A stretch of 64,000 nt of DNA from an uncultured Candidatus Saccharibacteria bacterium. Lineage in GTDB: Bacteria > Patescibacteriota > Minisyncoccia > Phycocordibacterales > G965230995. The notes below the pieces were generated by a model. That model was not told the DNA's origin and made no database searches. It worked only from the letters and a program-made list of their open reading frames with translations. The position numbers were made by a program, and so were the translations under genes. Positions 1 to 64,000 of the stretch are shown here, piece after piece (positions within the stretch are counted from its first letter, which is position 1; each line of letters begins with the position of its first letter). The stretch lies in NCBI GenBank assembly GCA_965230995.1, contig OZ246398.1, positions 592,213 to 656,212 on the forward strand, read 5' to 3'.

Positions 1-1535
1 AGACTGATGGTGTTATAAGAAAAGAAAGCCAAATTAAACATAACGTGGATGTACACGAAAGATGTGGTACGCCTGTAGAATTTCTACCAACAACACAATG
101 GTTTGTTAAGATCCTTGATATGAAGGAAAGAATGTTAGAGGCAGGTAATAAAATAAATTGGCATCCAGAACATATGAAAAAGAGATATGAAGACTGGATA
201 AACGGTCTTAAATGGGATTGGTGTATATCAAGGGAACGTTTTTATGGAATACCAATACCAGTATTTAACTGTGATAAATGTGACCATATTATGGTTCCTA
301 GCATAGATGAGATGCCAATTGACCCCAAAAAAGAAAAAGATTTACAAGTGTGTCCGACTTGTAAAATTGGTAATATGATACCGGAAAAAAGTGTCTTAGA
401 TACATGGTTTACTTCCGCACTATCCACAGAAATTAATAATAGCCACCCTCTTAATGGAAAATTAAATGGTGAGATGTTTCCTATGTCTATGAGACCACAA
501 GCACATGACATTATTAGGACATGGGCTGTTTACTCTATTTTGATGTCTTTATATAAACATAATAATATTCCATGGGAGAATCTTATGATCTCAGGACATA
601 TATTAGTCCAAAAAGGAGAAAAAATTAGTAAAAAGACAGGTGGTGGAAAATACAAACCAGAAGATTTGATTAATCAAAAATCGGCTGATGCAATAAGGTA
701 TGCTATGTCAGGATCTTCTCTCGGGAAAGACACATATTTTGATGAAAAAGAAGTAGAAAAAGGCAAGAAATTAGTAACAAAACTTTACAATGCAGGTAAA
801 TTGATCCTAATCAAATTAAAAGGTTTCGACTCTAAAATAGAATTAAGAAATACCAATCTAGAAGCAATTGACCAGTGGATATTAAACAGATCGGTTGAGA
901 CTGCCCAAAAAATGGCAGTTGCCCTTGAGAAATATGAATATTCTCAAGCCCGTCAAATATTTGAGGATTTTTTCTGGAGAGAGTTTTGTGATAATTATTT
1001 AGAGATAGTAAAGAAGAGATTATCTATTGAATCAGTAGATGATAAATTAAAGATTTCAGCTCAATACGCATGCTACCATAGTTTCCTCAATATTCTAAAA
1101 ATGGCATCTCCTTTTATTCCTCACATAACAGAGGAGATGTTCCATGCAGATATTGTAACCAAAAAAGAAGGTGATAATACCGTAGAATCGGTCAATTCAA
1201 ATAGTAGTTCTGGTTATTTTAGCACATACGAAGGTATAAAAAGTATTCATAATACTTTATGGCCTTCTGTTAAAATAGAATATACTAATGATAAAAATGG
1301 AGAGAACGCAGATTTTGTCTTATCTGTTATCTCCGAAATAAGAAAATATAAGACTGATAATAAAATAAAATTAGGTACACCTGTCTCTGTTCTAAAAATA
1401 AGATGTTCAGAATTACAGAAAACGATGCTAAACGATTTTTTGAATGACATTGCTTCGTTATCTAGAGCAGAAAAAATTGAAATTGAAGTTGATAATTCAG
1501 ATAGTAATCAAATAGGTATTGAAATTACTTTATAG
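1..1535 (+). CDS. valS: Class I aminoacyl-tRNA synthetase, C-terminal portion. Most likely valyl-tRNA synthetase, 5'-truncated by the window edge.
   Basis: The frame is open from nt 3 with no upstream stop. Motifs seen: WDWCISRERFYGIPIP, LDTWFTSAL, and a KMSKS-like 'KISKKTG'. These fit ValRS better than IleRS or LeuRS. Confidence 0.7.
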   Translation, partial: TDGVIRKESQIKHNVDVHERCGTPVEFLPTTQWFVKILDMKERMLEAGNKINWHPEHMKKRYEDWINGLKWDWCISRERFYGIPIPVFNCDKCDHIMVPSIDEMPIDPKKEKDLQVCPTCKIGNMIPEKSVLDTWFTSALSTEINNSHPLNGKLNGEMFPMSMRPQAHDIIRTWAVYSILMSLYKHNNIPWENLMISGHILVQKGEKISKKTGGGKYKPEDLINQKSADAIRYAMSGSSLGKDTYFDEKEVEKGKKLVTKLYNAGKLILIKLKGFDSKIELRNTNLEAIDQWILNRSVETAQKMAVALEKYEYSQARQIFEDFFWREFCDNYLEIVKKRLSIESVDDKLKISAQYACYHSFLNILKMASPFIPHITEEMFHADIVTKKEGDNTVESVNSNSSSGYFSTYEGIKSIHNTLWPSVKIEYTNDKNGENADFVLSVISEIRKYKTDNKIKLGTPVSVLKIRCSELQKTMLNDFLNDIASLSRAEKIEIEVDNSDSNQIGIEITL

Positions 1536-1555
1536 CCTTAAATCATCAAAAATCA

Positions 1556-1585
1556 TTGACAAAATGATATTTTTCGTGCTATAAT
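1556..1585 (+). promoter_or_regulatory. Sigma70-like promoter: TTGACA, 18-nt spacer, TATAAT.
   Basis: Near-consensus -35 (1556-1561) and -10 (1580-1585). A GGAGGTG SD lies at 1620-1626, 5 nt before the ATG at 1632. Confidence 0.6.
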
Positions 1586-1631
1586 ATAAAAGGAAACTAA
1601 ACAGAGCAAGCAAACCTACGGAGGTGGTCAA

Positions 1632-2207
1632 ATGGACCTGACAATTTTGCTTGGTGTAATTGTGGGTGTTGTACACCTTGCTGGGTACTGGTTCTACCAC
1701 AAAGCTCAAAGGAAATCAGGAATCAAACCTGACCAATCGAGCTGGCTGATGTGGGCGGGAGGGAGTATTCTCAATCTGATCTCGTACTCAAAGATGAGTG
1801 GGGATTGGGTGAAGGACATTCTTCCTGCTGTCTGTGCCTTTGCGTGTATCATTTTGTTTGCTGAGCAGTGCTATCTGTTTGGCTTCAAAAAGATACCGCT
1901 CAAGGACATTCCGAGCTTCCTATGTGACCTAGGTGCAACTATGGTCTGGTACATTGCAGGTTCACCGCTCGTCGGTAACATTGCTTATCAGATTGCTACG
2001 GTTGCAACATTTGTACCTATCATTAGGGAGACAAGACGTGAGCCGATGTGCGAGGATCGATTGCCATGGATGACATGGTCAATCGCCTACGGTCTTGATG
2101 TGGTTCTGGTCATAACACGATGGAATCAGTGGGGTGATGTCGTTTATCCGCTGGTCTGTCTCGTGTTGCATATTCTAATGGCTGTCTCTGCAAAAAAAAA
2201 GCAGTAA
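1632..2207 (+). CDS. Polytopic membrane protein of unknown function, in a GC-rich stand-alone cassette.
   Basis: About six hydrophobic segments. Strong SD. GC-richer than its neighbours. Own promoter and terminator. Confidence 0.6.
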   Translation: MDLTILLGVIVGVVHLAGYWFYHKAQRKSGIKPDQSSWLMWAGGSILNLISYSKMSGDWVKDILPAVCAFACIILFAEQCYLFGFKKIPLKDIPSFLCDLGATMVWYIAGSPLVGNIAYQIATVATFVPIIRETRREPMCEDRLPWMTWSIAYGLDVVLVITRWNQWGDVVYPLVCLVLHILMAVSAKKKQ

Positions 2208-2218
2208 CAGAGTTGATG

Positions 2219-2260
2219 CCGGCACGCCCTTGAGAAAGGTGTGCCGTTGTTGTTTTTTTC
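2219..2260 (+). terminator. Rho-independent terminator.
   Basis: ggcacgcc...ggtgtgcc stem followed by a T7 run. Confidence 0.55.
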
Positions 2261-2294
2261 ATCATATCGTTTATAATTTATATACATAACTATC

Positions 2295-2813
2295 ATGCCT
2301 GAAAATTCAGAAAAAGAAACACATATTTATTCAGCTAAAAGTAATATAGCTGGAAAGGGATTATTTACTTCAAAATTTATTAAAAAAAATGAACTTGCTT
2401 TTGTTATGCAAGGACCAATTATTAATTACCACCCAATAAACAAAGAGGAGGCTTGCCAATTACCAAACATTGTTGGTATTGAGAAGGATAAATATATTGA
2501 CCCAATTGAACCGTATGTTTACATTAATCACTCTTGTGAACCAAACCTTGCATATATCGTTGTAGATAAAAAACCACATTTTTATGCTCTTAGAGATATA
2601 GATTTAGGAGAAGAACTTACCTTTGATTACTCTATTTCAGAATATTCAGATTGGGAAATGACATGTAGTTGTGGATCAAAAAAGTGTAGGAAGGTTATTA
2701 AATCTGTAGAAAAGCTTCCTGTCGATTTTTTTGAACAATATTTTCCTTTTATTCCAGAATTTTTTCAAAAGGTCTTTTTTAATAACTATATAAACGCAAA
2801 AGATGAAAAATAA
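2295..2813 (+). CDS. SET-domain protein (putative protein lysine methyltransferase).
   Basis: NHSCEPN and ELTFDY motifs, plus a post-SET CxCGSKKCRK. Confidence 0.75.
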   Translation: MPENSEKETHIYSAKSNIAGKGLFTSKFIKKNELAFVMQGPIINYHPINKEEACQLPNIVGIEKDKYIDPIEPYVYINHSCEPNLAYIVVDKKPHFYALRDIDLGEELTFDYSISEYSDWEMTCSCGSKKCRKVIKSVEKLPVDFFEQYFPFIPEFFQKVFFNNYINAKDEK

Positions 2814-3138
2814 CAAGTGGTTAAAATATACAATCGTCCTCGCGATATTTTTATTGGTATTTTGTCTTTCTTATTATTATCTTTCTCTCAAGAAAGATTT
2901 TTTTGTAATAATGAACGTCCCATGTGAGCAAGGTGATCCAGACGGTAATTGTTTTGTAAATGAAGATGATAACGGAGAAATTTTTCATTATAAGTTATTA
3001 AAAATAAAAGCAAGTGACATGCCAACATGCTCAGGATCTGAATGTGAATTTCCAAAGTGTGATAATGAGACTGCTGACTGTAGTTATGAATATTGTGAAG
3101 CTGGTAATGAGGATGGCTATATTTGCCTAGAAAAATAA
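2803..3138 (+). CDS. Small Cys-rich protein with an N-terminal TM or signal anchor.
   Basis: N-terminal hydrophobic helix followed by about ten Cys in an acidic domain. Sits between two SET genes. Confidence 0.45.
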   Translation: MKNNKWLKYTIVLAIFLLVFCLSYYYLSLKKDFFVIMNVPCEQGDPDGNCFVNEDDNGEIFHYKLLKIKASDMPTCSGSECEFPKCDNETADCSYEYCEAGNEDGYICLEK

Positions 3139-3139
3139 T

Positions 3140-3607
3140 ATGAAAAAGATTTTTTCTTCAAAAAGTAGCATAGATAAAAGCGGAATTTTTGCTGGAGAAA
3201 ATTTTAAAAAAGGGGAATTTGTAGTAAAATTAACTGGAAAATATATTAAATGGAAGTATAATGAAAAGACAGACAGACAAAAATGCGCTAACTGGTTCGG
3301 AATAAAAAAAGACCATTGGATTGATCCAGACTTTCCATTGTCACAGATTAATCATTCATGTGATCCGAACATCGGAATTAAAGGTAGAATTATGTTCTAT
3401 GCTTTGCGCGATATAGGAAAAGGAGAAGAACTAACTTTTGACTATTCTACAGCTGAGGAGGAATCGGATTGGCAGATGAAGTGTAAATGTAAGTCAAAAA
3501 AATGTAGGAAGTTTGTTACCTCAATAATGTTTCTGCCTGATAAGGTTTTTAGATCATATTTACCATTTATACCAACATATTTTAAAAAATTGTATTTTAA
3601 AAAGTAA
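3140..3607 (+). CDS. SET-domain protein, paralog of 2295-2813.
   Basis: NHSCDPN and ELTFDY motifs, plus CKCKSKKCRK. Confidence 0.75.
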   Translation: MKKIFSSKSSIDKSGIFAGENFKKGEFVVKLTGKYIKWKYNEKTDRQKCANWFGIKKDHWIDPDFPLSQINHSCDPNIGIKGRIMFYALRDIGKGEELTFDYSTAEEESDWQMKCKCKSKKCRKFVTSIMFLPDKVFRSYLPFIPTYFKKLYFKK

Positions 3608-3616
3608 ATAACAAAA

Positions 3617-5281
3617 ATGTTTGATTACCTTTCGTGCAATTGGGACAAAGCAAAGTACATGTTTTTTTCTGATAATGTATATGATCCATTAATCTATTAC
3701 TCTCACATTCTTCCGCTTGTTGTTTCGCTCCTTCTTGCTTTTTTTGTTTTTATAAATAACAGAAAAAGTAAAATTAATTTGTCTTTTTTTGTACTAAATA
3801 TATGTTTTTCAATTTGGGTTGGTTTTGATCTAATATTGTGGTCATCAGAAAAACCCGATTTAATAATGTTCTTTTGGTCAATAATTGTTCCAATAGAGTT
3901 ACTAGTCTTTACATTTTCAGTTATATTTAGTCAGGAATTTTTTAATCTAAAATTATTCAAGAAGGTTAATAAATATCTGATTCCGATATTATTTATCCCT
4001 ATATTATTATTTACTCATACTAAATTTAACCTTGTTGCATTTGATTACACGAATTGTGACAGAGGCGCAATAGAAGGTGTGTTAATTACCTATCTTTATG
4101 CTGTAGAAATTTTAATGTTTGTTATGTTGATTATTGATTTTGTATACACATCGTTTCGTAAAAATAATTTTATCGAAAAACGTGTTCATTTTATAGCATC
4201 ATTAGGAATTCTTATATTTTTAGGAATATTTATCGTCGGTAATCTGTCTCTTTTGAGTGACATGGACTGGAGATATGAACAATATAAATTGTTTGGAATG
4301 CCTATATTTCTTGCTGTGATATCTTTTCTTATTGTAAGGTTCAAAGCCTTTAACGTTAAATTGCTTGGTGCACAAGCGCTCGTTGTTGCTCTTGTAATAT
4401 TGATTGGTTCACAATTTTTGTTCATTAGAACAAACATAAATCGTGTACTTACTTCAGTTGCTCTTGTATTTACTGGCGCAATCGGCATAAGCCTCATTCG
4501 TTCTGTTAAAAAAGAAGTAAAGGCACGTGAAGAAATTGAAAAAAGAGAAAAACAGCTGGAGATTGTTAACAAACAGCTCGAAATTGCAAACGAAGGACAA
4601 TCGAATCTTCTTCACTTCATTACTCATCAGGTCAAGGGATATTTTACAAAGAGCCGAAACGTTTTTGCTGAATTAAAAACTGGCGAATACGGAAAGCTAC
4701 CAGATCAGGCAGAGACGATGATTTTTGAAGGCTTTCGTTCTGCGACCGAAGGTGTTGACCTTGTTCAAAATGTTCTAAACGCTGCAAATATTGATAGGGG
4801 AACAATGAAATACAACAAAGAAGATGTGGATTTGAAATCTATTTTAAGGGATGTCATTAGACAAAAAGAAACTTCTGCAACAGAAAAAGGTCTTTCAATT
4901 AAAACAAATATAGGCGATGGGAATTTCAACATTCACGGTGACTCTCTTCAGCTAAAAGAAGTTATGAAGAATTTAATTGAAAACGCAATCAGATATACTC
5001 TAAAGGGTGGTTTGGAAGTTAACTTGAGCATAAACGATCATATGATTTTGTTTTATGTAAAAGACACTGGTGTTGGTGTGTCTGCAGAAGATATGCCAAA
5101 GCTATTTAAAAAAGGTGGACACGGAACTGATTCAACGAAAATCAATCCAGAAAGTACCGGATACGGTCTATATATCGTAAAAGAAATTGTCGAAAAAGCC
5201 CACGGCGGTCGCGTCTGGGTAGAATCCGAAGGAAAAGGCAAGGGTTCAACATTCTTTGTGCAATTGCCAACAGGGAAATAA
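3617..5281 (+). CDS. Sensor histidine kinase with a polytopic N-terminal membrane domain.
   Basis: About 7-8 TM segments. H-box ITHQVKG, N-box LIENAIRYT, G-boxes DTGVGV and GYGLYIVKE. Confidence 0.8.
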   Translation: MFDYLSCNWDKAKYMFFSDNVYDPLIYYSHILPLVVSLLLAFFVFINNRKSKINLSFFVLNICFSIWVGFDLILWSSEKPDLIMFFWSIIVPIELLVFTFSVIFSQEFFNLKLFKKVNKYLIPILFIPILLFTHTKFNLVAFDYTNCDRGAIEGVLITYLYAVEILMFVMLIIDFVYTSFRKNNFIEKRVHFIASLGILIFLGIFIVGNLSLLSDMDWRYEQYKLFGMPIFLAVISFLIVRFKAFNVKLLGAQALVVALVILIGSQFLFIRTNINRVLTSVALVFTGAIGISLIRSVKKEVKAREEIEKREKQLEIVNKQLEIANEGQSNLLHFITHQVKGYFTKSRNVFAELKTGEYGKLPDQAETMIFEGFRSATEGVDLVQNVLNAANIDRGTMKYNKEDVDLKSILRDVIRQKETSATEKGLSIKTNIGDGNFNIHGDSLQLKEVMKNLIENAIRYTLKGGLEVNLSINDHMILFYVKDTGVGVSAEDMPKLFKKGGHGTDSTKINPESTGYGLYIVKEIVEKAHGGRVWVESEGKGKGSTFFVQLPTGK

Positions 5282-5389
5282 AATAGTGAGGAATTTAATC
5301 TTACGTATATGCAATCATTTTTGCTACAAAATATTATTAAATATATAATATAGTAGGCAAGGCTCGTTCGGTGAAAGGAGGTGATCTAG

Positions 5390-5515
5390 ATGGGAAACAA
5401 AACTGGCAATCGCGGAACGCCAGTTCCAGGCACTGGGTCGAAATCGACTAAGAACGTCAACAAGTCGAGCGGCTCCAAACAGTCTGGTACTTCCAGCAAG
5501 TCGGTAAGGAAGTAA
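5390..5515 (+). CDS. Small basic Gly/Ser/Lys-rich peptide (41 aa), paralog of 8295-8444.
   Basis: AGGAGGTG SD 6 nt before the ATG. Peptide is MGNKTGNRGTPVPGTGSKS.... It shares N-x4-N-x-RG-x-PV-x-GTG with the second peptide while the DNA diverges at synonymous sites. It falls below the ORF-track length cut-off. Confidence 0.5.
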   Translation: MGNKTGNRGTPVPGTGSKSTKNVNKSSGSKQSGTSSKSVRK

Positions 5516-5521
5516 CATCCC

Positions 5522-6856
5522 TTGTCAGAGCCGACATACTCCAAGTCTAACCCTTGCTCTGGTGGCACCTTGCCACCAGTCTCTTTAATATCAAACATGA
5601 ATAACGAAGATAGACAATCTTTTAGTCAGACAAAACTAGAGAACGGTATCTCTATCTATTCTCATAGAATGGACATGCCGTTTTTTGAGTTGAGAATTAT
5701 AATCCAAGTTGGTAATGTTCATTCACATTCTAAAAATAAATATGGAGAAAATGGTATTGTACATCTGCTCGAACATTTGGTATTTAATAAATCTAAAAAA
5801 TATCCAGAAAAACACTCGTTTGAAAAAAAATTAGCTCAATATGCGGGCACCTTTAATGCAACTACATATGCTTGGCAAACAGAATTTATAATATACGGAC
5901 CAACAATTTATTTTAACGAACTTGTAGGTGGAGTAATAGACCATATTTTTTTTCCTGTGTTTGACAACGATGATATTCGTCACGAGTCAAAAATAATTTC
6001 AAATGAAAGGAATGAGAGAAAATATTATCCAGGACAAAATAGCATGTCTAAGTATATGTTTACGGAATGGATTAATGACGAATCATACAGCAAAAATCAA
6101 TTATTTGGTTCTGACGAGAATCTCTCTGAAATTGATTCAAGGCAATTATCATCATTTCACAATGAACACTATCTCCAAGATAATACAGAGATAATAATTG
6201 GTGGAAATTTTAATATAGATTTTTTAATTAATCAGCTTCAAAATATTGGAACAAAAAAATCTAATCTTGTAGCAAATTGCAGTCCGACAAAATGGAAGAA
6301 AAAAGAATTTCATACTCATACAGATAAGGATACTGACATGCCACTTTGGGTTATTGGTGGAATTATTGAAAAAAGTAGTCCAAGTGAAAGAGTTTGTTTT
6401 GATGTACTACATAACTATTTAACAAACGAAAAGCACGGCCCAATTTATGATTGGCTTAGAAAAGAAAAAGGTTGGATCTATGGTATGGATTTTGGTTCAA
6501 ATTTTGATGCCAAAAGATTTCTTTGGCACGCAACGATACCTTTTGCTAATCAAAATGACATAGTCATAGCAAGAAAAGATTTTGATAATAAAATTATTGA
6601 TGCAATTTGTGATCAAAACAGAATTGAGATTGAAATCAACAGGCAACTAGCAGAAAGGGTTTTCTTTTATCAGACATTGGGTAGTCGCATGGACACAGCA
6701 TCATATTCTTTGTTTGCAAATAAAAAAATTATTACTGAGTCTGAGTATGTATCTTATATCGAAAGTTGTAGATCAAAAAAAATTTTACTTGATATTTATA
6801 AAAAGTACTTATCACCAGAAGTTAGGAGTGATTTTATCACTATTTCAGAAAAATAA
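5522..6856 (+). CDS. M16-family (pitrilysin/insulinase-like) zinc peptidase.
   Basis: Inverted zinc motif HLLEHLVF (HxxEH) followed by YAGTFNATTYAWQTEF. The real start may be the internal Met near 5597. Confidence 0.75.
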   Translation: MSEPTYSKSNPCSGGTLPPVSLISNMNNEDRQSFSQTKLENGISIYSHRMDMPFFELRIIIQVGNVHSHSKNKYGENGIVHLLEHLVFNKSKKYPEKHSFEKKLAQYAGTFNATTYAWQTEFIIYGPTIYFNELVGGVIDHIFFPVFDNDDIRHESKIISNERNERKYYPGQNSMSKYMFTEWINDESYSKNQLFGSDENLSEIDSRQLSSFHNEHYLQDNTEIIIGGNFNIDFLINQLQNIGTKKSNLVANCSPTKWKKKEFHTHTDKDTDMPLWVIGGIIEKSSPSERVCFDVLHNYLTNEKHGPIYDWLRKEKGWIYGMDFGSNFDAKRFLWHATIPFANQNDIVIARKDFDNKIIDAICDQNRIEIEINRQLAERVFFYQTLGSRMDTASYSLFANKKIITESEYVSYIESCRSKKILLDIYKKYLSPEVRSDFITISEK

Positions 6857-6904
6857 TCCATGTGGATAACCGAGGGGAAATGGGTGTGGTAGAATTCCTC
6901 GGGT

Positions 6905-7768
6905 ATGGAAACAAATATTTTTGGATATTTAGCAGTACTGGCTTTCGTAATGGTAGCAAGTGGCGCATTTTTTAAAAGAAAGATCGTTAGGCTCGAAAAA
7001 GAAGTTCACAATAAAGAAAAAGAATTGGAGTTGGCTTTGGTCAGAGTGAGGGAAGTTGATCAATTAAAAGACGACATTGTTTCTCTTGCGGCACATCAAA
7101 TCAGATCACCGCTTGTCGCCATTAGAGGCTACGCTTCAATGATAGCCGAGGGTGATTTTGGAAATGTTGAAATGAATGTTCAAGACGCAATTCAGAGAAT
7201 TTCTGATTCGAGCAAGAATTTGATGAACATAGCAAATGAATTTCTCGATATTTCTCATATAGAAGAGGGGAGAATAAAATACAATCTAAAAGAATTTGAT
7301 TTAAAGCATACTCTAACTAGAATCTGCGAAAAATATGAAAAGAGGATAAAAGAAAAAGGTCTTGATTTTAGTTTTGATTATGAAAAAAATCTTGATTACA
7401 TGGTTTTTGCAGATAGAGAAAAAATAAAAAGAATAATACAAACAGTTGTTGAAAACGCCATTAGATATACTCGTGAAGGGAAAATAAAAGTCTCGCTATC
7501 CTCTGGTAATGGAAAAGCAATTGTTTCTGTCACTGACACTGGAATTGGTATTAGCAAAAAGGATAGCAATAGGATTTTCCATAGATTTGCAAGGACAAGT
7601 AATGCCAGCAGAATAGATACAACAGGAACTGGAATCGAGCTCTATATCGCAAAAGAGATGCTTCACGCTCAGGGCGGGCATATTTACGCCATATCAGAAG
7701 GTTCAAACAAGGGATCAACATTTGTGATTGAAATAAAGCTTGCAAGTAATATCGGTAGCCAAAAATAG
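6905..7768 (+). CDS. Sensor histidine kinase (single TM, coiled coil, HisKA plus HATPase_c).
   Basis: LAAHQIRSPL H-box, VENAIRYT, DTGIGI, GTGIELYIAKE. Confidence 0.8.
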   Translation: METNIFGYLAVLAFVMVASGAFFKRKIVRLEKEVHNKEKELELALVRVREVDQLKDDIVSLAAHQIRSPLVAIRGYASMIAEGDFGNVEMNVQDAIQRISDSSKNLMNIANEFLDISHIEEGRIKYNLKEFDLKHTLTRICEKYEKRIKEKGLDFSFDYEKNLDYMVFADREKIKRIIQTVVENAIRYTREGKIKVSLSSGNGKAIVSVTDTGIGISKKDSNRIFHRFARTSNASRIDTTGTGIELYIAKEMLHAQGGHIYAISEGSNKGSTFVIEIKLASNIGSQK

Positions 7769-7792
7769 AGTCTTTCTGATATAATTATCCAA

Positions 7793-8233
7793 ATGAAAAA
7801 GGACTATTCGTTTGGAATCATCCCCTTCTGTAAAAAAGAAGAGGAGGCTTTATTTTTAATTGTTAAACATTTTGCGGGTCACTGGGGTTTTCCCAAGGGC
7901 CACAGAGAAGGGAACGAGACTGATATCGAAACAGCAAAAAGGGAATTTTGTGAGGAAACTGGAATATGCGAATTTCAAATAATTTCTGAAAAACCTTTTG
8001 TTACCGAGACATATAAAACACATCATCCGGTATTAAAGGATATGGAGAAAACTGTCTGCTATTACCTAGCAGAAGTTTTTAATGAAAAAGTTTGTTTACC
8101 AGAAGAAGAAATAGTTGATGCAAAATGGTGTGGTGTGTCTATTGCAGAAGAGACTTTGACGCACGAAAGGACTAGAGAAATACTACGCGATGCACACAAA
8201 CACCTTGTTGATAGCGGTGTTATTGATTTATAA
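7793..8233 (+). CDS. NUDIX hydrolase.
   Basis: Nudix box GHWGFPKGHREGNETDIETAKREFCEETG. Confidence 0.75.
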   Translation: MKKDYSFGIIPFCKKEEEALFLIVKHFAGHWGFPKGHREGNETDIETAKREFCEETGICEFQIISEKPFVTETYKTHHPVLKDMEKTVCYYLAEVFNEKVCLPEEEIVDAKWCGVSIAEETLTHERTREILRDAHKHLVDSGVIDL

Positions 8234-8294
8234 TTTATTTGTGGTATATTAAAAAAGGAGTCGACAACAACCAACCCGGAAAGGAGGTAAGAAA

Positions 8295-8444
8295 ATGTCG
8301 AACGTAAAAAGTTCTAATGGCAGGGGTAAACCTGTCGCCGGCACGGGAAGATGTAAACCATCAACCCACGGCAAGAAAAGATACTGGCGAGACCACTGTG
8401 GCCCTTACAAGCCCAGAGCTCCCAAGCATAATCATAATGCTTGA
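8295..8444 (+). CDS. Small basic peptide (49 aa), paralog of 5390-5515.
   Basis: AAGGAGGT SD at 8281-8288. Peptide is MSNVKSSNGRGKPVAGTGRCKPSTHGKKRYWRDHCGPYKPRAPKHNHNA. GC-rich patch. Confidence 0.5.
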   Translation: MSNVKSSNGRGKPVAGTGRCKPSTHGKKRYWRDHCGPYKPRAPKHNHNA

Positions 8445-8499
8445 TATTTGTGCTTATAATGATTGAGTAAGATTTACATCATCATTTCAACATCAACCC

Positions 8500-8519
8500 G
8501 GCGCCGTTTCCACGGCGCC
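8500..8519 (+). promoter_or_regulatory. Perfect 7-bp GC hairpin (ggcgccg-N6-cggcgcc) immediately upstream of the methyltransferase start.
   Basis: Inverted repeat with no following T-run. Possible attenuator or RBS-occluding structure. Confidence 0.3.
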
Positions 8520-8529
8520 ACAACCATAT

Positions 8530-9219
8530 ATGGAGAACCAATTCGACAAATGGGAAAACGAATACAGAAATCCTGTATTCCTCACAAAAGATGAAAAGCC
8601 ACAGTCAGACACTGTAAAATTTTTTCGTTTTCTAAAGAAAAATAAAATTGATTTAAATAATAAAACATTGATGGATATTGGATCCGGTACTGGTAGAAAT
8701 GGTAATTTTTTCGCAGAAAAGGGTGTGATTGTAACCGGAATTGAATTATCGAAAACCGCTGTATCTATTGCAAACGAAAGATCAAGAAATTTTAATTTAA
8801 ACGCAAAATATATTCTCGGAAGTATTGGAGAAACTTTTCCCTTTGAAAATGACAAATTTGATATTGCGCTGGATGTAATGTCTTCTAATTCGCTTTCAGA
8901 ACAAGAAAGAGAAATTTTTGTAAAGGAACTCCTCCGTGTTTTAAAAAAAGATGCTTTTGTATATATAAAAGCACACTCTAAGGATGGAGATAAAAATGCC
9001 AAAGAATTATTAAAGAAATTTCCAGGCAAAGAAAAAGACACCTACACAATGCCTCAGACTGGAATCACAGAAAGAGTTTTTACTGAAAAAGATTTTATAG
9101 ATACATACACAAAAGGATTCAAAATTTTAAAATTGGATAAAAAATCAAACTATTTTGGAATAGGAGATAGAAAATATAAAAGAAACTATTTTGTTTGCTA
9201 TATGCAAAAGATTGGCTAA
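8530..9219 (+). CDS. Class I SAM-dependent methyltransferase.
   Basis: Motif I LMDIGSGTGRNG and a Rossmann-type MTase layout. Confidence 0.7.
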   Translation: MENQFDKWENEYRNPVFLTKDEKPQSDTVKFFRFLKKNKIDLNNKTLMDIGSGTGRNGNFFAEKGVIVTGIELSKTAVSIANERSRNFNLNAKYILGSIGETFPFENDKFDIALDVMSSNSLSEQEREIFVKELLRVLKKDAFVYIKAHSKDGDKNAKELLKKFPGKEKDTYTMPQTGITERVFTEKDFIDTYTKGFKILKLDKKSNYFGIGDRKYKRNYFVCYMQKIG

Positions 9220-9260
9220 TTTCTATGGAAAGACAAAAATAAACCTGCTATTATATAAAT

Positions 9261-10787
9261 ATGAACGAAAAACCAATGCAGGATTTAGACGAAAGAGATG
9301 TACGTGAAAAAGAGGCCGTTGCCCTAAAGAAAGCGGGCAAAATTATCTACAAAGACCGTTTTGATAGAACACACACCTCGCTTCAGGTGGCAAATGATTT
9401 TACCGCAGACAAAACACGCGCTTTTGATGATATTGCAAATGAACCAAAAAAACTTGTTTCTGTATCAGGAAGGGTAATGTCAGTCCGAAGTCATGGAAAA
9501 ATTTCATTTCTAAACATTCAGGATGCCGAAGGACAAGTCCAGATTGCTCTCAAGCAGGATATTCTAGGTGATGAACAATACAAAGAATACACAGAAGGCA
9601 TTCGTGTTGCTGATTTTATTGGTGTGTCTGGTGAACCATTTTTTACAAAACAAAACAAGCTCGCAATTCTTGCGATGGATGTTGTTTTGCTTTCAAAAGC
9701 ACTCCGCCCAATTCCAAAAGAACATTTTGGCATTGAAGATATAGAAACAAAATATCGCCAAAGATATCTGGATTTGATTTTGAACGAAGACACAAGAAAG
9801 AGATTTATAGTTCGTTCAAAAGTCGTTCAATCCTTGCGTCAGTGGCTACTTCAAAATAATTTTATGGAAGTCTCTACACGCTCGCTACATTCTGTGGCTG
9901 GCGGTGCTATGGCGGAAACATTTAATACTCATCATAATGCTTTAGACGAGGATTTTTCTTTGCGTATTTCACCAGAGCTAGATCTCAAAATGTGTGTAGT
10001 GGGTGGATTTGAAAGAGTTTTTGAATTTGCGATTTGCTATAGAAATGAAGGAATGGATCCATCACACGTTCAAGAATTCCAAATGCTTGAATGGTATTGT
10101 GCCTACGAGAATTATGAGGCTGGTATGAAATGGACCGAAGAAATGGTACGCAAGGCAGTACAGGACGCTCTAGGAGGCCTTGTGTTCAATGTTTTTGACA
10201 AGGATGGTGTGGAACACAGCATTGATTTTTCAAAGCCAATTCCAAAGGTAAAATTTGCCGACTTGCTAAAAGAGCATGCAGGAATCGATATGCTCGAAAC
10301 ATCCGATAAGGAATTGGTAAAAAAGGCAGTTTCTCTGGGGATAGACAAAAAAGAAGCCGAGGGACGTTCACGTGGAAACTTGCTTGATGATATTTATAAA
10401 AAGACTGCAAGACCAAAACTAATTCAGCCAGTTTTTGTGACGCATTATCCGGTAGAAATTGTGCCTCTTGCAAGACCGAGCGACGAGGATAGTAGAATTG
10501 CCGAAAGCTATCAGCTACTTATTGGAGGTTGGGAAGTTGTCAAAGCATATTCAGAATTGGTTGATCCTATAATTCAGAGAGAAAAATTTATGGAACAAGC
10601 CAAAGCCAAAGCTGGGGGTGATAAAGAAGCAATGGAATTAAACGAAGAATTTCTCACTGCAATGGAACATGGCATGCCACCTATTACTGGTTGGGGTATG
10701 GGAATTGAAAGATTTGTGACTCTGATCACGGGTCAAAAAAACCTTCGCGACGTTGTGCTATTTCCAACAATGAAGCCGGAGAAATAA
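9261..10787 (+). CDS. lysS: Lysyl-tRNA synthetase (class II).
   Basis: N-terminal OB anticodon domain. Class II motifs FEFAICYRNEG and GMGIERFV. Confidence 0.9.
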   Translation: MNEKPMQDLDERDVREKEAVALKKAGKIIYKDRFDRTHTSLQVANDFTADKTRAFDDIANEPKKLVSVSGRVMSVRSHGKISFLNIQDAEGQVQIALKQDILGDEQYKEYTEGIRVADFIGVSGEPFFTKQNKLAILAMDVVLLSKALRPIPKEHFGIEDIETKYRQRYLDLILNEDTRKRFIVRSKVVQSLRQWLLQNNFMEVSTRSLHSVAGGAMAETFNTHHNALDEDFSLRISPELDLKMCVVGGFERVFEFAICYRNEGMDPSHVQEFQMLEWYCAYENYEAGMKWTEEMVRKAVQDALGGLVFNVFDKDGVEHSIDFSKPIPKVKFADLLKEHAGIDMLETSDKELVKKAVSLGIDKKEAEGRSRGNLLDDIYKKTARPKLIQPVFVTHYPVEIVPLARPSDEDSRIAESYQLLIGGWEVVKAYSELVDPIIQREKFMEQAKAKAGGDKEAMELNEEFLTAMEHGMPPITGWGMGIERFVTLITGQKNLRDVVLFPTMKPEK

Positions 10788-10859
10788 ATATTTTAGGTAA
10801 TGTTTAACCCCGCTCCAGCAACCTGGCGGGCGGGGTCTAGGTTCGTGTTGAACCGGGAA

Positions 10860-11105
10860 TCAGTGGCGGAATGGGGGTTCGTTCTCCCACGTTTGCTGGC
10901 TGCGTTTGAGGTGTTCCGATTGGGCACGGAAGTAGGTCACATTGTCAGTTCCGGCATCGGACTCCTTGGTTGTGGGTTCACCCGTTTTGAGCTCTGTGGC
11001 AGCCTTGACTGCCGCCGCAACAAGCATCTGGTTGAAATCAGGGTCACCTGTGACGAGAACTGTGGTACTCATCGTGTCATCCGTGACGAGGACTGTGGTG
11101 CTCAT
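10860..11105 (-). CDS. Hypothetical small protein (81 aa) with an N-terminal tandem repeat, in a GC-rich patch.
   Basis: AAGGGGGTG SD before the start. MSTTVLVTDDT/MSTTVLVTGDP duplication. A GC-rich bidirectional hairpin follows at 10805-10835. Confidence 0.35.
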   Translation of the reverse strand: MSTTVLVTDDTMSTTVLVTGDPDFNQMLVAAAVKAATELKTGEPTTKESDAGTDNVTYFRAQSEHLKRSQQTWENEPPFRH

Positions 11106-11172
11106 AGTGCCACCCCCTTCTTTTCTTAATACAAATTAGCATAAAAATTGCACATTTGCTAGAATTAGCAAT

Positions 11173-12138
11173 ATGAAAAAATTGATATCGGGCGTCAAGC
11201 CAACAGGGAGGCCTCATATTGGAAATTATTTCGGAGCAATGCGTCAATTTGTGGAAATGCAGGACAAATTTGACTCTACTATTTTTATTGCAGACCTTCA
11301 CGCTCTCACTACTGTACAAAATAGGGAAGAAATGAGTAGTAATATTCTTGATTTGGCGACTGATTATCTTGCAATAGGTTTGGATCCAAAAAAAGTGACT
11401 TTGTTCAAACAATCAGACACTCCAGAAGTCGCCACTCTCGGTTGGATTTTTAACTGCATCACAACGATGCCGTATTTGATGAGGGCACACGCTTTCAAAG
11501 ATGCTGAAGCAAAAAACAAAGAAATAAATGTTGGTATTTTCGATTACCCGTTACTTATGGCAGCGGATATCTTGGTACACGACAGTGAAATTGTGCCAGT
11601 AGGAGAAGACCAAAAACAGCATGTGGAATATGCTCGTGACACAGCAGAAAAATTTAATCGTATTTTTGGCGAGACATTTATTTTGCCAAAGGCTCACATA
11701 CTAGAAGCAGTAAAGGTTGTACCCGGCACAGACGGTCGCAAAATGAGCAAGAGCTACAGCAACACGATTCCTCTTTTTGCTGATTTGGAAACAATAAAAA
11801 AAGCAGTGATGAGCATTCCTACAGATTCTCTCGGTGTATCTCTCCCAAAGCCAGAATACAAAAAGGATAATGTTTTCAAATTGCACGAATTATTTACAAC
11901 AGGTGATGAGTTTTCAAAGATTGAAGAAGGATACAAAAATGGTGGTTTAGGATATGGTGATTCAAAAAAGATTCTCATAAAGAATATTGATGCATTCATT
12001 GCTCCAATGAGAGAGAAAAGAGAGGGAATTGCAAAAGATAAAGATTATGTAATTTCTGTACTCGCAGATGGTGCAAAAAAAGCGCGAAAACAAGTGCAAT
12101 CTAAAATGGAGGAGGTTTATAAAAAGGTGGGCTTTTAG
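11173..12138 (+). CDS. trpS: Tryptophanyl-tRNA synthetase.
   Basis: HIGH-type GRPHIGNYFG and KMSKS; class Ic layout. Confidence 0.9.
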   Translation: MKKLISGVKPTGRPHIGNYFGAMRQFVEMQDKFDSTIFIADLHALTTVQNREEMSSNILDLATDYLAIGLDPKKVTLFKQSDTPEVATLGWIFNCITTMPYLMRAHAFKDAEAKNKEINVGIFDYPLLMAADILVHDSEIVPVGEDQKQHVEYARDTAEKFNRIFGETFILPKAHILEAVKVVPGTDGRKMSKSYSNTIPLFADLETIKKAVMSIPTDSLGVSLPKPEYKKDNVFKLHELFTTGDEFSKIEEGYKNGGLGYGDSKKILIKNIDAFIAPMREKREGIAKDKDYVISVLADGAKKARKQVQSKMEEVYKKVGF

Positions 12139-12178
12139 GTGGATTGCGTAGTATTAAAAATATCAGTAAAAATTAATC

Positions 12179-12871
12179 ATGCTATCAATTTTATTCAAGC
12201 TTCTCTTTACTATTGGGGTCTCTATATTTGTTACAATATTTCTTAATGTAAAAGGTTATTTTAGTGACATGACCACAGTAGTTCTTTCTGCTATAACTGC
12301 CATATTATTATATCTGATCCTTAATAATTCAAATGTTAACGTATTTCTCAGTAAAATTTTTCAGGTTATAAAGAACGGTGCATCGTTAATTCATAAAATT
12401 ATTATCTCTGAAATATTATTGGTAGGAATCATTTATTCATTCGTATGGTTCGATTACACAACCAAATGTGATCAATGTGTTTCAGTATCTGAGTATTTGA
12501 TGCTTGTTTTGTTTTTTGTTATTACTATATCTACACTAATTTTGTTATCGTTAGATGTATATAGGGTTGCTAAGAATAATTACGATAATAACACCTTATT
12601 ATTACTTAATAGGTCAATTATTTTGTCAGCGTTTGGTTGGACAATTACACTGCTTGCTAGTCTTCTAATTTTTTCTTCAACTAGCGAAAGTACTCTGCCT
12701 CTATTTTGTTTTAGTATATCAGGAATTGTCTCGTTGCTAATGAATAGCATAATGCTATTTATAAAATCCAGATTTTTTCATTGTTTTTTAAGCGTCTTAA
12801 TTTTAATTATTTTTACAGGAATAACATTTTCGATTTCCTTTCTTGCAAACATTAGTTCATTTGTATTATAA
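12179..12871 (+). CDS. Polytopic membrane protein of unknown function.
   Basis: About six hydrophobic helices. AT-rich native composition. Confidence 0.5.
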   Translation: MLSILFKLLFTIGVSIFVTIFLNVKGYFSDMTTVVLSAITAILLYLILNNSNVNVFLSKIFQVIKNGASLIHKIIISEILLVGIIYSFVWFDYTTKCDQCVSVSEYLMLVLFFVITISTLILLSLDVYRVAKNNYDNNTLLLLNRSIILSAFGWTITLLASLLIFSSTSESTLPLFCFSISGIVSLLMNSIMLFIKSRFFHCFLSVLILIIFTGITFSISFLANISSFVL

Positions 12872-12899
12872 ATATATAGTCCGAATCTTGAGATTTATA

Positions 12900-13266
12900 A
12901 TAATAAAAGAGTTTGCTTTCGGACTGTGTTAGTGGTATTTTATATACAAAGCAATGAAGCTGAAAACACAGCTGAGCTGAGGGAAGAACCGATACTACTG
13001 TCCGCCCAAGGCGGATTACGAAGTATCGTAATAGACCCCTACGGTAGCGCCCGTCACGCGCATTGGTTCGCCGTAACAGTGATCTGTGTAGGTGACCATT
13101 GGTTCGCCGAAGCATTGCGAAGGCGACCCTGATAAGCTTTGACCGCCTGCGTTATTAAACTTTGGCGAGTCGAGGGAAGCAAGGTGGCACCGCGTCGTAA
13201 AGAACGCCCTTGCACGGAAGCGATTATTCGTTTTTGTGCAAGGGTGTTTTTATTTTATCCTCACAA
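12900..13266 (+). promoter_or_regulatory. T-box riboswitch leader controlling aspS.
   Basis: T-box consensus AAGGUGGCACCGCG at 13181-13194 (UGGC implies a discriminator G). It overlaps an antiterminator/terminator pair, cccttgcac...gtgcaaggg plus U-run, at 13207-13266. The GC-rich structured upstream region contains a GAC triplet in a candidate specifier loop. Confidence 0.7.
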
Positions 13267-13298
13267 AAATTCGCTCCATTATCAGTAATTATAAGAAC

Positions 13299-14699
13299 AT
13301 GCAAAGAACATATATTGGTTCCCTCGGGGAACAAAAAGGACAGGAAGTCACCATCAAGGGATGGGTAGATGTCCGTCGCGATCAAGGAAAATTAATTTTC
13401 TTTGATTTTCGTGATATGACCGGATATGTGCAGGGTGTTGTTTTACCAAAATCTCCGGCAATGGAGAAAGCGGGAGAGCTCCGTCCTGAGTGGGTAGTAG
13501 AGATTAAAGGCAAGGTCAATCCAAGGCCTGAAAAAAATGTTCAAGCCGAAAAACAGAACGGTGATATTGAACTTGAAATATTAGATATAAATGTTTTGAA
13601 CAAATCAGAAGCATTGCCAATAGATATTTACGGCGACGGAAAAGAAATCAATGAAGAAGTCAGATTAAAATACAGGTACTTGGATATGCGACGCCCAAGA
13701 CTTCAGAGAATCTTTAGAAATAGACACAAAATTCAACAAGAGACACGTAATTTCTTTACAAAGGAAGGCTTTGTCGAGGTTGAAACTCCAATGATGACAA
13801 GATCTACTCCGGAAGGATCACGTGACTATGTTGTGCCTTCAAGACTAGAGCAGGGAAAGTTTTATGCTCTCCCACAGTCACCTCAGCAATACAAACAGCT
13901 TCTTATGGCTGGTGGTATGGAAAAATATTTTCAATTCGCGAGATGTTTTCGTGACGAAGATACAAGAGGCGACAGACAGCCAGAATTCACACAGATGGAC
14001 TTGGAAATGAGCTTTGTTGAACAAGAAGACGTGATGGCAATAAACGAAAAGGCGCTCATTCATATAGTAAAGACTCTGTATCCACACAAAAAATTCCAGG
14101 AATTACCTTTTCCAAGAATGACCTACAAGGAAGCAATGGAAAAGTATGGAAGCGACAAGCCAGATATCAGAAAAGACAAAAATGATCCAGACTTGCTCGC
14201 ATTTCTTTGGGTTGTAGATTTTCCTTTCTTTGAAAAGGATGATACTAGTCCTTCAGGTTGGACATTCACACACAACCCATTCTCAAGACCAAAGCCAGAA
14301 CATATGGATATGCTCATGAAAAAAGAAAACATTGGCGATATTTTAACCACTCAATATGACATCACATTGAACGGCTATGAGATTGGTGGGGGAAGTATTA
14401 GAAACCACGAACCAGAAGCTCTGAAAAAAGTTTTTGAAGTTATGGGCTACGAAGACACTCGTATTGAAAACAACTTTGGACATATGCTCAAAGCATTCAA
14501 AATGGGCACACCTCCACACGGTGGAATAGCGTGGGGATTTGATAGATTCCTTATGCTCCTTGAATGTGAGCCAAATATCCGCGAAGTAATTCCATTTGCC
14601 AAAACAGGCGAGGGCAAGGACCCAATGATGGAATCTCCGGCAGATATCAGAGAAGAACAACTGCTCGAATTAGGTATTACAGTTAAAAAGAAGAAATAA
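13299..14699 (+). CDS. aspS: Aspartyl-tRNA synthetase (class II, short form).
   Basis: OB domain. Motifs FQFARCFRDED, QMDLEMSF and GGGSIRNH. Start chosen downstream of the T-box terminator; the ORF-track start at 13236 overlaps the leader. Confidence 0.85.
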   Translation: MQRTYIGSLGEQKGQEVTIKGWVDVRRDQGKLIFFDFRDMTGYVQGVVLPKSPAMEKAGELRPEWVVEIKGKVNPRPEKNVQAEKQNGDIELEILDINVLNKSEALPIDIYGDGKEINEEVRLKYRYLDMRRPRLQRIFRNRHKIQQETRNFFTKEGFVEVETPMMTRSTPEGSRDYVVPSRLEQGKFYALPQSPQQYKQLLMAGGMEKYFQFARCFRDEDTRGDRQPEFTQMDLEMSFVEQEDVMAINEKALIHIVKTLYPHKKFQELPFPRMTYKEAMEKYGSDKPDIRKDKNDPDLLAFLWVVDFPFFEKDDTSPSGWTFTHNPFSRPKPEHMDMLMKKENIGDILTTQYDITLNGYEIGGGSIRNHEPEALKKVFEVMGYEDTRIENNFGHMLKAFKMGTPPHGGIAWGFDRFLMLLECEPNIREVIPFAKTGEGKDPMMESPADIREEQLLELGITVKKKK

Positions 14700-14702
14700 G
14701 GT

Positions 14703-14731
14703 AAAGGCTCCTTCGGGAGCTTTTCCTTTTA
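14703..14731 (+). terminator. Rho-independent terminator.
   Basis: aaggctcc-ttcg-ggagcttt stem plus a T-run. Confidence 0.7.
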
Positions 14732-14760
14732 TAATTCCCTTAAATTGATATTATAGATAT

Positions 14761-15522
14761 ATGCTAGTTGGCAGACCGATTTTTAGTATTAAGACAGAGA
14801 GCTTCGAGGGTCCCCTCGATCTTTTGCTTTCGCTTGTTGAAAAGAGAAAGCTTTTCATCAATGATATTTCGCTTTCAAAAGTGACGGATGATTTTATTGA
14901 ACACATAAACCAAATTACTGAAAACAATCTTGAAAATAGAGCAAATTTTATTGTCGTAGCTTCTACTCTTTTGCTTATAAAATCAAAATCTCTTTTACCA
15001 ACACTTGATTTGACTACCGAAGAACAAGGCGACATATCAGACCTGGAACTGAGATTGAAGTTGCTCTCAAAATACAAAGAAGCATCAGAATTTGTAAAAA
15101 AAATATTTGGTAAAAATATTTCTTTTGAAGGAGTGGGCGAAAGGGAACAGATAAGCGTTTTTGCCCCGCACGAATCAATTACCAAAGACAACATCTATTC
15201 GGCAATTTTGTCTGTTATCGAATCTCTTCCTAAAAAAGAAAAAGTTCCATCAATTCTTGTAAAGAAAGTTGTATCACTTGAAGAAACTATTGATATTCTG
15301 TCCAAAAGAATTGCTTCGAGCCTCAAAATGACTTTCAAAGACTTTTCATCAAAAAACCTTGGCGGTGCTGATATTGCTGAAATAAAAGTAAATGTGATTG
15401 TTAGTTTCCTCGCAATGCTAGAATTAGTAAAACAAGGCATAATTTCTGTTGAGCAGGAAAGTCGTTTTGGAGAAATCAATATGCAATCAAAGACAGTAGA
15501 GGTACCTAGATATGATATATAA
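14761..15522 (+). CDS. scpA: Segregation and condensation protein A.
   Basis: FEGPLDLLLSLVEKRKL signature. Confidence 0.85.
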   Translation: MLVGRPIFSIKTESFEGPLDLLLSLVEKRKLFINDISLSKVTDDFIEHINQITENNLENRANFIVVASTLLLIKSKSLLPTLDLTTEEQGDISDLELRLKLLSKYKEASEFVKKIFGKNISFEGVGEREQISVFAPHESITKDNIYSAILSVIESLPKKEKVPSILVKKVVSLEETIDILSKRIASSLKMTFKDFSSKNLGGADIAEIKVNVIVSFLAMLELVKQGIISVEQESRFGEINMQSKTVEVPRYDI

Positions 15523-15539
15523 AATTAAAAATTTCAAAT

Positions 15540-16076
15540 ATGAATACTGAAAATAAAATTGAAGCAATACTTTTTTACAATGGAGGGAGTATGAAGATTG
15601 CCGAGCTTTCAAAAGTTCTCGGTTTAGGTATAGATGAAATAAAATCATCACTGGAAATTCTTGAAAAAAATATTTCAGGACGTGGAATTGTTCTGGTGAG
15701 AAAAGAAGATGAAGTTATGCTTCGAACACATCCCGAAATTTCAGATTTAATTGAAAAAATTACAAAAGAAGAATTATCAAAAGATTTGGGTAGGGCAGGG
15801 CTTGAAACATTGTCTATCATTTTATACAAAAACCCAATCAGCAAAAAAGAACTAGAATATATTAGAGGTGTAAAATCATCTTTTATTTTAAGAACACTTT
15901 TGATCAGGGGATTAGTAGAGAGAATTTCTGATCCGAAAGATGCAAGGTCACATCTATACAAACCGACACTAGAATTATTTGGTTTTCTCGGAATATCAAA
16001 GATTGAAGACTTACCAGAATACGAAAATATTAAAAAGTCAATAACTGAATTCGAAACCCAAAAAGAACAGGCTTAA
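15540..16076 (+). CDS. scpB: Segregation and condensation protein B.
   Basis: IEAILFYNGGSMKIAELSKVLG winged-helix repeats; adjacent to scpA. Confidence 0.8.
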   Translation: MNTENKIEAILFYNGGSMKIAELSKVLGLGIDEIKSSLEILEKNISGRGIVLVRKEDEVMLRTHPEISDLIEKITKEELSKDLGRAGLETLSIILYKNPISKKELEYIRGVKSSFILRTLLIRGLVERISDPKDARSHLYKPTLELFGFLGISKIEDLPEYENIKKSITEFETQKEQA

Positions 16077-16118
16077 TATTAGTGTTTTTGTTATATTTTG
16101 TGATAATATAATTTTTGT

Positions 16119-17087
16119 ATGAGCAAAGAACAAATAGAAAAAACAAAAATTGCTAGTTTTCTTTTTCTTTCGCTTCTTCTTGCTATCCAGGTAGTTTCAT
16201 CTCTCAAAAATGTAATCGTAAGCAATTTAATACAGAATAAACAAGAAAATATTTCTATTGACGAAAACGCAGTTTTGAGAGCTCTTGCATATGAAGATAT
16301 AAACATAATGGCAAAAAGCGTTGCCGTTTATGACATTAATACAAGCAGATTTATTTTTGAAAAAAATTCAAGCGAGGTAAGACCTATCGCATCTATAACA
16401 AAAGTCGTGTCAGCATTGGTATCGAGTGACGAAATAGGCGAAAATGATAAAATTGCAATTAACAAAGAATCTATTGGTCAAGCAGATGACAACGGACTAC
16501 TTTTGGGTGAAATTTGGCCATTCAAAAAATTGCTCGATTTTTCTTTGCTTGTTTCTTCAAATGACGGCGCGTATGCAATTGCAAACATAGCAGGTTCTAT
16601 TTCAAAAGATAATCTAGAAGAAAAGGAGCAAAATAATCCAATTGATGTTTTTGTTCAAAAAATGAACCAAAAGTCAAAAATGATAGGTCTTGAGAATACA
16701 TTTTTTAATAATCCAAGCGGATTAGACATAGATGAATACGAAGCTGGAGGATATAGTTCTGCAAGAGAAATCGCATTACTGATGTCTTATGTTCTAAGGG
16801 AAAAGCCAACGCTCCTCGAAGCGACTTCGCTTGCAACTGAGGATTTTGTTTCTGATAACAACATTGTGCATAGTGCAAAAAATACTAACGCAGCACTTTC
16901 CTCGATACCAGCTCTGATGGCCTCAAAAACTGGATATACTAAACTTGCGGGTGGAAATCTTGCTGTAATTTATGACGTTGGTGTAGGAAAACCAGTGGTT
17001 GTTGTGGTCCTCGGATCTGGCTACAGCGAAAGATTTTCTGATATGTCAGAAATAGTCAAAGCTACCAACAAATATTTTTCTATTTAA
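16119..17087 (+). CDS. D-alanyl-D-alanine carboxypeptidase (S11, PBP5-like).
   Basis: SITK (SxxK), SSND (SxN) and KTGYT (KTG), with a signal-anchor N-terminus. Confidence 0.75.
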   Translation: MSKEQIEKTKIASFLFLSLLLAIQVVSSLKNVIVSNLIQNKQENISIDENAVLRALAYEDINIMAKSVAVYDINTSRFIFEKNSSEVRPIASITKVVSALVSSDEIGENDKIAINKESIGQADDNGLLLGEIWPFKKLLDFSLLVSSNDGAYAIANIAGSISKDNLEEKEQNNPIDVFVQKMNQKSKMIGLENTFFNNPSGLDIDEYEAGGYSSAREIALLMSYVLREKPTLLEATSLATEDFVSDNNIVHSAKNTNAALSSIPALMASKTGYTKLAGGNLAVIYDVGVGKPVVVVVLGSGYSERFSDMSEIVKATNKYFSI

Positions 17088-17127
17088 TCCTTTGCCGAAG
17101 TACTATTATTGCGTATAATTAATCGAT

Positions 17128-18201
17128 ATGATAATAGACATCGTAAAGGTATTCGTACCATCAGTATTTTCATTTGCTTTTGGAATATTATTCACTCCGA
17201 TACTTACAAACTTTTTATACAAACACCAGATGTGGAAGAAAAAATCTGGCAAAGTAGATATGACGGGAAAAGCAACACCTCTTTTTAATGAACTACATAA
17301 AGAAAAGGAAGTTGGCACACCCCGAATGGGCGGAATTGTCATCTGGTTTTCTAGTTTATCTATCGTTACGGTATTTTGGATTTTATCAAAAGTATTTACA
17401 GGCGAAGTCTTTTCAAAACTAGACTTTTTAAGTCGTGACCAAACTTGGATACCAGTGTTCACGCTTTTTGCTGGAGCAATAATTGGATTGATAGATGATT
17501 ATTTGGAAATAAAAGGAAGCAGGGATCACGTCGCGGGTGGGCTTTCTCTTAAAAAGCGACTTCTCGCTGTCGGCTTAATCGGACTGTTTATTGGATATTG
17601 GTTTTACAGCAAGCTCGATGTTGTTTCTATTGGACTACCTGGAAACGGTGAATTAATTATCGGCTGGCTCATAATTCCGCTTTTTGCTCTCGTAATGACC
17701 TTTATTTATTCCGGTGGAATTATTGATGGAATTGACGGCCTATCTGGTGGAGTATTTGCAACAATTTTTGCCGCATATGCTGGTATTGCATTTTATCAAC
17801 ACCAGATTAACCTAGCGGCATTTTGTACAGTTTTAGTTGGTGGAATTCTTGCGTTTCTATGGTTCAACGTGCCACCGGCAAGATTTTATATGACAGAAAC
17901 CGGAAGCATGGCTCTCACAATTACACTCGCAGTTGTTGCATTTATGACTGATACTTTAGGGGGAGGATATGGTCTGCTTGTTTTGCCAATAATTGCCTTG
18001 CCCCTAGTTGTGACTACCTTATCAAATGTAATTCAAGTTGCATCAAAAAAATTACGAAATGGGAAAAAAGTATTTCTAATTGCTCCTCTACATCATCATT
18101 TCGAGGCGCTTGGCTGGCCATCATATAAAGTCACAATGAGATACTGGATATTCTCTGTTATGCTTGCTGTCTTTGGAATGTCACTTGCTCTCATTGGATA
18201 A
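17128..18201 (+). CDS. mraY: Phospho-N-acetylmuramoyl-pentapeptide transferase.
   Basis: GLIDDY and PLHHHFE motifs; polytopic. Confidence 0.9.
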   Translation: MIIDIVKVFVPSVFSFAFGILFTPILTNFLYKHQMWKKKSGKVDMTGKATPLFNELHKEKEVGTPRMGGIVIWFSSLSIVTVFWILSKVFTGEVFSKLDFLSRDQTWIPVFTLFAGAIIGLIDDYLEIKGSRDHVAGGLSLKKRLLAVGLIGLFIGYWFYSKLDVVSIGLPGNGELIIGWLIIPLFALVMTFIYSGGIIDGIDGLSGGVFATIFAAYAGIAFYQHQINLAAFCTVLVGGILAFLWFNVPPARFYMTETGSMALTITLAVVAFMTDTLGGGYGLLVLPIIALPLVVTTLSNVIQVASKKLRNGKKVFLIAPLHHHFEALGWPSYKVTMRYWIFSVMLAVFGMSLALIG

Positions 18202-18206
18202 TAACA

Positions 18207-19310
18207 ATGATATCGTTTACAAAAATCGATAAGTTATTTCTTGCGATTACAGCACTCTTAGTATTTGCTGGTTTTTTGATTTTTAATTCCGCTTCAATGG
18301 GATTGCTTGCCAAAGCAGGTTCGAATTTTGAAGGCGTTGCAATAAAACAAATAGTAATAGGTTTTATTGGTGGAGGTTTAATGGCTCTTGTATTATCTCA
18401 GGTTCAATATACTTTTTATAAAAAATACGCATTTTATATTTTTTTATTATCGATTATTGCAACATTACTTGTGTTTGTACCCGCATTACAGTTATCTCAT
18501 GGCGGGGCAACTAGATGGATTACTTTATTTGGTTTTTCACTCCAACCAGCTGAAATATTAAAATTTGGTTTTGTTGTTTACGTTGCTGCGTGGTTATCAA
18601 AAAATCAAAAAACAGTAAAAACTTTCAGCGGTGGTTTTGTTCCTTTTTTTATAATCTCATCAATCGTTGCTGTCATACTGTTACTTCAACCAGACACGGA
18701 TACTCTCGCTGTTATATTATTTTCAGGACTTGCAATGTATTTTGTGGCCGGAGCACCCATCAAACATATTTTGCTTTTGGTGTTAATCGGAATAATCGGA
18801 CTAGGTGGCCTTGCGTTTATAAGACCGTATATAAAAGAAAGAATGCTTACTTTGCTCCATCCAACTAGGGACATTTTAGGCTCGGGCTATCAAGTAAACC
18901 AGTCATTAATTGCAATTGGTTCTGGCGGAGTTACAGGTAGGGGGTTTGGTCAAAGCATACAAAAATTTAACTATTTACCGGAGCCAACTAGTGACTCGAT
19001 TTTTGCTGTTGCAGCCGAAGAATTCGGTTTTGTTGGTTCACTTATATTAATAATTTTGTATCTATCATTTGGATTACGTGGCCTAAATATATCAAGCAGA
19101 TCACCAGATATGTTCAGTAGACTACTCGTGCTCGGAATTGTTATAATAATCATAACGCAATCGTTCGTTAATATTTCGGCGATGCTTGCGATAATACCAC
19201 TTTCTGGAATACCGCTCGTTTTTGTAAGTCACGGAGGAACAGCAATGCTTATAGCCCTATCTCTGGTTGGTGTTATTCTTAATATTTCAACGCATTTAGT
19301 AAAAAAATGA
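18207..19310 (+). CDS. ftsW: SEDS-family peptidoglycan glycosyltransferase (FtsW/RodA).
   Basis: 10-TM SEDS fold. Sits between mraY and murG. Confidence 0.8.
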   Translation: MISFTKIDKLFLAITALLVFAGFLIFNSASMGLLAKAGSNFEGVAIKQIVIGFIGGGLMALVLSQVQYTFYKKYAFYIFLLSIIATLLVFVPALQLSHGGATRWITLFGFSLQPAEILKFGFVVYVAAWLSKNQKTVKTFSGGFVPFFIISSIVAVILLLQPDTDTLAVILFSGLAMYFVAGAPIKHILLLVLIGIIGLGGLAFIRPYIKERMLTLLHPTRDILGSGYQVNQSLIAIGSGGVTGRGFGQSIQKFNYLPEPTSDSIFAVAAEEFGFVGSLILIILYLSFGLRGLNISSRSPDMFSRLLVLGIVIIIITQSFVNISAMLAIIPLSGIPLVFVSHGGTAMLIALSLVGVILNISTHLVKK

Positions 19311-19314
19311 CACA

Positions 19315-20436
19315 ATGATAAAAATAGTTCTTACAGGCGGAGGTACTGGTGGTCATTTCTACCCACTAATTGCTGTAGCCGAAAAACTAAAGAAAGTTTT
19401 TTCTGAAAAGGGAGTAAATGATTTCCAAATGTATTTTTTGTCACCTAGCGCCATGGATGAATCATTGCTTTCAAAGAACAATATAATATTCAAAAAAATA
19501 ATCTCTGGAAAAATCAGACTCTATCCATCGATACAAAATATTATTGATATAATAAAAATGCCCTTTGCTATTATTCAGGCTATTTTTGTAATGTTTAAAA
19601 TCTATCCTGATGTTGTTTTCTCTAAGGGGGGGTTTGGCGCTTTTCCAATTGTTTTTGCCTCTAGACTACTTTTTATTCCTGTAGTTATGCATGAATCTGA
19701 TACAGTACCCGGAAAAGTTAATTTATTTACAGGGAAATTTGCAAAAAGAATTGCCGTATCATATCCAGAGACAGGAAAATATTTTCCACTTGAGCGAGTC
19801 GCAAATACAGGACAACCCATAAGAGAAAGCGTACAGGACGGGGAAGGGACACCATCGAGCGAGATTGTTTTGGACGAAAAACTGCCGTTGATTTTTGTGA
19901 TTGGGGGATCACAGGGTTCGCAGATAATAAATGAAAATATATTGGGAGGGTTAGTAGAATTACTCAAAAGATACCAGATAGTACACCAAACCGGCGACCA
20001 AAATTTGAATGATGTAAAAATGATGGCAGACTATTTGCTCAAGGATAATATATTTAAAAATAACTACCACCCAATAGCATTCTTATCTGGTGAAAATCAG
20101 GCTTATTATGGCAAAAAATCTACAGTTGTGATTTCTAGAGCTGGCTCTGCAATTTTTGAAATTGCCGGTTGGGGAGTACCATCTATCATTATCCCCATAA
20201 CAGATTCAAACGGTGATCACCAAAGAAGAAATGCATTTTCATATGCAAGAAAAGGTGGTGCGATTGTTATCGAGGAGCGAAACCTCACATCAAATATTCT
20301 TGTATCAACAATAGATAGAATAATTTCGAATCCAGAAATAAATATCACAATGAAAAAAAGTGCATCATCATCCAGCACACCTGGGGCGTCGCTTTTGATT
20401 GCAAATGAAATAGCTAAAATTGCTTTGTCACATTAA
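19315..20436 (+). CDS. murG: UDP-GlcNAc:lipid I GlcNAc transferase.
   Basis: GGGTGGHFYP N-terminal motif and GT28 layout. Confidence 0.85.
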   Translation: MIKIVLTGGGTGGHFYPLIAVAEKLKKVFSEKGVNDFQMYFLSPSAMDESLLSKNNIIFKKIISGKIRLYPSIQNIIDIIKMPFAIIQAIFVMFKIYPDVVFSKGGFGAFPIVFASRLLFIPVVMHESDTVPGKVNLFTGKFAKRIAVSYPETGKYFPLERVANTGQPIRESVQDGEGTPSSEIVLDEKLPLIFVIGGSQGSQIINENILGGLVELLKRYQIVHQTGDQNLNDVKMMADYLLKDNIFKNNYHPIAFLSGENQAYYGKKSTVVISRAGSAIFEIAGWGVPSIIIPITDSNGDHQRRNAFSYARKGGAIVIEERNLTSNILVSTIDRIISNPEINITMKKSASSSSTPGASLLIANEIAKIALSH

Positions 20437-20438
20437 TT

Positions 20439-21737
20439 ATGATTTTAGAAAAAATAATCAATAAACATAAAGCAGTTTCGATATTAATATCAATATCTGT
20501 AATATTTGGTTTATTTTTTTCCGCCAGTCCAACCGTTAAATCTGAAACCATCGATGAATTACGAAGACAAATAAACGAAACCAATAACGAAAAAGCAAGA
20601 ATCGAAGAAGAGATAGAAAAATACAAAAAGGAATTAAACGAGGTTGGTGCAGAAAAAGACACTTTGGCTAACAAAATTAAGCTCCTTGAAACCACACAAA
20701 AAAAATTAAATGCTGATATTTCTCTAACACAAAACAAAATAAATTCTGCTAGTTTTACTATTGCAGAATTACAAGGTGAAGTAAAAAAGACAGAAAAAAA
20801 AATTGATAACAATAATATGGCGATTGCAAAAACGATCCGCAATATTAATATGATTGAGAATGTCTCTTTTATAGAAATTATCCTTACGAAAGATTCTCGC
20901 GATGTTTGGAACGAGATTGGCTCTCTCGAACAGCTTCAAAATGGATTACGAACGAATGTCTCTGAGTTACAAAATCAAAAAGAACTTTACATAAAACAAA
21001 AAGCAGAACAAGAAGCAAAAAAGAAAGAGCTTCAGGAATTACAAAACGAACTAGGGGACAGAAAACAAATTGTTGATTTAAATAAAAAAGAGCAGAACAC
21101 ATTACTTACAGAAACAGCAAACAAGGAAACTGAGTACAAAAGAATATTAGCTGAAAAAGAATCACTCAGAAAGAAATTTGAGCAAGAATTAGAGGAATAC
21201 GAAAATCAGATTAGTTACATATTAAACCCTTCAAAATTGCCACCGGCAGGCTCTGGTGTTCTTTCATGGCCACTCGACAAGGTCTATATAACACAAAATT
21301 TTGGCGTAACATCAGCATCAGGTAGATTGTACGCATCCGGAAGCCATAATGGTGTAGATTTTAGAGCTCCAATCGGTACCAGAGTCCTTTCTGCAGGTGA
21401 TGGATTTATTGTTGGAACGGGGGATACTGACGTTCAAAAAGGTTGCTATTCTTACGGAAAATGGGTTCTTGTAGAACATCCGAACGGACTTTCTACTGTT
21501 TATGGTCACTTAAGCAGAATTCCAGACAATATAATTCCAGGAAAAAAAGTTAAGGCCGGTGACGTGATAGCATATTCTGGAAGTAGCGGATATTCTACCG
21601 GTCCACATCTCCATTTGTCAGTTTTTGCACCTGGAGGCGTACAGATAGGAAGAAATGTAAATAGTAAATATTGCAAAAACGTTTCCATACCGCTTGCAAG
21701 CACAAAAGCATATTTGGATCCTCTTTTGTATTTATAA
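20439..21737 (+). CDS. M23 peptidoglycan DD-metalloendopeptidase with an N-terminal coiled coil (EnvC-like).
   Basis: HNGVDF, GHLS and GPHLHLSV zinc motifs. Confidence 0.8.
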   Translation: MILEKIINKHKAVSILISISVIFGLFFSASPTVKSETIDELRRQINETNNEKARIEEEIEKYKKELNEVGAEKDTLANKIKLLETTQKKLNADISLTQNKINSASFTIAELQGEVKKTEKKIDNNNMAIAKTIRNINMIENVSFIEIILTKDSRDVWNEIGSLEQLQNGLRTNVSELQNQKELYIKQKAEQEAKKKELQELQNELGDRKQIVDLNKKEQNTLLTETANKETEYKRILAEKESLRKKFEQELEEYENQISYILNPSKLPPAGSGVLSWPLDKVYITQNFGVTSASGRLYASGSHNGVDFRAPIGTRVLSAGDGFIVGTGDTDVQKGCYSYGKWVLVEHPNGLSTVYGHLSRIPDNIIPGKKVKAGDVIAYSGSSGYSTGPHLHLSVFAPGGVQIGRNVNSKYCKNVSIPLASTKAYLDPLLYL

Positions 21738-21761
21738 TATTAAAATTATATAATTCTATAT

Positions 21762-22055
21762 ATGAAAAAAGACCAAAGGGGATTTCTACAAATAATAATC
21801 GTTATAATTATTGCTCTCGCACTTCTCAAATTTGTATTTGATTTTAATATTATAGATTTTATCAAAAAGCCAAAGGTAGCCGAGACTATTAGCTACATCT
21901 GGAACGACATTATTTTATTCCTTTGGAATAACTACATTGAGGGACCGTTTTTCTGGGCATTTAAAAATGTAAAACTTCTTGCAAAAATCGGCTGGGAGAA
22001 TTTTATATTTGTTCTAGATAAAATAAAAGAAATAATAATCGAAATAAAAAAGTAG
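21762..22055 (+). CDS. Small membrane protein (hypothetical).
   Basis: Two hydrophobic segments. Weak call. Confidence 0.3.
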   Translation: MKKDQRGFLQIIIVIIIALALLKFVFDFNIIDFIKKPKVAETISYIWNDIILFLWNNYIEGPFFWAFKNVKLLAKIGWENFIFVLDKIKEIIIEIKK

Positions 22056-22205
22056 TTTTTCAAAATTTTATTTTTAGTAGGGGACAAAAATTTTGCATTT
22101 TAACAGAATACTATCTCTAATCTAGAAAAGAACCTTCGACTAGGCATTTATCATTTATAGCCAAAAAACGAGCTCAAAACTGAGCTAGGACGAATTCAAG
22201 GAAAG

Positions 22206-22237
22206 ACAGATGACTACTTAGTCATCTTCTTTTTATT
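22206..22237 (+). terminator. Rho-independent terminator.
   Basis: agatgacta/tagtcatct stem followed by a T-run. Confidence 0.55.
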
Positions 22238-22442
22238 TAAAAATTCAATTTATTGAATATTTAAAAAATTTTAGAGAAAAATGATTTTGCTAGTCGGATA
22301 GAGAGTGAAGGGAATTAAAATAATTATTTATTTAGATAAATTATTATTTTAATATTAATATTTTTTATTTATTTAATTAGAGGGAATATGTATTTGGCTC
22401 AATATTAATATAAATAATAACCCAGCCATATTCTTTATTTAT

Positions 22443-22471
22443 TGTGTCGCAAAAGATATATTGTGCGACAC
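22443..22471. promoter_or_regulatory. Perfect 9-bp inverted repeat TGTGTCGCA-N11-TGCGACACA in an AT-rich spacer.
   Basis: Isolated palindrome with no coding context. Candidate operator or recombination site. Confidence 0.35.
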
Positions 22472-22599
22472 ATATCTAGTATTCCCCTTTAATAAACTAG
22501 TGAGTGAATTAACGCAAAAATATTTTCTATAAATGGTTACTTATTAATTGTTTATCCCCCAAGTCCTCTGGCTTGGGGGAAATTTGTGCACGATATTGT

Positions 22600-23040
22600 T
22601 TAGTGTTGCAAGCACTTTCTTCCACCTCGAATGTAGCAGTTGTGATTGCCGTCATGACCAGAGACGAGGATCTGTACAACCTCACTCAAGAATGTACAGA
22701 AGCCCTCTGCGGATTGCACCGACTGCCCTCTCCATTCGATAACACCACCCGAAAAGAGCTTGATGTTATCTACCACGATTGAACGTCGAGAAAAGTCACC
22801 AGCATCAGACTCTCTTTCAATCAAGACCTCCTCGACACGGCAAATGCAAAGAGTCATTGATGGCGCATCGAAGATTCCTGGTTCCTCAGTATCACCGAGA
22901 AACCAGTTAAGGTCAGAAAGTGTCTTGCAGTGACGCATCCCATTAGACTCGATCGCCTTCACGATTCGAAGGGTTGAACTGGTCGCACCGACAAGAAGCT
23001 CAAGTGAAGCATCTTTTCTAACGATGTTGATTTCCATCAC
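22600..23040 (-). CDS. Hypothetical protein in a GC-rich island.
   Basis: GGGAG SD before a GTG/ATG start. No recognisable motifs. Confidence 0.45.
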   Translation of the reverse strand: MMEINIVRKDASLELLVGATSSTLRIVKAIESNGMRHCKTLSDLNWFLGDTEEPGIFDAPSMTLCICRVEEVLIERESDAGDFSRRSIVVDNIKLFSGGVIEWRGQSVQSAEGFCTFLSEVVQILVSGHDGNHNCYIRGGRKCLQH

Positions 23041-23256
23041 GTTAATGTCTCCCTTTGGGGGTATGGAGAAGTTTCAAGGTTCAGAACAAGAAGCTAGGAG
23101 ATATCCAAGACCTAATTATACACCCACCAGAATTTTATACAATCAATTAAAAGAATGGGGCTTCCTTCGCAATATATAACAAAACAATAAGGCCCGAGGG
23201 CGGCCTTATTGCCGACACTCGGGTCGTTGGTTGCCAATAGATATTGGCCCCTCTAC

Positions 23257-23589
23257 CTATGCAATCCGACTGCCTCGCTTCCTCGCCCCGAATCTAATAA
23301 CGGGCGGAAGCCCCTTTCTAAGGTCTGTGATGACCTTTCGAGACACGAGTGCCCTGAAAGCACAGTAGCCGACTGCTGTAAGTTGCAAAACAAAAAACAA
23401 GGCACAAATAATACTGATGATGATACCGTCCTCGATCTGAACAAAGACGTAGTACCAGTATCCGATAAAGACGAGTGTCTGTACATCAACGGATACCTCA
23501 GAAAGACGGCGCCGAAAGATAAAAACAAAACAGTACCAAGCCGCCACCGCAAGTGTCACGAAGGGTTGCAGAAGGATGTCGTTCAACAT
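23257..23589 (-). CDS. Small 3-TM membrane protein (holin-like size).
   Basis: AAGGAG SD 8 nt before the ATG (MLNDILL...). Three hydrophobic helices. The opposite-strand ORF 23209-23628 was judged spurious. Confidence 0.5.
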   Translation of the reverse strand: MLNDILLQPFVTLAVAAWYCFVFIFRRRLSEVSVDVQTLVFIGYWYYVFVQIEDGIIISIICALFFVLQLTAVGYCAFRALVSRKVITDLRKGLPPVIRFGARKRGSRIA

Positions 23590-23643
23590 GGCAAGGTTCT
23601 CCTTGGTTACAAAAGTACAATACAATAAATCAAGACAAAAAAC

Positions 23644-23676
23644 AAGACGCCCCGTAAGGGGCGTCTTGTTTTTTAT
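23644..23676. terminator. Bidirectional GC hairpin terminator.
   Basis: aagacgcccc-gtaa-ggggcgtctt, with T-runs on both strands. Confidence 0.65.
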
Positions 23677-24084
23677 TTAGTTAGAAGCAACTTGCAAAGA
23701 CTTTGACCAACACTTTGATGATGCGCTCCATGGCTGGAGACCTTGCTTATCATAAAGATATTTACCATAAGCGAGGTTACCCTCAAGTGTTTCGATATCA
23801 AGACCAAGCTTTTCAGCAGTCTTTCTGTGATAAAATTCGTTGATTTGCATCACTCCAATATCACGATTATCGACTTTTCCTCTTAGAACTTCACCTGAAG
23901 CTGTGAAGTGCGTAAGTGATGACTCACATTTCGCAACCTCAACTAGTACTGGTGTTTCCTTATAATACTGGATTACGATGTCCTTAGTATTTAGAGGAAT
24001 GTCTGTCTTTGTTGTTGATTCTGTCGAAGTGCCTTCTGTTACAGGTGCATTGTCATTTGGCAACGCGTTATTTCCTGTAAACAT
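23677..24084 (-). CDS. Transglycosylase-like (Rpf/lysozyme-like) domain protein without a signal peptide.
   Basis: AKCESS...GVMQIN...W..S.KCW pattern resembling the Rpf/transglycosylase-like catalytic core. No N-terminal hydrophobic segment. Confidence 0.5.
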   Translation of the reverse strand: MFTGNNALPNDNAPVTEGTSTESTTKTDIPLNTKDIVIQYYKETPVLVEVAKCESSLTHFTASGEVLRGKVDNRDIGVMQINEFYHRKTAEKLGLDIETLEGNLAYGKYLYDKQGLQPWSASSKCWSKSLQVASN

Positions 24085-24425
24085 CTGTGCGATACTAATT
24101 AATCCTAGAGCTGTGATGTAAAAAATACATGAAGCTTAGATGATAATTCAGAAAATATAAGGTAATTTGCCAGAGCTCGCGACCACTTTCGTTGTTTAGA
24201 GCCTTGGCAATTAAAAACACCAGCTGTTAACTGATGTACGTATATTGTAGCATACCCTACCCTGTTCTGTCAAGCTATTTTGTGTCTCAATTATATAAAA
24301 TACCTTTATTTATAGCCATATTTATTGTATAATTACCACGCTAAAAATATGCCTTTTTGTCAAAATCCACTAAAAAACACTCTACTTAAAAACTTCAGAG
24401 AAATTAACTGTTCCCTAGTAGTGAT

Positions 24426-24605
24426 TTATATTGCCATTCCAGTAGAAGCTACTGAATCTATACCCTGCGAAGCTATTGATAGCCCCTTTGTGACAATAGT
24501 TAGGAGACTTATGATAATATCCTGCCCTTGTGTAAATACATCTGGAGCAAATGCTCTGATCGCAACTAGCGCGATAATTAGACCGATGACTCGCAAAATA
24601 GGCAT
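24426..24605 (-). CDS. Possible 59-aa two-TM membrane peptide (holin-like).
   Basis: MPILRVIGLIIALVAIRAF...IIISLLTIVTKGLSIA. No clear SD. Competes with the + ORF 24325-24651. Confidence 0.2.
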   Translation of the reverse strand: MPILRVIGLIIALVAIRAFAPDVFTQGQDIIISLLTIVTKGLSIASQGIDSVASTGMAI

Positions 24606-24793
24606 ACTTTTTTGTCGAGGGGTCTTGTTATCGCGTCGACTAAACGCTTAGGGATAAATTCCCATACCCCTCTTCCCTACAAAGAATTATTTCCGTACAC
24701 GGAAGAGGGTCTTGTGCATTTAAATGAACGATTAATACATTATAGCCATCCATTTTTGAATGTCAATAGTTTTATAGCATATATGAGATAATC

Positions 24794-25375
24794 CTAGAAT
24801 CTAATAGGAAATTCCTTGAATTGTGGAAGCAGGTTTTTACCGTAGAGTAGCCTACTAAAAGCTTCTGCTTCGTATAATGCACCCGTTAAAGCGCTTGTGT
24901 GTGGTCTTGGTTCAGCTGGGATACCGACATAAGCCATTATCGAATCACTATCCAGAGCCGAGCGGTTTTTCATTACTGGATATTCTTTGCCTCTATTTGC
25001 AAGGTGCGTGATACAAACAGAATGTAGGTCAATGGTCCTTTTTGCAATTGTATTGTTAATTTTGTATCTCTCACAAGTAGCATTGAGAAAACCCATATCA
25101 AAAGCAGGGTTCTGTCCTGCCAGAGTATGATCTTCGGATTTCATTATGAATTTTAGAAACATAGACACTATTTCTTCGTCTGTAGGTAGGTCTTTGTTTT
25201 CTATATCAGAAAAACCATTGTAATCTAGGGCGTCCTTGTCTACCTTTGCACCCTCAAATAGTCTGCATTTCATATCAAAAGTCCTAGTACAATCAAGGGT
25301 ATCTATTGCCCCAATTGCTAGAATTCCGTGTTGGTATGGGTTTGTACCCGATGTTTCTATATCTACTACTATCAT
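24794..25375 (-). CDS. DEDDh 3'-5' exonuclease (DnaQ/epsilon-like).
   Basis: Exo I VVDIETSG, Exo II, and Exo III HSALTGALYEAEAF motifs. Confidence 0.75.
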   Translation of the reverse strand: MIVVDIETSGTNPYQHGILAIGAIDTLDCTRTFDMKCRLFEGAKVDKDALDYNGFSDIENKDLPTDEEIVSMFLKFIMKSEDHTLAGQNPAFDMGFLNATCERYKINNTIAKRTIDLHSVCITHLANRGKEYPVMKNRSALDSDSIMAYVGIPAEPRPHTSALTGALYEAEAFSRLLYGKNLLPQFKEFPIRF

Positions 25376-25596
25376 ATTTATTGGTTAGTTATTGTAATCG
25401 GCGTCTTTTCTGGTGTTTTGCTTGAAATCGCTGTGATTCTGCCTATTGCAAAGGAAAAAAGACAAAAAGACAGGAAGATTATTCCAATTAGTATTTCCCT
25501 ACTGGGCAGCCTGCTGGGGATATTGCTTTTTTCATCATTATTATGTATACTCATCCCCATACATTTTAACATTATTCAGGAAAGAAACTAGGGACC

Positions 25597-25869
25597 ATGG
25601 CAACAAAAAAATCAGGTGGAACAGTCAAAAACGGCCGAGATTCAAATCCAAAATATTTGGGTATTAAGGTTAATAATGGAGCAAAAGCATCTGCTGGCTC
25701 TATTATAGTTAGACAAAGAGGAACAAAATTCATCGCCGGAAAGAACGTAGAAATGGGAAAGGATAATACTATTTTTGCAGTGAAAGAAGGTATTGTTTCT
25801 ATCACAGACAAGAGAAAGAAACATTTTGACAACACTACTGTCTCGAGAAAATTGGTAGAGGTTAAATAA
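25597..25869 (+). CDS. rpmA: 50S ribosomal protein L27.
   Basis: [21 protein letters not shown]...[10 protein letters not shown]. Confidence 0.9.
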
Positions 25870-25877
25870 ATAAACAC

Positions 25878-25922
25878 AAAAGAAAAATCCCGCTTTTGCG
25901 GGATTTTTCTTTTGTGTTTATT
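25878..25922. terminator. Bidirectional terminator formed by a perfect 20-bp palindrome.
   Basis: acacaaaagaaaaatcccgc/gcgggatttttcttttgtgt, lying between the convergent rpmA and rplI genes. Confidence 0.75.
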
Positions 25923-26361
25923 TTGCTTCTACAATGAGTTTGAATTTTGTCTCTACCTTGCCGGCTTTAACCTCGATTTCGTATTCTCCGACTTCTTTGA
26001 TTGGTTTTTCAAGAATAACGAAATCTGGATCTAGAACTAGGCCTGTCTGCTTTTCAAGTTCTGCAAGCAATTCTGATTTATGTATTCCAGCGAATAAATG
26101 ACCTTTTTCGTTTACTTTGTCTGACATTCTTACGGTAGCTGTTTTTATGTCTTCAACGTTTTTCTCGAGTAAATCTGCTTGAATTTGCTTCTCTGTAACA
26201 TTATTCTTCTTTTCTAGTTCTGCCCACTTTATTTTACCTTCTGTTGCCTGTACTGCCTTTTTCTGTGGAATAAGGAAATTAAGAGCATGTCCGTTTGCCA
26301 CTTCGACTACATCATATTTCTTCCCGATACTTCGTACATCTGCAAGTAATACAACTTTCAT
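25918..26361 (-). CDS. rplI: 50S ribosomal protein L9.
   Basis: MKVVLLADVRSIGKKYDVVEVANGHALNFLIP. Confidence 0.9.
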   Translation of the reverse strand: MKVVLLADVRSIGKKYDVVEVANGHALNFLIPQKKAVQATEGKIKWAELEKKNNVTEKQIQADLLEKNVEDIKTATVRMSDKVNEKGHLFAGIHKSELLAELEKQTGLVLDPDFVILEKPIKEVGEYEIEVKAGKVETKFKLIVEAK

Positions 26362-26401
26362 ATTTTTTCTTATTTATCCTTTATAGTTACTATTTCTACC
26401 A

Positions 26402-27682
26402 TTATTTCTTTAATATTTCAACCGCTTTTTCCATCTGAACATCTTTCTTGTTTTTTATATCTTCGTCTGAAAAATCAACGATATAGTCTGGCGTCAATCC
26501 ACCATCAGAGATAGAAAGACCGTTTGGTGTAAGCCACCTTGCAATGGTTACCTTTAGTGATGTGTCTCTCGTGATATCAACTAATTCCTGCACCGATCCC
26601 TTACCAAATGATTTTGATCCGACCAGTTTTGCAACTCCGTGTTCAGATAGTGCCCCAGCCAAAATTTCGCTTGCGGATGCAGAACCTTCATTTATAAGAA
26701 TAACAGTTTTGTAAATGTCTTTTTTAAATAGATTATATCCCCTGCTTCTGTATATTTCTTCTTTTCCGTTACCAAAATCCTCTCTTAGGACAACTTCACC
26801 TTCTGGTAGAAACCAGCTTGCCATATCAACTGCAGCCTCGAGATAACCACCAGGATTGCCTCGTAAATCTATTATCAAATTTCGCTCTTTTGATTTTGCA
26901 AATTCCATAAGAGCCTCTTTGAATTTTGTTGCAGAGTTTTCAGAAAAACTATAGAGACTGATTACAAACACACCATCTTTTGTTTTGTGTTCTGTTTTTA
27001 TTACTGGAACCTCTATGTTATCTCGGATTATTTTTATATCGATTATTTCAGATTCCTTTCTGGCAACAGAAAGAACTACAGTAGTACCTCTTTCACCACG
27101 TATTTTTGTAATTGCGGATTCTACGGAAAGTCCTTGGGCGCTTTTGCCGTCAATTGAAACGATAATATCTTCTGGTAAAAGTCCTGCCTTTTCTGCTGGG
27201 GAATTTTTTAGTGGACTCACGACGACAATACTTCCATCTTTTGCAGAAAGTTCTGCTCCAATACCACTAAAACTACCGCTGATTTCTTCAGAAAAAGCCT
27301 TGGCATCTTCTGGAGGAAAGAAAACAGTATGTGGATCTCCAAGAGAAGCCGTCATTCCTTTTATTGCACCCCAAACTCTGTCTTGATCAGAAATATTTTG
27401 AGTCGATGATGATGTTGCTATAAATTTTTCATCTAGCACGTTCCACGCTTTCCAGAAAGGAGCAAAATCAATTGCGTTTGGAGAAATATTTTTTGCTTCA
27501 GTATTTTTTAAAGTTGGAACAGAAAATTCTTTATATGTATTGTGTGTCCCGAGAGAATATCCTCCAAAAAAAGAAATTCCGATCACAATAATGACCAAAA
27601 AAGAAATTATGGAATATTTTGTTGTTAGATCATTATCGTTCATTTGTTTTGCTATTATCTCAAAGTATAAGCCGACGGTCAA
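26402..27682 (-). CDS. ctpA: Carboxyl-terminal processing protease (S41) with a PDZ domain.
   Basis: GNPGGYL motif, PDZ domain and a TM anchor. Confidence 0.8.
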   Translation of the reverse strand: MTVGLYFEIIAKQMNDNDLTTKYSIISFLVIIVIGISFFGGYSLGTHNTYKEFSVPTLKNTEAKNISPNAIDFAPFWKAWNVLDEKFIATSSSTQNISDQDRVWGAIKGMTASLGDPHTVFFPPEDAKAFSEEISGSFSGIGAELSAKDGSIVVVSPLKNSPAEKAGLLPEDIIVSIDGKSAQGLSVESAITKIRGERGTTVVLSVARKESEIIDIKIIRDNIEVPVIKTEHKTKDGVFVISLYSFSENSATKFKEALMEFAKSKERNLIIDLRGNPGGYLEAAVDMASWFLPEGEVVLREDFGNGKEEIYRSRGYNLFKKDIYKTVILINEGSASASEILAGALSEHGVAKLVGSKSFGKGSVQELVDITRDTSLKVTIARWLTPNGLSISDGGLTPDYIVDFSDEDIKNKKDVQMEKAVEILKK

Positions 27683-27730
27683 ACAAATATTTTCTCTTCT
27701 TTAAATTTTGGAAACTGCTATAATCTCAAT

Positions 27731-29128
27731 ATGTCAATATATTTCTGGAATACATTAACAAAAAGAAAAGACGAACTAAAACCTGTTAAAAAAGGCGTAG
27801 TTTCAATGTATCATTGCGGGCCAACTGTATACAATTATGCTCATATTGGAAATATAATCTCATATATTTTTGCGGATACAATAAGGCGTGTTGCTGAATA
27901 CAATGGCTATAAAGTAAATCAGGTTATAAACATAACCGATTTTGGCCATATTGTGAGCGATGCTGATTCAGGAGAAGACAAAATGATGACTGGATTAAAG
28001 AGAGAAGGCTTACCTGTTTCTATGGAAGGGCTAAAAATCTTGTCTTCAAAATACACAGATGCATTCGTAAATGATCTAAAATCACTCAATATAAAATTGC
28101 CGACACATATGCCTCTCGCAACCGAGCATATTAATGAATATATCAAACTGATAGAAAAACTTTTTGAAAAAAGTCTAGCCTACGATACCGAAACGGCAAT
28201 ATATTTTGACACAGAAAAAATTGATGATTACGGAAGACTTGGTGGACTTTCACCAGTAATGCAGAGTAGGCTTGATGATAAAGAAAAAAAGAGATCACCT
28301 CGAGATTTTGCACTGTGGAAAAAGAGTAACGAATTTGGCTGGAAAAGCCCTTGGGGACAAGGCTTTCCAGGCTGGCATATAGAATGTTCAGCAATGTCGA
28401 TGAAATATCTCGGCGATACATTTGATATTCACACTGGTGGAATTGATCATATTCCAGTTCATCACAATAACGAAATAGCGCAATCCGAGCACGCAACAGG
28501 AAAACCATTTGCAAATATTTGGATGCACAAAGCATTCGTAACGCTAAACAGCCAAAAAATTGCAAAATCAACCGGAAATACTTTTTTTGTGAAAGATTTA
28601 ACAAAAAGCAATGTCCATCCCCTATCACTACGATATTGGACGCTACTTTCTCATTACAAAACAGAAACAGATTTTACCATCGAAGCAGTAAAATCAGTAC
28701 AAACTGCATTTGAAAATCTTGTCCAAGAATTAATTGGTGTACCGAACACTGGAAATATTTCTGTTTCTGCAAAAGAAAAATTCCTCCAAGCAGTAAACGA
28801 TGATTTAAATACTCCAGAAGCAATTGCTATAATGTGGAATCTTTTGAAAGACAATTCAATTTCAATCGAAGACAAGAAAGCAACCATTTTTGATTTCGAT
28901 CAGGTTCTCGGACTTGGCATAAAAGAAATTGTTGAAAAAAATGAAAACGAATTATCAAAAATAAACACTCACATTTCTAATTTGCTCGAAAGAAGAAAAA
29001 TTGCTCGCGAGAGACAGGACTGGGCTGAATCTGACCAAATAAGAGATTTGCTAAAAGACCATGGTTTTGTTGTTAGAGACACAAATGAGGGTCAAAAAAT
29101 CCTTTTATCAAGGCCTCTTTTTGCGTAA
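27731..29128 (+). CDS. cysS: Cysteinyl-tRNA synthetase.
   Basis: HCGPTVYNYAHIGN (HIGH) and KIAKSTGN (KMSKS). Confidence 0.9.
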   Translation: MSIYFWNTLTKRKDELKPVKKGVVSMYHCGPTVYNYAHIGNIISYIFADTIRRVAEYNGYKVNQVINITDFGHIVSDADSGEDKMMTGLKREGLPVSMEGLKILSSKYTDAFVNDLKSLNIKLPTHMPLATEHINEYIKLIEKLFEKSLAYDTETAIYFDTEKIDDYGRLGGLSPVMQSRLDDKEKKRSPRDFALWKKSNEFGWKSPWGQGFPGWHIECSAMSMKYLGDTFDIHTGGIDHIPVHHNNEIAQSEHATGKPFANIWMHKAFVTLNSQKIAKSTGNTFFVKDLTKSNVHPLSLRYWTLLSHYKTETDFTIEAVKSVQTAFENLVQELIGVPNTGNISVSAKEKFLQAVNDDLNTPEAIAIMWNLLKDNSISIEDKKATIFDFDQVLGLGIKEIVEKNENELSKINTHISNLLERRKIARERQDWAESDQIRDLLKDHGFVVRDTNEGQKILLSRPLFA

Positions 29129-29205
29129 TTATCGTCCACAGGATATACACCTGTTGTTCTATTATTTTGCTTTTTGTAGCCTTGCCTCTGTGTTAGTATT
29201 TCTCT

Positions 29206-30591
29206 ATGGAAAAGAAAAACTTGCGAATACCTCCGCACAATAAAGAGGCAGAAATGGCACTTTTGGGTTCTATAATGCTTAGGCCGGATGCCATTCATGA
29301 AATAAACGATATTATATCTGCCGATTCTTTTTATTTCGACAAACACAAAACAATTTTTAATCATATGATGGAGCTTATGAAAAAAACAGCTCCTATCGAT
29401 TTGCTTTCCCTATCTGCCAGATTAAAAGAAACTGGCGACCTCGAAAAAGTTGGCGGACAAACATATCTCGTTGAACTTACAGAAATCGTTCCGTCTGCTG
29501 CAAACGTAAAGCACTATGCAGAAATAGTATTAAAGAAATATATGATGAGAAATCTCATCGAAGCTTCCGAATATATTTCAAATCTAGGATACGATGAAAA
29601 CACATCTGAACTCGAAGAGATTTTAGATAAAGCAGAGAAAAAAGTTTACGATGTAACCAACTTTTCTACTACACACAAATTTATCGAACTCAAAGAAGAA
29701 TTAAACGAGGCATGGGAGAGATTCGACAGACTACACAATTCGACCGAAGCAATGCGTGGTGTACCTTCTGGATTTAGGGATATAGACAATTTTCTCGCTG
29801 GTTTTCAGCCATCAGACCTCATTATTCTCGCTGCGAGACCTTCTATGGGAAAGACTGCCCTTGCTCTAGACTTTGCTCGAAATGCAGCTATTCAACATAA
29901 TAAAAAAGTAGGAATATTTTCTCTTGAAATGAGCTCGCAACAGCTTGTTGATAGAATGCTCGCCGCCCAAGCAAACGTAGACGCATGGAAAATGCGAACT
30001 GGTAAAATAACAGCCGAAGATGACTTTGGTGCAATCAGAGCAGCTCTCGATTCCCTATCGTCCGCACCGATATTTATCGATGATCAACCTGGAAATAACA
30101 TTCTCAAAATGAGATCTGTTGCAAGAAGACTTCAGCGAGAAAAAGGCCTTGATTTGATTCTTGTTGACTATCTCCAACTTATGACCCCAATCGGAAATTT
30201 TAAAAGCGATTCCACAGTTCAACAAGTGACAGAAATTTCTAGATCATTAAAAAATCTAGCAAGAGACCTGAAAGTTCCAGTGATTGCCCTGTCACAGCTT
30301 TCCCGAGCTGTCGAAGCGCGCGGTGGTAGACCGAGACTTTCAGACCTGCGAGACTCTGGTTCTATCGAACAAGATGCCGATGTTGTTATGTTCATACACA
30401 GAGAAAAAGACGAGACTGGCGAGAAAGCAAGAGAAAACAATGCCGAAATATTAATCGAAAAGCACAGAAACGGTGCCACAGGAACAGTAAAGCTATATTT
30501 CAACGACAAGAAAGCAACATTCCAAACAGTCGAAAAAGCCGAATTTGGAGCGGATTTTGGCCCACAAGCAGATGGTTTGGAGGATTTCTAA
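29206..30591 (+). CDS. dnaB: Replicative DNA helicase.
   Basis: ARPSMGKTALALDFA Walker A; DnaB N- and C-terminal layout. Confidence 0.9.
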   Translation: MEKKNLRIPPHNKEAEMALLGSIMLRPDAIHEINDIISADSFYFDKHKTIFNHMMELMKKTAPIDLLSLSARLKETGDLEKVGGQTYLVELTEIVPSAANVKHYAEIVLKKYMMRNLIEASEYISNLGYDENTSELEEILDKAEKKVYDVTNFSTTHKFIELKEELNEAWERFDRLHNSTEAMRGVPSGFRDIDNFLAGFQPSDLIILAARPSMGKTALALDFARNAAIQHNKKVGIFSLEMSSQQLVDRMLAAQANVDAWKMRTGKITAEDDFGAIRAALDSLSSAPIFIDDQPGNNILKMRSVARRLQREKGLDLILVDYLQLMTPIGNFKSDSTVQQVTEISRSLKNLARDLKVPVIALSQLSRAVEARGGRPRLSDLRDSGSIEQDADVVMFIHREKDETGEKARENNAEILIEKHRNGATGTVKLYFNDKKATFQTVEKAEFGADFGPQADGLEDF

Positions 30592-30594
30592 TAT

Positions 30595-31212
30595 ATGAAC
30601 GAAATACACAATTTAGCTGAATATTTAAGAGAATTGCCCGGAATAGGCCCGAGACAGGCAAAACGTCTCGCCTATTATCTCGTAAGAAGACAAGATGATT
30701 TAGCATTGAAATTATCAGAAGCAATTAGGAAAGCTAGATCAAGCACGATTATTTGTGGAAAATGCCAAAGATTACACACAAAAACTAGCGCTCAGTTTTG
30801 TGATATCTGTTCTGGCAAAAGAGACAGCACACTGCTAATTTTACCAACAGATACTGACCTAGATCATGTAGAAAAAACCGGTGCGTATAGTGGATACTAT
30901 TTTGTGTTGGGTGGAACCGTCCCAATCCTTGAAAAAGAACCGGAGAAAAAAATAAGGGTTAGAAAATTATTTTCTTTACTTGAATCAGAAACATATCCTA
31001 ATCTAAATGAAATTATTTTGGCGTTTAATGCAAATCCCGAGGGTGACAATACTGTCGATTATCTAAAAGAAAAACTTGCGCCTTTGTGTGAAAAAAAGAA
31101 TATTACAATATCAACTTTAGCGAGAGGTCTATCTACAGGATCAGAACTAGAATATTCTGACAAAAACACACTAGACAACGCCCTAAAATACCGCATCCAC
31201 GATATTATTTAA
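30595..31212 (+). CDS. recR: Recombination protein RecR.
   Basis: HhH LPGIGPRQAKRLAYYL, a C4 zinc finger and a Toprim domain. Confidence 0.9.
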   Translation: MNEIHNLAEYLRELPGIGPRQAKRLAYYLVRRQDDLALKLSEAIRKARSSTIICGKCQRLHTKTSAQFCDICSGKRDSTLLILPTDTDLDHVEKTGAYSGYYFVLGGTVPILEKEPEKKIRVRKLFSLLESETYPNLNEIILAFNANPEGDNTVDYLKEKLAPLCEKKNITISTLARGLSTGSELEYSDKNTLDNALKYRIHDII

Positions 31213-31215
31213 CAA

Positions 31216-31250
31216 AGCAAAACCGCCTGAAATTTGGCGGTTTTGTTTTG
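31216..31250. terminator. Bidirectional terminator.
   Basis: aaaccgcc-tgaaattt-ggcggtttt. Confidence 0.7.
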
Positions 31251-31251
31251 A

Positions 31252-31569
31252 TTATTTAAGAGAATCAATTTTGACTTTGAAATATTCTTGTCTGTGTCCG
31301 TTGATTTTTAGTCTGTTGCTCTTTGCTTTGTATCGAAATACTCGGACTTTTTTGTTTCGGTCTATTCTTTCGATAGTTCCAGAAACCTTTGCTCCTTTTA
31401 CTTCTGGCTCACCAATTACGGTATCCTTTCCATCAAAAGCAAGGAGGACTCGGTCAAAGACAATTTTGTCTCCAGCCTTGTATTCACCTTTTATTTTCTC
31501 TATTTTTATTGATTGTCCAGGAGAAACTTTGTACTGCTTTCCTCCGGTTTTTATTACTGAAAATTCCAT
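31252..31569 (-). CDS. rplU: 50S ribosomal protein L21.
   Basis: MEFSVIKTGGKQYKVSPGQ. Confidence 0.9.
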   Translation of the reverse strand: MEFSVIKTGGKQYKVSPGQSIKIEKIKGEYKAGDKIVFDRVLLAFDGKDTVIGEPEVKGAKVSGTIERIDRNKKVRVFRYKAKSNRLKINGHRQEYFKVKIDSLK

Positions 31570-31649
31570 AGTCGCTATACTTTAAACTACTTTTCGAAAA
31601 AAAGCAAGGGTAAAAAGCCTCAAAAACAGTCAATTTTATGGCTATAAAT

Positions 31650-32729
31650 CTACTCTTCTGACGGCTTCTCGATTGTTCCACTCTCTATACCTACTGAATC
31701 CCCTGTTATTTTATATACATCTTTGTCGATTTTTTTGAATTCTTTTGTCGAATTATTGTAATGGTTTACAACAGTTCCGAGCGACGTTCCTAGTTTTGTA
31801 TGTAATTCCTCGTATCGATCCAAATGTCTTTTCAGTTCTGCCACTTGTTTACCGATTAATTTTGCTGATTCTTCAATTTTAAATGCTTTAAAGCCATACA
31901 GGACAGAGTGAAGATATGCTGAAAAAGTCGTTGGCGAAACTATGATGACTTTTTTGTCGTTATAAGCATAATCAATGAGGCTTCTTGAATTTACCGTCAC
32001 GCCTACTTCGTTTACTATCAAATCATAGTAGATTCCTTCGGCAGGTATAAACATAAAAGCAAATGGTAGTGTCCCCTCTTCTGGTCTAATATATTTTGCT
32101 GTTTCGTCAATTCTCTTTTTTAGGTCGTTTGCAAATTCTTTCTGCAAGGCTTCTTTTCTTTCTGCATCATCTTCGTTTATAAACCTACTGTAGTTATCAA
32201 GAGAAAATTTTGCATCAACTGGAATTATTCCATCTTTTGTTTTGATTACTGCATCGGCTTTGTCGCTGTTTTTAAACAAATATTGTAGTTCGTATGATTC
32301 AGGAGGAAGCATATTGGACAATATTAATTCAAGACCTGCTTCACCGAGGTTTCCTCTTTGTTTTTGATTTTTCAAAACTTTTTCAAGTGAATGTAGCTGT
32401 TCTGCAATCTTGACGACTTGTTTGCTTGATTCGTTGGTTTGAGTGATTTCCTTTGTGACACTCATCAAATGTTTGGTGACTTCGTTGTTTATGTCTCTCA
32501 TCAACATCTGAGATTGAGACATCTGATTTTGCATCGAATTCTGAACCATTTTTGTGGTTTCGCCAATTTTGGAATCGACCGTTCTAGATAGTTCGTTTAT
32601 CTGCGACAAAAGCAAATTCACAGCTCCATCGTCTTTTTTTTGCTCGGTTGTTTTTTTGAGCAAAATAATAATGTACGCAAACAATGCAATTACAACCAAA
32701 ATCCCTACAAAAATTAAAGTTTCTAACAT
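31650..32729 (-). CDS. rmuC: DNA recombination protein RmuC.
   Basis: N-terminal TM, long coiled coil, and a RmuC C-terminal nuclease-like domain. Confidence 0.75.
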   Translation of the reverse strand: MLETLIFVGILVVIALFAYIIILLKKTTEQKKDDGAVNLLLSQINELSRTVDSKIGETTKMVQNSMQNQMSQSQMLMRDINNEVTKHLMSVTKEITQTNESSKQVVKIAEQLHSLEKVLKNQKQRGNLGEAGLELILSNMLPPESYELQYLFKNSDKADAVIKTKDGIIPVDAKFSLDNYSRFINEDDAERKEALQKEFANDLKKRIDETAKYIRPEEGTLPFAFMFIPAEGIYYDLIVNEVGVTVNSRSLIDYAYNDKKVIIVSPTTFSAYLHSVLYGFKAFKIEESAKLIGKQVAELKRHLDRYEELHTKLGTSLGTVVNHYNNSTKEFKKIDKDVYKITGDSVGIESGTIEKPSEE

Positions 32730-32795
32730 ATCTAAAGTATATCAAGTAACAGGTTTTCGTGATACTATGTGAATATACACAAATAATATATTTTT

Positions 32796-33251
32796 ATGAC
32801 AATAGCAGAAAATATAAAGAAATTGACAATAGAAGCGATGAAGGCCAAAGATCCTCTACGAACAGACACGCTTCGTGGATTAACTGCTGGTTTTGTTAGC
32901 GAGCTCACTTCACAAAAGAGACCTCCTAATGATCCTGTGACTGACGAAATTGCTTTGGCAGTAATCAAAAGACAAGTAAAGCAAAGAAAGGATTCTATCG
33001 AACAATTTACAAAAGGTGGTAGACCAGAATTGGCAGATAAAGAAAAATTGGAGCTTACGATACTCGAAAGTTTTCTCCCAGCACAAATGAGCGAAGAGGA
33101 AATTGAAAAAATTGTGAGCGCCAAAATGACAGAGCTCGGTGTAACAGATAAAAGCGGTATGGGAAAACTAATGGGAGCAGTAATGAAAGAAACGGGCGGA
33201 AATGCAGACGGAGCAATTGTAAAGAAAATAATAGAATCAAAGTTTAATTAA
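32796..33251 (+). CDS. GatB/YqeY-domain protein.
   Basis: YqeY-like helical repeats; typical size. Confidence 0.7.
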   Translation: MTIAENIKKLTIEAMKAKDPLRTDTLRGLTAGFVSELTSQKRPPNDPVTDEIALAVIKRQVKQRKDSIEQFTKGGRPELADKEKLELTILESFLPAQMSEEEIEKIVSAKMTELGVTDKSGMGKLMGAVMKETGGNADGAIVKKIIESKFN

Positions 33252-33258
33252 AAAATTC

Positions 33259-33297
33259 CACCCGCCGAAGGCTCTGCCTTCGGCGGGTTTCGTTTCT
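33259..33297. terminator. Bidirectional GC hairpin terminator.
   Basis: cccgccgaagg-ctct-gccttcggcggg followed by ttt. Confidence 0.7.
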
Positions 33298-33299
33298 GC

Positions 33300-33560
33300 T
33301 CAGTTGAGGTGTTTGGAATCGTAGATCTCCTTGCTTTTAGCGAGAAAGAGATTCCTCAAATCACCCAGAACTGCCAGAAACTTGGGGTAGGCTTCGGGAT
33401 GACGAGGCGAGATGTAAACAGAGACGTTTACACCAACACCGTTGCGAGAGAGTTCGAACCGAAGACCTTCGATTCGAAGATTCTTCATCACCATCTCGAC
33501 AGCACACAAAGAGACCATCTCCTCGACAGAAAACACGTGATCAGCATTGCGAGTACACAT
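33300..33560 (-). CDS. Hypothetical small protein (86 aa) in a GC-rich island.
   Basis: GGAGGGGG SD 6 nt before the ATG (MCTRNADHVF...). A TTTCCA-aagc-TGGAAA palindrome lies upstream. Confidence 0.4.
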   Translation of the reverse strand: MCTRNADHVFSVEEMVSLCAVEMVMKNLRIEGLRFELSRNGVGVNVSVYISPRHPEAYPKFLAVLGDLRNLFLAKSKEIYDSKHLN

Positions 33561-33812
33561 CTCGGCCCCCTCCGTTAAAGAACTAGTTTCCAGAATCACC
33601 ATGACTCTGGAAACTAGGAGCAAATATTGCGCATAATTTCCAAAGCTGGAAACAGAAAGTCCCCTTTCGGGGACTTTCTTTACGCAATTAACGATTTTTA
33701 GACTATTTCAGTTTTTGCATACAAAGAAAGCTCCCGAAGGGGATTCCCAGCAGCAGACCCAAAACTGAAATATTTAACTTCATAAATTAATAATATCAAC
33801 TAAATGTTTGCT

Positions 33813-33846
33813 GTCAAACAAAAAGGGTGCGCGCAAGGCACACCCA
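33813..33846 (-). terminator. Rho-independent terminator on the minus strand.
   Basis: gggtgtgc-cttgc-gcgcaccc followed by a T5 run on the minus strand. Confidence 0.55.
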
Positions 33847-33856
33847 CACAAAAGGA

Positions 33857-34051
33857 TCAGGGCTGACGGAGTGAAAAAGTGCCATCGGGCAACTTCACCA
33901 CACCAGCCTTCTCCATACCCAAATTGAACCACCTCCTCGCAAGCTGTTGGTCCTCCGCAGGCATTTTCGGAATGGAAGGACCATTTTGAAATGCCAAGAA
34001 AATCCGATTAGGATCAGGAGAACCGACTTGCACTACAGTTTGTTCGCTCAT
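33857..34051 (-). CDS. Hypothetical small protein (64 aa), co-regulated with the PDT-like gene.
   Basis: GTGGAGG SD 6 nt before ATG (MSEQTVVQ...). GC-rich. Own copy of the conserved upstream operator. Confidence 0.45.
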   Translation of the reverse strand: MSEQTVVQVGSPDPNRIFLAFQNGPSIPKMPAEDQQLARRWFNLGMEKAGVVKLPDGTFSLRQP

Positions 34052-34081
34052 ACCAAACCTCCACACAATGTTGTTGACGTT

Positions 34082-34158
34082 AAAGAACTATTGGTACAAC
34101 ATTTTGTACCAAAATGTAGCTACGTAAATACATAACGACATTTTGATAAAAAACAAAA
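34082..34158 (-). promoter_or_regulatory. Promoter/operator region, copy A. Contains the palindrome GGTACAAC-ATTT-TGTACC.
   Basis: About 75 nt, near-identical to 35081-35157. Both lie upstream of minus-strand genes. Confidence 0.55.
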
Positions 34159-34210
34159 TTAATTTTGGGCTGGGCTGTCGTTTCTCTCCGACAGCCCTTC
34201 CCAATTTGAC

Positions 34211-35062
34211 TCAGTCCCTCACCTCAAAGGGACCAAAGATTTGGTTTTTTGTCACACACAAAGAGAAGAGCTTGCGAGCAATACGAAACCTCCACAGAGC
34301 ACTCCGCTTCATCTCGACTTCGACGCCGAAATGATACGTGCCGTTCTCGATATGAACAGAATGAATCTGCGTCATATTAATCCCGAGAAGCACAAGCGGA
34401 GTGAGAGCAAGCCACAGAGCCCCAGGTATGTTGTGTACCTGGAACGTGAGCACTGCTCTGTTCGTCTTGCCCACCGCCCCAGACACACCACCCGGTGCAA
34501 GCAGGTAGAATGTCGTGACGGCCGGTTCGTCTTCGAATCCCTCGATGAGGACATCGAGACCATAGACCTGGGCGTTCGCAACCGGCCCGAGACAAGCCCA
34601 GTTCTGGTAGCTTTCGTCCTCGGCTACCAATCTCGATGCTTCGCCATTGCTCGGAACCTCCATCGTTTTGACTTGAAGACTACCGACCTTCGCCTTGCAT
34701 GCACCAAAGGACTTTTGATGCCCGATGATGCCAGCGACCTGCTCGATACTCATACCCTTCCTCGCCATCAAGGCAAAAGTAATGGGCATTTTGTATCCAG
34801 CAACGATCGCAGGTACACTGCCCGTGCGAAGAAGAGCGATAAGCGCATCGAGAGACTCGGTCACGCGACCCTGAGCCAGAGTCTCGACAGCAAGAGCGCC
34901 CCAAGCCGATTTCGTCATCACCACAGACACAACATCACCATTTCTGGCAGTCGGAATGTAGTTTCGATCGGAAACAGCAGGAGCCCCAAAGTTCTGGACG
35001 AAGTACTCATATGCTACATGAGTAAACGTAGAACCAAACGGCCCGAGATAAGTAACATTCAT
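34211..35062 (-). CDS. pheA: Prephenate dehydratase-like protein (PDT domain plus C-terminal ACT domain).
   Basis: N-terminal VTYLGPFGSTFTHVAY, a TTF motif corresponding to the catalytic TRF, and an ACT-like C-terminus with the ESRP motif diverged. GC-rich. Confidence 0.6.
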   Translation of the reverse strand: MNVTYLGPFGSTFTHVAYEYFVQNFGAPAVSDRNYIPTARNGDVVSVVMTKSAWGALAVETLAQGRVTESLDALIALLRTGSVPAIVAGYKMPITFALMARKGMSIEQVAGIIGHQKSFGACKAKVGSLQVKTMEVPSNGEASRLVAEDESYQNWACLGPVANAQVYGLDVLIEGFEDEPAVTTFYLLAPGGVSGAVGKTNRAVLTFQVHNIPGALWLALTPLVLLGINMTQIHSVHIENGTYHFGVEVEMKRSALWRFRIARKLFSLCVTKNQIFGPFEVRD

Positions 35063-35080
35063 CGTAGATCCCTCTCTTTA

Positions 35081-35157
35081 GTGTGATTGTAAAGAACTCT
35101 CGGTACAACGTTTTGTACCAAAGTGTTGCTGTGTAATACATAGCGACATTTTGATAC
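35081..35157 (-). promoter_or_regulatory. Promoter/operator region, copy B. Contains the palindrome GGTACAAC-GTTT-TGTACC.
   Basis: Direct-repeat copy of 34082-34158. Confidence 0.55.
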
Positions 35158-35180
35158 AAAACAAAAGCCCCGCTTACGCG
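35154..35180. terminator. GC hairpin terminator, with a degenerate second copy at 35218-35245.
   Basis: aaaagccccgc-ttac-gcggggctttt. Confidence 0.6.
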
Positions 35181-35314
35181 GGGCTTTTGCTGTAGTTTCA
35201 TTTCTCTTTTTTAAATACTAGCAAAATTCCCCGCTACGCGGTTATATGCAAAAAAGAAAAATGAAAACCAATTTGACTTCATATTTAAATACTATCAGTT
35301 TAGAGTATTTTTTG

Positions 35315-36385
35315 TCAAATACCCTTTTCTATTCTCTTACAGATATCAGAAATGATATGCGGGCCTTCGTATATCATCCCAGTAATCAATTGCACCAAGT
35401 CTGCGCCGGCATTAATTTTTTCTATCGCATCATCGGCACTCATAATTCCACCACAACCGATAATGGTCATTTTGTTTCCGACTTTTGATCTGGTTTTTTT
35501 AATTAATTTTGTCGACAATTCTCTGCATGGATCACCAGACATTCCACCTCTCGCCTTTCCGCTTGCTTCTTCGGGATGTTTTAGACAAGATATTTCTTTG
35601 TTTAGATTTCCAATCACATATCCTTTTACAAAAGGAAATTTAAGCGACACATCAATTAATTTTGAAAAATCTTCCCATTCGAGATTTATTGGCATTTTCA
35701 AATATACAGGTTTATCTGTTTTAATTTTAGCCAATTGCACAAGGAGCATTTGGAGAGCGTGCGGTGTTGCATATGCTTCGCCACAATATGAATTTGGGCA
35801 AGAAATATTTATGGTGTAATAGTCGCCTATTTTTTCTTTGTTCAGTCTTTCAAAAGAATATACATAATCCTCTACCCCACCCTCGAGAGTTTTACACAAG
35901 ACATCATTCGTTCTTGCTATGCTCACACCAATAACAAAATCCTTCGGTATATGTGATTTTTTAATTCTACGAATTACAGTATCAACTCCATCGTTTCGGA
36001 GACCTTTTCTCACGATAATACTTCCTGATTTTTTGAGCCTAATTAAACGAGGCTTTCTATTCCCTTCACAAGCTCTCGCTGTGACAGAGCCGATTTCTTC
36101 ACCACCAAAACCGAGCGAAGCAAGTATCCCTGTAAGTTTTCCATTGTAATCAAAACCAGCAGAAAGCAGGACTGGCGTTTTGTATTTTATTCCATCAATT
36201 GTTTTTGAAATGTCTTTGCCATGATACCCATACAACAAAGAAATAATTTTTCTACTGATAGAAAAATACCCAAGTAATCTTCCTTTTGCAATGAAAATAT
36301 TATGAACAAATTCCGGATCAAAGATAAACAGAAATGGTTTTAGGATATAGCGGTATAAAAATTTCATATAGGCATTATATATCAA
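35315..36385 (-). CDS. pyrD: Dihydroorotate dehydrogenase (class 2-like).
   Basis: TIM-barrel motifs NISCPNS and IGCGGI, with an N-terminal membrane-association helix. Confidence 0.75.
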   Translation of the reverse strand: MIYNAYMKFLYRYILKPFLFIFDPEFVHNIFIAKGRLLGYFSISRKIISLLYGYHGKDISKTIDGIKYKTPVLLSAGFDYNGKLTGILASLGFGGEEIGSVTARACEGNRKPRLIRLKKSGSIIVRKGLRNDGVDTVIRRIKKSHIPKDFVIGVSIARTNDVLCKTLEGGVEDYVYSFERLNKEKIGDYYTINISCPNSYCGEAYATPHALQMLLVQLAKIKTDKPVYLKMPINLEWEDFSKLIDVSLKFPFVKGYVIGNLNKEISCLKHPEEASGKARGGMSGDPCRELSTKLIKKTRSKVGNKMTIIGCGGIMSADDAIEKINAGADLVQLITGMIYEGPHIISDICKRIEKGI

Positions 36386-36389
36386 AGAA

Positions 36390-36404
36390 TATGGAAAAAA
36401 TAGC
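36390..36404. repeat. 15-bp perfect direct repeat tatggaaaaaatagc, left copy.
   Basis: Identical copy at 36838-36852. Together they bracket the GC-rich element. Confidence 0.7.
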
Positions 36405-36837
36405 TAATATAAAGTATGATTTACACGGGTTCCAACACCAACGACGAAAGGAGGATACATGCACAGCCCGAATGCCTGACGAATCTCATTTCTGTATAAT
36501 GGGCCAACCACCAAAACCGACCCCACAGGCTAATTTGGGGCACGGCTACAGGGTCATGGTGGACATGTTCTTCGGAGCAAGCCTTCGCACCGGATGCCTA
36601 CCAAGTGAGTTAGGAAAAGAAGGGCGAAGTTTGTGGGTTTGCTCAATGGGAATATGCTGTTGTTCCCCCAAGGACGTACAACCCGATCAACCACGAAGTG
36701 GTAAACAACAGGTGGTAGTGATACCACGGTGTCTGGTAGACACACCCAGATGAAGTGGCTTTGCCCACATACTCTACCAAATTCCGGTGCGTCAGCAATG
36801 ACGCACCAATTTATTTATCGAGAAATAATGATTTTAA
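36405..36837 (+). ncRNA. Unclassified GC-rich structured non-coding element ending in a hairpin plus U-tract terminator.
   Basis: No credible ORF on either strand. Multiple GC stems. Terminator ggtgcgtca-gcaa-tgacgcacc plus a T-run at 36786-36818. Flanked by 15-bp direct repeats. Confidence 0.4.
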
Positions 36838-36852
36838 TATGGAAAAAATAGC
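36838..36852. repeat. 15-bp perfect direct repeat tatggaaaaaatagc, right copy.
   Basis: See the left copy at 36390-36404. Confidence 0.7.
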
Positions 36853-36981
36853 AGTTTGTGCTATATTATGAAAGTTCTAAATAGAACAATGGCCTTATCG
36901 TTAAATGAAGAAAGGAGCGATAGCGACTATTCTGAATTTATGCCAGAGCCAAAAATATAGAGACATAATTGAATATAAATT

Positions 36982-37054
36982 GGCCTTATCGTCTAACGGT
37001 TAGGACGAAGCCTTCTCAAGGCTTAAATCGGGGTTCGATTCCCCGTAAGGTCAC
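36982..37054 (+). tRNA. tRNA-Glu (anticodon CUC), no encoded CCA.
   Basis: Cloverleaf folded by hand. Acceptor GGCCTTA/TAAGGTC. Anticodon stem AAGCC/GGCTT with loop TTCTCAA. T-arm CGGGG-TTCGATT-CCCCG. Confidence 0.8.
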
Positions 37055-37056
37055 AT

Positions 37057-37104
37057 AAAACAGTTAGTCCGGATGCGAATAGCATTCGGGCTTTACTGTT
37101 TTAC
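37057..37104 (+). terminator. Structured terminator after the tRNA.
   Basis: aaaacagt...actgtttt outer stem enclosing ccggatgc/gcattcgg. Confidence 0.5.
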
Positions 37105-37410
37105 TGAACATATGGGAATCGAAAGACGGAGCCGGTATACAAGATTTTACGAAATGAAATGGAGTAAAATACTTGTCGGCGAGTCGGGGTCGCGACCTTC
37201 GTTGCGGAGATTTATCGAAGCAGAAGAGTTGTGACCGATTCCCCGTTTGAAGTGATAGCGAACAATTATACTTAGTGACTCGTGATCACAGCAATTAAAT
37301 AAATAGGAAACCTATACTGTCCATGTAATGGAAGATTTCCCGTAGGGATACATCTCCCATAACTTTAAATATGGCATTTTGGAATAATACGCAATGGAAT
37401 ATTATTATAT

Positions 37411-37638
37411 ATGCATATGCCAAGAGCAATTTATAATGATGAACATAAGGAAATTATTGAACGCTTAAAACAGGCTCGTCTTGAAGCTGATCTCGGTCAA
37501 ATTGAAGTAGCTGAAAAACTCGGCAGAACTCAGTCATATGTCTCAAAAATAGAATCGGGACAGAGACGCCTTGACGTTTTGCAACTTAAAGAGTTTGCAA
37601 AACTTTATAAAAAATCGCTAGATTTTTTCGTTAAATAA
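37411..37638 (+). CDS. XRE-family HTH regulator; probable controller (C) protein of an R-M system.
   Basis: 75-aa HTH_3 domain (QIEVAEKLGRTQSYVSKIESG). Its stop lies 2 nt before the downstream gene, the classic C-R arrangement. Confidence 0.6.
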   Translation: MHMPRAIYNDEHKEIIERLKQARLEADLGQIEVAEKLGRTQSYVSKIESGQRRLDVLQLKEFAKLYKKSLDFFVK

Positions 37639-37640
37639 TT

Positions 37641-38213
37641 ATGAAAATTTTAGAACATAAAGCAAAAGTATTTGGTCAAGAATGTAAGCTTGAACTTATG
37701 CATTTTAATAAAAATGATGGAAAGGAATGGAAAAGAATTTTTGATATTTGGAAAGAGTTAAAGCTTGGTTTGAGAGGTTATAAATCCCGTGAACCAAATA
37801 TGCCTGAGGGCTTATCAGAAGTCGCCTTTTGTCTTTGGTCGGGTTCTGCGAGATATATAAAATTAAAAGGCGCCAAGAAAGGAATAGCTGGTTCATTTGA
37901 TACTTTTAATTTAAAGTCAAACAAGGCTCAACAAATAAAAGCTTGTAGTATTGAAGATGATCTAACTTCCTTTGGACCAAAATCAAAATGGGACGATTTG
38001 TATTTTGTGGATTTTTATAACGGCGGTAAAATTGATGGTAAATTTGATATCTATTTAATTCCTAATAAATACATCAAAAATCAATCATTGAATAAGAAAG
38101 AATCTTTTACAGATCAGCAGGCACAAAAAAGACGACCTCGTTTTGGAATTAAAAAACAAATTATTACAAAATATAAAATCAAACCTCTAGCTAGTAAGGT
38201 AAAAGTTTGGTAA
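37641..38213 (+). CDS. Putative type II restriction endonuclease (hypothetical).
   Basis: Position follows the C gene and is convergent with the MTase. No clear family match. Possible degenerate D...(E/Q)xK. Confidence 0.35.
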   Translation: MKILEHKAKVFGQECKLELMHFNKNDGKEWKRIFDIWKELKLGLRGYKSREPNMPEGLSEVAFCLWSGSARYIKLKGAKKGIAGSFDTFNLKSNKAQQIKACSIEDDLTSFGPKSKWDDLYFVDFYNGGKIDGKFDIYLIPNKYIKNQSLNKKESFTDQQAQKRRPRFGIKKQIITKYKIKPLASKVKVW

Positions 38214-39791
38214 TTACTCCATTGCTTTCATCATTTGTTTTGCTACAGCTTCAACGACAGGTACACTCACAGAATTTCCAGCTTGTTTGTATAGTGCTGA
38301 GTCAGATATTTTTGGTAAAATATAATCTTTTGGAAAACCCTGTATCCTAAAGCATTCTAATGGTGTCAGCTTTCGGATGCCTTTCTTGTCCTTAATAATT
38401 GGAACATTGTGCCCACCTGTACCCATGTTTGCGGTTAATGTCGGACAAACTCCACTTTTATTTTCCCTTACATATTGCCTTCTCCATTGATAAACTTTAC
38501 CTTCCTCTTTTACTACATTTTTAAGTTTCTCAAACAATGGTTTACCGTTGTAATAATATTTTTCTGAGACATTACTCTCTAATAAATCAGTTATTTTTGT
38601 TGTTAATTTAATTGGGCTTGGAAACTCAAACCTATCTAAATATATTTTGTTCTTAAAACCAACAATATAAATTCTTTCACGATTTTGAGGAATATTTCCG
38701 TATTCCATTGTGTTTAGGACTTTTACTTTTACATGATAACCCAGGTCTTTTAATGCATCCTCAATAATTTTAAAAGTTTTTCCACCATCATGACTTTTTA
38801 GATTCTTAACATTTTCTAAAAGAAAACCTTCTGGTTTTCTTGCTTCCAAAATACGAGCAATATCAAAAAATAAGTTTCCTCTACCCTTCTCATCATTAAA
38901 CCCCTGTCTATATCCCGCAATAGAAAATGCCTGGCAAGGAAAACCACCTAAAAGAAAATCGAACTTTGGGAGATCATCTATTCCAATTTTTCTTATATCC
39001 TCGACAACCAATTTTGAATCTCTAAAATTCAGATCATAAGTATCCTTACATCGTGTTTCAAAATCGTTTGCAAAAACAGTTTTAAACCCTGCGTTTTCAA
39101 AGCCCAAGCGAATACCACCAACTCCAGCAAATAAATCTATTGTTTTAAACCCATGTTTTGTTTTCTTTTGCTCAAATTCTTTAGGTTCATTATTTGGGTT
39201 ACTAATAACCTGAATTACAACACCCCGAACCTCTACGAACTCTCTAAAAAGAGATTTCATATTTGGGTTCCTTGGTTCAAGTCTGAACCTATCTTTTTCT
39301 TTATAAAGTCTTTTAAGAGTTGCTTCATTTTCGTCAATAATTGCAACAACGGTTTGTCCATTTTCTGCAACAGATTGCTGTTTTATAACAACAATATCGC
39401 CATCAAAAATTCCGTCATCAATCATAGAATCACCCACAACACGGAGGGCATAATATCCTTCGGCTGTTTTAATTTGAGGATTGATTACAGAAACAGAGCC
39501 ATCTCTTTCTTCAATTGCTGGAAGTGGATATCCGGCTTTTATACTTCCAATTATTGGAATTTCTACAATTGACCTTATTTCTTTTTTAGGAGCTAAACTT
39601 CTAGCGGAATTTTCTGATTTTGAAAGATATCCCTTTGTCTTTAGTGAATTGATATGTTCGTGAACTGTAGATACTGCTTTTAGTTTTAGTTTTTTTCTTA
39701 TTTCCTCGATAGTGGGAGCTATACCATTTTCACCAATATATAGATTTATAAAGTCAAAGACTTGTTTTTGTTTTTTTGTAAGGCTTGGCAT
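38214..39791 (-). CDS. LexA (HTH plus S24 autoprotease) fused to a DNA cytosine-5 methyltransferase.
   Basis: LexA part, aa 1-~200: LexA DNA-binding domain, cleavage site IKAG, catalytic GDSM Ser and TLKRL Lys. MTase part, aa ~205-525: motif I DLFAGVGG, motif IV GFPCQAFS, ENV, QNRERIYIVG, RKLTPLECFRIQGFP. Single uninterrupted ORF with no internal start. Confidence 0.75.
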   Translation of the reverse strand: MPSLTKKQKQVFDFINLYIGENGIAPTIEEIRKKLKLKAVSTVHEHINSLKTKGYLSKSENSARSLAPKKEIRSIVEIPIIGSIKAGYPLPAIEERDGSVSVINPQIKTAEGYYALRVVGDSMIDDGIFDGDIVVIKQQSVAENGQTVVAIIDENEATLKRLYKEKDRFRLEPRNPNMKSLFREFVEVRGVVIQVISNPNNEPKEFEQKKTKHGFKTIDLFAGVGGIRLGFENAGFKTVFANDFETRCKDTYDLNFRDSKLVVEDIRKIGIDDLPKFDFLLGGFPCQAFSIAGYRQGFNDEKGRGNLFFDIARILEARKPEGFLLENVKNLKSHDGGKTFKIIEDALKDLGYHVKVKVLNTMEYGNIPQNRERIYIVGFKNKIYLDRFEFPSPIKLTTKITDLLESNVSEKYYYNGKPLFEKLKNVVKEEGKVYQWRRQYVRENKSGVCPTLTANMGTGGHNVPIIKDKKGIRKLTPLECFRIQGFPKDYILPKISDSALYKQAGNSVSVPVVEAVAKQMMKAME

Positions 39792-39881
39792 ATTGTATTT
39801 AAAATACTATTGAGCTACAATTATATTATAACCGAACAAAAACCGAAAAGTAAGGCTACTTATCCACAATCAAGTAAGTAT

Positions 39882-40460
39882 ATGATTTCAGAAAAAGAAT
39901 TTAAAGAAAAATTAATCACCAAATTAAATTTTATTAATTCTGGTTGGAGAGATGGTGATCTAGATTTATTTTTAGGGCCAAAGTCGGATATTATCAATGA
40001 TCAGTTAAAAGTCGCCATAGAAATTAAGGATGACACAAAATTTAATAGGAGAATGCCGACAACCTCTGGAGAAATAGTATTGAATGGAACGAATCTTTCA
40101 GAAAAAAATAGACAGTTCAAAGATGACATTAAAAGTGCCAACAAAAAATTTAAGAGTTATATTGGATACAAAACAATATTATTATTAAGAACAGAGATGA
40201 TAGATTTCTTTTCTGATATTGTAAATTACACAATTGATGGACCAAGATCATTTGCAAAGATTAATGGAGAACTAGTCTGTGCTGGTAGACCTAGCACATT
40301 TTGGTCTGGTCACGATAAAAGCACAGCAGAAGTGGGGGGAATATTATTTTGGGGAAACAGATGCACTTATAGGATAAATGAAAATCCAAATATAAATAAG
40401 AAAAGAATTATTGATAAAATTGATTTGGAAAAAATGATGAATATTAGTATTGATCTATAG
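39882..40460 (+). CDS. Hypothetical protein (possible PD-(D/E)xK nuclease) at the island edge.
   Basis: GDLDLF...(20)...AIEIKDD resembles D...ExK. Start chosen at the internal Met because the ORF-track start overlaps the MTase start. Confidence 0.35.
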   Translation: MISEKEFKEKLITKLNFINSGWRDGDLDLFLGPKSDIINDQLKVAIEIKDDTKFNRRMPTTSGEIVLNGTNLSEKNRQFKDDIKSANKKFKSYIGYKTILLLRTEMIDFFSDIVNYTIDGPRSFAKINGELVCAGRPSTFWSGHDKSTAEVGGILFWGNRCTYRINENPNINKKRIIDKIDLEKMMNISIDL

Positions 40461-40478
40461 ATTTATTATAAAACATAA

Positions 40479-41777
40479 TCACCTCCTCCCCCACTCTTCC
40501 TCCTGCCTCACAAGAAGGCTTTCGGCAAGCTGTGGCTCTGCCATTATTTCAAGCACCGCCTTTTCCATTCGAATTGATTGAGACCCCTTTATCAAAACTG
40601 TATCGTATGGATCGACAATTCCTTCGAGGAATTTTCCTGCAATTTGTGAATCTTCGAATTGATATAATTTCTTTTCACTAAAACCGTTTTCTAGAGCGCC
40701 CTCGGCAATCTTTCTCGCACGTACACCGACTGTAACCAAAACATCGGCGACTTCGGCACATATCTTGCCTATTTCTTTGTGCTCTTCGACTGAATATTGT
40801 CCCAATTCCATCATATCCCCTAGCACAGCAATTTTCTTTTGTTCAGTCTGTTCTTTAATCTGTCTCAAAGTCTCTAATGCTTCTCTCATTGCAATTGGTG
40901 AGGCATTGTATGTATCGTCAATGATCAAAGAATGTTTGATACCGGAAATGAGTCTCATTCTTCCTGGTGGTGTTATGTGCTCCATCATTACTGAAGACAA
41001 TTCGACACCATTTATTCCAAAGACCTTTGCTACTCCTATAGCACCAAGGATTGGATAAATATGTTGTTTTCCTATTGCCCCGATTAGGTTAAATGGAACA
41101 CTGTTTCCTTCGTAATCTATACGAAAATTAATTCCAGTTGGTCTGTCTGAATTATCGTAAGAGATTTCATAATTTGAAGCTTTAAAATATGAGCCATCTC
41201 CCAATCCAAAAGAATATCTTTTTGCCTTTGTTTTTTCTTTTGCAAGGTGAGCCTTTTCGTCGTCTTCGATATATATTAGTGTACCTGTTTCTTTTAGAGC
41301 AGAAACTAGATATGATTTTTCTTTTACTAATTCATCACTGTCTTTAAAATATTCCACGTGAACTGGAGTTTTGCCGATTGCGGTAAATACGACAACATCT
41401 GGCTTTATCCATTTTGAAACTCTACGAATATCCCCCGGCCTGTCTGCACCTATTTCGAGGACAAGTATTTCCGGATATTTTGATCTAAATATTATTAAAA
41501 GAAAGCCTTCGATAAAATTCCTAATCCACAAAAATGGATTCGCCCATCCATTTTCACAATTTAAAATAGTGAGAGGTATTCCTATTTCGCTATTAAAACT
41601 CTTTTGGCTTTTTCTTGTATTAAATTTATCTTTGAGTGCTGTATATATTGCATCCTTTGTCGATGTTTTTCCTACACTACCGGTTATGGCAACGATCTTT
41701 GGTTTGTATTTTGCGAGAACTAGTCTGGCTTCTAAAATTAGTACGCTTTGGATAACCGATTTTAAAAATGATTTCAT
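40479..41777 (-). CDS. murF: UDP-MurNAc-tripeptide--D-Ala-D-Ala ligase.
   Basis: GSVGKTSTKD P-loop; Mur ligase domains. Confidence 0.85.
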   Translation of the reverse strand: MKSFLKSVIQSVLILEARLVLAKYKPKIVAITGSVGKTSTKDAIYTALKDKFNTRKSQKSFNSEIGIPLTILNCENGWANPFLWIRNFIEGFLLIIFRSKYPEILVLEIGADRPGDIRRVSKWIKPDVVVFTAIGKTPVHVEYFKDSDELVKEKSYLVSALKETGTLIYIEDDEKAHLAKEKTKAKRYSFGLGDGSYFKASNYEISYDNSDRPTGINFRIDYEGNSVPFNLIGAIGKQHIYPILGAIGVAKVFGINGVELSSVMMEHITPPGRMRLISGIKHSLIIDDTYNASPIAMREALETLRQIKEQTEQKKIAVLGDMMELGQYSVEEHKEIGKICAEVADVLVTVGVRARKIAEGALENGFSEKKLYQFEDSQIAGKFLEGIVDPYDTVLIKGSQSIRMEKAVLEIMAEPQLAESLLVRQEEEWGRR

Positions 41778-43492
41778 ATTTTATTTTGCCTGTCAGGCAC
41801 TATCTCATAATAATGCAAAAGAAACTTCGCAATGTCCATAAAGCTAGCTGTTAATGTGTCGGAAGCGTACTGGACACCTTTTGGTTCTACTGTAAACAGA
41901 AAGACTATGAATTCTGGGTTTCGAGCTGGAAAATATCCAAAAAATGAGTGGAGGAATTTGTCAGCATAATATCCGCCGTTCTTTGCATCAGCAATCTGTG
42001 CTGTTCCGGTCTTTGCAGCAACGGTGTAATTATCAATTTTCGATTTTCCGCTATTTAATGCTTCGTCTACGGCTTTGATTAGCATATTCGTAACAGATTG
42101 GGCGGTTTCTTTTTTCATTACTTGGACCGGAGCTGGGTATTCTATTTTCTTTGAAATTCCTGATTTATTTTTGATTGATACACCTATATGTGGTGTCACC
42201 ATTTTACCTTCGTTTGCAAGACTTGATAGTGATTTTATTAGCGACATCGGAGAGAGCGCAATTCCCTGCCCAAAAGATGCCGTCGCCAGCTCTATCATTC
42301 TGTTGCTATCTAGGTTTTTTGTAAGGCCTGATGATTCGTTTGGCAAATCAATTCCAGATTTTTGACCAATTCCAAATGATTTAAAATATGTAGGAAATTT
42401 TTCTGTTCCAACACTTTCTGCGATAAATGAAGCTCCGACGTTTAGAGAATGACTGAGGATATCTTGGATTGTTGATAAACCTCGTGATAATTTGTCGTGG
42501 TTGGAAATAGTCTTTCCATTATAGGTAACGCTTCCTTTGTCTATGTATGTTGTTTGTTCTGTAATTGCTCCAGAATCAAGCCCAACTGCAACTGTTAGGG
42601 GTTTAATAACAGAACCCATTTCGTAGACATTTTCTGTTAGAGGGTTACTAAAAACAGAAACGTCTTTTACAGAACCAAAATTGTTTGGATCAAATGATGG
42701 GTAGCTTCCGAGAGCAAGTATCTCGCCTGTTTTTGGATCCATAATAATTCCACCTGTAATTTTTGAACTATATGTTTTTTGTACTTTGTTTATTACACCA
42801 TCTAAATAACCCTGGACTGATGGTTCAATACTGGTGACCAAATCACCTTTCTGTTCTGAATCAAAAATATTTTCTTTTAAGTTTAGAAAAACATCCGCAA
42901 AAAAATTAACTTTCGAAGAACTGCCGTCTCGTGATAGCAAATCTTCGTAATATCTTTCGAGTCCGTAACGACCAGATAGAGATTCTGTTTTGTCATCATA
43001 ACCGACAAAGCCAACTGTCTGAGACGCCAATTCTGCAAATGGATAATATCGCCATTTGTCTTTGTACAACCGAACACCCTTTTGTCCTAGTGAAGCAATT
43101 CTTGAGGCTTGTTCACTGGTTAGATTTTTTGCTACTTCTTCGAATGGATCATCTTTCTTTTGGGCCTTCTTCATAAAATCTACCTCGTTTAGGGTCACTA
43201 CAGAAGAAAGGAGATTGAACAAATCTTCTGGTTCTGTAATTTCTTTTGGCACAATTGCCATATAATATCCTGATTGTAGTGTTGCCCCCGAGACAACTGT
43301 GCCGTCTTTTGTGGTAAAGAAAATAGAGCCTCTTTCAAAGGTTTTTGAAGGTGCTGATACATATTGTCTATCGGCTTGTTCCCTAAAGCTTTCGCCTTGG
43401 ACTATTTGCAGGCTATAAAGCCTGTACACCAAAACAGTAGTAAGTAGGACTAAAATTCCGGATATAAGTCTTATTCTGCTCTTAAACGACAT
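41774..43492 (-). CDS. ftsI: Class B penicillin-binding protein (division transpeptidase).
   Basis: N-terminal TM. SVIKP (SxxK), SHSLN and KTGTA motifs. Confidence 0.85.
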   Translation of the reverse strand: MSFKSRIRLISGILVLLTTVLVYRLYSLQIVQGESFREQADRQYVSAPSKTFERGSIFFTTKDGTVVSGATLQSGYYMAIVPKEITEPEDLFNLLSSVVTLNEVDFMKKAQKKDDPFEEVAKNLTSEQASRIASLGQKGVRLYKDKWRYYPFAELASQTVGFVGYDDKTESLSGRYGLERYYEDLLSRDGSSSKVNFFADVFLNLKENIFDSEQKGDLVTSIEPSVQGYLDGVINKVQKTYSSKITGGIIMDPKTGEILALGSYPSFDPNNFGSVKDVSVFSNPLTENVYEMGSVIKPLTVAVGLDSGAITEQTTYIDKGSVTYNGKTISNHDKLSRGLSTIQDILSHSLNVGASFIAESVGTEKFPTYFKSFGIGQKSGIDLPNESSGLTKNLDSNRMIELATASFGQGIALSPMSLIKSLSSLANEGKMVTPHIGVSIKNKSGISKKIEYPAPVQVMKKETAQSVTNMLIKAVDEALNSGKSKIDNYTVAAKTGTAQIADAKNGGYYADKFLHSFFGYFPARNPEFIVFLFTVEPKGVQYASDTLTASFMDIAKFLLHYYEIVPDRQNKI

Positions 43493-43494
43493 AA

Positions 43495-43797
43495 TTAATT
43501 TGAACGAGATACTGAAGATGTCAAACCTGCGTATGTATAGGTGTTGTTTTTCATATCAACGAAGCCAAGTTCGTTTACTAGGTTGCTATCTATTTTTGAA
43601 TCGAGTTTGATGAATTTTGATTCTAGAACAGATAATTCTCCTCGCATACCAGCCATTTTTGATTCTGCTTCTTTTAATGATACAGCATTAAATACGCTAC
43701 TTGAGACGAGTATAAAATATAGAGCAACAAGAAAGACAGCAATTAAAGAAACGAACCAAAATGTTTTTCTATATTCAGATGTTAGTATTTTTATCAT
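43495..43797 (-). CDS. ftsL: Cell division protein FtsL-like (single TM plus coiled coil).
   Basis: Size, topology and position between rsmH and ftsI. Confidence 0.6.
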   Translation of the reverse strand: MIKILTSEYRKTFWFVSLIAVFLVALYFILVSSSVFNAVSLKEAESKMAGMRGELSVLESKFIKLDSKIDSNLVNELGFVDMKNNTYTYAGLTSSVSRSN

Positions 43798-43798
43798 T

Positions 43799-44689
43799 TT
43801 AGTTTTTTATAAAGGTTCTTAATTTTGCACTTCTTGATCTTGGGTTTTCTTTTATTTCTTCTTCGGTTGCTATTTGTGGTTTTTTTGTAAGTGACTCTCC
43901 CAGTTCTTGTTTTTTCCATTCTCTGAATTGATCTTTGACTATTCTGTCCTCGAGACTATGGAAGGAAATTATCGATATTCTTCCGCCGGTATTTAATAAT
44001 GAAATTGATTTTGATAAGAGTTCTTTTAGAGCGGATAGTTCATCGTTGACTGCTATTCTGATTGCTTGGAAGGTTCTGGTTGCAGGATGGATTCTGCCTC
44101 TTTTGTACATTGCTGGAACGGCTGATTCAATTATCGAAACAAGTCTTGCCGTGGTTTCAATCGGAGCCTCGGTTCTCGCTTCTACGATTGCTCTTGAAAT
44201 TCTCTTTGCATATCTTTCTTCGCCGTAATATTTGATGATTGTAAAAATGTTTTCTTCGTCCCAAGTGTTGACCAGCTCTCTCGCGGTTAAATCATTCTCT
44301 TCTACCGGAGATTTCATATTCATAAGAAGTGGTTCGTCACGAAGAAATGAAAAACCTCTTTTTGATTCATCCATTTGGTCTGAAGAGAATCCTAGATCTG
44401 CAAGTATTCTGTCTGCTTTTTCAATTCCGTTTTGTGCGAGGGCTTTTTCTATTTCTCTGAAATTACTTGCGACTGGGATAATTTTGTTTTTTGTATCTGC
44501 TATGTCTTTGATTGCTGTTTCAAGGCTTGTTTTATCTTGATCCATTGCAATCAAAGTGGCATTAGAGATTGTCTGTAGAATTGCCCTAGAGTGTCCGCCA
44601 GCCCCGAATGTGCAATCAACAATTACATTGCCATCTTTGGCTGAAATTCCTTGTATTACTTCATTTAAAAGAACTGGCTTGTGAATCAT
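43799..44689 (-). CDS. rsmH: 16S rRNA m4C1402 methyltransferase.
   Basis: VDCTFGAGGHS motif. Confidence 0.9.
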   Translation of the reverse strand: MIHKPVLLNEVIQGISAKDGNVIVDCTFGAGGHSRAILQTISNATLIAMDQDKTSLETAIKDIADTKNKIIPVASNFREIEKALAQNGIEKADRILADLGFSSDQMDESKRGFSFLRDEPLLMNMKSPVEENDLTARELVNTWDEENIFTIIKYYGEERYAKRISRAIVEARTEAPIETTARLVSIIESAVPAMYKRGRIHPATRTFQAIRIAVNDELSALKELLSKSISLLNTGGRISIISFHSLEDRIVKDQFREWKKQELGESLTKKPQIATEEEIKENPRSRSAKLRTFIKN

Positions 44690-44693
44690 TGTT

Positions 44694-45128
44694 TTATATC
44701 ATTCCTATATCTCCGAGCTTTTCTGCCATCTCACCTGCATCTTTCTGAATTTTTGTCTTGTATGAATTCCATTTATCTTCGTTCCAAATTTCAATTCTGT
44801 TTGCGACTCCGGCAAAGACGACTTTTGTTGCAAGACCAGCAAAGTTTCGCAAAAAGTCTGGGATGAGAATTCTACCGAGAGAGTCAACATCGATTTCAGT
44901 TGCACCAGCGAGCATAAATCTTGCGAAGCCTCGAGTATCTGCCTGACCCATTCCGAGCGATGAAATCTTTTGAGATATTTTTTTCCATTCTGATATCGGA
45001 TATATAAACAGACAGTTATCGAGACCATGTGTGACGACAATTTTTTTACCCATTTCCTTTCTGAATTTTGAAGGAAGCGAGATTCTTTTTTTATCATCAA
45101 CTGTGTGTGTATATTCTCCGATTAGCAT
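44694..45128 (-). CDS. mraZ: Transcriptional regulator MraZ.
   Basis: MLIGEYTHTVDDKKRISLPSKFR; tandem DUF-like halves. Confidence 0.9.
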   Translation of the reverse strand: MLIGEYTHTVDDKKRISLPSKFRKEMGKKIVVTHGLDNCLFIYPISEWKKISQKISSLGMGQADTRGFARFMLAGATEIDVDSLGRILIPDFLRNFAGLATKVVFAGVANRIEIWNEDKWNSYKTKIQKDAGEMAEKLGDIGMI

Positions 45129-45149
45129 TTTTTTCTTTGTATTCCACTT

Positions 45150-45222
45150 TATCCCACTTGATATATATTGTATTACATTTCATCCCACTTTACAAAACAT
45201 GTTATCCACATTTGCCCACAAA
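45150..45222 (-). promoter_or_regulatory. MraZ-box array: five direct repeats of (A)AGTGG(G/A)A on the mraZ strand, phased at about 10-21 bp.
   Basis: Plus-strand CCAC/CCCAC cores at 45154, 45163, 45184, 45206 and 45215. They lie 25-95 bp upstream of the mraZ start. Confidence 0.6.
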
Positions 45223-45294
45223 AATATGGCTCTGTTTAGCAACAAAAAACAGCTCCATTTTTTTGGAGCTGTTTTTTGTTTTAAATTTATTTTG

Positions 45295-45756
45295 TTACTT
45301 TAAAGCTGTAATTTTGTATTCAATTTTTCCGTTTGGAGTTTCTACAAAAAAGCTATCGCCTTTCTTTTTTCCAACGACTCCAATACCAAATGGAGACTTT
45401 ACGGATATCTTGCCCTGGCTCATATCTGCTTCTTCGGAACCAACAATTGTGTAGACCAATTTCTTTCCTTTAAATTCTACAGTTACAACAGAGCCGACAG
45501 AAACTGCATTGCCTTCGTTTTTAGAAACGATAACAGCATGCTTGATTAATTTTTCAAGTCTGCCAATTCTATCTTCGAGATTTGCTTGAGCATCTCTTGC
45601 TTCGTGATATTCTGCATTTTCTGACAAGTCTCCGAGAGATTTTGCATATTCAAGCTGATCTGCTACTTCTTTTCTTTTTTCAGATCGAAGAAGCATGAGT
45701 TCTGCTTTTATCTCATCGTATTTTTCTTGTGTTAAATATTCAATTTCTTCTGGCAT
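45295..45756 (-). CDS. greA: Transcription elongation factor GreA.
   Basis: N-terminal coiled coil with acidic tip; C-terminal FKBP-like domain. Confidence 0.85.
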   Translation of the reverse strand: MPEEIEYLTQEKYDEIKAELMLLRSEKRKEVADQLEYAKSLGDLSENAEYHEARDAQANLEDRIGRLEKLIKHAVIVSKNEGNAVSVGSVVTVEFKGKKLVYTIVGSEEADMSQGKISVKSPFGIGVVGKKKGDSFFVETPNGKIEYKITALK

Positions 45757-45903
45757 ATTTTTTATTATTTACTAATCTCCCGCGTGGTATTTCTGAAAGT
45801 TAGAATTTCATCAATTTGAGAGCCACAGTATATTATCAAATGTAGTGTAAAAGTCAATTTTTCTATATTTTGAGCCATTTTTTAGATATTTACAGATAGT
45901 ATT

Positions 45904-47598
45904 TTATCTAACATATTCTGGCCTATTTTCGTTCATCCAAAGGAATAATTCATTGGTTACATACACTGAACCGATGGTATTTGTCTTTAGTCCTCTCTCC
46001 ATCATAATTGCGAATGCATATTTGGGATTATCATAAGGGAAAAATCCCGTTATCCAAGAGTTAATATTTTCTTTTGTAACACCCAATTCGGCAGTTCCGG
46101 TCTTTGCTCCTATCTTGAAAGGAAGTGAAGATAGATTATGCGCTGTCCCACCATTGTACACAGCACGATACATTCCTTCTTTTACCACATCATAATATTT
46201 TTCTTCGAAGTCTAATTTTTCAAATTTTGGCTCTTCGTCTTCTACCAGCGATGGCGTGTAAAGATTTCCATTATTTACAATTGCCGTCGTTCCACGGAGA
46301 ATTTGGATGAGTGTAGCAAGTGATCCATACTGACCAATCGAAGTCAAAAATGTATCTCCAAGCCTCCAACTATCACCATCAAAATTTTGTTTTTTCCATT
46401 CTGGATCTGGGACAACTCCCGAGGCCTCATTTGGAAGATTCAACCCAGTTTTATTTCCAAAACCAAACATTCTAAAATAGTTTACTATTTTTTCTATACC
46501 AATTCCTTTTTGACCATCAAAACCTCCGCCAACGTGAAAGAAATATATGTTAGAAGAAAATGACAGCGCGTCTCTCATATCAACCCATCCAAGGGGTTTC
46601 CAGTCTCTAAAAGTGGTACCAGTACCCGGAGAGTATGGGTTCGGAACTGTAATTGAACCTTTACTTTCAATTTTTTTGTTTGGGTCTATAACACCTTCTT
46701 TTTGGACACCCATAGCAAGAAAAATTTTCATAACAGAACCCGGTGCATACAATCCAGATATCGCCCTATTCAAATAGACATTTCTTTTGTCGGTAATATA
46801 CGAACTGATGACTTCCTTGTTTGTTCCATCAGTTAGAATTTGAGAATTGTATTCAGGAAAACTTGTCAGTGCAATTAATTTTCCTGTCTTTATATCCATT
46901 ATCGCACCAGCGCCACCACTGTATCCTGCTTTGCTAGCAAGAGATTCTATTTCTGTAAATAGTTTGTCCTGCAACTCTGAGTCAATTGAAAGTTTTAGAT
47001 TCTTTCCATTAATTGGTGGATCGATAACACTGTATGTTGCGATTTCACCACCAGCGTCCACTTCAATAATTCTCAAACCATTTTTGCCGGTAAGATAATC
47101 GTTGTAGGTTTTTTCTACTCCGTCTACACCAGTGAATTCTGTTTGATAGTAATATCCATTTTTGTCTTTCTGTGGATATTTTAGATAACCAAGAATATGT
47201 GCTAACCCCTTTAAATCTGTATATCTTCTCAATGAGAAATCTCCGCCTTCTTTTGCTGGGACATTTGTTGCGAGAATCTTGTCGTTTCTGTCTAGAATTG
47301 ACCCCCTTTCTGAAAAAATCGATGTTTTTATAAGGCTATTTCTAGCGCTTCTTTCAGCCAATTTCTCTCCTTGTACAATCTGAAGCCCCCAGACTTTCCA
47401 AGAAAAAATTAGTGTGACTAAAATAAAAAAAGAAAGTGTGAGAATAGGGACAACACGAGAAAATGGTTTTTCAATTCTTCCCTCAAATTGGTCTTTGTCA
47501 AAATTAGGCAAATTGCTTGAATCAAGAAAAATTTCATCAGGATTTATTTCTACCCTATCACCTCCCAATATTGAATTTAGGAATCTCTTTATTCGCAT
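45904..47598 (-). CDS. mrdA: Class B PBP (elongasome PBP2).
   Basis: SVMKI, SSN and KTGTAE motifs. Downstream of mreBCD. Confidence 0.8.
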   Translation of the reverse strand: MRIKRFLNSILGGDRVEINPDEIFLDSSNLPNFDKDQFEGRIEKPFSRVVPILTLSFFILVTLIFSWKVWGLQIVQGEKLAERSARNSLIKTSIFSERGSILDRNDKILATNVPAKEGGDFSLRRYTDLKGLAHILGYLKYPQKDKNGYYYQTEFTGVDGVEKTYNDYLTGKNGLRIIEVDAGGEIATYSVIDPPINGKNLKLSIDSELQDKLFTEIESLASKAGYSGGAGAIMDIKTGKLIALTSFPEYNSQILTDGTNKEVISSYITDKRNVYLNRAISGLYAPGSVMKIFLAMGVQKEGVIDPNKKIESKGSITVPNPYSPGTGTTFRDWKPLGWVDMRDALSFSSNIYFFHVGGGFDGQKGIGIEKIVNYFRMFGFGNKTGLNLPNEASGVVPDPEWKKQNFDGDSWRLGDTFLTSIGQYGSLATLIQILRGTTAIVNNGNLYTPSLVEDEEPKFEKLDFEEKYYDVVKEGMYRAVYNGGTAHNLSSLPFKIGAKTGTAELGVTKENINSWITGFFPYDNPKYAFAIMMERGLKTNTIGSVYVTNELFLWMNENRPEYVR

Positions 47599-47606
47599 TT
47601 ATAAAA

Positions 47607-47900
47607 TTATACACGATCACGTCCAAACACAAGAAGCCTTTTTGATACGAGAATAAAAATTAAATATATTGCAATAGAAATAATAGTAAAAATATGCCCC
47701 GAAAAAGAAAATGAATTACCTCCATATAACGAATCAAAAAGTGCTCCAAAAAGAATTATCTCTACAAAAGATGGAATTAAGATGAGCAGAACAACTGCAA
47801 TTATTGAAAATAGCCACCAAGGTAATACAAAAAATGCCACGAGCAATGCCGAATCAATCGCAAGTCTTGAAAAAAAAGTATTACTGAATGATTTCTTCAT
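47607..47900 (-). CDS. mreD: Rod shape-determining protein MreD-like.
   Basis: Small polytopic membrane protein following mreC. Confidence 0.5.
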   Translation of the reverse strand: MKKSFSNTFFSRLAIDSALLVAFFVLPWWLFSIIAVVLLILIPSFVEIILFGALFDSLYGGNSFSFSGHIFTIISIAIYLIFILVSKRLLVFGRDRV

Positions 47901-48675
47901 TTGTTTCTTTGTGAACAGTTACTCTTGAAATAGAATAGACCGAAGATGGCGATACCGCATAAACAAATAGAAATGGGCTACTTTCTCTCGTTTCGATTTC
48001 TCCAATTTTTGCAACAACATAAACACCGCTGGCTTTTCTGATTATCATCACGTCGTCTTTCCTTATGTCTGTATCTTTTGGAACGGAAATTAGAAAATTG
48101 TTTGTTCCCTTTCCGGTCATTTCGTATCTCTCGGCCGTTCTTGAATTTTCAACAGTCAAAATATTTCCTCCATTTGAAGCAAGCAAGACTTTTGCAAGCG
48201 ATCCGTGTTTTTCTGAAATTGTGCCTAAAAATATATCTGATACAGATGTAACAGTGTCACCGACAGAAGCTTTTTCGGAACCAGTAATTACCATCATAGA
48301 AAATGGAGATTGGGGTGGAGTGGCTATAACATCTGCAATGTATTCATCTGCTGTGACATTAATTGATTTTAGTTTTAGATTTTCTTGTTTCAAAAAATCG
48401 TTCTGCAATCTATAACCACCAAGCTCATCTACAAGCTCTCTGAGTTTTTCATTTTGAATCGCCATCCTTGTCTGTCCAGAAAAATACGAAGTCACGATTT
48501 CATATCCAGACACTACCGTTGCCTTTACGGATAAAGAGCCTTTTGCAAAAAATGCTCCGATTGTAAAAAAGAAACCCGGAAATATAATCGTCACCAAAAT
48601 AACAGTCGCAACTGCAATAATTGCAATTCTCTTGCCCCCTCTATATGTTCTGTTACTTTTTAGGTGGTAAGGCAT
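47881..48675 (-). CDS. mreC: Rod shape-determining protein MreC.
   Basis: TM, coiled coil and beta-rich domain. Sits between mreB and mreD. Confidence 0.7.
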   Translation of the reverse strand: MPYHLKSNRTYRGGKRIAIIAVATVILVTIIFPGFFFTIGAFFAKGSLSVKATVVSGYEIVTSYFSGQTRMAIQNEKLRELVDELGGYRLQNDFLKQENLKLKSINVTADEYIADVIATPPQSPFSMMVITGSEKASVGDTVTSVSDIFLGTISEKHGSLAKVLLASNGGNILTVENSRTAERYEMTGKGTNNFLISVPKDTDIRKDDVMIIRKASGVYVVAKIGEIETRESSPFLFVYAVSPSSVYSISRVTVHKETNEEIIQ

Positions 48676-49732
48676 CTTCGTTTTGTATTAATACGTCTTG
48701 ATATTCCTCGAGATTTTCAAGAATAATTCCACAACCTCTTGCTACTGCCGTGAGAGGATCATTTGCTATATGTACTGGAATTTTTGCATTTTCTGCAATC
48801 AATGTATCTAGCCCTCGAATGAGTGCCCCGCCACCGATTAGATGCACCCCACGATGCATAACATCACCAAGAATTTCTGGTGGAGTCATTTCGAGAACTT
48901 CTTTTGTTGATTCAACAAGGTTATCTATCGAATGTGAAATTGCTTCTCTTATGTCGGAATCAGTAATAATAACTTCACGAGGAAGACCCGAGATCAAATC
49001 ACGACCTTTGATTGTAGCTTCTAGTGGTTCTTCGAGAGGAAGCACAGCCCCAATTGCAATCTTAATGTTTTCTGCTGTTTTTTCTCCGATTAAAATTTTG
49101 AATTCTGAACGAATGTAACTGATGATATCGTTGTTGAATTTATCGCCAGCAATTCGAAGGCTCTTTGAAGCAACTACACCCCCGAGAGAAATAACAGCAA
49201 TATCCGAAGTGCCACCACCAATATCTATAACCATATTTCCTACTGGTTCGTTAACAGGAAGCCTAATACCTATTGCACCAGCCATTGGTTCTTCGACAAT
49301 GAAAACCTCTCTCGCTCCAGCGTTTTTTGTAGCATCTCTAACAGCTCTGATTTCTACATTAGTAATTCCAGAAGGTACGCCGACAACTACACGTGGTCCA
49401 AAAATCTTTTTGCCTGTTTGTTGTGATTTGTTTAGCAAATAAGCAACCATTTCTTCTGTAATCTCAAAATCAGAAATGACACCGTCGACAACCGGCTTTA
49501 CAGCAGTAATATGTGCTGGAGTTCTACCGAGCATTTGTTTTGCCTGGATTCCAACCGCAACTACTTGCCCAGTCTTTTGGTTGACCGCAACAACAGATGG
49601 TTCGTTCATAACAATTCCACGACCCCTAACATACACAAGAGTATTTGCGGTACCAAGATCAATACCTATGTCATTGGATAGCAACCCCATCCATTTTTCT
49701 GGTGAGAATGTATTCTTTAAAAAGTCATTCAT
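48653..49732 (-). CDS. mreB: Actin-like MreB.
   Basis: IGIDLGTANTLVYV and actin-fold phosphate motifs. Confidence 0.9.
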   Translation of the reverse strand: MNDFLKNTFSPEKWMGLLSNDIGIDLGTANTLVYVRGRGIVMNEPSVVAVNQKTGQVVAVGIQAKQMLGRTPAHITAVKPVVDGVISDFEITEEMVAYLLNKSQQTGKKIFGPRVVVGVPSGITNVEIRAVRDATKNAGAREVFIVEEPMAGAIGIRLPVNEPVGNMVIDIGGGTSDIAVISLGGVVASKSLRIAGDKFNNDIISYIRSEFKILIGEKTAENIKIAIGAVLPLEEPLEATIKGRDLISGLPREVIITDSDIREAISHSIDNLVESTKEVLEMTPPEILGDVMHRGVHLIGGGALIRGLDTLIAENAKIPVHIANDPLTAVARGCGIILENLEEYQDVLIQNEDALPPKK

Positions 49733-49734
49733 AA

Positions 49735-50985
49735 TTATTTCAAGGCGGACAAAACGTCCTCTATGGCAATTTTCTTTATTTCTCCTGTCGCTCTGTCTTT
49801 CATTTCTACCTCGTTTCCTTCTAGAGTTTTTTCACTGACAATTAGTCTTGTTGGTATTCCGATTAAATCGCTGTCTGCAAATTTTTCTCCAGGTCTCGCA
49901 TTTCTGTCATCCCACAATACAGAGATACCTGCCTGCCATAATTTTTTGTATATATTATCACTTTCTTTCAAGACTTTTTCGCTGTCGCCAATACTGATTA
50001 GATGAACGAGGAACGGAGCAACACCTTTTGGCCAGATTATTCCATTTTCGTCGTGTGAGGCTTCTACTACTGTCCCAATCAATCTGCTTAGGCCTATACC
50101 ATAACATCCCATATAGACTTCTTTTTGGTTACTTTTTTCGTCTTTAAACATATATTCAAAAGGAGCAGAATATTTTGTTTTGAGTTTAAAAATATTTCCA
50201 ACCTCGACAGCTTTTTCTTCGATTAAATCCTCGCGTTTAACACCAATTTCTGATAGGACTTCGTCGTTTAAGGCTTCTTTGTTTATAGCTATCCCCTTCT
50301 TTTTGTCTATGTAAATTAAATCTTCACCAGCAGAGGTAAGGGTCTGAAATTCGTGTGAATATTTACTAAATGAACCGCCCAAAGCAAAGGTCAGATATGT
50401 TTTTTCTCCTATACCAATTCGATTAAATATTTTTCTGTAGGCTCCAGATACTGTTTCGTAATATTTGTCCATATCAGGAATCTCTGTATGGAAAGAATAC
50501 ATATCCTTCATTATGAATTCCCTACCTCGAAGTATTCCTGATTTTGCGCGCATTTCCATTCGGAATTTAGTCTGAAATTGATACGCAGAAAAAGGCAGAT
50601 CTTTGTATGACAAACCAAATTCTTTTGCGATTGGGACAATTAATTCTTCGTGTGTTGGACCGAGAGCAACTTCTCTTCCTGAACTATCCGAGACTTTGTA
50701 CAGATCATCCATTGTTTCCCATCTACCTGTTTTTAGCCAATTTTCTTTTGGCTGAAATGATGTCATAAGTATTTCCTGCCCTCCGATTGCATTCATTTCC
50801 TCGCGTATGATGTTTTCTATTTTTTTATACACAAGTAGACCAAGCGGAAGCAAAGAATATACACCTGCCATTTCTTTGTGAATAAAGCCAGCCCTAATAA
50901 GGAGGCTCGCATTAATAGAGACCTCGTCTTTTGGCGCCTCTCTTCTTGTTTTTGTAAATAGTTTTGACTGAAGCATATATGCCAA
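49735..50985 (-). CDS. proS: Prolyl-tRNA synthetase (short form without the INS editing domain).
   Basis: Close match to the bacterial ProRS N-terminus and class II motifs (FRMEMRAKSGILRGREF). Confidence 0.8.
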   Translation of the reverse strand: MAYMLQSKLFTKTRREAPKDEVSINASLLIRAGFIHKEMAGVYSLLPLGLLVYKKIENIIREEMNAIGGQEILMTSFQPKENWLKTGRWETMDDLYKVSDSSGREVALGPTHEELIVPIAKEFGLSYKDLPFSAYQFQTKFRMEMRAKSGILRGREFIMKDMYSFHTEIPDMDKYYETVSGAYRKIFNRIGIGEKTYLTFALGGSFSKYSHEFQTLTSAGEDLIYIDKKKGIAINKEALNDEVLSEIGVKREDLIEEKAVEVGNIFKLKTKYSAPFEYMFKDEKSNQKEVYMGCYGIGLSRLIGTVVEASHDENGIIWPKGVAPFLVHLISIGDSEKVLKESDNIYKKLWQAGISVLWDDRNARPGEKFADSDLIGIPTRLIVSEKTLEGNEVEMKDRATGEIKKIAIEDVLSALK

Positions 50986-51053
50986 TATTACCGCAAAACA
51001 AAAAACGGGTCAAAAAAGCATTATTTTATAACACACCTTTAGAAAATGGCTAT

Positions 51054-52151
51054 TTAAAAGAATTTTAGGATGTCGCTAAAGGTAACCACGATCATAAGCA
51101 AAATCAAGGCTGAAAATCCTGCCATATTTATCCATGAAATTATCTTTGGAGAAATCGGTTTTCTCATAACAGCTTCAATCAATACAAAGACTATTTGACC
51201 ACCGTCTAGAGCTGGAAATGGAATTAGGTTAAGCACCGCCAAGTTCACAGAGATGATTGCGATAAATGTTACCAGATAAGAAATGCCGAGTTTTGAAGCG
51301 TCCCCCACCATATTTGCAATACCAACTGGACCGCTCACCTGCGAGAGGGCTCCGTCTTTACCTGTAAACAAATCGCCGAAAAAGTTCCACATAGAAACCA
51401 CTGTCATTTTTGTTATATCCACCGTTGTCATATATCCTTCAGCGAGGGCTTTGTGTATTGGCAATGACACATTAATCAAATCACTAAAAGCAATACCGAC
51501 AGCTTTTTTGTCTGGAATTATTCCATCTTTTGGTGTGACTTGTATTTGGATATTTTCCTCGCCTCTCTTTATATCAAAAACAATTGGGCTGTTTTGATTT
51601 TCAGAAATAAATTCAGTTAATTTGTCTGAATCCATTTGTGTCAAAGTATTATTTCCAGATTTTACAGACAATACAACATCCCCCGCACCTATACCCATCT
51701 CTTGTGCTGGGCTATTTTGAGAAACCATCGTGACAGTTGTAAGTCCTTTGTCTGTTCTACCAAGAAAGCCCTCAGGAGCAGAAACTCCGAGCATATATAC
51801 AAAAGAAAAACAAAGCCAAGCAAAAATGAAATTAAACAATACACCCGCAACCAGAACAGCTAATCTTGATAGTTTTGGTTTGTTTAAAAAGCTATCATTT
51901 TTGTCATAGTTTTGATTATCTAGACTTTCTACATCTGATGCTGTTTCCCCAAATATTTTTACAAAACCTCCAAGCGGTACAATGTTTATAGAATACAGTG
52001 TCTCACCAATTTTTTTCGAAAATATTTTTGGCGGGAAACCAATTGCAAATTCAAGCACCTTCATTTTTGTTGCCTTTGCAACCAAAAAATGCCCTAGCTC
52101 GTGTACAAAAACGAGTAGACCTAGAACTAAAATAAATAAAATGACTGTCAT
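51054..52151 (-). CDS. rseP: Site-2 protease RseP (M50) with a PDZ domain.
   Basis: HELGHFLVAK (HExxH), PDZ domain and C-terminal LDGG. Confidence 0.85.
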   Translation of the reverse strand: MTVILFILVLGLLVFVHELGHFLVAKATKMKVLEFAIGFPPKIFSKKIGETLYSINIVPLGGFVKIFGETASDVESLDNQNYDKNDSFLNKPKLSRLAVLVAGVLFNFIFAWLCFSFVYMLGVSAPEGFLGRTDKGLTTVTMVSQNSPAQEMGIGAGDVVLSVKSGNNTLTQMDSDKLTEFISENQNSPIVFDIKRGEENIQIQVTPKDGIIPDKKAVGIAFSDLINVSLPIHKALAEGYMTTVDITKMTVVSMWNFFGDLFTGKDGALSQVSGPVGIANMVGDASKLGISYLVTFIAIISVNLAVLNLIPFPALDGGQIVFVLIEAVMRKPISPKIISWINMAGFSALILLMIVVTFSDILKFF

Positions 52152-52703
52152 TTAATTTTGTATTTCTTCTTCCTTTTTTGCTAAATGTTCTTCAAATTTT
52201 TTGTTAGCTTCATCAACAAATTTTTGCATTTCTTCTTTGCTTCTGAATTTTTCGTCTTCGTTCATAAGACCGTCTTTTTCTTTCTTTTGTATGTCGCTCC
52301 AAACATTTTCTCTGTGCATACGGAGAGACACTCTGGCGTCTTCTAGTTTTTGTTTTGAAAGTTTTATCAATTGTGTCCTTCTCTCACCTGTAAGTTCTGG
52401 AAAAATAACACGAAGAGATTTTCCATCTGAATTTACAGACAAGCCAAGATCTGCAGATATGATTGCTTTTTCTACCGCAGAAACAATAGAAGTATCCCAA
52501 GGGGTGACTTTTAGTGTTCTGGCGTCTTCAGATGCGATATTAGCAACATTTTTAACCGGCATAAAAGAACCGTATGATTCAACCATTACTTTGTCCAAGA
52601 TGAGCGGTGTCGCCCTGCCAGTTCTAACCAGAGAAAATTCTGATATAAGCCAGTTTTCTACCTCCTGTATTTTGTTTTTGAAGTCGTTAAAATTGTATAC
52701 CAT
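52152..52703 (-). CDS. frr: Ribosome recycling factor.
   Basis: RRF family pattern across the full length. Confidence 0.85.
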   Translation of the reverse strand: MVYNFNDFKNKIQEVENWLISEFSLVRTGRATPLILDKVMVESYGSFMPVKNVANIASEDARTLKVTPWDTSIVSAVEKAIISADLGLSVNSDGKSLRVIFPELTGERRTQLIKLSKQKLEDARVSLRMHRENVWSDIQKKEKDGLMNEDEKFRSKEEMQKFVDEANKKFEEHLAKKEEEIQN

Positions 52704-52730
52704 ATTTTTGTTTTATTTATGTTTAGATTA

Positions 52731-53225
52731 TCAGATGAGAGCGACCGCGACAATTGCTATAGCCCAAATCCCTACTTGCATAACAATACCAATTCCAGGC
52801 CTGCCATCAAATCTCTTTTTTGAATGAACTAAATTATGGAATTTAATATACCAGCCTAGCCATTTAGCTTTTGTCTTGAAAAATAGAAACTGAAAAAAGT
52901 CAGGTAATATCGCAAACACCGCACCAAGCAAAGCAATATACAGATGATTTCCAACAAGCAAAAACATTATTACCAGAGGAAGAGATAGCCCGAGTAAGCC
53001 ATCAAATGCCACCCTACACATATCAGGATACAAATGATGATTTCTGATAATTTTTGTAAGCAGTGGATCTTTTTGTGATTCTAGAGATTTTAGCTCGTAG
53101 TCCCAGTGAGGAATTGCATCGAGCAAAAAATGACTTGCAAAAGCAAGAACCGCACCGAGCACAGGTGAATTCGGCATAGACAGCGCTATCGAGGCTCCAA
53201 CAATTCCGTGTGTAACTAATATCAT
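52731..53225 (-). CDS. Membrane-bound metal-dependent hydrolase-like protein (DUF457/YdjM-like).
   Basis: His-rich polytopic membrane protein (HFLLDAIPHW). Confidence 0.4.
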   Translation of the reverse strand: MILVTHGIVGASIALSMPNSPVLGAVLAFASHFLLDAIPHWDYELKSLESQKDPLLTKIIRNHHLYPDMCRVAFDGLLGLSLPLVIMFLLVGNHLYIALLGAVFAILPDFFQFLFFKTKAKWLGWYIKFHNLVHSKKRFDGRPGIGIVMQVGIWAIAIVAVALI

Positions 53226-53881
53226 TTTTTTTGTAATGGCAAAATTAAAGCAATATGTTCAAGTGTCATTTTGATTGGCGATGTCGGTTTGCCTATTTCT
53301 CTTGATGCTGTAAGCAAACATCTCGCCAAATCTTCTACCAGTATACCTTTATTTTTAGAAAAAGCATAAATATTTCTCACGTATGTCATCGCTTTTTTTC
53401 TATCTTTGTCTTTGTTAATCTTTTCTGCAATTTTCAAACGTTCTAGAATTGTTCCAAAAATAAAATCATCTGCAATATTTTCTTCGTGATCATCCTTCAA
53501 ATCGATCTCAACAACCCGAGATATAATTGTTGGTAATGCAAAACCTTTGCTTTGTGTTAAAAAGAAAAAATGTGTTCCAAGATCTGGTTCCTCTATTAAT
53601 TTTAAAAGTGCATTTTGAGCTTCGTGAAGTATAGAATTAAATTCTACTAAAAATATTCTTTTTTCAGAAAAAGATTTTCTGGAGCTCGCATATAATATTT
53701 CGTGGGCAACATCAATTGATATATTGTCACAAACATAATTAAAGAAATCTGGATTGTTTTCTTTTTTTACATTACATTTCTCGGATAAATATCTAATGAC
53801 TAATTCTCTAGACATATCCAAATCGCCATAGATTATATAGGCATGGTGTAGATTCTCTGGATTTGGAAAAATATCCGTCAT
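53222..53881 (-). CDS. holB: DNA polymerase III delta'-like clamp-loader subunit.
   Basis: HHAYIIYG and NALLKLIEEP box; no intact P-loop. Start taken at the internal Met to avoid a 100-nt overlap. Confidence 0.55.
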   Translation of the reverse strand: MTDIFPNPENLHHAYIIYGDLDMSRELVIRYLSEKCNVKKENNPDFFNYVCDNISIDVAHEILYASSRKSFSEKRIFLVEFNSILHEAQNALLKLIEEPDLGTHFFFLTQSKGFALPTIISRVVEIDLKDDHEENIADDFIFGTILERLKIAEKINKDKDRKKAMTYVRNIYAFSKNKGILVEDLARCLLTASREIGKPTSPIKMTLEHIALILPLQKK

Positions 53882-54912
53882 CTTTTTGAAATAACGCTTT
53901 TTTTGTATGTATCCAAGTGATCGAGGGCAATACCAGTTCCTCTTGCAACACAATACAGAGGGTCTTTTGCAGTGGCACATTTTACTCCAGTTCGTCTGAA
54001 TACGAGTTCAGGCAAATTTCGAAGCTGGGACGATCCACCGGTCATAATTATTCCTTTATCGATAATATCAGAAGACAATTCTGGAGGAGTTTCTTGCAAG
54101 ACATCTTTTATAGCTTTTATCATTTCCCTTAGTTCTTTTGTAATTGCTTTTACTATTTCGTTGGTTTTAATTTCAACCGATCTTGGTAGACCAGAAATAA
54201 AATCTCTTCCTCTTATCACCATCGACAATTCTTCTTCGAGGGGTATCGCCGAGCCAATAGCAATTTTGATGTCTTCTGCCATTTTATCTCCGATTGCGAG
54301 GTTAAAGGTTTTCTTTATATAGTCAGCAATAGCATGATCCATTTTATTTCCAGCAACCTTTACTGAAGTCGAAGCCACAATTCCTCCAAGAGAAATCACA
54401 GCAACGTCTGTTGTGCCACCCCCTATATCAACGATCATATGGCCCACGGCCTCTTGGATTGGAATACCAGCACCGATTGCTGCGAGAATTGGCTCTTTTA
54501 CTATGTATGCATTTTTTGCACCGGCTTTTATGACAGCTTCAATGACAGCTCTGCGTTCAGTAGAAGTCACACCAGCAGGAACAGACACGAGCACGTCGGG
54601 TCTAAACAAAGTAAATTTTCCGAGAGCCTTGTCGATATAATATCTAAGCATTGCTTCGGTGACCCTATAATCAGCTATCACCCCGTCTTTTAGTGGTCTG
54701 TACGCAATTATATTTTCTGGAGTTCTACCAATCATTTCTTTTGCATCATTTCCGATAGCTAAAATTTTGTTGTCTTCCTCGGAAACAGCAACAACAGAAG
54801 GTTCGTTTAAAACAATCCCCTTTCCTTTTACGTAAACCAAGGTATTTGCAGTACCTAAATCAATCCCAAGTTTTGTTCCGAAAATTCCCATATAGTCCCT
54901 ATAATAGTACAA
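53878..54912 (-). CDS. Second MreB-family actin homolog (Mbl-like paralog).
   Basis: LGIDLGTANTLVYVKG; paralog of 48653-49732. Confidence 0.85.
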   Translation of the reverse strand: MYYYRDYMGIFGTKLGIDLGTANTLVYVKGKGIVLNEPSVVAVSEEDNKILAIGNDAKEMIGRTPENIIAYRPLKDGVIADYRVTEAMLRYYIDKALGKFTLFRPDVLVSVPAGVTSTERRAVIEAVIKAGAKNAYIVKEPILAAIGAGIPIQEAVGHMIVDIGGGTTDVAVISLGGIVASTSVKVAGNKMDHAIADYIKKTFNLAIGDKMAEDIKIAIGSAIPLEEELSMVIRGRDFISGLPRSVEIKTNEIVKAITKELREMIKAIKDVLQETPPELSSDIIDKGIIMTGGSSQLRNLPELVFRRTGVKCATAKDPLYCVARGTGIALDHLDTYKKSVISKR

Positions 54913-55001
54913 AATCAGGAAAGCTCAAATAAGGGGAGTTTTAAATGTTATCCACTTTTAATTTATATCATATATGATATAATGCTTGGAAACATAAAAA
55001 T

Positions 55002-56534
55002 ATGAAAAACGACACAACAAAACAAATCCAGAAGGCTCTCGGCTCTCTTGTTCGTAACATAAGAGAAGAAAAAAATATTACCCAAGCAGATTTTGCAAAG
55101 AAACTTGGCACAACACAGAGCGCCGTTGCACGTATGGAAAATGGCGAACAAAACCTCAGCACTGCAATGCTCGAGAAAATAAGTGAGACTCTAAAAAGAG
55201 ACCTCGTTCACATATCAGACGGTGCCCTAAATATAAAAATCGAGGGCGGACATCCATTGTCTGGTGAAATTACAACCAAAACCTCAAAAAATGGTGCAAT
55301 GGGACTTTTGGCTGCTTCCCTATTAAATAAAGGCACAACCATATTAAAAAACGTTCCAAAAATAGAAGAAGTAAACCGAATGGTAGAAGTCTTCGAAAGT
55401 ATTGGCATTTCAATGAAATGGCGAGGAAATGATTTGGAAATAAATCCACCAGAAAAACTTTCTTTGGAAAAATTGAACAAAGACTCTGCTTCCAAAACAA
55501 GAAGCATAGTTATGTTGATCGGACCATTAATCCACCACCTAAATAATTTCTCTCTTCCAGAACCAGGTGGATGCAAATTAGGTTCGAGAACTGTGAGACC
55601 ACATTTCTATGCCCTTGAAAATCTCGGAGTAGATATTAAAGCCACATCAAATAGCTATGAAATTTCATACAAAAAATTAAAACCAGCAGAAATCATTCTC
55701 TATGAATCTGGTGATACAGTAACAGAAAACGCGATAATTGCTGCCGCTGGTATTCCAGGAAAAACAGTCATCAAATACGCTTCTGCCAACTATATGGGGC
55801 AAGAGGTCTGCCATTTTCTCGAGGAGCTCGGAGTAAAAATCGAAGGAATTGGTACGACAACAATTACAGTCCACGGTCAAAGTGACATAAACAAATCTGT
55901 TACATATTCCCTTTCCGAAGACCCAATTGAATCTATGTTCTTTATTGCAGTAGCAATAGTCACAAATTCAAATATCACAATAAAAAGATGCCCCATTGAT
56001 TTTCTCGAGATTGAACTTCTCAAATTAGAAAAAATGGGATTCAAATACAAGAAATCAAAAAGATACAAAGCAAACAACGGTAAAACAGATTTGGTTGACA
56101 TAGAAACTTTCCCTTCGAAACTAAAAGCTCTCGAAGAAAAAATTCACCCGAATGTCTATCCGGGACTAAATATGGACAACCTTCCGTTCTTTACTGTAAT
56201 AGCCACCCAAGCAAAAGGTATGACTCTGATACACGACTGGGTATATGAAAAAAGAGCAATATATTTCAAGGATCTAGAAAAACTTGGAGCAGACATACTT
56301 CTCGCCGACCAACACAGATTGTTTATAAAAGGACCAACAGAATTAAAACCAGCCGAAGTAATCTGTCCGCCTGCCCTAAGACCAGGTGCCGTAATCCTAA
56401 TAGGAATGCTCGGAGCCAAAGGAACATCAATACTTCGAAACATCTACAGCATAAACAGAGGTTATGAGGATATAGTCGAGAGATTGAACAGTATAGGTGC
56501 AAAAATACGCATATTAAGAGAAATAGAAAGATAG
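55002..56534 (+). CDS. murA: XRE-type HTH domain fused to UDP-GlcNAc 1-carboxyvinyltransferase (MurA).
   Basis: N-terminal ~70 aa HTH_3 (ITQADFAKKLGTTQSAVARMENG). EPT-fold body with GGHPLSGEITTKTSKNGAMGLLAASLL and active-site loop GGCKLGSRTVRPH (Cys conserved). Confidence 0.75.
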   Translation: MKNDTTKQIQKALGSLVRNIREEKNITQADFAKKLGTTQSAVARMENGEQNLSTAMLEKISETLKRDLVHISDGALNIKIEGGHPLSGEITTKTSKNGAMGLLAASLLNKGTTILKNVPKIEEVNRMVEVFESIGISMKWRGNDLEINPPEKLSLEKLNKDSASKTRSIVMLIGPLIHHLNNFSLPEPGGCKLGSRTVRPHFYALENLGVDIKATSNSYEISYKKLKPAEIILYESGDTVTENAIIAAAGIPGKTVIKYASANYMGQEVCHFLEELGVKIEGIGTTTITVHGQSDINKSVTYSLSEDPIESMFFIAVAIVTNSNITIKRCPIDFLEIELLKLEKMGFKYKKSKRYKANNGKTDLVDIETFPSKLKALEEKIHPNVYPGLNMDNLPFFTVIATQAKGMTLIHDWVYEKRAIYFKDLEKLGADILLADQHRLFIKGPTELKPAEVICPPALRPGAVILIGMLGAKGTSILRNIYSINRGYEDIVERLNSIGAKIRILREIER

Positions 56535-56572
56535 TCGTTGCCAATTAAATAAATTTTTGTAGTATTAACGAT

Positions 56573-57361
56573 ATGAAAATCAGAAAAGCCCACATCTACA
56601 GCATAGTGTCAGGAATAATCCTCGCTCTTGTAATAATATTCTTTGGATCAGGATATAGAATTGAAGATTTCAAAGTCGTCAGAGCAGGATCAATCGAACT
56701 CTCAATACCACATAAGGGTTCTGTTATTTACCTAAACAACAAAGAATACAAGACAACCAAAATCGACAATCAGACAGTAAAAATTTCTGGATTGCCAAAA
56801 CGTACACAATCAATAATTGTTGCCAAACAAGGAAAGTGGCCTTGGGCAAAAGAAGTCTATACAAACAGAAACTACAAACACGAATTTTCTGTATGGAATA
56901 TAGACGAAGTTTCTTCAATGGAAATTGTAAACAAAGATACTGCTTTATATGCAGAAAAATCATCTTTGATTGCTTCACAAAAATTACCTAGCGAAGAACT
57001 GCCACTTTATTCAAGTGACAGAAAGATGTCTCTATATGTAAAAAATTCGACCGTATATGTAACATGGTATGGCGACGCACAATCTGTCCCATCATTATTC
57101 TGTGATGAAAAAATGGCATGTAAAAGAACTGTTTCTTTAATATCTCTTGCAAAAAATGTCTCTGGAATATTCTTCTATCCAAACACAAATGACAGAATAA
57201 TCATTTCATCCGAAGGTTATGTGAGTGCTCTCGAAATCGCAAAAGAAGGAAATCAGAATTTCCAATACATAACACTTAGTCCGAACCCAACAATCACTCT
57301 AGACGAAAATACCCTATACATAAAAGACGGAGAAGCAATGGGCAAATTAGTGCTACAATAG
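56573..57361 (+). CDS. Membrane-anchored hypothetical protein.
   Basis: N-terminal TM followed by a beta-rich extracytoplasmic domain. Confidence 0.45.
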   Translation: MKIRKAHIYSIVSGIILALVIIFFGSGYRIEDFKVVRAGSIELSIPHKGSVIYLNNKEYKTTKIDNQTVKISGLPKRTQSIIVAKQGKWPWAKEVYTNRNYKHEFSVWNIDEVSSMEIVNKDTALYAEKSSLIASQKLPSEELPLYSSDRKMSLYVKNSTVYVTWYGDAQSVPSLFCDEKMACKRTVSLISLAKNVSGIFFYPNTNDRIIISSEGYVSALEIAKEGNQNFQYITLSPNPTITLDENTLYIKDGEAMGKLVLQ

Positions 57362-57365
57362 AAAT

Positions 57366-59276
57366 ATGGATAAACAGGAAGAAAGAGATCTAGTGATTAT
57401 AGATGTCTTTCCTATAGACAAAGGAACAACCCTTTCTTCCCTCTCCTTTTTTACTAGTGAAAAGACAGATATTGGCGATACTGTTACTGTACCCATCAGA
57501 GGCAAAAGCACACACGCAATAGTCACATCCATAAGACACATAAAAGATGCAAAGTCTGAATTAAAAAAAGCGAGCTTTTCCCTAAAAAAGGCAAGTGGTC
57601 TAAAACCAAAAAAAATACTGAGCGAAGATTTTATTCTTGCAGTCAAAGACACTGCGGAATATTTTGGTACAACAGCGGGCGCCGTTATATCTCTCTTGGT
57701 ACCAAAAGCGATACTCCAAACAAAACCACTCAAAGTAGAGAAAAATGATTTGCCATCCCAAGACAGATTTGAAAACTTTGTAATTCAAACAGACGAAAAA
57801 GAACGCTATGCAAATTACAGAGGTTTGATTAGAGAAGAATTTGCAAAATCTTGCTCTGTATTCTTTTGTGTTCCTACCATTGCGGATGCAAAAAATGCCG
57901 AAGCCAATCTTTCAAAAGGAATTGAAAAATACACTTTTGTCCTCCATGGAAATTTGAGCAAAGAAGAATTTGAAAAAAATCTAAAAGAAGCGATATCCTG
58001 CAATCATCCAGTCGTGATTATTGGCACAGCAGGAAACATTTCTATTCAGAGGTATGATATCCGAACTATAATTGTCGAAAAAGAAAGCAGTTCTGCATAC
58101 AAAACAATACAAAGACCATTTCTAGATATAAGAACCGCAATGATATTCATTGCCAAAAGGATGAAAGCCAGAATTGTTTTTGGTGATGATTTGCTTCGAA
58201 TAGAAACCATTTGGAAACAAAAACAAGGAGAATATATAGAAAGCTCCCCTCTAAAATTTAGATCACTTACAACTGCTTCATACAAAATTATCAGCCCAGA
58301 AAAACCGAAAGAGAATGAAGAAAAAAAAGAATTTAGTGTTTTCTTTGGTGATGCATTAGATGTAATCAAACAAGCCAGAATCGCTAGTGAAAGAACTTTG
58401 GTTATTTGTACCAGAAAAGGCCTAGCTCCAATAACAGTTTGTGATGATTGCGGTACTTCAGTAAATTGCAAATCTTGTGGTGCTCCGGTCACCTTGCATG
58501 AAAATCCGAAAGGTAATTTTTTCTTATGCCACAGATGCGGTGAAAGAAGCGAACCAGAGATTTCTTGCGTACAGTGTGGTAGCTGGAGGCTTTCTACATT
58601 GGGTATCGGAACTGATTTGATTGTAAAAAAACTTGAACAAGAACTGCCGAGTGCAAAAATAATCAAAGTAGACGGGACTTCGGTAAAGACTGAAAAACAA
58701 AAGGAGAGAAAATTCCAAGATTTTTATTCTTCTCCGGGTTCGATTATGGTCGGAACTGAAATGGCGCTCAGAAATTTGAGAGAGCCAATTGAACATATTG
58801 TCGTTGCTTCTATTGATTCCCTATTTGCAATGCCAGATTTTAGAGTGTACGAGAGGATTATACATATGATTCTCAACATAAAAGAAAAGGCAACAAAAAC
58901 AATTACAATACAAACCAGAAATAGTGATAAAAAAATATTAGAATACGCACTATCTGGAAACCTGCTCGATTTCTACAAAGAAGACATAGAAGATAGAAAA
59001 AAAATGTTTTATCCGCCATTTTCGGTCTTGGTCAAAATCACACTGACCGGAGAAAAGAAAAAAATAATATCCCAAATGCAGGAACTACAAGATTCAGTCG
59101 GCAAGGAAACTATAGATGTCTTCCCTGCCTTTGTATCCAAAAAAAACAACAAAGTAAGTATGCATGCCCTTCTCAGATTTGATTCAAAAAGGTGGCCAGA
59201 TAAAGAAATTTTGGAAAAACTAAGACTACTTCCGCCAAGCGCCGAAATAGACGTCGAACCAGAGACAATACTGTAA
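57366..59276 (+). CDS. priA: PriA-like primosomal protein with degenerate ATPase motifs.
   Basis: PriA-type N-terminal 3'-binding domain and paired CxxC zinc ribbons (CDDCG...CKSCG...CHRCG...CVQCG). EKERYANY replaces Walker A GxGKT. Confidence 0.55.
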   Translation: MDKQEERDLVIIDVFPIDKGTTLSSLSFFTSEKTDIGDTVTVPIRGKSTHAIVTSIRHIKDAKSELKKASFSLKKASGLKPKKILSEDFILAVKDTAEYFGTTAGAVISLLVPKAILQTKPLKVEKNDLPSQDRFENFVIQTDEKERYANYRGLIREEFAKSCSVFFCVPTIADAKNAEANLSKGIEKYTFVLHGNLSKEEFEKNLKEAISCNHPVVIIGTAGNISIQRYDIRTIIVEKESSSAYKTIQRPFLDIRTAMIFIAKRMKARIVFGDDLLRIETIWKQKQGEYIESSPLKFRSLTTASYKIISPEKPKENEEKKEFSVFFGDALDVIKQARIASERTLVICTRKGLAPITVCDDCGTSVNCKSCGAPVTLHENPKGNFFLCHRCGERSEPEISCVQCGSWRLSTLGIGTDLIVKKLEQELPSAKIIKVDGTSVKTEKQKERKFQDFYSSPGSIMVGTEMALRNLREPIEHIVVASIDSLFAMPDFRVYERIIHMILNIKEKATKTITIQTRNSDKKILEYALSGNLLDFYKEDIEDRKKMFYPPFSVLVKITLTGEKKKIISQMQELQDSVGKETIDVFPAFVSKKNNKVSMHALLRFDSKRWPDKEILEKLRLLPPSAEIDVEPETIL

Positions 59277-59313
59277 ATCTTCCATTTTTCATAAAAAAAG
59301 CTATAGTTAACCT

Positions 59314-59802
59314 ATGAACGAGATTGTCCAGGTCGGAAATGAAGTCCTAAGGGAAAAAGCAAAACACATTCTTGTGTCTGAAATTACCTCTGAAAAAATT
59401 CAGAAAATAGTCGACAGAATGAAAAAAGCATTGGCTTCACAAGATGACGGTGTGGCAATTGCTGCCCCACAAATAGGCGAACCGCTTAGAATTTTTGTCG
59501 TCGCTGGAAAAGTTTGGAAAACAGACGGCGAACCAGTACCAGAAGACAAAACATACATAAACCCTGTGATATTGAAGAGATCTCGCAAAAAGAGCTCGAT
59601 GGAAGAAGGTTGTCTTTCAGTACGAGGTCTATTTGGTCAAATAAAAAGACATGAAAAGGTAACAATCGAAGCCTACGATGAAACTGGGACAAAATTTACA
59701 CAAGGTGCCTCTGGCTTACTTGCCCAAATTTTTCAACACGAAACTGACCATCTAGAGGGCAAACTTTTTATCGATGAAGCAACACACCTAGTCGATGCAT
59801 AA
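59314..59802 (+). CDS. def: Peptide deformylase.
   Basis: GVAIAAPQIG, EGCLS and QHETDHLEG motifs. Confidence 0.9.
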   Translation: MNEIVQVGNEVLREKAKHILVSEITSEKIQKIVDRMKKALASQDDGVAIAAPQIGEPLRIFVVAGKVWKTDGEPVPEDKTYINPVILKRSRKKSSMEEGCLSVRGLFGQIKRHEKVTIEAYDETGTKFTQGASGLLAQIFQHETDHLEGKLFIDEATHLVDA

Positions 59803-60673
59803 TATGAACAAATCATTTGTATTTTGGGGTAGTGATGAATTTTCTGTAAAAGTTCTTGAAGTAATAATTTCAAGTAGTTTTATGCCTACAGCAATAATTA
59901 CAGTGCCACCAAAACCAGTTGGCAGAAAAAAGATTATAACCCCTACCCCAATTGCTCTATTTGCAAAAGAAAAAAATATTAGACTGATAGAAGAGGAAAA
60001 TATAAAAAGTGATTCATTTGCAAATGAATATAAAGGTATTAATCCCGATATTGCAATTGTCGCTTCATACGGAAAAATAATTCCAACTGAAATTCTAAAT
60101 ACTCCAAAATATAAAACTTTTAATGTTCACCCTTCACTATTACCAAAATGGCGAGGGGCAACACCTATTGAGCACACAATAATGCATGATGATATTGCAG
60201 GAGTAACAATTATTGAATTGGATGAAAAAATGGATCATGGCCCTATTGTCTTTCAAAAGGAAATCTCAATGAAAGATCCGGATTCAAACCCACTTTATTA
60301 TTCAGAATTGAGAGATATTCTTGCACAAAATGGAGGGCAGATGATTGTAGAGCTTTTACAAACAGTACCAGAAATAGAAAAAACACCACAAAATCATTCC
60401 GAGGCGACTTTTACAAAATTACTTTCAAAAGGTGATGGAAAAATAGACTTGATGGATAACCCATATTTGAATATCAGAAAAATCAGAGCGCTATCTAATT
60501 GGCCAGAAACATATTTTTTACACAAAAACGGCGACAAGGAAATAAGAGTCATAATTAAAGAAGCGCAAATCGAAAACAACACGCTTGTTTTGAAGCGTGT
60601 TATTCCAGAGGGTAAAAAAGAAATGGATTTTGAATCTTTTAAAAGGGGCTATTTAGAAAGAAAGTCCTCTTAA
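59795..60673 (+). CDS. fmt: Methionyl-tRNA formyltransferase.
   Basis: HPSLLPKWRGATPI motif. Overlaps the def stop. Confidence 0.85.
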   Translation: MHNMNKSFVFWGSDEFSVKVLEVIISSSFMPTAIITVPPKPVGRKKIITPTPIALFAKEKNIRLIEEENIKSDSFANEYKGINPDIAIVASYGKIIPTEILNTPKYKTFNVHPSLLPKWRGATPIEHTIMHDDIAGVTIIELDEKMDHGPIVFQKEISMKDPDSNPLYYSELRDILAQNGGQMIVELLQTVPEIEKTPQNHSEATFTKLLSKGDGKIDLMDNPYLNIRKIRALSNWPETYFLHKNGDKEIRVIIKEAQIENNTLVLKRVIPEGKKEMDFESFKRGYLERKSS

Positions 60674-61015
60674 CATCTTTTTTATTGATTGCTTTCCTTT
60701 TTTCCAAACTGTATCTTTTTTCTCTTTTCTATTTTTAAGGACACTCACTAGTTCGTCTTTTGCAATATCAATTCCAGCAAAAAGACTTTCTTGTTCTGTC
60801 TTTGCAAAGAAAGTCTGACCATCTGATACCAAATTAATTTCTACTGCGTAGACCTCACCATTCTTATGGTGATTTGTGTCTCTACCGAGTTTTACATCGG
60901 CGAGAGCTGACATGCTATTTTTTAGCAATTTTTCAACTGACCCCAGTCTCTTTTCTAGATAAGAATTTATCTCTGGTGTTAGTTCTATGTTATTTGCTGT
61001 TGTTTGTATTTTCAT
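60653..61015 (-). CDS. hpf: Ribosome hibernation promoting factor (HPF/RaiA short form).
   Basis: MKIQTTANNIELTPEINSYLEKRL. Confidence 0.8.
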   Translation of the reverse strand: MKIQTTANNIELTPEINSYLEKRLGSVEKLLKNSMSALADVKLGRDTNHHKNGEVYAVEINLVSDGQTFFAKTEQESLFAGIDIAKDELVSVLKNRKEKKDTVWKKGKQSIKKMLRGLSF

Positions 61016-61138
61016 TTCTGAAAAATTATTTTTTAATCTCCGTAGACAAATCTAACGAGTTTTCTCGCTTTAAAATTTGTTTTTTACGGAACCTCTTTGT
61101 ATATATAATATCACAAAACGACACAGTAAACATCTTCC

Positions 61139-61387
61139 CTATTTTTCATTTTTGATGTCTATACTGAGCATTTTTTTGGGGCTGTGATGACCGCTTATTA
61201 TTCTAACAGCCGATACCGGTACAGACATAGTTTTTGACATAATCTCTCTTATGCGGTTGTTTGCTAGATTCTGCTTTGCTTTTTCTTTTACAGATATACA
61301 AAAAGAGCTGTCGCTAGTTTTTTCGACTTTTTCTTTTTTACTTCCTGCTGTAACTGACACCTTTATATACATATTTATATTATACAC
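61139..61387 (-). CDS. DUF167/YggU-family protein.
   Basis: Pattern V.V.V..AK...........L.V..........AN..L...LA..L.V....V.II.G..S..K. Confidence 0.5.
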   Translation of the reverse strand: MYNINMYIKVSVTAGSKKEKVEKTSDSSFCISVKEKAKQNLANNRIREIMSKTMSVPVSAVRIISGHHSPKKMLSIDIKNEK

Positions 61388-61434
61388 ACAAAAACGACCC
61401 TTGCGGGTCGTTTTTGTTTTGTAGATAGCGAGGA

Positions 61435-61641
61435 TTAAGCCTCAACTTTTTCTACGTTCACAGCGTTAGGTCCTTTCTCTCCCTGTGCAACTTCGAAAGT
61501 AACGGCATCTCCTTCTCTAAGAGAATTGAATGGTACGTTCTTTACTTCGTTTGCATGGAAGAAAAGATCCTTCTGCTCTCCTTCACGAGATATGAAGCCG
61601 AAGCCTCGATCTGTGATTCGAACAATAGTTCCTTTCTGCAT
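61435..61641 (-). CDS. cspA: Cold-shock protein (CSD).
   Basis: MQKGTIVRITDRGFGFI with RNP1/RNP2 motifs. Confidence 0.9.
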   Translation of the reverse strand: MQKGTIVRITDRGFGFISREGEQKDLFFHANEVKNVPFNSLREGDAVTFEVAQGEKGPNAVNVEKVEA

Positions 61642-61771
61642 TTGAAGAAATATAACTAATTCTACTAAATCAAACGCTCTCCGTACGAAATACTCAACCT
61701 TTTATTTCTTCAAAGACAGCTATTTGATGGAGATATGATACCACTTATTGAGATTTTACGCAATAGCTATT

Positions 61772-62524
61772 TTAGCCCTTTTTGTAGCCATCGAAAGCCT
61801 TGAGGATCTCGAGTGGCACGGCAAAGACAACAGTATTAGACTGGTCTGATGATATGTCATTTATCGACTGGAGTGTCCTCAAATGCAAAGCCCCAGGCGT
61901 TTTACTGAGCGTTTCTGCTGCCATTGCAATATTCTGTGACGCTGCCAATTCCCCTTCGGAATTAATTATGACGGCTCTTTTTTCTCTTTCTGCTTCTGCT
62001 TGTTTTGCAATCGTTCTTGCCATACTCTCTGGTAAAGATACATCTTTTAATTCAACGTTGTTTACCTTGAGTCCCCAAGCATCAGTTTCTTTGTCAACAA
62101 TTAATCTTATCTTGTCAGCAATTTTGTCACGGCTAGATAGGAGTTCGTCGAGAGTGACTTCACCAACAATATTTCTCATCGTCGTCTGTGCATATTGAGA
62201 TATTGCATATTCAAAATCTTCGACAACGATAATTGCCTTTTCTGCAGACGAAACAAAGTAATAAATAACCGCATTAACTTTGACCGAGACGTTGTCCTTT
62301 GTAATTGCATCTTGATCTGGAACATCTACTGCTTTTACTCGCATATCAACTTTTTGGAAAGATTGGAATATTGGTATTACAATTCTCCAACCTGGTTCCA
62401 TAATTCCAGAATATCTACCCAAGGTGAACCTAACACCCCTTTCGTACTGGTTTATCTGTTTTATTGAGATTACAACCACAACAAAAACAAACACCCAAAT
62501 AGGAAAAGTTTCTATTGAAAACAT
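61772..62524 (-). CDS. SPFH/band-7 (stomatin/HflC-like) protein.
   Basis: N-terminal TM, SPFH domain and C-terminal coiled coil. Confidence 0.8.
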   Translation of the reverse strand: MFSIETFPIWVFVFVVVVISIKQINQYERGVRFTLGRYSGIMEPGWRIVIPIFQSFQKVDMRVKAVDVPDQDAITKDNVSVKVNAVIYYFVSSAEKAIIVVEDFEYAISQYAQTTMRNIVGEVTLDELLSSRDKIADKIRLIVDKETDAWGLKVNNVELKDVSLPESMARTIAKQAEAEREKRAVIINSEGELAASQNIAMAAETLSKTPGALHLRTLQSINDISSDQSNTVVFAVPLEILKAFDGYKKG

Positions 62525-62558
62525 ATAAATTTTATTATCTAGTAATAGCTATATTATA

Positions 62559-62732
62559 CTACCAATCAAGGGTGTGTATATAGAAAAGGAGACCCGGAAC
62601 GAGAGAAATTACTAGAATAAAATTCCAGCTGAAGGTGCCGTAATCAAGGATATGTGTTACCAGATATGTAATTCCAGCCAAGATTCCGACCGAATATACA
62701 TAACCGGCCATTCCAAATACTATCTGTACCAT
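62559..62732 (-). CDS. 57-aa two-TM membrane peptide immediately upstream of the SPFH gene.
   Basis: MVQIVFGMAGYVYSVGILAGITYLVTHILDYGTFSWNFILVISLVPGLLFYIHTLDW. Below the ORF-track cut-off. Position recalls NfeD-like partners of stomatins. Confidence 0.3.
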   Translation of the reverse strand: MVQIVFGMAGYVYSVGILAGITYLVTHILDYGTFSWNFILVISLVPGLLFYIHTLDW

Positions 62733-62822
62733 AAAATAAAATTATAGAACTCTGGAGCAAAAAATCAACAGGAACAAAAAAATGGCTTTCGCCATTTTTT
62801 TGTTCAAAATATTTTAACCTAT

Positions 62823-63491
62823 TTATTTTGTAGCAACCAAATCAAATGCAACTGTAAAATTGTCATCGATTACATTATTTTTTAGGTTATCAAAGAATGA
62901 TCCGGAACCGTAAATTATTCCCCACTTTGTTCTATCTATTACCGCCACCCCTTTTATACGAAGCTCACCGTTTTCCATATACATTTGTGCCGGAAACAGC
63001 ACCTCACCCTTTTTTCCTTTTACCTCAAGATCACCTGCAATATATCTTCCATCTTCTATAGGTGGAATCTTTAATTCAAATGTCGATGTCGGGTATGTTG
63101 CAACATCAAAAAAATCTTTTGATTTTAGGTGTCTTGTAAGATTTTCTGCTCCAACACCAGTACCTGTTTTAACTGCCATAATACTATCCATATCCATTAC
63201 AACCTTTCCTCCTGACACTCTACCTTCGGAAACTACAATTGTGCCCGACTTAACTTTAATTGTTCCTTCATCTTTGTAACCATCAATCAAAGTCTTTTTT
63301 CCTTCCCAAAGACCGGTTGTTCTCTCTATAGAAACAGTATATGTACCTTCGGGTAACATTTCACTTTCTCTAACAGAAATATCATTTTGTAATTGCGAAA
63401 TAGCAGTATCTTTTTTACCACCAAGGAAAATAACGAGACCCACAATCACTACCACCAGAATTACAACAGCTACTATATATTTTGAATTCAT
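62823..63491 (-). CDS. YceI-like polyisoprenoid-binding protein (membrane-anchored).
   Basis: LTRHLKSKDFFDVATYPTSTFE matches the YceI core. N-terminal TM. Confidence 0.65.
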   Translation of the reverse strand: MNSKYIVAVVILVVVIVGLVIFLGGKKDTAISQLQNDISVRESEMLPEGTYTVSIERTTGLWEGKKTLIDGYKDEGTIKVKSGTIVVSEGRVSGGKVVMDMDSIMAVKTGTGVGAENLTRHLKSKDFFDVATYPTSTFELKIPPIEDGRYIAGDLEVKGKKGEVLFPAQMYMENGELRIKGVAVIDRTKWGIIYGSGSFFDNLKNNVIDDNFTVAFDLVATK

Positions 63492-63587
63492 ACCTATAAT
63501 ATTAATTTGTATATCTGCATTATAGCAATATAAAAACAGGCTGTGGGTTTAAAAAACTACACACAATTTTTTATGGATTTTGTCTAT

Positions 63588-64000
63588 CTACTGCAGAATA
63601 TAGTACCAAGCAAGAACAATCAGCAATACTGCATAAATATAATCAGAACCAAAATATCTTAGAAAATTTAGAACCTTTATTAGAAAATAAAAAGGATAAG
63701 CAAAAATATGCCAAACAGCCAAATGTTCTCTAATCTGTCTTCTGCTGTAATCTAGAACCACACCCGCATCAGCATCGCTCGGGAAGCTGTGGCTTCCAAA
63801 AGAAAACGCTACCCACAATAGTATCGCTTTTTTTAATTCAAATATGTTTCCATCCATAGAAAAAGCAATTCCCGCCAACAGAAAACAAAAGAAGGTATTT
63901 ACAAAAATTGGTCCAGTAGAAATTAAAAAGGTATCAAAAAAACTTTGAGCTGGTTCATGCAAAACATATCCTGCTTCCCTTCCTCTAAATTGCAAATATT
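63588..64000 (-). CDS. Polytopic membrane protein, possibly 5'-truncated by the window edge.
   Basis: Hydrophobic helices. ORF start lies within 5 nt of the window end. Confidence 0.35.
   Translation of the reverse strand, partial: YLQFRGREAGYVLHEPAQSFFDTFLISTGPIFVNTFFCFLLAGIAFSMDGNIFELKKAILLWVAFSFGSHSFPSDADAGVVLDYSRRQIREHLAVWHIFAYPFYFLIKVLNFLRYFGSDYIYAVLLIVLAWYYILQ

Follow-up and report, generated by a model that had tools for sequence, protein, structure and literature searches.

Positions 1556-5281 of the window (the whole stretch of 64,000 nucleotides analysed here) carry, all on the + strand, a promoter-like site followed by five genes: MemP, SET-A, CysTM, SET-B and the 7TM histidine kinase HK7TM (Table 1). 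The initial annotation had singled out the central three, a pair of SET genes around a gene for a small Cys-rich protein. An ORF check recovered all three on the + strand, with the positions and lengths it had given, and they are indeed tightly packed, the SET-A and CysTM ORFs overlapping by 11 nt and CysTM and SET-B being 1 nt apart. The trio is however not a natural unit, because MemP upstream and the kinase downstream, 9 nt after SET-B, go with it. We conclude that it is the centre of a conserved and undescribed five-gene membrane cassette, of which no description was found in the searched literature on prokaryotic SET proteins, Patescibacteria included.

Table 1. Genes and other features of the cassette, in window coordinates.
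Feature	Position	Strand	Description
promoter-like site	1556..1585	+	TTGACA, 18-nt spacer, TATAAT; TG ahead of the second hexamer; consensus match only
MemP	1632..2207	+	191 aa, seven-helix membrane protein; conserved upstream partner of SET genes
stem-loop then U-run	2219..2259	+	between MemP and SET-A; possibly a partial terminator/attenuator
SET-A	2295..2813	+	172 aa, SET + post-SET methyltransferase, MemP-adjacent type
CysTM	2803..3138	+	111 aa, N-in/C-out single-pass, acidic ectodomain with 8 Cys
SET-B	3140..3607	+	155 aa, SET + post-SET methyltransferase, kinase-adjacent type
HK7TM	3617..5281	+	554-aa histidine kinase, N-terminal 7TM sensor region

The five genes may be co-transcribed, judging from their spacing and from one promoter-like site. 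This site is the sole 12/12 match within positions 1400-5600, promoter-like matches overall being as many as expected from shuffled sequences. Between MemP and SET-A, a strong hairpin followed by a U-run counts against a single transcript: segment 2208-2270 folds at −20.9 kcal/mol (z = −3.7), a value reached by none of 200 shuffles. The terminator scan made no call on this stem-loop, and the structure is not conserved, relatives having 40-50 nt gaps or a MemP-SET fusion in its place. Around the cassette lie genes for an M16 peptidase and tRNA synthetases. A role in anti-phage defence was considered and rejected, PADLOC giving nothing beyond a generic ATPase match.

SET-A and SET-B are SET-domain (class V) methyltransferases by profile, motifs and fold. 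Their scores against Pfam PF00856, 54.4 and 58.1 bits respectively, compare with a gathering score of 22.4 bits, the threshold on which the initial annotation had staked the assignment. They are paralogues, as had been proposed, with 46% identity across 153 aa (E 6e-37), and both contain the NHSC and EELTFDY motifs and the post-SET CxCx4C zinc site, the last of which had already been pointed out in each protein. Residues N71, H72, S73, C74, D101, Y102, C115, C117 and C122 are invariant in 50 SET homologues; the first Gly of the N-terminal GxG motif is replaced by K in SET-B. A conserved additional C-terminal helix pair (LP..F..YLP.IP.YFQKVY) is also present in the window SETs. With the AF2 model of SET-B (pLDDT 93), Foldseek returned 354 PDB matches at E ≤ 0.001, headed by the SET domains of MLL (MLL1/3/4), ASH1L and NSD, and BurB was matched with a TM score of 0.67. 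Protein-lysine methyltransferase activity of SET-A and SET-B is nevertheless putative, as the fold alone does not guarantee a lysine substrate: BurB, a 172-aa SET enzyme of Burkholderia thailandensis (PDB 9l4t, 9l4v), S-methylates free methionine (PMC12542666).

In the SET tree, SET-A groups with SETs that stand singly next to MemP, and with the SET portion of P0176, a MemP-SET fusion, and SET-B falls in a separate clade, sister to the kinase-adjacent SETs of loci L023 and L025. Some 45 close homologues of SET-B were found in CPR. Bacterial SET proteins are less uncommon than had been supposed: a survey of GTDB species representatives with one degenerate pattern yielded at least 568 confirmed stretches. 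No signal sequence was found at the SET N-termini by computation, type III and type IV secretion signals lying beyond what computation can exclude.

The AF2 model of MemP (pLDDT 96, pTM 0.91) has 7 helices. Its N- and C-terminal halves are homologous (hhalign probability 95%, E 2.9e-8), which indicates a 3+1+3 duplication. Against the PDB, the top 9 Foldseek matches were the KDEL receptor and SWEET proteins, with TM scores of 0.54-0.60, probabilities of 0.87-1.0 and weak E-values (0.09-1); all remaining matches had TM < 0.4. Neither MemP nor 29 homologues matched any Pfam model at E ≤ 1, including PQ-loop, MtN3_slv and ER_lumen_recept, and NCBIfam and PDB-sequence searches with MemP were without match. 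More generally, neither MemP nor CysTM could be named from Pfam, NCBIfam, PADLOC or PDB sequence searches, which gave no meaningful match. Because the Pfam and PDB sequence searches came out empty, MemP is filed as similar to SWEET/PQ-loop/KDELR at the level of the fold, and not as a member of a named family; transport or ligand binding is a putative function suggested by this fold. The conserved motifs of MemP are KPNxxSWxxW and PxxExxxPWxxW. Using the sequence and the helix boundaries of the AF2 model, 14 K/R residues were counted on the odd loops and C-terminus, versus 3 on the even loops, which means that the N-terminus is out and the C-terminus in. No invariant lysine was found in the MemP homologue alignment. 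Two distant MemP relatives stand alone, with no SET, so that an obligate MemP-SET link, tested from the MemP side, is valid for a subfamily only.

In CysTM, a basic N-terminus is followed by a single hydrophobic helix and then by an acidic C-terminal part. The N-terminal anchor and Cys-rich acidic ectodomain described initially were found again, but the count of about ten Cys was not: there are 9, the ectodomain holding 8 and the TM helix the ninth. A single-sequence search retrieved only CysTM itself. It is not an orphan, however: a homologue spotted by eye in L008 supplied a second sequence, and the resulting two-sequence profile drew in 87 CPR proteins, whose conserved Cys columns line up with those of CysTM. 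The protein scores 82 bits (E 2.8e-24) against the family HMM, and shares 32% identity (E 1e-8) with a protein of 121 aa that L172 encodes ahead of its MemP-SET fusion. The TM and juxtamembrane core of CysTM is common to short ORFs in the SET-kinase gap of other cassettes, a homology that rests on low-identity, TM-rich sequence. By these comparisons, CysTM reads as a short "long-form" member of the single-pass TM accessory family of the cassette. A 40-75 aa single-pass ORF occupies the SET-kinase gap in 18 of 23 species loci, and 4 of the other 5 have a long Cys-rich form nearby. In metagenomes the long form is enriched around HK7TM, with 9 of 35 loci up to 3.5 kb downstream and ∼18 up to 6 kb away. 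Most of the long CysTM proteins occur without SET or MemP. Together with the lone MemP relatives, this means that the parts of the cassette are separable.

In HK7TM, HATPase_c was matched at 89 bits. The kinase itself has no PF16927 or HisKA match at E ≤ 0.1; its His lies in 'FITHQVKG', and it is a full-length orthologue, at 33-46% identity, of the L010 and L172 kinases, which match HisKA_7TM and HisKA. A jackhmmer search seeded with a CheY sequence, which did pick up the regulators of L025 and L044, retrieved no receiver domain from the 64-kb window, and among the cassette loci L025 alone had one, so that the idea of a cognate response regulator nearby was rejected. With an orphan kinase, i.e. 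one without a response regulator in cis, the conserved cis partners are the SETs and the membrane proteins. A SET-specific target lysine was looked for in the kinase and not found, as all seven of its well-conserved lysine columns are just as conserved where the kinase has no SET next to it.

An HMM scan gave 80 GTDB-species loci, 28 of which, from Patescibacteria, passed the cut-off of at least 160 bits for the SET subfamily; many loci come from metagenome bins, and their taxon labels may be unreliable. MemP is directly upstream of the SET in 23 of these 28 loci, and HK7TM directly downstream in 23. For the 52 more distant SET loci, the corresponding numbers are 3 and 0. A synteny control was run on 25 loci: SET and HK7TM were each present in 25, MemP in 23, and the best-conserved flanking family in only 7, and on this contrast (≤7/25 versus 23-25/25) the reading of the cassette as mere background synteny was rejected. 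The recurrent order in Patescibacteria is MemP, SET, small single-pass TM protein, 7TM kinase, and most cassettes hold a single SET. A SET pair flanking the peptide, as first described, is therefore not the conserved unit: in the closest relatives (L002 and L004) SET-A and SET-B abut or overlap and the middle slot is empty, and in L006 and L008 other genes are inserted between them. A middle ORF missing from relatives that keep their SET genes had been named as grounds to give up the trio; this was indeed seen for the middle position, but not for the CysTM family, which recurs elsewhere in the cassette of relatives. The notion of a partner system was right in the broad sense, the genes being real, tightly packed and part of one conserved functional neighbourhood.

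Gene fusions provide a second view of these associations. MemP and SET form a single polypeptide in L040, L041, L042, P0176 and P0323, and MemP-SET-SET in P0182, while L037 has a SET-SET fusion. MemP-SET and MemP-SET-SET fusions are spread over CPR and Sphingomonadales, and the joint in MemP-SET proteins is the cytoplasmic C-terminus of the 7TM part. In L172, the fusion P0176 is located between a CysTM homologue and a HisKA_7TM kinase. In Alphaproteobacteria, the gene divergent from MemP-SET encodes a CHASE4 sensor: in L031 and L032 a histidine kinase, in L040 and L041 a CHASE4-GGDEF-EAL protein. These CHASE4 neighbours are an independent link of MemP-SET to membrane sensors. The fusions also speak against the suggestion that the Cys-rich ectodomain is the substrate of the SETs, which are without signal peptide and are fused elsewhere to a cytoplasmic 7TM C-terminus. 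SET enzymes require cytoplasmic SAM, and a cytoplasmic SET cannot reach the CysTM ectodomain because the latter is outside the cell.

We propose that the cassette is a membrane-tethered SET methyltransferase module coupled to a sensor, with methylation as an input or tuning step, a reading to which we give a probability of roughly 0.55. The SET enzymes would act at the cytoplasmic face of the producer's membrane, where they would dock at the C-terminal side of MemP, which is cytoplasmic, and SET-A and SET-B would probably form a heterodimer. CysTM would be an accessory subunit of the kinase membrane sensor, touching it through its TM and juxtamembrane core and displaying a disulfide-rich acidic ectodomain outside the cell. 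With the SETs docked on MemP and CysTM on the kinase sensor, methylation would feed or tune the membrane sensory complex. The cassette genes likely matter, because they are retained in very small Patescibacteria genomes.

Concerning the substrate, we lean slightly, and tentatively, towards a small amine or thioether carried by MemP, methylated by the SET through BurB-type chemistry and monitored by the neighbouring sensor. BurB demonstrates that a SET scaffold is able to methylate a free small molecule. This preference is weak, because lysine methyltransferases are the closest SET relatives and EELTFDY is a motif of their type. The fold was tried as an arbiter between protein and small-molecule substrates and did not serve, MLL-type enzymes and BurB scoring alike.

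The alternative, to which we give only slightly less weight though well below even odds, is that the MemP-docked SET pair methylates cytoplasmic lysines of the sensor complex to tune signalling, the candidate targets being the kinase, the N-terminal tail of the TM accessory protein and the MemP loops. The logic would be that of CheR and chemoreceptors, but with SET chemistry on lysine. The proximity of the SETs to the MLL/KMT2, ASH1L and NSD lysine methyltransferases in both sequence and fold argues for it, as do the complete set of canonical motifs, including the EELTFDY tyrosine and the post-SET zinc site, the tight adjacency of SET and kinase, and the orphan state of a kinase whose conserved cis partners are SETs and membrane proteins. 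Against it, no lysine is conserved specifically in SET-linked as compared to unlinked kinases, and MemP is without an invariant one. The neighbouring sensors of Alphaproteobacteria moreover differ in architecture (CHASE4) and outputs from the 7TM kinase, which makes a common protein target hard to define, and MemP, whose fold is of the transporter type, is also found in the absence of SET.

A more particular arrangement, which we hold to be unlikely, is that MemP-SET is a synthase/transporter pair: SET would methylate an amine or thioether at the inner mouth of the SWEET-like carrier, and the compound would be detected by the neighbouring sensor, i.e. the 7TM kinase in CPR and the CHASE4 sensors in Alphaproteobacteria, with the Cys-rich protein as a possible extracellular co-sensor. 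If true, SET chemistry would here underlie a hitherto unknown circuit for sensing a nutrient or a self-produced signal.

Another explanation would do without any coupling. The SETs would be ordinary cytoplasmic methyltransferases, acting for example on ribosomal or nucleoid proteins, the middle ORF an unrelated lineage-specific insertion, and the whole a synteny inherited in a compact genome. The variable middle slot (empty, other genes, or CysTM), the housekeeping genes around the cassette with some wider synteny (NUDIX, class I methyltransferase, tRNA-synt_1b) and the hairpin 3′ of MemP are consistent with it. We find it improbable, given the flank-conservation control, the independent MemP-SET and MemP-SET-SET fusions, the membrane-sensor association that recurs in a different phylum, and the CysTM homologues that recur inside the cassette. 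Finally, the effector cassette of the initial annotation, in which an episymbiont would secrete or inject the SETs to methylate host proteins, the Cys-rich peptide being a secreted partner or substrate, is very improbable: bacterial SET effectors such as Chlamydia NUE and Legionella RomA/LegAS4 are known to act on host histones (PMC3980110), the organism is a small-genome Patescibacterium and the Cys-rich protein is extracytoplasmic, but the SETs have no signal sequence and recur, joined to a 7TM protein at its cytoplasmic end, both in CPR and in Sphingomonadales, where MemP-SET lies beside CHASE4 sensors, the cell's own sensor kinase is directly downstream in 23/28 CPR species, SET and Cys-rich ectodomain are on opposite sides of the membrane, and the middle position is empty in the closest relatives.

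The module proposed here, a tethered SET methyltransferase coupled to a sensor, can be compared with several known systems. MLL/KMT2, SET1, ASH1L and NSD are the best matches of the window SETs in sequence (E 6e-24) and structure (TM ∼0.65), and share with them the GxG, NHSC and EELTFDY motifs and the CxCx4C post-SET zinc site. The window SETs differ in being minimal (155-172 aa), without AWS, N-SET or reader domains, in having the extra C-terminal helix pair, and in being partnered with, or fused to, a 7TM membrane protein. BurB resembles them in size and in being a small bacterial SET protein that stands alone. Its alignment with SET-B runs from the SET core across the post-SET region into the C-terminal extension (E 4.8e-11, 83 residues), and is no closer than that of MLL; its identity to the window SETs is 24-35% (24% structurally), and it has LLHSC and LTMDY where they keep NHSC and LTFDY. 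The burB gene belongs to a biosynthetic cluster for DMSP/malleicyprol, together with BurI, BurD and BurE (PMC12542666), whereas the neighbours in the cassette are MemP, a TM protein and a kinase, and a biosynthetic context of the BurI/BurD/BurE type was looked for and not found. NUE and RomA/LegAS4 are likewise SET-domain proteins from host-associated bacteria; they are secretion substrates, whereas the window SETs are proposed to be tethered to their own membrane and coupled to their own sensor.

MemP is like the SWEET/PQ-loop/KDELR superfamily, and also PnuC-type 3+1+3 transporters, in its seven helices and internal duplication, and unlike SWEET/PQ-loop/KDELR in matching no Pfam model and having different conserved motifs. 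Coupling of a SWEET/PQ-loop-type protein to a SET enzyme was not found in the searched literature. A functional parallel for a transporter associated with a modifying enzyme is PnuC, which is paired with NadR, a cytoplasmic kinase. For the accessory proteins, an analogy is found in MgrB and SafA, short single-pass modulators of the sensor kinase PhoQ: the TM proteins of the cassette are also short, single-pass and encoded immediately upstream of a kinase, with which they would be in contact. They have no sequence relation to MgrB or SafA, and their family includes a long form with a disulfide-rich acidic ectodomain. The cassette thus assigns a context to three families unnamed in the sources searched, MemP, CysTM/mini-TM and the CPR 7TM kinases, and the Sphingomonadales fusion offers a culturable model for the MemP-SET question. 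The usual view of SET enzymes is that they modify chromatin, and that those of bacteria modify the nucleoid or serve as effectors directed at a host. Here, a SET subfamily recurs as the presumed docking partner of a transporter-fold membrane protein, or in one chain with it, and is linked to membrane sensors in two distant phyla, a pattern which points to membrane-level SET methylation in bacterial signalling or small-molecule handling.

The three ORFs of the initial annotation were recovered with its coordinates and tight packing, all on the + strand (Table below), with an 11-nt overlap between SET-A and the middle ORF, and a 1-nt spacer before SET-B. The SET assignment held as well: both proteins scored well over the Pfam PF00856 threshold of 22.4 bits, they are 46% identical, and they have in common NHSC, EELTFDY and the post-SET CxCx4C. 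In every feature that could be tested, SET-A and SET-B are typical SET-family proteins. G+C content reaches its window minimum, 0.315 versus a typical ~0.36, in the 2-kb bin of the trio (window 2001-4000).

What was not borne out is the trio as a unit. In the contexts of close SET-B homologues, a ~190-aa membrane protein without Pfam match, MemP, was found upstream of SET-A, and a ~550-aa histidine kinase always directly 3′ of SET-B. The slot between the two SET genes differed between loci: the Cys-rich gene occupies it in the window, L008 has a MemP paralogue there and L006 two reverse-strand genes, and L002 and L004 have either nothing between the SET genes or an overlap of the two. The insertion in L006 means that the A/B junction tolerates insertions. 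The alignment of this SET subfamily was then scanned against one genome per GTDB species, and loci were scored with profiles for SET, MemP, the Cys-rich protein (CysTM), the kinase 7TM region and the kinase catalytic half. Among 28 loci of the subfamily (at least 160 bits), 23 had MemP directly upstream and 23 the 7TM kinase directly downstream, versus 3 and 0 among 52 loci with more distant SETs. By bin label, the positives were all Patescibacteria (Paceibacterota, Nomurabacteria, Kaiserbacteria, Moraniibacteriota and ‘Saccharibacteria’ bins). As a synteny control, every ORF of 25 cassette loci was clustered: SET and kinase recurred in all 25 and MemP in 23, and no flanking family in more than 7, so that conservation of the cassette is far above background synteny. 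Neighbouring genes, across window 1-17100 and the whole window, are housekeeping: ValRS and three more tRNA synthetases (two class II tRNA-synt_2, one class I tRNA-synt_1b), ScpA/ScpB, NUDIX and a class I methyltransferase. In the Taylorbacteria contig L002, the cluster following the cassette kinase is possibly a Thoeris-like defence island.

Table. Coordinates and lengths of features in the window and at homologous loci (L, locus; P, MemP-family cluster representative).
Feature	Locus	Position	Strand	Description
Promoter-like site	window	1556-1585		perfect TTGACA-18-TATAAT, upstream of MemP
Stem-loop	window	2219-2259		CGGCACGCC...GGTGTGCCG plus U-run, right after MemP stop codon, before SET-A; -20.9 kcal/mol, z = -3.7
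SET-A	window	2295-2813	+	172 aa, PF00856 54.4 bits
CysTM (middle ORF)	window	2803-3138	+	111 aa
SET-B	window	3140-3607	+	155 aa, PF00856 58.1 bits
Histidine kinase	window	6905-7768		second, short
Insertion between SET-A and SET-B	L006	2497-4308	-	603-aa repeat-rich protein without Pfam match; HAD hydrolase
Cluster after kinase	L002	5578-7984	opposite	includes two ThsB_TIR-domain genes
Pair in MemP + SET place	L010	6481-7896		180-aa membrane protein and 286-aa protein, neither with Pfam match
Tandem 7TM regions	L011	7925-9735		280 aa each, 44% identity
OPT-family oligopeptide transporter	L031, L032	3894-5936, 6450-8144	-	convergent, just 3′ of MemP-SET
SET-SET fusion	L037	2249-3184		311 aa, bin labelled Gammaproteobacteria
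MemP-SET fusion	L040			418 aa, Sphingomonadales
MemP-SET fusion	L041			427 aa, Sphingomonadales
MemP-SET fusion	L042			408 aa, Sphingomonadales
MemP-SET fusion	P0176			372 aa, 46% identity to window MemP
MemP-SET fusion	P0323			
MemP-SET-SET fusion	P0182			530 aa

The stem-loop behind MemP is a strong one, was missed by the terminator scan and has no conserved counterpart in related loci. One possible role is that of a terminator or attenuator that separates MemP from the SET genes; it may mean that expression levels differ between MemP and the genes after it.

The strongest evidence on how these proteins work together comes from gene fusions. MemP and SET form a single ORF in three Sphingomonadales species, and further MemP-SET, MemP-SET-SET and SET-SET fusions were found. 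In the L037 fusion the second SET has MRHSC and EELTDDDA, the catalytic Tyr being lost, which suggests, from motifs, a pair of one active and one inactive SET. In locus L172, P0176 is flanked by a Cys-rich TM protein of 121 aa on one side and, on the other, by a HisKA_7TM kinase 46% identical to that of the window. In a rough neighbour-joining tree, SET-A groups with this fusion and with MemP-adjacent SETs, while SET-B is in a separate clade, beside kinase-adjacent SETs without MemP. Read as Rosetta stones, these fusions argue that the SETs would act together, attached to MemP, on the cytoplasmic face of the membrane.

MemP (window protein and 29 homologues) had no match in Pfam, NCBIfam or PDB sequences; an exhaustive search gave 632 cluster representatives at E ≤ 0.001. 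Its N- and C-terminal thirds are homologous (hhalign 95%, E 2.9e-8). An AlphaFold model built on 94 of these representatives has seven helices (pLDDT 96, pTM 0.91), and its nine best PDB matches were the KDEL receptor and a eukaryotic SWEET transporter (TM 0.54-0.60, all others <0.4). The predicted fold is thus the 3+1+3 of SWEET, PQ-loop and KDELR proteins. K and R residues number 14 on odd loops and C-terminus versus 3 on the other side, implying that the N-terminus is outside and the C-terminus in the cytoplasm. Representatives P0284 (377 aa) and P0319 (400 aa) are tandem MemP-MemP fusions with ~14 TM helices and no Pfam domains.

CysTM had been described as an anchored protein with about ten Cys in an acidic ectodomain. 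Anchor and acidic C-terminal part are there, behind a basic N-terminus, with 8 Cys in that part and a ninth inside the single hydrophobic helix. A single-sequence search matched only CysTM itself. A two-sequence profile, made with a similar 217-aa protein of L008, recruited 87 CPR proteins (110-200 aa, no Pfam domain) with an MDKKSK-type basic tail, one TM helix, a YYR..KKDY juxtamembrane motif, CDPxxExCF and a run of invariant Cys in the acidic domain. Against the family profile, CysTM of the window reaches 82 bits; it is 32% identical (E 1e-8) to the 121-aa protein of L172, and the two represent a shortened version of the family. In 18 of 23 species cassettes, a SET-kinase gap of 145-300 nt codes for a 40-75 aa single-pass protein that shares tail, helix and juxtamembrane core with this family but lacks the Cys-rich domain; 4 of the other 5 have the long form nearby. 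Long-form genes in JGI metagenomes are enriched around the 7TM kinase, which lies within 3.5 kb at 9 of 35 loci and within 6 kb at ~18, but the link is not obligate, and most long forms have neither SET nor MemP beside them. We regard this family as an accessory to the 7TM sensor, and the window copy as relocated between the SET genes.

Cassette kinases are full-length orthologues (33-46% identity), several matching Pfam HisKA_7TM. A receiver domain turned up nowhere in the 64-kb window and in a single cassette locus. L011 carries, downstream of a long-form CysTM gene, two tandem stand-alone copies of the kinase's 7TM sensor region without kinase domain; in the Moranbacteria genome L010, two proteins without Pfam match stand in for MemP and SET between the long CysTM gene and the HisKA_7TM kinase. 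Alphaproteobacterial MemP-SET loci have no 7TM kinase; in all four with upstream sequence, a CHASE4 membrane sensor is divergent from MemP-SET, as CHASE4-HisKA-HATPase (L031, L032) or CHASE4-GGDEF-EAL (L040, L041). The constant partner of MemP-SET is a membrane sensor, whose output domain varies.

What do the SETs methylate? The Cys-rich ectodomain, proposed as substrate, cannot be, since it is extracytoplasmic and the SETs cytoplasmic. The nearest solved relatives, by sequence and fold, are the lysine methyltransferases MLL/KMT2, ASH1L and NSD. An equally good structural match (TM 0.67) is BurB, a bacterial SET protein of 172 aa whose activity is S-methylation of free methionine (PMC12542666). 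Alone among solved proteins, BurB also has an alignment that runs on into the C-terminal extension characteristic of the subfamily. As MLL-type enzymes and BurB match alike, sequence and fold cannot decide the substrate class. Methylation of a lysine in the sensor complex comes a close second; no Lys conserved in SET-linked kinases alone was found, and MemP has no invariant Lys. We slightly favour a small molecule that MemP would handle and the sensor would monitor, because MemP has a transporter-type fold, because distant MemP relatives occur without SET, and because the sensor switches between phyla while MemP-SET stays.

In all, the observation behind the initial annotation was confirmed and its interpretation partly supported, an effector role being judged unlikely. 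In the literature searched, no source names the cassette proteins or describes a SET docked on or fused to a SWEET/KDELR-fold protein, with a single-pass accessory family and an orphan 7TM kinase or CHASE4 sensor. Follow-up is worthwhile, chiefly for the MemP-SET fusions and the cross-phylum tie to membrane sensors. Compared with the SWEET, PQ-loop and KDELR families, MemP is alike in fold, as judged from its best PDB matches, but unlike their sequence models, which it does not match.

Follow-up and report, generated by a model that had tools for sequence, protein, structure and literature searches.

The DNA analysed here, a stretch of 64 kb from an uncultured Candidatus Saccharibacteria bacterium (hereafter the window), carries two short ORFs, pep1 and pep2, near genes for an M16 zinc peptidase, a class I SAM methyltransferase and two histidine kinases. 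A first-pass annotation had read this arrangement as a candidate peptide maturation and sensing module or, alternatively, as a new small basic-protein family. The locus thus raises the question of whether the two ORFs are genes and whether they act together with their neighbors. Our analysis indicates that both ORFs are real genes, each transcribed separately, and that they belong to a microprotein family without earlier description, found so far in a few bacteria with tiny genomes. A complete peptide-maturation or sensing system at the locus was not supported by any evidence that we found.

Both ORFs were present as first located, on the forward strand. pep1 (5390-5515) encodes a 41-aa microprotein, MGNKTGNRGTPVPGTGSKSTKNVNKSSGSKQSGTSSKSVRK, with a net charge of +9, a pI of 12, zero acidic residues and no Cys. 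Upstream of it lies a sigma-70-like promoter sequence (5321-5349, +; TTGCTA-17-TATAAT), which matches 10 of 12 consensus positions and is the top-scoring promoter-like site of the region 5200-8700. This is followed by an extended Shine-Dalgarno (SD) sequence, AAAGGAGGTGATC (5374-5386, +), which can pair over 13 nt with the canonical 16S 3' tail and has a AAGGAGGT core (5375-5382) 7 nt 5' of the ATG. On the 3' side of pep1, a GC-rich hairpin of 9 pairs with a partial T-tract (5559-5579, +; z = -3.5 for the 3' region) is a predicted terminator or attenuator, and the ATG of the M16 gene follows after 17 nt.

pep2 (8295-8444) encodes a 49-aa, Cys-poor microprotein, MSNVKSSNGRGKPVAGTGRCKPSTHGKKRYWRDHCGPYKPRAPKHNHNA, with a net charge of +11, and is equipped similarly. 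Its sigma-70-like promoter sequence (8223-8250, +; TTGATT-16-TATATT) has a TG extension, and its SD, AAAGGAGGT (8280-8288, +), has 9 nt complementary to the 16S 3' tail, with the AAGGAGGT core (8281-8288) 6 nt 5' of the ATG. An AU-rich hairpin followed by a T-rich tail spans the stop codon (8423-8443, +), and a GC-rich hairpin (GGCGCCGT/ACGGCGCC; 8499-8520, +; z = -3.6) that lacks a T-tract ends 10 nt before the ATG of the methyltransferase gene; L014, a closer relative, has another GC hairpin at this position. A promoter scan found no promoter-like site between the hairpins and the starts of the M16 and methyltransferase genes.

The near-perfect SDs noted at first reading held up: the two AAGGAGGT sites are the sole ones on either strand of the 64 kb. 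Pairing was scored against the canonical tail of the 16S rRNA; the host 16S 3' end lies outside the window. Of 40 long genes examined there, only about 2 had an SD core of at least 5 nt, and SD use is scarce overall in the genomes that bear the family. All five family members have an SD of 8-13 nt, kept across four lineages, and, at the corresponding 3' site, a hairpin with z from -3.5 to -5.2. The GC-rich patches were likewise real at both ORFs (local GC 0.50-0.53 vs 0.365 for the entire window), but they were not confined to the ORFs and covered the UTRs too. GC3 was atypically high throughout the family, at 0.61 in pep1 and 0.47 in pep2 as compared to 0.21-0.37 in native genes.

Could these patches encode structured RNAs instead of proteins? 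No Rfam match reached the gathering score, and at the E-value threshold only chance matches were obtained (5200-8600). The two peptides have an N-terminal RGxPVxGTG block in common. In a six-frame search of the window, [RK]G.P[VIL].G[TS]G matched at two sites, in pep1 and pep2 alone, and none of 300 shuffles that preserved local composition contained it. Different codons are used at 6 of the 7 residues of this common block, and the homologues agree with the selection on the peptide that had been proposed. An exhaustive HMMER search of 1.84e9 protein representatives yielded only two clusters of pep1 homologues at E<=1e-3, P0008 and P0007 (59% identity). Pairs of pep1 homologues use different codons at 13-17 of 24-25 identical residues. 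Among these are switches of serine between TCN and AGY codons, and in other lineages stops interrupt the antisense frames. This comparison shows purifying selection on the + frame of the pep1 family; pep1 and pep2 are protein-coding genes, not RNAs.

The description of a new, unannotated family was likewise upheld. Both sequences are missing from a 15-billion-protein collection, and neither had a match in Pfam or NCBIfam at E<=1, among PDB chains at E<=10, or in PHROGs or PADLOC. On identical Logan contigs, a gene caller placed a 70-aa antisense ORF where the peptide gene lies. The products of the family (41-58 aa, net charge +8 to +13, pI 11-12) are probably disordered, because they are essentially without hydrophobic and acidic residues; in the AF2 model, pep1 is devoid of secondary structure. 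Both types have a 16-18 aa N-terminal module, which ends in an invariant [PT]-[VI]-x-G-T-G, while the C-terminal part, a cationic tail, differs between them. In the pep1 type the tail is conserved (NVNKSSGSK[QK]S), and NVNKSSGSK exceeds even the N-terminal module in conservation; in the pep2 type the C-terminal halves are unrelated even between close relatives.

We then considered the neighboring genes. The M16 peptidase directly after pep1 (5597-6856, +; Pfam PF00675 and PF05193) has an intact HxxEH motif, HLLEH, and shows in its translation no N-terminal hydrophobic stretch. It is a single-copy gene of native composition (GC3 0.22), with no paralogue or second subunit in the 64 kb. The membrane histidine kinase HK1 (3617-5281, +; HATPase_c) lies upstream of pep1, and HK2 (6905-7768, +; HisKA and HATPase_c) between the M16 gene and a NUDIX hydrolase gene (7793-8233, +; Pfam). 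Thus, the kinases do not bracket the two peptide genes as had been suggested, since HK2 stands between them. Around pep2, the hairpin and the methyltransferase (8530-9219, +; Pfam Methyltransf_25/11/31) were as first described, but the NUDIX gene, directly upstream of pep2, had been overlooked; a NUDIX gene downstream of M16 is also present in L014, L017 and L006. The methyltransferase belongs to a generic family, without an NCBIfam model at cutoff. The wider surroundings of pep1 and pep2 are housekeeping genes, aminoacyl-tRNA synthetase genes included.

In other genomes, the M16 gene is the neighbor that recurs. P0008 lies directly upstream of an M16 gene on six contigs of one lineage, where the remaining neighbors differ from those of the window and the M16 shares only 24% identity with that of the window. 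Both testable pep1-type lineages have the M16 adjacent; only two independent adjacencies are known, and the L009 contig stops 88 nt past the peptide gene. L014 has no pep1. A pep2-like gene (41 aa, TIxGTGR, own SD) occupies its slot between NUDIX and methyltransferase genes, and the M16 orthologue (44% identity) has no such peptide upstream, the slot holding DUF6176, a 177-aa gene and DUF397. The M16 orthologues of L017 (38%) and L019 also have no such peptide upstream, and no family member was found on the contigs of either. The co-occurrence proposed at first reading was therefore found with M16 for the pep1 type, but with the methyltransferase only within L014, which is wholly syntenic with the window. 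In the window, the M16 gene resembles a native housekeeping gene, one that occurs without the peptide as well.

Our best guess, to which we give slightly less than an even chance, is that the peptides are abundant cationic pro-peptides and serve as substrates for the chamber-type M16 peptidase encoded next to them. The cassette of promoter, unusually long SD, ORF and GC-rich hairpin would supply peptide in large excess over M16 or methyltransferase, because a long SD stands in a genome that hardly uses SDs, and the downstream gene would be reached by read-through only. pep1 and pep2 would be pro-peptides or turnover targets of the M16, their conserved N-terminal module serving as a recognition or cleavage determinant and their cationic C-terminal part as the product. 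M16 enzymes accept only short unfolded peptides and enclose those of less than about 70 aa, and the substrates of the mitochondrial processing peptidase (MPP) and PreP are basic presequences without acidic residues. The likeness to these M16B/M16C substrates would lie in basic, hydroxyl-rich peptides of 20-60 aa without acidic residues and in an HxxEH M16. Unlike presequences, pep1 and pep2 are free-standing rather than N-terminal extensions of a cargo protein, and there is no evidence of an R-2/R-3 cleavage motif.

In favor of the substrate proposal, we counted the pep1-type/M16 adjacency in two lineages with otherwise different neighbors, which suggests a functional tie; the AF2 model, charge and composition of pep1, which are consistent with an unfolded substrate; the short distances from hairpin to M16 and methyltransferase starts without an intervening promoter-like site; and the RiPP-type pair in L003 and small ORF-rSAM pair in L009 described below. 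Against it, we counted the M16 orthologues of L014, L017 and L019, which have no such peptide upstream; the native composition of the M16 next to compositionally foreign peptide genes; the single M16, with no exporter or immunity gene among the annotated neighbors and no RRE or conserved modifying enzyme at the locus; the stronger conservation of the supposed pep1-type 'core' than of the supposed 'leader'; and the hairpin between each peptide gene and the downstream gene, which leaves co-transcription putative.

A further proposal, that of a RiPP or peptide-pheromone module in which the methyltransferase tailors, the M16 cleaves and the flanking kinases sense, appears very unlikely to us. The order of small precursor-like ORF, hairpin and enzyme gene fits it, as does the recurrence of M16 beside the pep1 type. 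As in PqqA/PqqF-G, SboA/AlbE-F and PttP1/P2, a very short ORF with strong signals and a hairpin precedes an M16 gene, and as in RiPP precursor-M16 pairs, the N-terminal part is conserved, the C-terminal part is variable and the size suits an M16 chamber. Some RiPP pathways remove leaders by M16 proteases, which are usually heteromeric pairs (PMC10885120). In contrast to PqqF-G, AlbE-F and the class III lanthipeptide PttP1/P2, there is one M16 here, and its gene resembles a housekeeping gene; a class-defining modifying enzyme, an RRE and a transporter are missing (the ABC signature LSGGQ is absent from the 64 kb). Unlike RiPP precursors, the peptides are polycationic with little or no Cys, and in pep1 the 'core' is the better conserved part.

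Genes near the homologues could also be brought forward for such a module. In L003, at 1.2 kb from the peptide gene, a 47-aa ORF (ending DDWHWNDH) and an rSAM/SPASM protein that scores 211 bits against the model for the dynobactin maturase form a bona fide RiPP-type pair, which shares a AGAGAGGAGGTGAG leader and high GC3 with that gene. L009 has another, unrelated small ORF-rSAM pair near its peptide gene. However, the two rSAMs are not related to one another; each comes after a separate small ORF, and the window contains no match to either. A PQQ system was rejected, since the peptides lack E-x3-Y, the M16 scored 31 bits vs a cutoff of 320 (TIGR02110 PqqF), and the window has no PqqE-like rSAM gene. 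Two-component peptide sensing was not supported either: as first noted, there is no response regulator nearby (none among the annotated genes from ValRS to M23 peptidase, 45-21737), and no kinase lies beside the homologues in L003 and L009. HK1 is reduced in L014 to a 75-aa C-terminal fragment, so that its link to pep1 is not supported; HK2 is conserved in L014 (56% identity) and absent in L003, L006 and L017. Adjacency to kinase and methyltransferase is thus limited to one syntenic close relative.

Another reading is that the peptide genes are horizontally mobile accessory cassettes without a functional tie to M16, methyltransferase or kinases. They might be orphan genes, or encode cationic effector or antimicrobial peptides that are not processed, and would land in permissive intergenic hot spots. 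Their foreign GC3 is shared by other SD-led orphan genes and by prephenate dehydratase. Between HK1 and M16, the window has pep1 and L014 three unrelated genes, and the LysRS-TrpRS gaps of the two hold unrelated small ORFs; moreover, the tail of the L014 peptide, MNSWFKFQELLKRR, looks amphipathic and cationic. Nevertheless, pep1 homologues are almost saturated at synonymous sites, and therefore any transfer of pep1 must be ancient. Random insertion would hardly place the peptide beside such divergent M16 genes in two lineages, a signal peptide and exporter are absent, and no integrase or flanking repeats were seen in the ORF lists. We consider the mobile-cassette explanation unlikely.

The main rival to the M16 substrate proposal, which we regard as rather unlikely, sees the peptides as abundant microproteins that bind ribosomes or nucleic acids, disordered polycations on rRNA or DNA; in its sharpest version, they would sit on the 30S platform near the anti-SD, and the extended SD would provide bS21/rpsU-like autoregulation. 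Their charge, the strong purifying selection on low-complexity peptides, the longest SDs of an SD-poor genome, the monocistronic arrangement with own promoter and hairpin, and the location amid housekeeping genes all favor it. In Flavobacterium johnsoniae, only rpsU has a strong SD; its product is bS21, a small basic protein, and the gene is ASD-autoregulated (PMC9976891, PMC13000453). As in these SD-blind Bacteroidia, a small basic protein gene here has an exceptionally long, conserved SD in an SD-poor genome. bS21 and bL33 are also frequently missing from CPR lineages (PMC9297842).

Several observations oppose this rival. Membership in bS21, Thx or bL33 was rejected in the profile and PDB searches given above, and tblastn of Thx and bS21 remained at chance level (Thx on pep2, E = 0.43). 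The strong SD is not exclusive, being shared with other accessory genes; a membrane protein gene (1632-2207) and the rSAM pairs of L003 and L009 also have one. The GC3 is foreign-like, whereas the ribosomal protein L9 gene is native in composition. The missing pep1 of L014, the lack of members on the L017 and L019 contigs, the two clusters among 1.84e9 representatives and the unrelated pep2-type C-terminal halves also count against it. That the peptides are lineage-specific ribosome-associated microproteins near the 16S 3' tail, with anti-SD autoregulation and an M16 that degrades the free peptide, is a long shot. If it were true, CPR-like bacteria that lack small ribosomal proteins would have their own set of ribosome-associated microproteins; the 9-13 nt SDs would close an autoregulatory loop that depends on the anti-SD, like that of rpsU/bS21 in Bacteroidia, and the M16 would set the level of the peptide.

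Two unannotated small ORFs had been proposed in the first-pass annotation, and both were confirmed: pep1 at 5390-5515 (41 aa) and pep2 at 8295-8444 (49 aa). The window is AT-rich (36.5% GC) and part of a 742,714-bp NCBI contig, and the Logan contigs L001 and L002 are 100% identical to it across the common region. Each ORF was found to lie in a GC-rich patch (GC 0.50-0.53) behind a strong Shine-Dalgarno (SD) sequence, as had been claimed; AAGGAGGT occurs at two sites in the 64 kb, both strands counted, and these are located 7 nt (pep1) and 6 nt (pep2) upstream of the ATGs. The alignable N-terminus was likewise recovered. The pattern [RK]G.P[VIL].G[TS]G had two matches in the six-frame translation of the window, in pep1 and pep2 only, and none in 300 shuffled sequences of the same local composition. 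Different codons are used at 6 of the 7 residues common to the two blocks, in agreement with the synonymous DNA difference described earlier. The pep1 gene has a promoter-like site at 5321-5349 (10/12 consensus matches) and a terminator-like hairpin at 5559-5579; for pep2, the promoter-like site (8223-8250) carries a TG extension and the hairpins lie at 8423-8443 and 8499-8520. The two genes are compact autonomous cassettes with strong expression signals.

An HMMER profile of pep1 and pep2, searched against 1.84 billion representative proteins, returned two matches (E = 1.3e-4), P0008 (42 aa; contigs L003-L008) and P0007 (58 aa; L009 and L010). Both are 59% identical to pep1 and have PVxGTG and an invariant NVNKSSGSK block in common. 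Homologue pairs have 24-25 identical residues, 13-17 of which are encoded by different codons, including TCN <-> AGY serine switches, and the antisense frames of the peptide gene are interrupted by stops in L003 and L009. These comparisons of sequence indicate that the plus-frame peptide is under purifying selection, and synonymous sites between homologues are near saturation. On the identical Logan contigs, the gene caller had called a 70-aa antisense ORF instead of the peptide ORF; it was rejected as the true gene because of the antisense stops in L003 and L009. The GC-rich segments matched no known RNA family in Rfam, either at the gathering score or at E<=10, and the whole-transcript folds (z = -2.3 and -3.5) are mostly due to the terminal hairpins. 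An RNA element was rejected on this null result and on the codon-level evidence, which favours a protein.

Pep1 and pep2 themselves are absent from a 15-billion-protein collection and had no matches in Pfam, NCBIfam, PHROGs, PADLOC or PDB. A word-indexed protein search returned no match with pep2 and only P0007 and P0008 with the family alignment. Capped genome-contig searches with the neighbouring M16 peptidase and with the family alignment gave no match and did not return the source genome either; a metagenome scan recovered already known loci only, and a viral sequence scan gave no match. Anti-phage defence or phage origin was rejected, PADLOC and PHROGs having given no meaningful matches. 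With homologues, conserved residues and no database family, the earlier suggestion of a new small basic-protein family held: pep1 and pep2 belong to a genuine microprotein family that is conserved and had not been described before, with members so far in four lineages. The family may be much wider than is now apparent, because peptides this short are barely within reach of profile searches, and gene callers often omit them.

Pfam confirmed the annotated neighbours of the two genes, namely an M16 peptidase (5597-6856, HLLEH), a class I SAM methyltransferase (MTase; 8530-9219) and two histidine kinases (HKs; 3617-5281 and 6905-7768), but a NUDIX gene at 7793-8233 had been left out. On each of six contigs (L003-L008), the gene directly 3' of P0008 encodes an M16 of 437 aa, which is only 24% identical to that of the window over 161 aa, and the remaining neighbours differ. 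In the P0007 lineage, the contig stops 88 nt 3' of the peptide gene. The contig L014 is from a closer relative (identity to the window: LysRS 77%, TrpRS 70%, M16 44%) in which the gene order M16-HK-NUDIX-[small ORF]-hairpin-MTase is conserved. Its small ORF, MSQKKTKKGVTISGTGRRHKTARMNSWFKFQELLKRRTGKK with the SD GGGAGGTGA, matches pep2 in the N-terminal module alone. In place of pep1, L014 has three unrelated genes upstream of its M16 (DUF6176, a 177-aa gene and DUF397), so the gap between the first HK and M16 behaves as a variable insertion site; in L014 that HK is reduced to a 75-aa C-terminal fragment. The DUF397-domain gene in the gap (L014 1604-1816, minus strand) is foreign-like, with a third-codon-position GC (GC3) of 0.71. 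Neither L017 (M16 38% identical) nor L019 contains a family member. Judged by gene order, the pep1-M16 adjacency recurs over a large evolutionary distance and is not obligatory for M16. The pep2-MTase and HK adjacencies had no support beyond one syntenic relative. A small-protein regulator of kinases was rejected, since no kinase adjoins the homologues in L003 and L009. We also rejected a pep1-M16 read-through fusion. In the window the two genes share a frame, with one TAA (5513-5515) and 27 sense codons between them, and an ORF that starts with TTG at 5522 continues into M16; this is probably coincidence, because the frames differ in L003.

Our best explanation, tentative and somewhat short of an even chance, is that the peptides are substrates of M16, which would cut them near the conserved GTG (maturation) or degrade them (turnover). 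M16 enzymes are not known to act on substrates other than short, unfolded peptides (MPP, PreP). Some of them act on basic peptides free of acidic residues (MPP, PreP). Both properties favour this explanation, as do the use of M16s as RiPP leader peptidases, usually heteromeric (PMC10885120), and the likeness of pep1-hairpin-M16 and pep2-hairpin-MTase to the precursor-hairpin-enzyme layout of RiPP operons. M16 begins 17 nt and MTase 10 nt past the preceding hairpin, and a promoter scan found no promoter-like site in either gap, which also favours it. Against it, M16 orthologues occur without the peptide, and the surroundings are housekeeping (aaRS, ScpAB, MraY, FtsW, MurG). RiPP-associated M16s are usually heteromers (PMC10885120), whereas the window has a single M16, with neither a second M16 nor an ABC-transporter signature. 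A conserved modifying enzyme is likewise absent.

The main rival is that the peptides are ribosome- or nucleic-acid-binding polycations, and we consider it rather unlikely. The family has a net charge of +8 to +13 and a pI of 10.8-12. Pep1 has no acidic and four hydrophobic residues, and G, S, P, K, Q, E, N, T or R make up 84-90% of pep1-type members. AF2 predicted no secondary structure for pep1 (pTM 0.15) and only a beta-hairpin, at low confidence, for pep2. The genome is SD-poor: most genes lack an SD, and a core of at least 5 nt precedes ~2/40 long genes. A TATAAT-like box lies 6-10 nt before the ATG at many genes (e.g. starts 2295, 7793, 16119, 17128, 27731, 45904), suggesting leaderless or very short-leader mRNAs there. 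Complementarity to the 16S 3' tail extends over 13 nt at pep1 (AAAGGAGGTGATC), 9 nt at pep2 and in L003, 11 nt in L009 and 8 nt in L014, and a stable 3' hairpin is present in 5/5 family members (z -3.5 to -5.2). In Flavobacterium johnsoniae, the sole strong-SD gene is rpsU, encoding the small basic protein bS21 and autoregulated via the anti-SD (PMC9976891, PMC13000453), which is a notable parallel, and bS21 and bL33 are frequently absent from CPR lineages (PMC9297842). The genome of the window itself appears CPR-like, judging from its size, GC content and genes. However, strong SDs also precede other accessory genes, the distribution is sparse so far, and the peptides resemble no ribosomal protein. 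Their gene composition is foreign-like as well (GC3 0.61 for pep1 and 0.47 for pep2; 0.21-0.37 for native genes, including 0.29 for ribosomal protein L9 and 0.22 for M16). Homology to bS21, Thx or bL33 was rejected by profile and PDB searches, neither of which backed a 'SAGTGH'-like resemblance to bL33, and an AT-hook was rejected since most members lack the R-G-R-P core.

Further genes in the window have a GC3 of 0.50-0.57 (1632-2207, 22600-23040, 23209-23628, 33300-33623, 33857-34051 and 34211-35062). They include an SD-led membrane protein and several orphans, and several have an SD and no Pfam match; the gene at 34211-35062 (minus strand) encodes prephenate dehydratase and lies opposite an open ORF of equal length. 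This GC3-rich class may have been acquired horizontally.

A full RiPP or pheromone-sensing module, as originally proposed, ranked lowest and seems improbable to us, because the MTase and HK adjacencies recur in one syntenic relative only and no conserved modifying enzyme is present beside the peptides. Radical-SAM (rSAM) genes do occur near the homologues: in L003 and L009, the remaining strongly SD-led genes are small-ORF and rSAM pairs, both within ~1.3 kb of the pep1 homologue. The RiPP-like L003 pair (763-2062; also on L004 and L006-L008) consists of a 47-aa ORF ending in YNAHDDWHWNDH (DDWHWNDH), then an rSAM/SPASM protein, and its leader, AGAGAGGAGGTGAG, is identical to that of the neighbouring peptide gene. 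The best NCBIfam matches of this rSAM are anaerobic sulfatase, dynobactin and cyclophane maturases (269 bits to anaerobic sulfatase maturase and 211 bits to dynobactin maturase, both below cutoffs). A 335-aa HExxH protein is encoded on the opposite strand. The L009 pair (532-1814) has a different 52-aa ORF and a divergent rSAM. A common rSAM maturase was rejected, since the two rSAMs are not related to one another and the window contains no match to either.

Other features of the window were also noted. The GC-rich patch at 12945-13214 is explained by a divergent T-box leader (plus strand; 32 bits, E = 8.6e-5, Rfam gathering score 93) upstream of the AspRS gene (13236-14699), with the T-box sequence GGTGGCACCGCG at 13183-13194. 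Another patch (10790-11140), between LysRS and TrpRS, contains an 81-aa acidic ORF (10860-11105, minus strand; GC3 0.64) with an N-terminal duplication (MSTTVLVTDDT / MSTTVLVTGDP), an SD-like site (AAGGGGGTGG) and a GC hairpin 3' of it. This ORF had no family match in NCBIfam, PHROGs or PADLOC, and the same slot in L014 holds an unrelated minus-strand ORF of 110 aa. The window also has two paralogous SET-domain (lysine methyltransferase-like) genes at 2295-2813 and 3140-3607 (plus strand), on either side of a 111-aa Cys-rich ORF (2803-3138) that begins with a hydrophobic stretch. The SET pair is located 2-3 kb 5' of pep1, which is rich in lysine, and no SET gene was seen on the relatives' short contigs.

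The family illustrates how small proteins are systematically missed, as gene callers passed over both pep1 and pep2 and one called an antisense ORF. Its peptides remain 59% identical at saturated synonymous divergence, its ribosome-binding sites are the longest in a genome otherwise poor in SDs, and it recurs beside a peptidase able to act on short unfolded peptides only. Under either the M16 or the ribosome explanation, synthetic peptides of 41-49 aa and a single soluble enzyme make a pair that is cheap to test. If the peptides act on the ribosome, they would inform how SD-poor bacteria use the anti-SD; if the M16 link is true, a bacterium with an ultra-small genome would have a minimal pair for peptide processing, in which one M16 acts on a precursor and tailoring enzymes are absent.

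What the first reader, a model, noticed from the sequence alone, without database searches (positions are those of the whole stretch)
33300..35250. GC-rich mini-island: prephenate-dehydratase-like gene plus small ORFs under duplicated palindromic operators
Three minus-strand genes sit in a GC-richer block bounded by GC hairpin terminators: a PDT+ACT protein of 283 aa, a 64-aa ORF and an 86-aa ORF.

The PDT-like gene and the 64-aa gene each have their own ~75-nt upstream region. The two regions are near-identical copies (34082-34158 vs 35081-35157), and each contains the perfect palindrome GGTACAAC-N4-TGTACC. This implies a common, unidentified repressor or activator.

The ACT domain lacks the canonical ESRP Phe-binding motif. 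A stand-alone prephenate dehydratase is odd for a reduced genome with (apparently) little amino-acid biosynthesis.
Basis: partly seen in the sequence, partly recalled or inferred. Interest (0 to 1): 0.6.

Follow-up and report, generated by a model that had tools for sequence, protein, structure and literature searches.

The report
Phenylalanine-sensing leader controls pheA-like gene
The GC-rich mini-island is real, but the pheA-like gene is most likely switched by a short phenylalanine-rich leader peptide with a terminator/antiterminator RNA just upstream, a classical mechanism seen here in a reduced-genome (Patescibacteria-type) bacterium, and the duplicated "operators" look like copied pieces of that RNA leader.

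Summary
Window 33290-35320 carries three minus-strand ORFs with foreign codon usage. These are a PDT+ACT protein (283 aa) and two orphan ORFs (64 and 86 aa). A 78-nt upstream segment is duplicated and contains the perfect palindrome GGTACAA-N4-TTGTACC.

At 35154-35318 there is a promoter, a leader ORF starting about 7 nt after the -10 box (MKSNWFSFFFFAYNRVAGNFASI), an antiterminator and a strong terminator. Rfam Phe_leader matches it over its full length at 53.3 bits (threshold 55).

Phe-rich leader peptides followed by terminators also precede most homologues of this protein that I examined, in loci that are Patescibacterial wherever an organism is named. Phe-sensing attenuation is therefore a conserved trait of this divergent PDT subfamily (TRF changed to TTF, IEN to ET, ESRP to HSVH).

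The duplicated module begins in the terminator's U-tract and lies 170 nt from any promoter. As RNA it folds into a longer hairpin that competes with the palindrome. The third gene carries a different hairpin at the same position, next to the shared AGTTCTTTA box. I read the module as a copied distal RNA leader, not a protein operator, but this is not proven.

The function of the two small ORFs remains unknown.

The parts
35289..35318 (-). Promoter-like site P1: TTGACA, 18-nt spacer, TAGTAT. The -10 box ends 6 nt before the leader AUG, so a leaderless transcript is predicted.
   Evidence: Consensus scan, 10 of 12 matches. The same 6-nt spacing between the -10 box and the start codon appears for 14 of 23 leaders examined, and 6-8 nt for 20 of 23.
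35211..35282 (-). pheL-like leader ORF: MKSNWFSFFFFAYNRVAGNFASI plus stop. The Phe codon run is at 35244-35270.
   Evidence: It is the only short ORF in the whole window with 5 Phe in 7 residues. It lies within the Rfam Phe_leader match 35158-35283, 53.3 bits.
35195..35216 (-). A-rich segment that pairs with the Phe-codon run in untranslated RNA (the long 1:2 stem).
   Evidence: Minimum-free-energy folds. The same stem is in the Rfam Phe_leader consensus alignment.
35220..35234 (-). Antiterminator 5' arm GCGGGGAAUUUUGCU. It pairs with 35178-35191 (AGCAAAAGCCCCGC), which is the 5' arm of the terminator.
   Evidence: Duplex energy -21.7 kcal/mol. The analogous helix in the related leader family is 90.8% paired, with one covarying pair.
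35154..35189 (-). Attenuator terminator: CAAAAGCCCCGCG-UAAG-CGCGGGGCUUUUG followed by UUUUGUAU.
   Evidence: Terminator scan, 12 pairs. Hairpin energy -22.7 kcal/mol.
35090..35166 (-). Repeat module, copy B (distal PDT leader). It runs from the U-tract through a long AU-rich hairpin (35110-35162) and the palindrome 35102-35119 to the box AGTTCTTTA (35090-35098).
   Evidence: 82-nt module -25.5 kcal/mol, z = -4.7.
34211..35062 (-). PDT+ACT protein of 283 aa, a divergent pheA-like subfamily. Signature residues are ET (E60-T61) in place of EN, TTF (183-185) in place of TRF, and HSVH in place of ESRP.
34165..34204 (-). GC-rich hairpin after the PDT stop codon. The U-run starts only about 6 nt after the stem, so it is probably a weak terminator or a stabiliser.
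   Evidence: Inverted repeat I10. Fold. The terminator scan did not flag it on the minus strand.
34081..34158 (-). Repeat module, copy A, in front of the 64-aa ORF. Long hairpin 34101-34154, palindrome 34093-34110, box 34081-34089.
   Evidence: -19.8 kcal/mol, z = -4.0.
33857..34051 (-). 64-aa orphan ORF (MSEQTVVQVG...), with GGAGG 7 nt upstream of the ATG.
   Evidence: Only a self hit in 5.8 billion protein clusters. No Pfam, NCBIfam or PHROG match. AlphaFold2 pLDDT 71, and no significant fold match.
33825..33845 (-). Intrinsic terminator after the 64-aa ORF.
33790..33817 (-). Promoter-like site P3: TTGACA, 16-nt spacer, TATTAT with an upstream TG. The -10 box ends 6 nt before the leader AUG.
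   Evidence: 11 of 12 matches. It is homologous to P1 and the start of leader 1.
33703..33783 (-). Second leader ORF: MKLNISVLGLLLGIPFGSFLCMQKLK. It is a diverged copy of the leader 1 start and has no Phe run.
   Evidence: Its Leu richness is not distinctive in this window.
33648..33735 (-). Terminator-like hairpin GAAAGUCCCC-GAAA-GGGGACUUUC followed by UGUUUCC (33648-33681), and its competing antiterminator arm GGGAGCUUUCUUUG (33722-33735), which lies inside the leader ORF.
   Evidence: Folds with and without a masked ribosome footprint. The 311-nt region has z = -7.6.
33576..33617 (-). 16-bp hairpin (33583-33617) directly followed by the same box, AGTTCTTTAAC.
   Evidence: -23.4 kcal/mol, z = -6.9.
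33300..33560 (-). 86-aa orphan ORF, with GGAGGGGG upstream. It shows codon periodicity like the PDT gene.
   Evidence: Only self hits, apart from weak matches to repeat linkers of two long repetitive proteins, in the exhaustive HMMER search. Codon-position GC is 0.55/0.33/0.54. AlphaFold2 pLDDT 67; best fold match E = 0.45.
33260..33288 (.). Bidirectional GC hairpin terminator shared with the convergent YqeY-like gene. It marks the right-hand end of the island.

Best explanation
The island is a horizontally acquired expression unit inducible by phenylalanine starvation. Its core is a ribosome-mediated transcription attenuator of the pheL-pheA type.

**Proposed mechanism (inferred from sequence and folding)**
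- Transcription starts at, or within 1-2 nt of, the AUG of a 23-codon leader ORF containing F-S-F-F-F-F.
- When Phe-tRNA is plentiful, the ribosome runs to the stop codon, or the untranslated Phe-codon run pairs with the A-rich tract. The GC hairpin at 35162-35189 plus its U-tract then forms and terminates transcription.
- When Phe-tRNA is scarce, the ribosome stalls on the Phe codons. Segment 35220-35234 pairs with the 5' arm of the terminator, and RNA polymerase reads through into the PDT+ACT gene. It probably continues past a weak hairpin into the 64-aa ORF.

**The duplicated 78-nt "operator" module**
- It is the distal part of this RNA leader: U-tract, then alternative AU-rich hairpins, then the AGUUCUUUA box, then the Shine-Dalgarno sequence.
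- It was copied in front of the 64-aa ORF.
- A third, more diverged copy of the whole regulatory cassette drives the 86-aa ORF. That copy comprises a promoter, a leader ORF starting at the predicted transcription start, a terminator/antiterminator, and a hairpin plus box.

**Shown versus inferred**
- Shown: the sequence features, the Rfam match, the conservation of Phe leaders upstream of the homologues, and the competing folds.
- Inferred: the transcription start, the stalling logic, co-transcription of the 64-aa ORF, RNA-level function of the repeat module, and enzymatic activity of the protein.
For: **Rfam match**
- Phe_leader RF01859 matches 35158-35283(-) over the full model (1-125) at 53.3 bits, E = 1.4e-7. 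The stems are in the right places.

**Leader ORF**
- The ORF MKSNWFSFFFFAYNRVAGNFASI is the only 5-in-7 Phe short ORF in 64 kb.

**Competing structures**
- Antiterminator -21.7 kcal/mol against terminator -22.7 kcal/mol. The antiterminator would form first during transcription.

**Conservation in homologues**
- Phe-rich leader ORFs followed by a GC hairpin and TTTTGTTTT lie about 150-220 nt upstream of the PDT-like gene. My screen found them in 21 of 31 loci examined, and more by eye.
- A 21-nt core of that leader found 9 metagenome contigs. Eight have a PDT-like gene directly downstream. The ninth contig ends just after the start codon of the next ORF.
- Terminator pairs in that family are 91.9% paired with covariation above the shuffles. 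Antiterminator pairs are 90.8% paired, against 31-58% for slid controls.

**Promoter spacing**
- The -10 box ends 6 nt before the leader start codon in 14 of 23 leaders, including both window units, and 6-8 nt before it in 20 of 23.

**Evidence that the repeat module acts as RNA**
- There is no promoter-like site in or near either copy.
- The repeat begins in a terminator U-tract.
- The long hairpin is favoured over the palindrome.
- The flanks of the palindrome stem differ by A-to-G changes that keep G-U pairing (9 and 10 pairs).
- The third cassette has an unrelated 16-bp hairpin at the same position relative to the identical box TAAAGAACT. The only three copies of that box in the window sit in front of the three genes.
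- The heptamer GTTCTTT lies 22-40 nt upstream of the PDT start in 6 of 36 distinct foreign loci, against about 0.4 expected.

**Cassette homology**
- The promoter and leader start of unit C align with those of unit B.
Against: - The Rfam score is 1.7 bits below the gathering threshold.
- The window leader scores only 15.2 bits (E = 0.5) against a covariance model built from the related Patescibacterial leaders. Its kinship to either family is therefore architectural, not demonstrated homology.
- There are no transcript data. The transcription start, termination and read-through are all predicted.
- At equilibrium the terminator is slightly more stable than the antiterminator in every masked fold, so the model depends on co-transcriptional kinetics.
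- For the repeat module there are only two copies. Of their 8 differences inside the long hairpin, 3 keep a pair, 3 break one, and 2 fall at unpaired positions (my reading). Selection on RNA structure is therefore not shown.
- A hand-made weight matrix of the wider box is not specific in the window.
- Hallmark PDT residues are altered, so dehydratase activity is not assured.
- The second leader has no diagnostic codon run.
Confidence: 0.72

Rival explanations
1. The palindromes GGTACAA-N4-TTGTACC are DNA operators for one dimeric repressor or activator that co-regulates the PDT-like gene and the 64-aa gene.
For: - The palindrome is a perfect 7-4-7 inverted repeat, conserved exactly in both copies while the loop and flanks vary.
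- Such symmetry is typical of operators bound by helix-turn-helix dimers.
- In one related locus, a TrpR-family gene lies two genes upstream of the PDT homologue (L007).
- The single-sequence model of the 86-aa ORF weakly resembles PadR/MarR winged-helix proteins (best E = 0.45).
Against: - No promoter-like site lies within about 170 nt of either copy on the coding strand. Copy B sits behind an intrinsic terminator, and copy A directly follows a coding region.
- The third co-located gene has a different hairpin at the same position.
- The stem extensions differ by changes compatible with G-U pairing.
- The palindrome is absent from all PDT homologue loci, from JGI metagenomes and from IMG/VR.
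- The fold matches are not significant, and both small proteins are roughly neutral in charge (by inspection).
Confidence: 0.13
2. The 78-nt repeat is a duplicated weak promoter region, so that PDT and the 64-aa ORF each have their own transcription start downstream of the attenuator.
For: - The 64-aa ORF has no other recognisable promoter.
- Both copies contain TTGTTT, a 16-nt spacer, then TATGTA (by inspection).
Against: - That pair matches only 6 of 12 consensus positions, lacks the invariant final T of the -10 box, and was not reported by the scan.
- The two clear promoters of the island are near-consensus TTGACA types.
- A constitutive promoter downstream of the terminator would defeat a leader that is conserved in most homologues examined.
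Confidence: 0.08
3. Only the leader and the PDT gene are functional. The 64-aa and 86-aa ORFs, their copied leaders and the second leader ORF are decaying or fortuitous by-products of local duplications in foreign GC-rich DNA. This is not exclusive of the best explanation for the PDT unit.
For: - Both ORFs have no homologue among 5.8 billion clusters, and the 86-aa ORF has none in 1.8 billion representatives read exhaustively.
- GC-rich DNA here keeps long ORFs open on both strands. Examples are 281 aa antisense to PDT and 89 aa antisense to the 86-aa ORF.
- Gene callers disagree on the 86-aa ORF, giving 86 aa, 99 aa or no call.
- The 64-aa ORF shows weak codon periodicity.
Against: - Both ORFs have strong, correctly spaced Shine-Dalgarno sequences, their own terminators and the shared box.
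- The 86-aa ORF shows codon-position GC and RNY periodicity like the PDT gene.
- The leader of cassette C retains a well-formed terminator/antiterminator pair.
Confidence: 0.3
4. Cassette C is a type I toxin-like module. The 26-aa hydrophobic peptide MKLNISVLGLLLGIPFGSFLCMQKLK would be a small membrane toxin encoded on a highly structured mRNA.
For: - The peptide is short and hydrophobic with a basic C-terminus.
- The RNA is strongly structured (z = -7.6).
- Weak promoter-like sites exist on the opposite strand.
Against: - Its promoter and first codons are homologous to the Phe leader.
- It is followed by a terminator/antiterminator pair and a downstream ORF with a Shine-Dalgarno sequence, which is the anatomy of an attenuator.
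- No Rfam toxin-antitoxin RNA matches meaningfully.
Confidence: 0.04

Closest known systems
Enterobacterial pheL-pheA attenuator (Rfam RF01859 Phe_leader; pheL genes reviewed in PMC3082878)
   Same: - A short leader ORF with a run of Phe codons.
- A long stem between the Phe-codon run and an A-rich tract.
- An antiterminator that competes with a GC hairpin plus U-tract terminator.
- Location directly upstream of a prephenate-dehydratase-family gene.
- A full-length structural match at 53.3 bits.
   Different: - The score is below the gathering threshold of 55.
- There is no blastn similarity to any E. coli genome.
- The host is a reduced-genome Patescibacteria-type bacterium, not a gammaproteobacterium.
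- The leader ORF appears to be translated from a leaderless start.
- The regulated protein lacks a chorismate mutase domain and has altered hallmark residues.
- About 100 nt of extra structured leader lies between the terminator and the gene.
Conserved Phe leader of the Patescibacterial PDT-like genes, defined here (alignment A6, model R1). No description was found in the papers searched.
   Same: - The same gene family lies downstream.
- A Phe-rich leader ORF sits next to a promoter, with the -10 box about 6 nt upstream.
- A GC terminator is followed by TTTTGTTTT.
- An antiterminator GGG(U)GAAUU..GC pairs with the terminator's 5' arm.
- A GTTCTTT-type box precedes the start codon in a subset of loci.
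   Different: - The window leader lacks the conserved core UCGGAAAACCGAAGGGUGAAUUAGCGUUGUA and scores only 15.2 bits.
- The nine family leaders I tested do not match Rfam Phe_leader at all.
- The repeat module and the two extra cassettes are unique to this genome.
Canonical prephenate dehydratase with ACT domain (PheA; PF00800 plus ACT; PDB 3mwb, 2qmx, 6vh5)
   Same: - Full-length collinear alignment, PDT fold plus a C-terminal ACT-like region.
- The catalytic Thr of the TRF motif and the GAL motif are kept.
   Different: - IEN is changed to ET, TRF to TTF and ESRP to HSVH. The first two changes are invariant, and the third invariant or nearly so, in the 11-member subfamily alignment.
- The NCBIfam equivalog score is 98.7 against a cutoff of 219.
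- The subfamily was found only in Patescibacteria-labelled or unclassified MAGs.
Leaderless short-ORF attenuators of mycobacteria (Cys-responsive; recalled from memory, not checked here)
   Same: A regulatory leader peptide is translated from a leaderless transcript start and controls downstream genes according to amino-acid supply.
   Different: The amino acid and the phylum differ. A Rho-independent terminator/antiterminator pair is evident here.

Membership tests
Rfam RF01859 Phe_leader | Covariance-model score at or above the curated gathering score (55 bits) | tested here: not met
   53.3 bits, E = 1.4e-7, full-length match at 35158-35283(-). It is not listed in the gathering-threshold scan of the window.
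Rfam RF01859 Phe_leader | Leader ORF with a run of Phe codons | tested here: met
   MKSNWFSFFFFAYNRVAGNFASI at 35211-35282(-).
Rfam RF01859 Phe_leader | Mutually exclusive antiterminator and intrinsic terminator | tested here: met
   Terminator at 35162-35189 plus U-tract. Antiterminator duplex -21.7 kcal/mol shares the terminator's 5' arm. This is computational only.
Rfam RF01859 Phe_leader | Response of read-through to Phe-tRNA supply | not testable with these tools
   Needs reporter or in vitro transcription-translation assays.
   15.2 bits, E = 0.52. It ranks second in the window, behind an unrelated terminator.
Prephenate dehydratase (Pfam PF00800 / NCBIfam PRK11898) | Pfam gathering score for the PDT domain | tested here: met
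   78.3 bits against 25.2, residues 3-188.
Prephenate dehydratase (Pfam PF00800 / NCBIfam PRK11898) | NCBIfam equivalog cutoff (the score needed to call it the same function) | tested here: not met
   98.7 bits against a cutoff of 219.
Prephenate dehydratase (Pfam PF00800 / NCBIfam PRK11898) | Hallmark residues: Asn of the IEN motif, and Thr-Arg-Phe | tested here: not met
   The catalytic Thr183 and Phe185 are kept. Asn is changed to Thr61 and Arg to Thr184, invariantly in the subfamily. The catalytic roles of these residues are from my own knowledge of E. coli P-protein mutagenesis.
Prephenate dehydratase (Pfam PF00800 / NCBIfam PRK11898) | ACT domain with GALV/ESRP Phe-binding motifs | tested here: not met
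   Pfam ACT scores 14.6 bits against 27. PGAL is present, but ESRP is replaced by HSVH.
Prephenate dehydratase (Pfam PF00800 / NCBIfam PRK11898) | Dehydratase/decarboxylase activity on prephenate | not testable with these tools
   Needs an enzyme assay.
Protein-bound palindromic operator | Position overlapping or adjacent to a promoter or transcription start | tested here: not met
   The nearest promoter-like site on the coding strand is about 170 nt upstream of copy B. None lies upstream of copy A.
Protein-bound palindromic operator | A cognate DNA-binding regulator | tested here: inconclusive
   No regulator gene lies in the island. The 86-aa ORF model gives only non-significant PadR/MarR-like matches. 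The rest of the 742-kb genome was not available.

The most novel reading that the evidence does not exclude
The Patescibacteria-specific PDT-like subfamily (EN changed to ET, TRF to TTF, ESRP to HSVH) may not be an ordinary prephenate dehydratase. It could be a Phe-starvation-induced salvage enzyme that makes Phe or phenylpyruvate from a precursor supplied by a host or partner, such as arogenate or prephenate, in cells lacking the shikimate pathway. In this genome, the shared hairpin-plus-AGUUCUUUA element in front of all three genes could be a second, still unknown RNA-level control. It would tie two lineage-specific small proteins to the same Phe response.
Probability: 0.15. Interest if true: 0.7.

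Novelty: new variant of a known kind. Interest (0 to 1): 0.5.

Why it matters
- **Regulation in reduced genomes.** Very little is known about regulation in Patescibacteria/CPR bacteria, which have tiny genomes and few biosynthetic pathways. A classical ribosome-mediated attenuator is conserved in front of one orphan enzyme in most loci examined. This shows that these cells monitor their own Phe-tRNA charging and invest in a Phe-related reaction.
- **A testable enzyme function.** It gives a direct handle on what the divergent PDT-like enzyme does, and on which precursor these organisms obtain from partners.
- **Annotation.** Annotators get a new cis-regulatory RNA family that Rfam did not detect in the nine family loci I tested.
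- **Gene evolution.** This genome shows how a regulatory leader can be copied to wire new orphan ORFs into an existing response.

Tried and rejected
**Homology of the small ORFs: nothing found**
- Word-indexed search of 5.8 billion clusters for both ORFs.
- Exhaustive HMMER search for the 86-aa ORF. It returned only repeat linkers of a 2670-aa Receptor-L/T9SS protein and one other long repetitive protein, which I judge uninformative.
- Pfam, NCBIfam and PHROGs.
- tblastn against all PDT loci.

**Structure of the small ORFs: nothing significant**
- AlphaFold2 models had pLDDT 67 and 71. The best Foldseek PDB matches were E = 0.45 and 0.49.
- The afdb50 library was unavailable.

**Other ideas tested and dropped**
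- The small ORFs as decayed PDT duplicates. No blastn or tblastx similarity.
- A chorismate mutase partner. It sits next to PDT only in L007, and neither small ORF resembles it.
- A repeat module elsewhere. The palindrome-plus-box pattern is absent from JGI metagenomes and IMG/VR.
- Island DNA in plasmids, phages or E. coli. No match.
- A family-wide weight matrix for the box. It is not specific, so I rely only on the exact heptamer statistic.
- A small peptide inside the repeat (MSLCI...). The reading frame differs between the two copies and there is no Shine-Dalgarno sequence, so I rejected it (and inspection).
- A Leu-specific reading of the second leader. Leu-rich short ORFs are common by chance in this window, so it is kept only as a possibility.
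- Population variation. L001-L003 are identical to the window.
- The first attempt at a genome scan failed because the alignment was too divergent.


Full report
**1. What is in the sequence**

The block 33290-35320 stands out by composition. GC is 0.44-0.51 there against 0.365 for the window.

It holds three minus-strand ORFs:
- a 283-aa ORF at 34211-35062;
- a 64-aa ORF at 33857-34051;
- an 86-aa ORF at 33300-33560.

Their third-codon-position GC is 0.57, 0.49 and 0.54, against 0.29-0.33 for the flanking RmuC, YqeY and dihydroorotate dehydrogenase genes. The coding parts therefore look foreign to this genome.

The duplicated upstream segment is real. It spans 34081-34158 and 35090-35166, at 85-94% identity with one indel.

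The exact palindrome GGTACAA-N4-TTGTACC occurs only at 34093-34110 and 35102-35119.

The 9-mer TAAAGAACT (AGTTCTTTA on the coding strand) occurs exactly three times in 64 kb. Each copy lies 20-33 nt upstream of one of the three start codons.

**2. The protein**

The 283-aa ORF is a significant but divergent member of the prephenate dehydratase family:
- Pfam PDT scores 78.3 bits.
- NCBIfam PRK11898 gives E = 3e-28 over the full length, but far below the equivalog cutoff (98.7 against 219).
- PDB 3mwb gives E = 5e-17.

About 20 relatives at 37-48% identity form a tight subfamily. Three hallmark motifs are replaced, the first two invariantly and the third invariantly or nearly so:
- IEN is changed to ET.
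- TRF is changed to TTF. The catalytic Thr is kept.
- ESRP of the ACT domain is changed to HSVH.

Two canonical outgroup sequences keep IEN, TRF and ESRP.

A scan of one genome per species found 29 loci. All are in Patescibacteria-labelled or unclassified MAGs: Paceibacterota, Taylor-, Nomura-, Azam- and Vogelbacteria, and auto-labelled "Saccharibacteria".

In those genomes the gene usually sits alone among housekeeping genes. Only one locus has a chorismate mutase next to it (L007).

The gene is GC-richer than its flanks almost everywhere, by 3-9 points. Here the difference is 16 points.

**3.

A permissive Rfam scan of the island gave a full-length match of 35158-35283(-) to Phe_leader (RF01859). 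The score is 53.3 bits against a gathering score of 55, with E = 1.4e-7.

On that strand the region reads as follows:
- A near-consensus promoter, TTGACA-18-TAGTAT, at 35318-35289.
- After 6 nt, an ORF encoding MKSNWFSFFFFAYNRVAGNFASI (35282-35211).
- A GC hairpin followed by UUUUGUUUUGUAU (35189-35154).

The folds behave as an attenuator should:
- In the free RNA, the Phe-codon run pairs with an A-rich tract and the terminator forms.
- The segment GCGGGGAAUUUUGCU can instead pair with the 5' arm of the terminator. That duplex is -21.7 kcal/mol, against -22.7 for the terminator hairpin.

This is the anatomy of ribosome-mediated attenuation as known for pheL-pheA (PMC3082878).

The leader is the only short ORF in the window with 5 Phe in 7 residues.

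**4. Conservation**

The decisive support comes from relatives.

- In 21 of 31 loci examined, and more by eye, a short ORF rich in Phe lies about 150-220 nt upstream of the PDT-like gene. Its consensus is fM-I-H-T-N-S-F-F-x-F-F-x-N-S-E-N-R-R-V-N. It is followed by a GC hairpin and TTTTGTTTT.
- A 21-nt core of this leader retrieved nine metagenome contigs. Eight have a PDT-like gene directly downstream. The ninth contig ends just after the start codon of the next ORF.
- On a 20-sequence alignment, the terminator is 91.9% paired, with covariation above all shuffles. The proposed antiterminator is 90.8% paired, against 31-58% for slid controls, with one covarying pair (GC in 11 sequences, AU in 5).
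- In 14 of 23 leaders, a -35/-10 pair ends 6 nt before the leader start codon, and in 20 of 23 it ends 6-8 nt before it. The leader peptides are probably translated from leaderless transcripts.

The window's own leader is an outlier. It scores only 15.2 bits against the covariance model of this family. The nine family leaders I tested do not match Rfam Phe_leader. The window leader has no blastn similarity to E. coli.

I therefore treat it as working like both families without being a demonstrated member of either.

I found no paper in the searched library that links leader-peptide attenuation or prephenate dehydratase with Patescibacteria or CPR bacteria.

**5. What the duplicated "operators" are**

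Copy B starts in the U-tract of the attenuator terminator and ends at the AGTTCTTTA box. Copy A starts after the hairpin that follows the PDT stop codon.

Several observations favour an RNA-level reading:
- Neither copy contains or adjoins a promoter-like site.
- As RNA, both copies fold best into a long hairpin, at -19.8 and -25.5 kcal/mol (z = -4.0 and -4.7). In it the left arm of the palindrome pairs with the U-tract/AUCAAAAUG region. The palindrome hairpin alone is worth -10 to -11 kcal/mol.
- The stem flanks differ by A-to-G changes that keep G-U pairs.
- The third gene has an unrelated 16-bp hairpin (-23.4 kcal/mol) at the same place, directly followed by the identical box.
- In one relative (L037), a hairpin followed by UUCUUUUAC looks like the leader's own terminator. 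The exact heptamer GTTCTTT lies 22-40 nt upstream of the start codon in 6 of 36 distinct foreign loci, against about 0.4 expected.

The simplest reading is that the module is the distal part of the RNA leader, and possibly a second, weak terminator/antiterminator stage. It was copied in front of the next ORF.

This reading is not proven:
- There are only two copies, and their differences do not show selection for pairing.
- A broader hand-made motif matrix was not specific.

A DNA operator remains possible, at about 0.13.

**6. The third cassette**

After the terminator of the 64-aa ORF comes a second near-consensus promoter, TTGACA-16-TATTAT at 33817-33790. Again after 6 nt, there is an ORF encoding MKLNISVLGLLLGIPFGSFLCMQKLK.

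The promoter and first codons align with those of the Phe leader, so this is a diverged duplicate. It keeps a terminator-like hairpin (33648-33681). An antiterminator arm lies inside the leader ORF (33722-33735).

It has three rare CUG Leu codons, but Leu-rich short ORFs are common here by chance. The amino acid it senses, if any, cannot be named.

**7. The small ORFs**

Both are orphans. They have no family, fold or phage-protein match. They show no similarity to the PDT gene.

In favour of real genes:
- Both have strong ribosome-binding sites, their own terminators and the shared box.
- The 86-aa ORF shows PDT-like codon periodicity.

Against:
- They are unique to this genome.
- GC-rich DNA here keeps ORFs open on both strands.

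Their function is unknown.

**8. Verdict**

- The operator interpretation is not supported.
- The most probable control is a Phe leader-peptide attenuator, a known mechanism. It is new for this phylum, for a divergent enzyme subfamily and in its leaderless form, and here its leader parts have been reused for two orphan ORFs.
- Interest is moderate.

Noticed in passing
window 22100-23650: About 1.5 kb has no convincing ORF, only overlapping ORFs of 50-146 aa on both strands. GC is higher than the genome average (0.43 for 23001-24000). There is no Rfam match at E <= 0.01. It could be an undescribed large non-coding RNA or a decayed gene.
   Followed up: partly
window 37641-39791: A single 525-aa ORF (38214-39791, minus strand) fuses a LexA DNA-binding domain, an S24 peptidase domain and a C5 cytosine DNA methylase. 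It lies next to a Bsp6I-like restriction endonuclease (37641-38213, plus strand). This looks like a restriction-modification system whose methylase carries a LexA-type self-cleaving repressor module.
   Followed up: no
window 2295-2813 and 3140-3607: Two neighbouring SET-domain ORFs (172 and 155 aa) lie next to two histidine-kinase-like ORFs.
   Followed up: no
window 55002-56534: A 510-aa ORF looks, by eye only, like an enolpyruvyl transferase (MurA/EPSP-synthase type), and its N-terminus looks like an XRE-type helix-turn-helix. It was not scanned against Pfam.
   Followed up: no
Related loci L004-L052 (for example L018 2830-2950, L014 2820-2950, L048 6600-6730): A conserved leader RNA precedes PDT-like genes of Patescibacteria. 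Its core is UCGGAAAACCGAAGGGUGAAUUAGCGUUGUA, followed by a terminator. Rfam did not detect it in the nine loci tested. In 8 of 9 metagenome contigs carrying the core, a PDT-like gene follows directly; the ninth contig is cut off.
   Followed up: yes
window 45170-45282 (+): This was the best hit (20.9 bits, E = 0.03) of the leader-family covariance model in the window. It is a hairpin plus T-run between the MraW and GreA genes, with no Phe-rich ORF. It is most likely just a bidirectional terminator.
   Followed up: partly
L007 2434-2748 and 6005-6304: In one relative, the PDT-like gene is followed by a 99-aa chorismate mutase (CM_2). A Trp-repressor-family gene lies two genes upstream. This is the only locus seen with additional aromatic-pathway genes.
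   Followed up: partly
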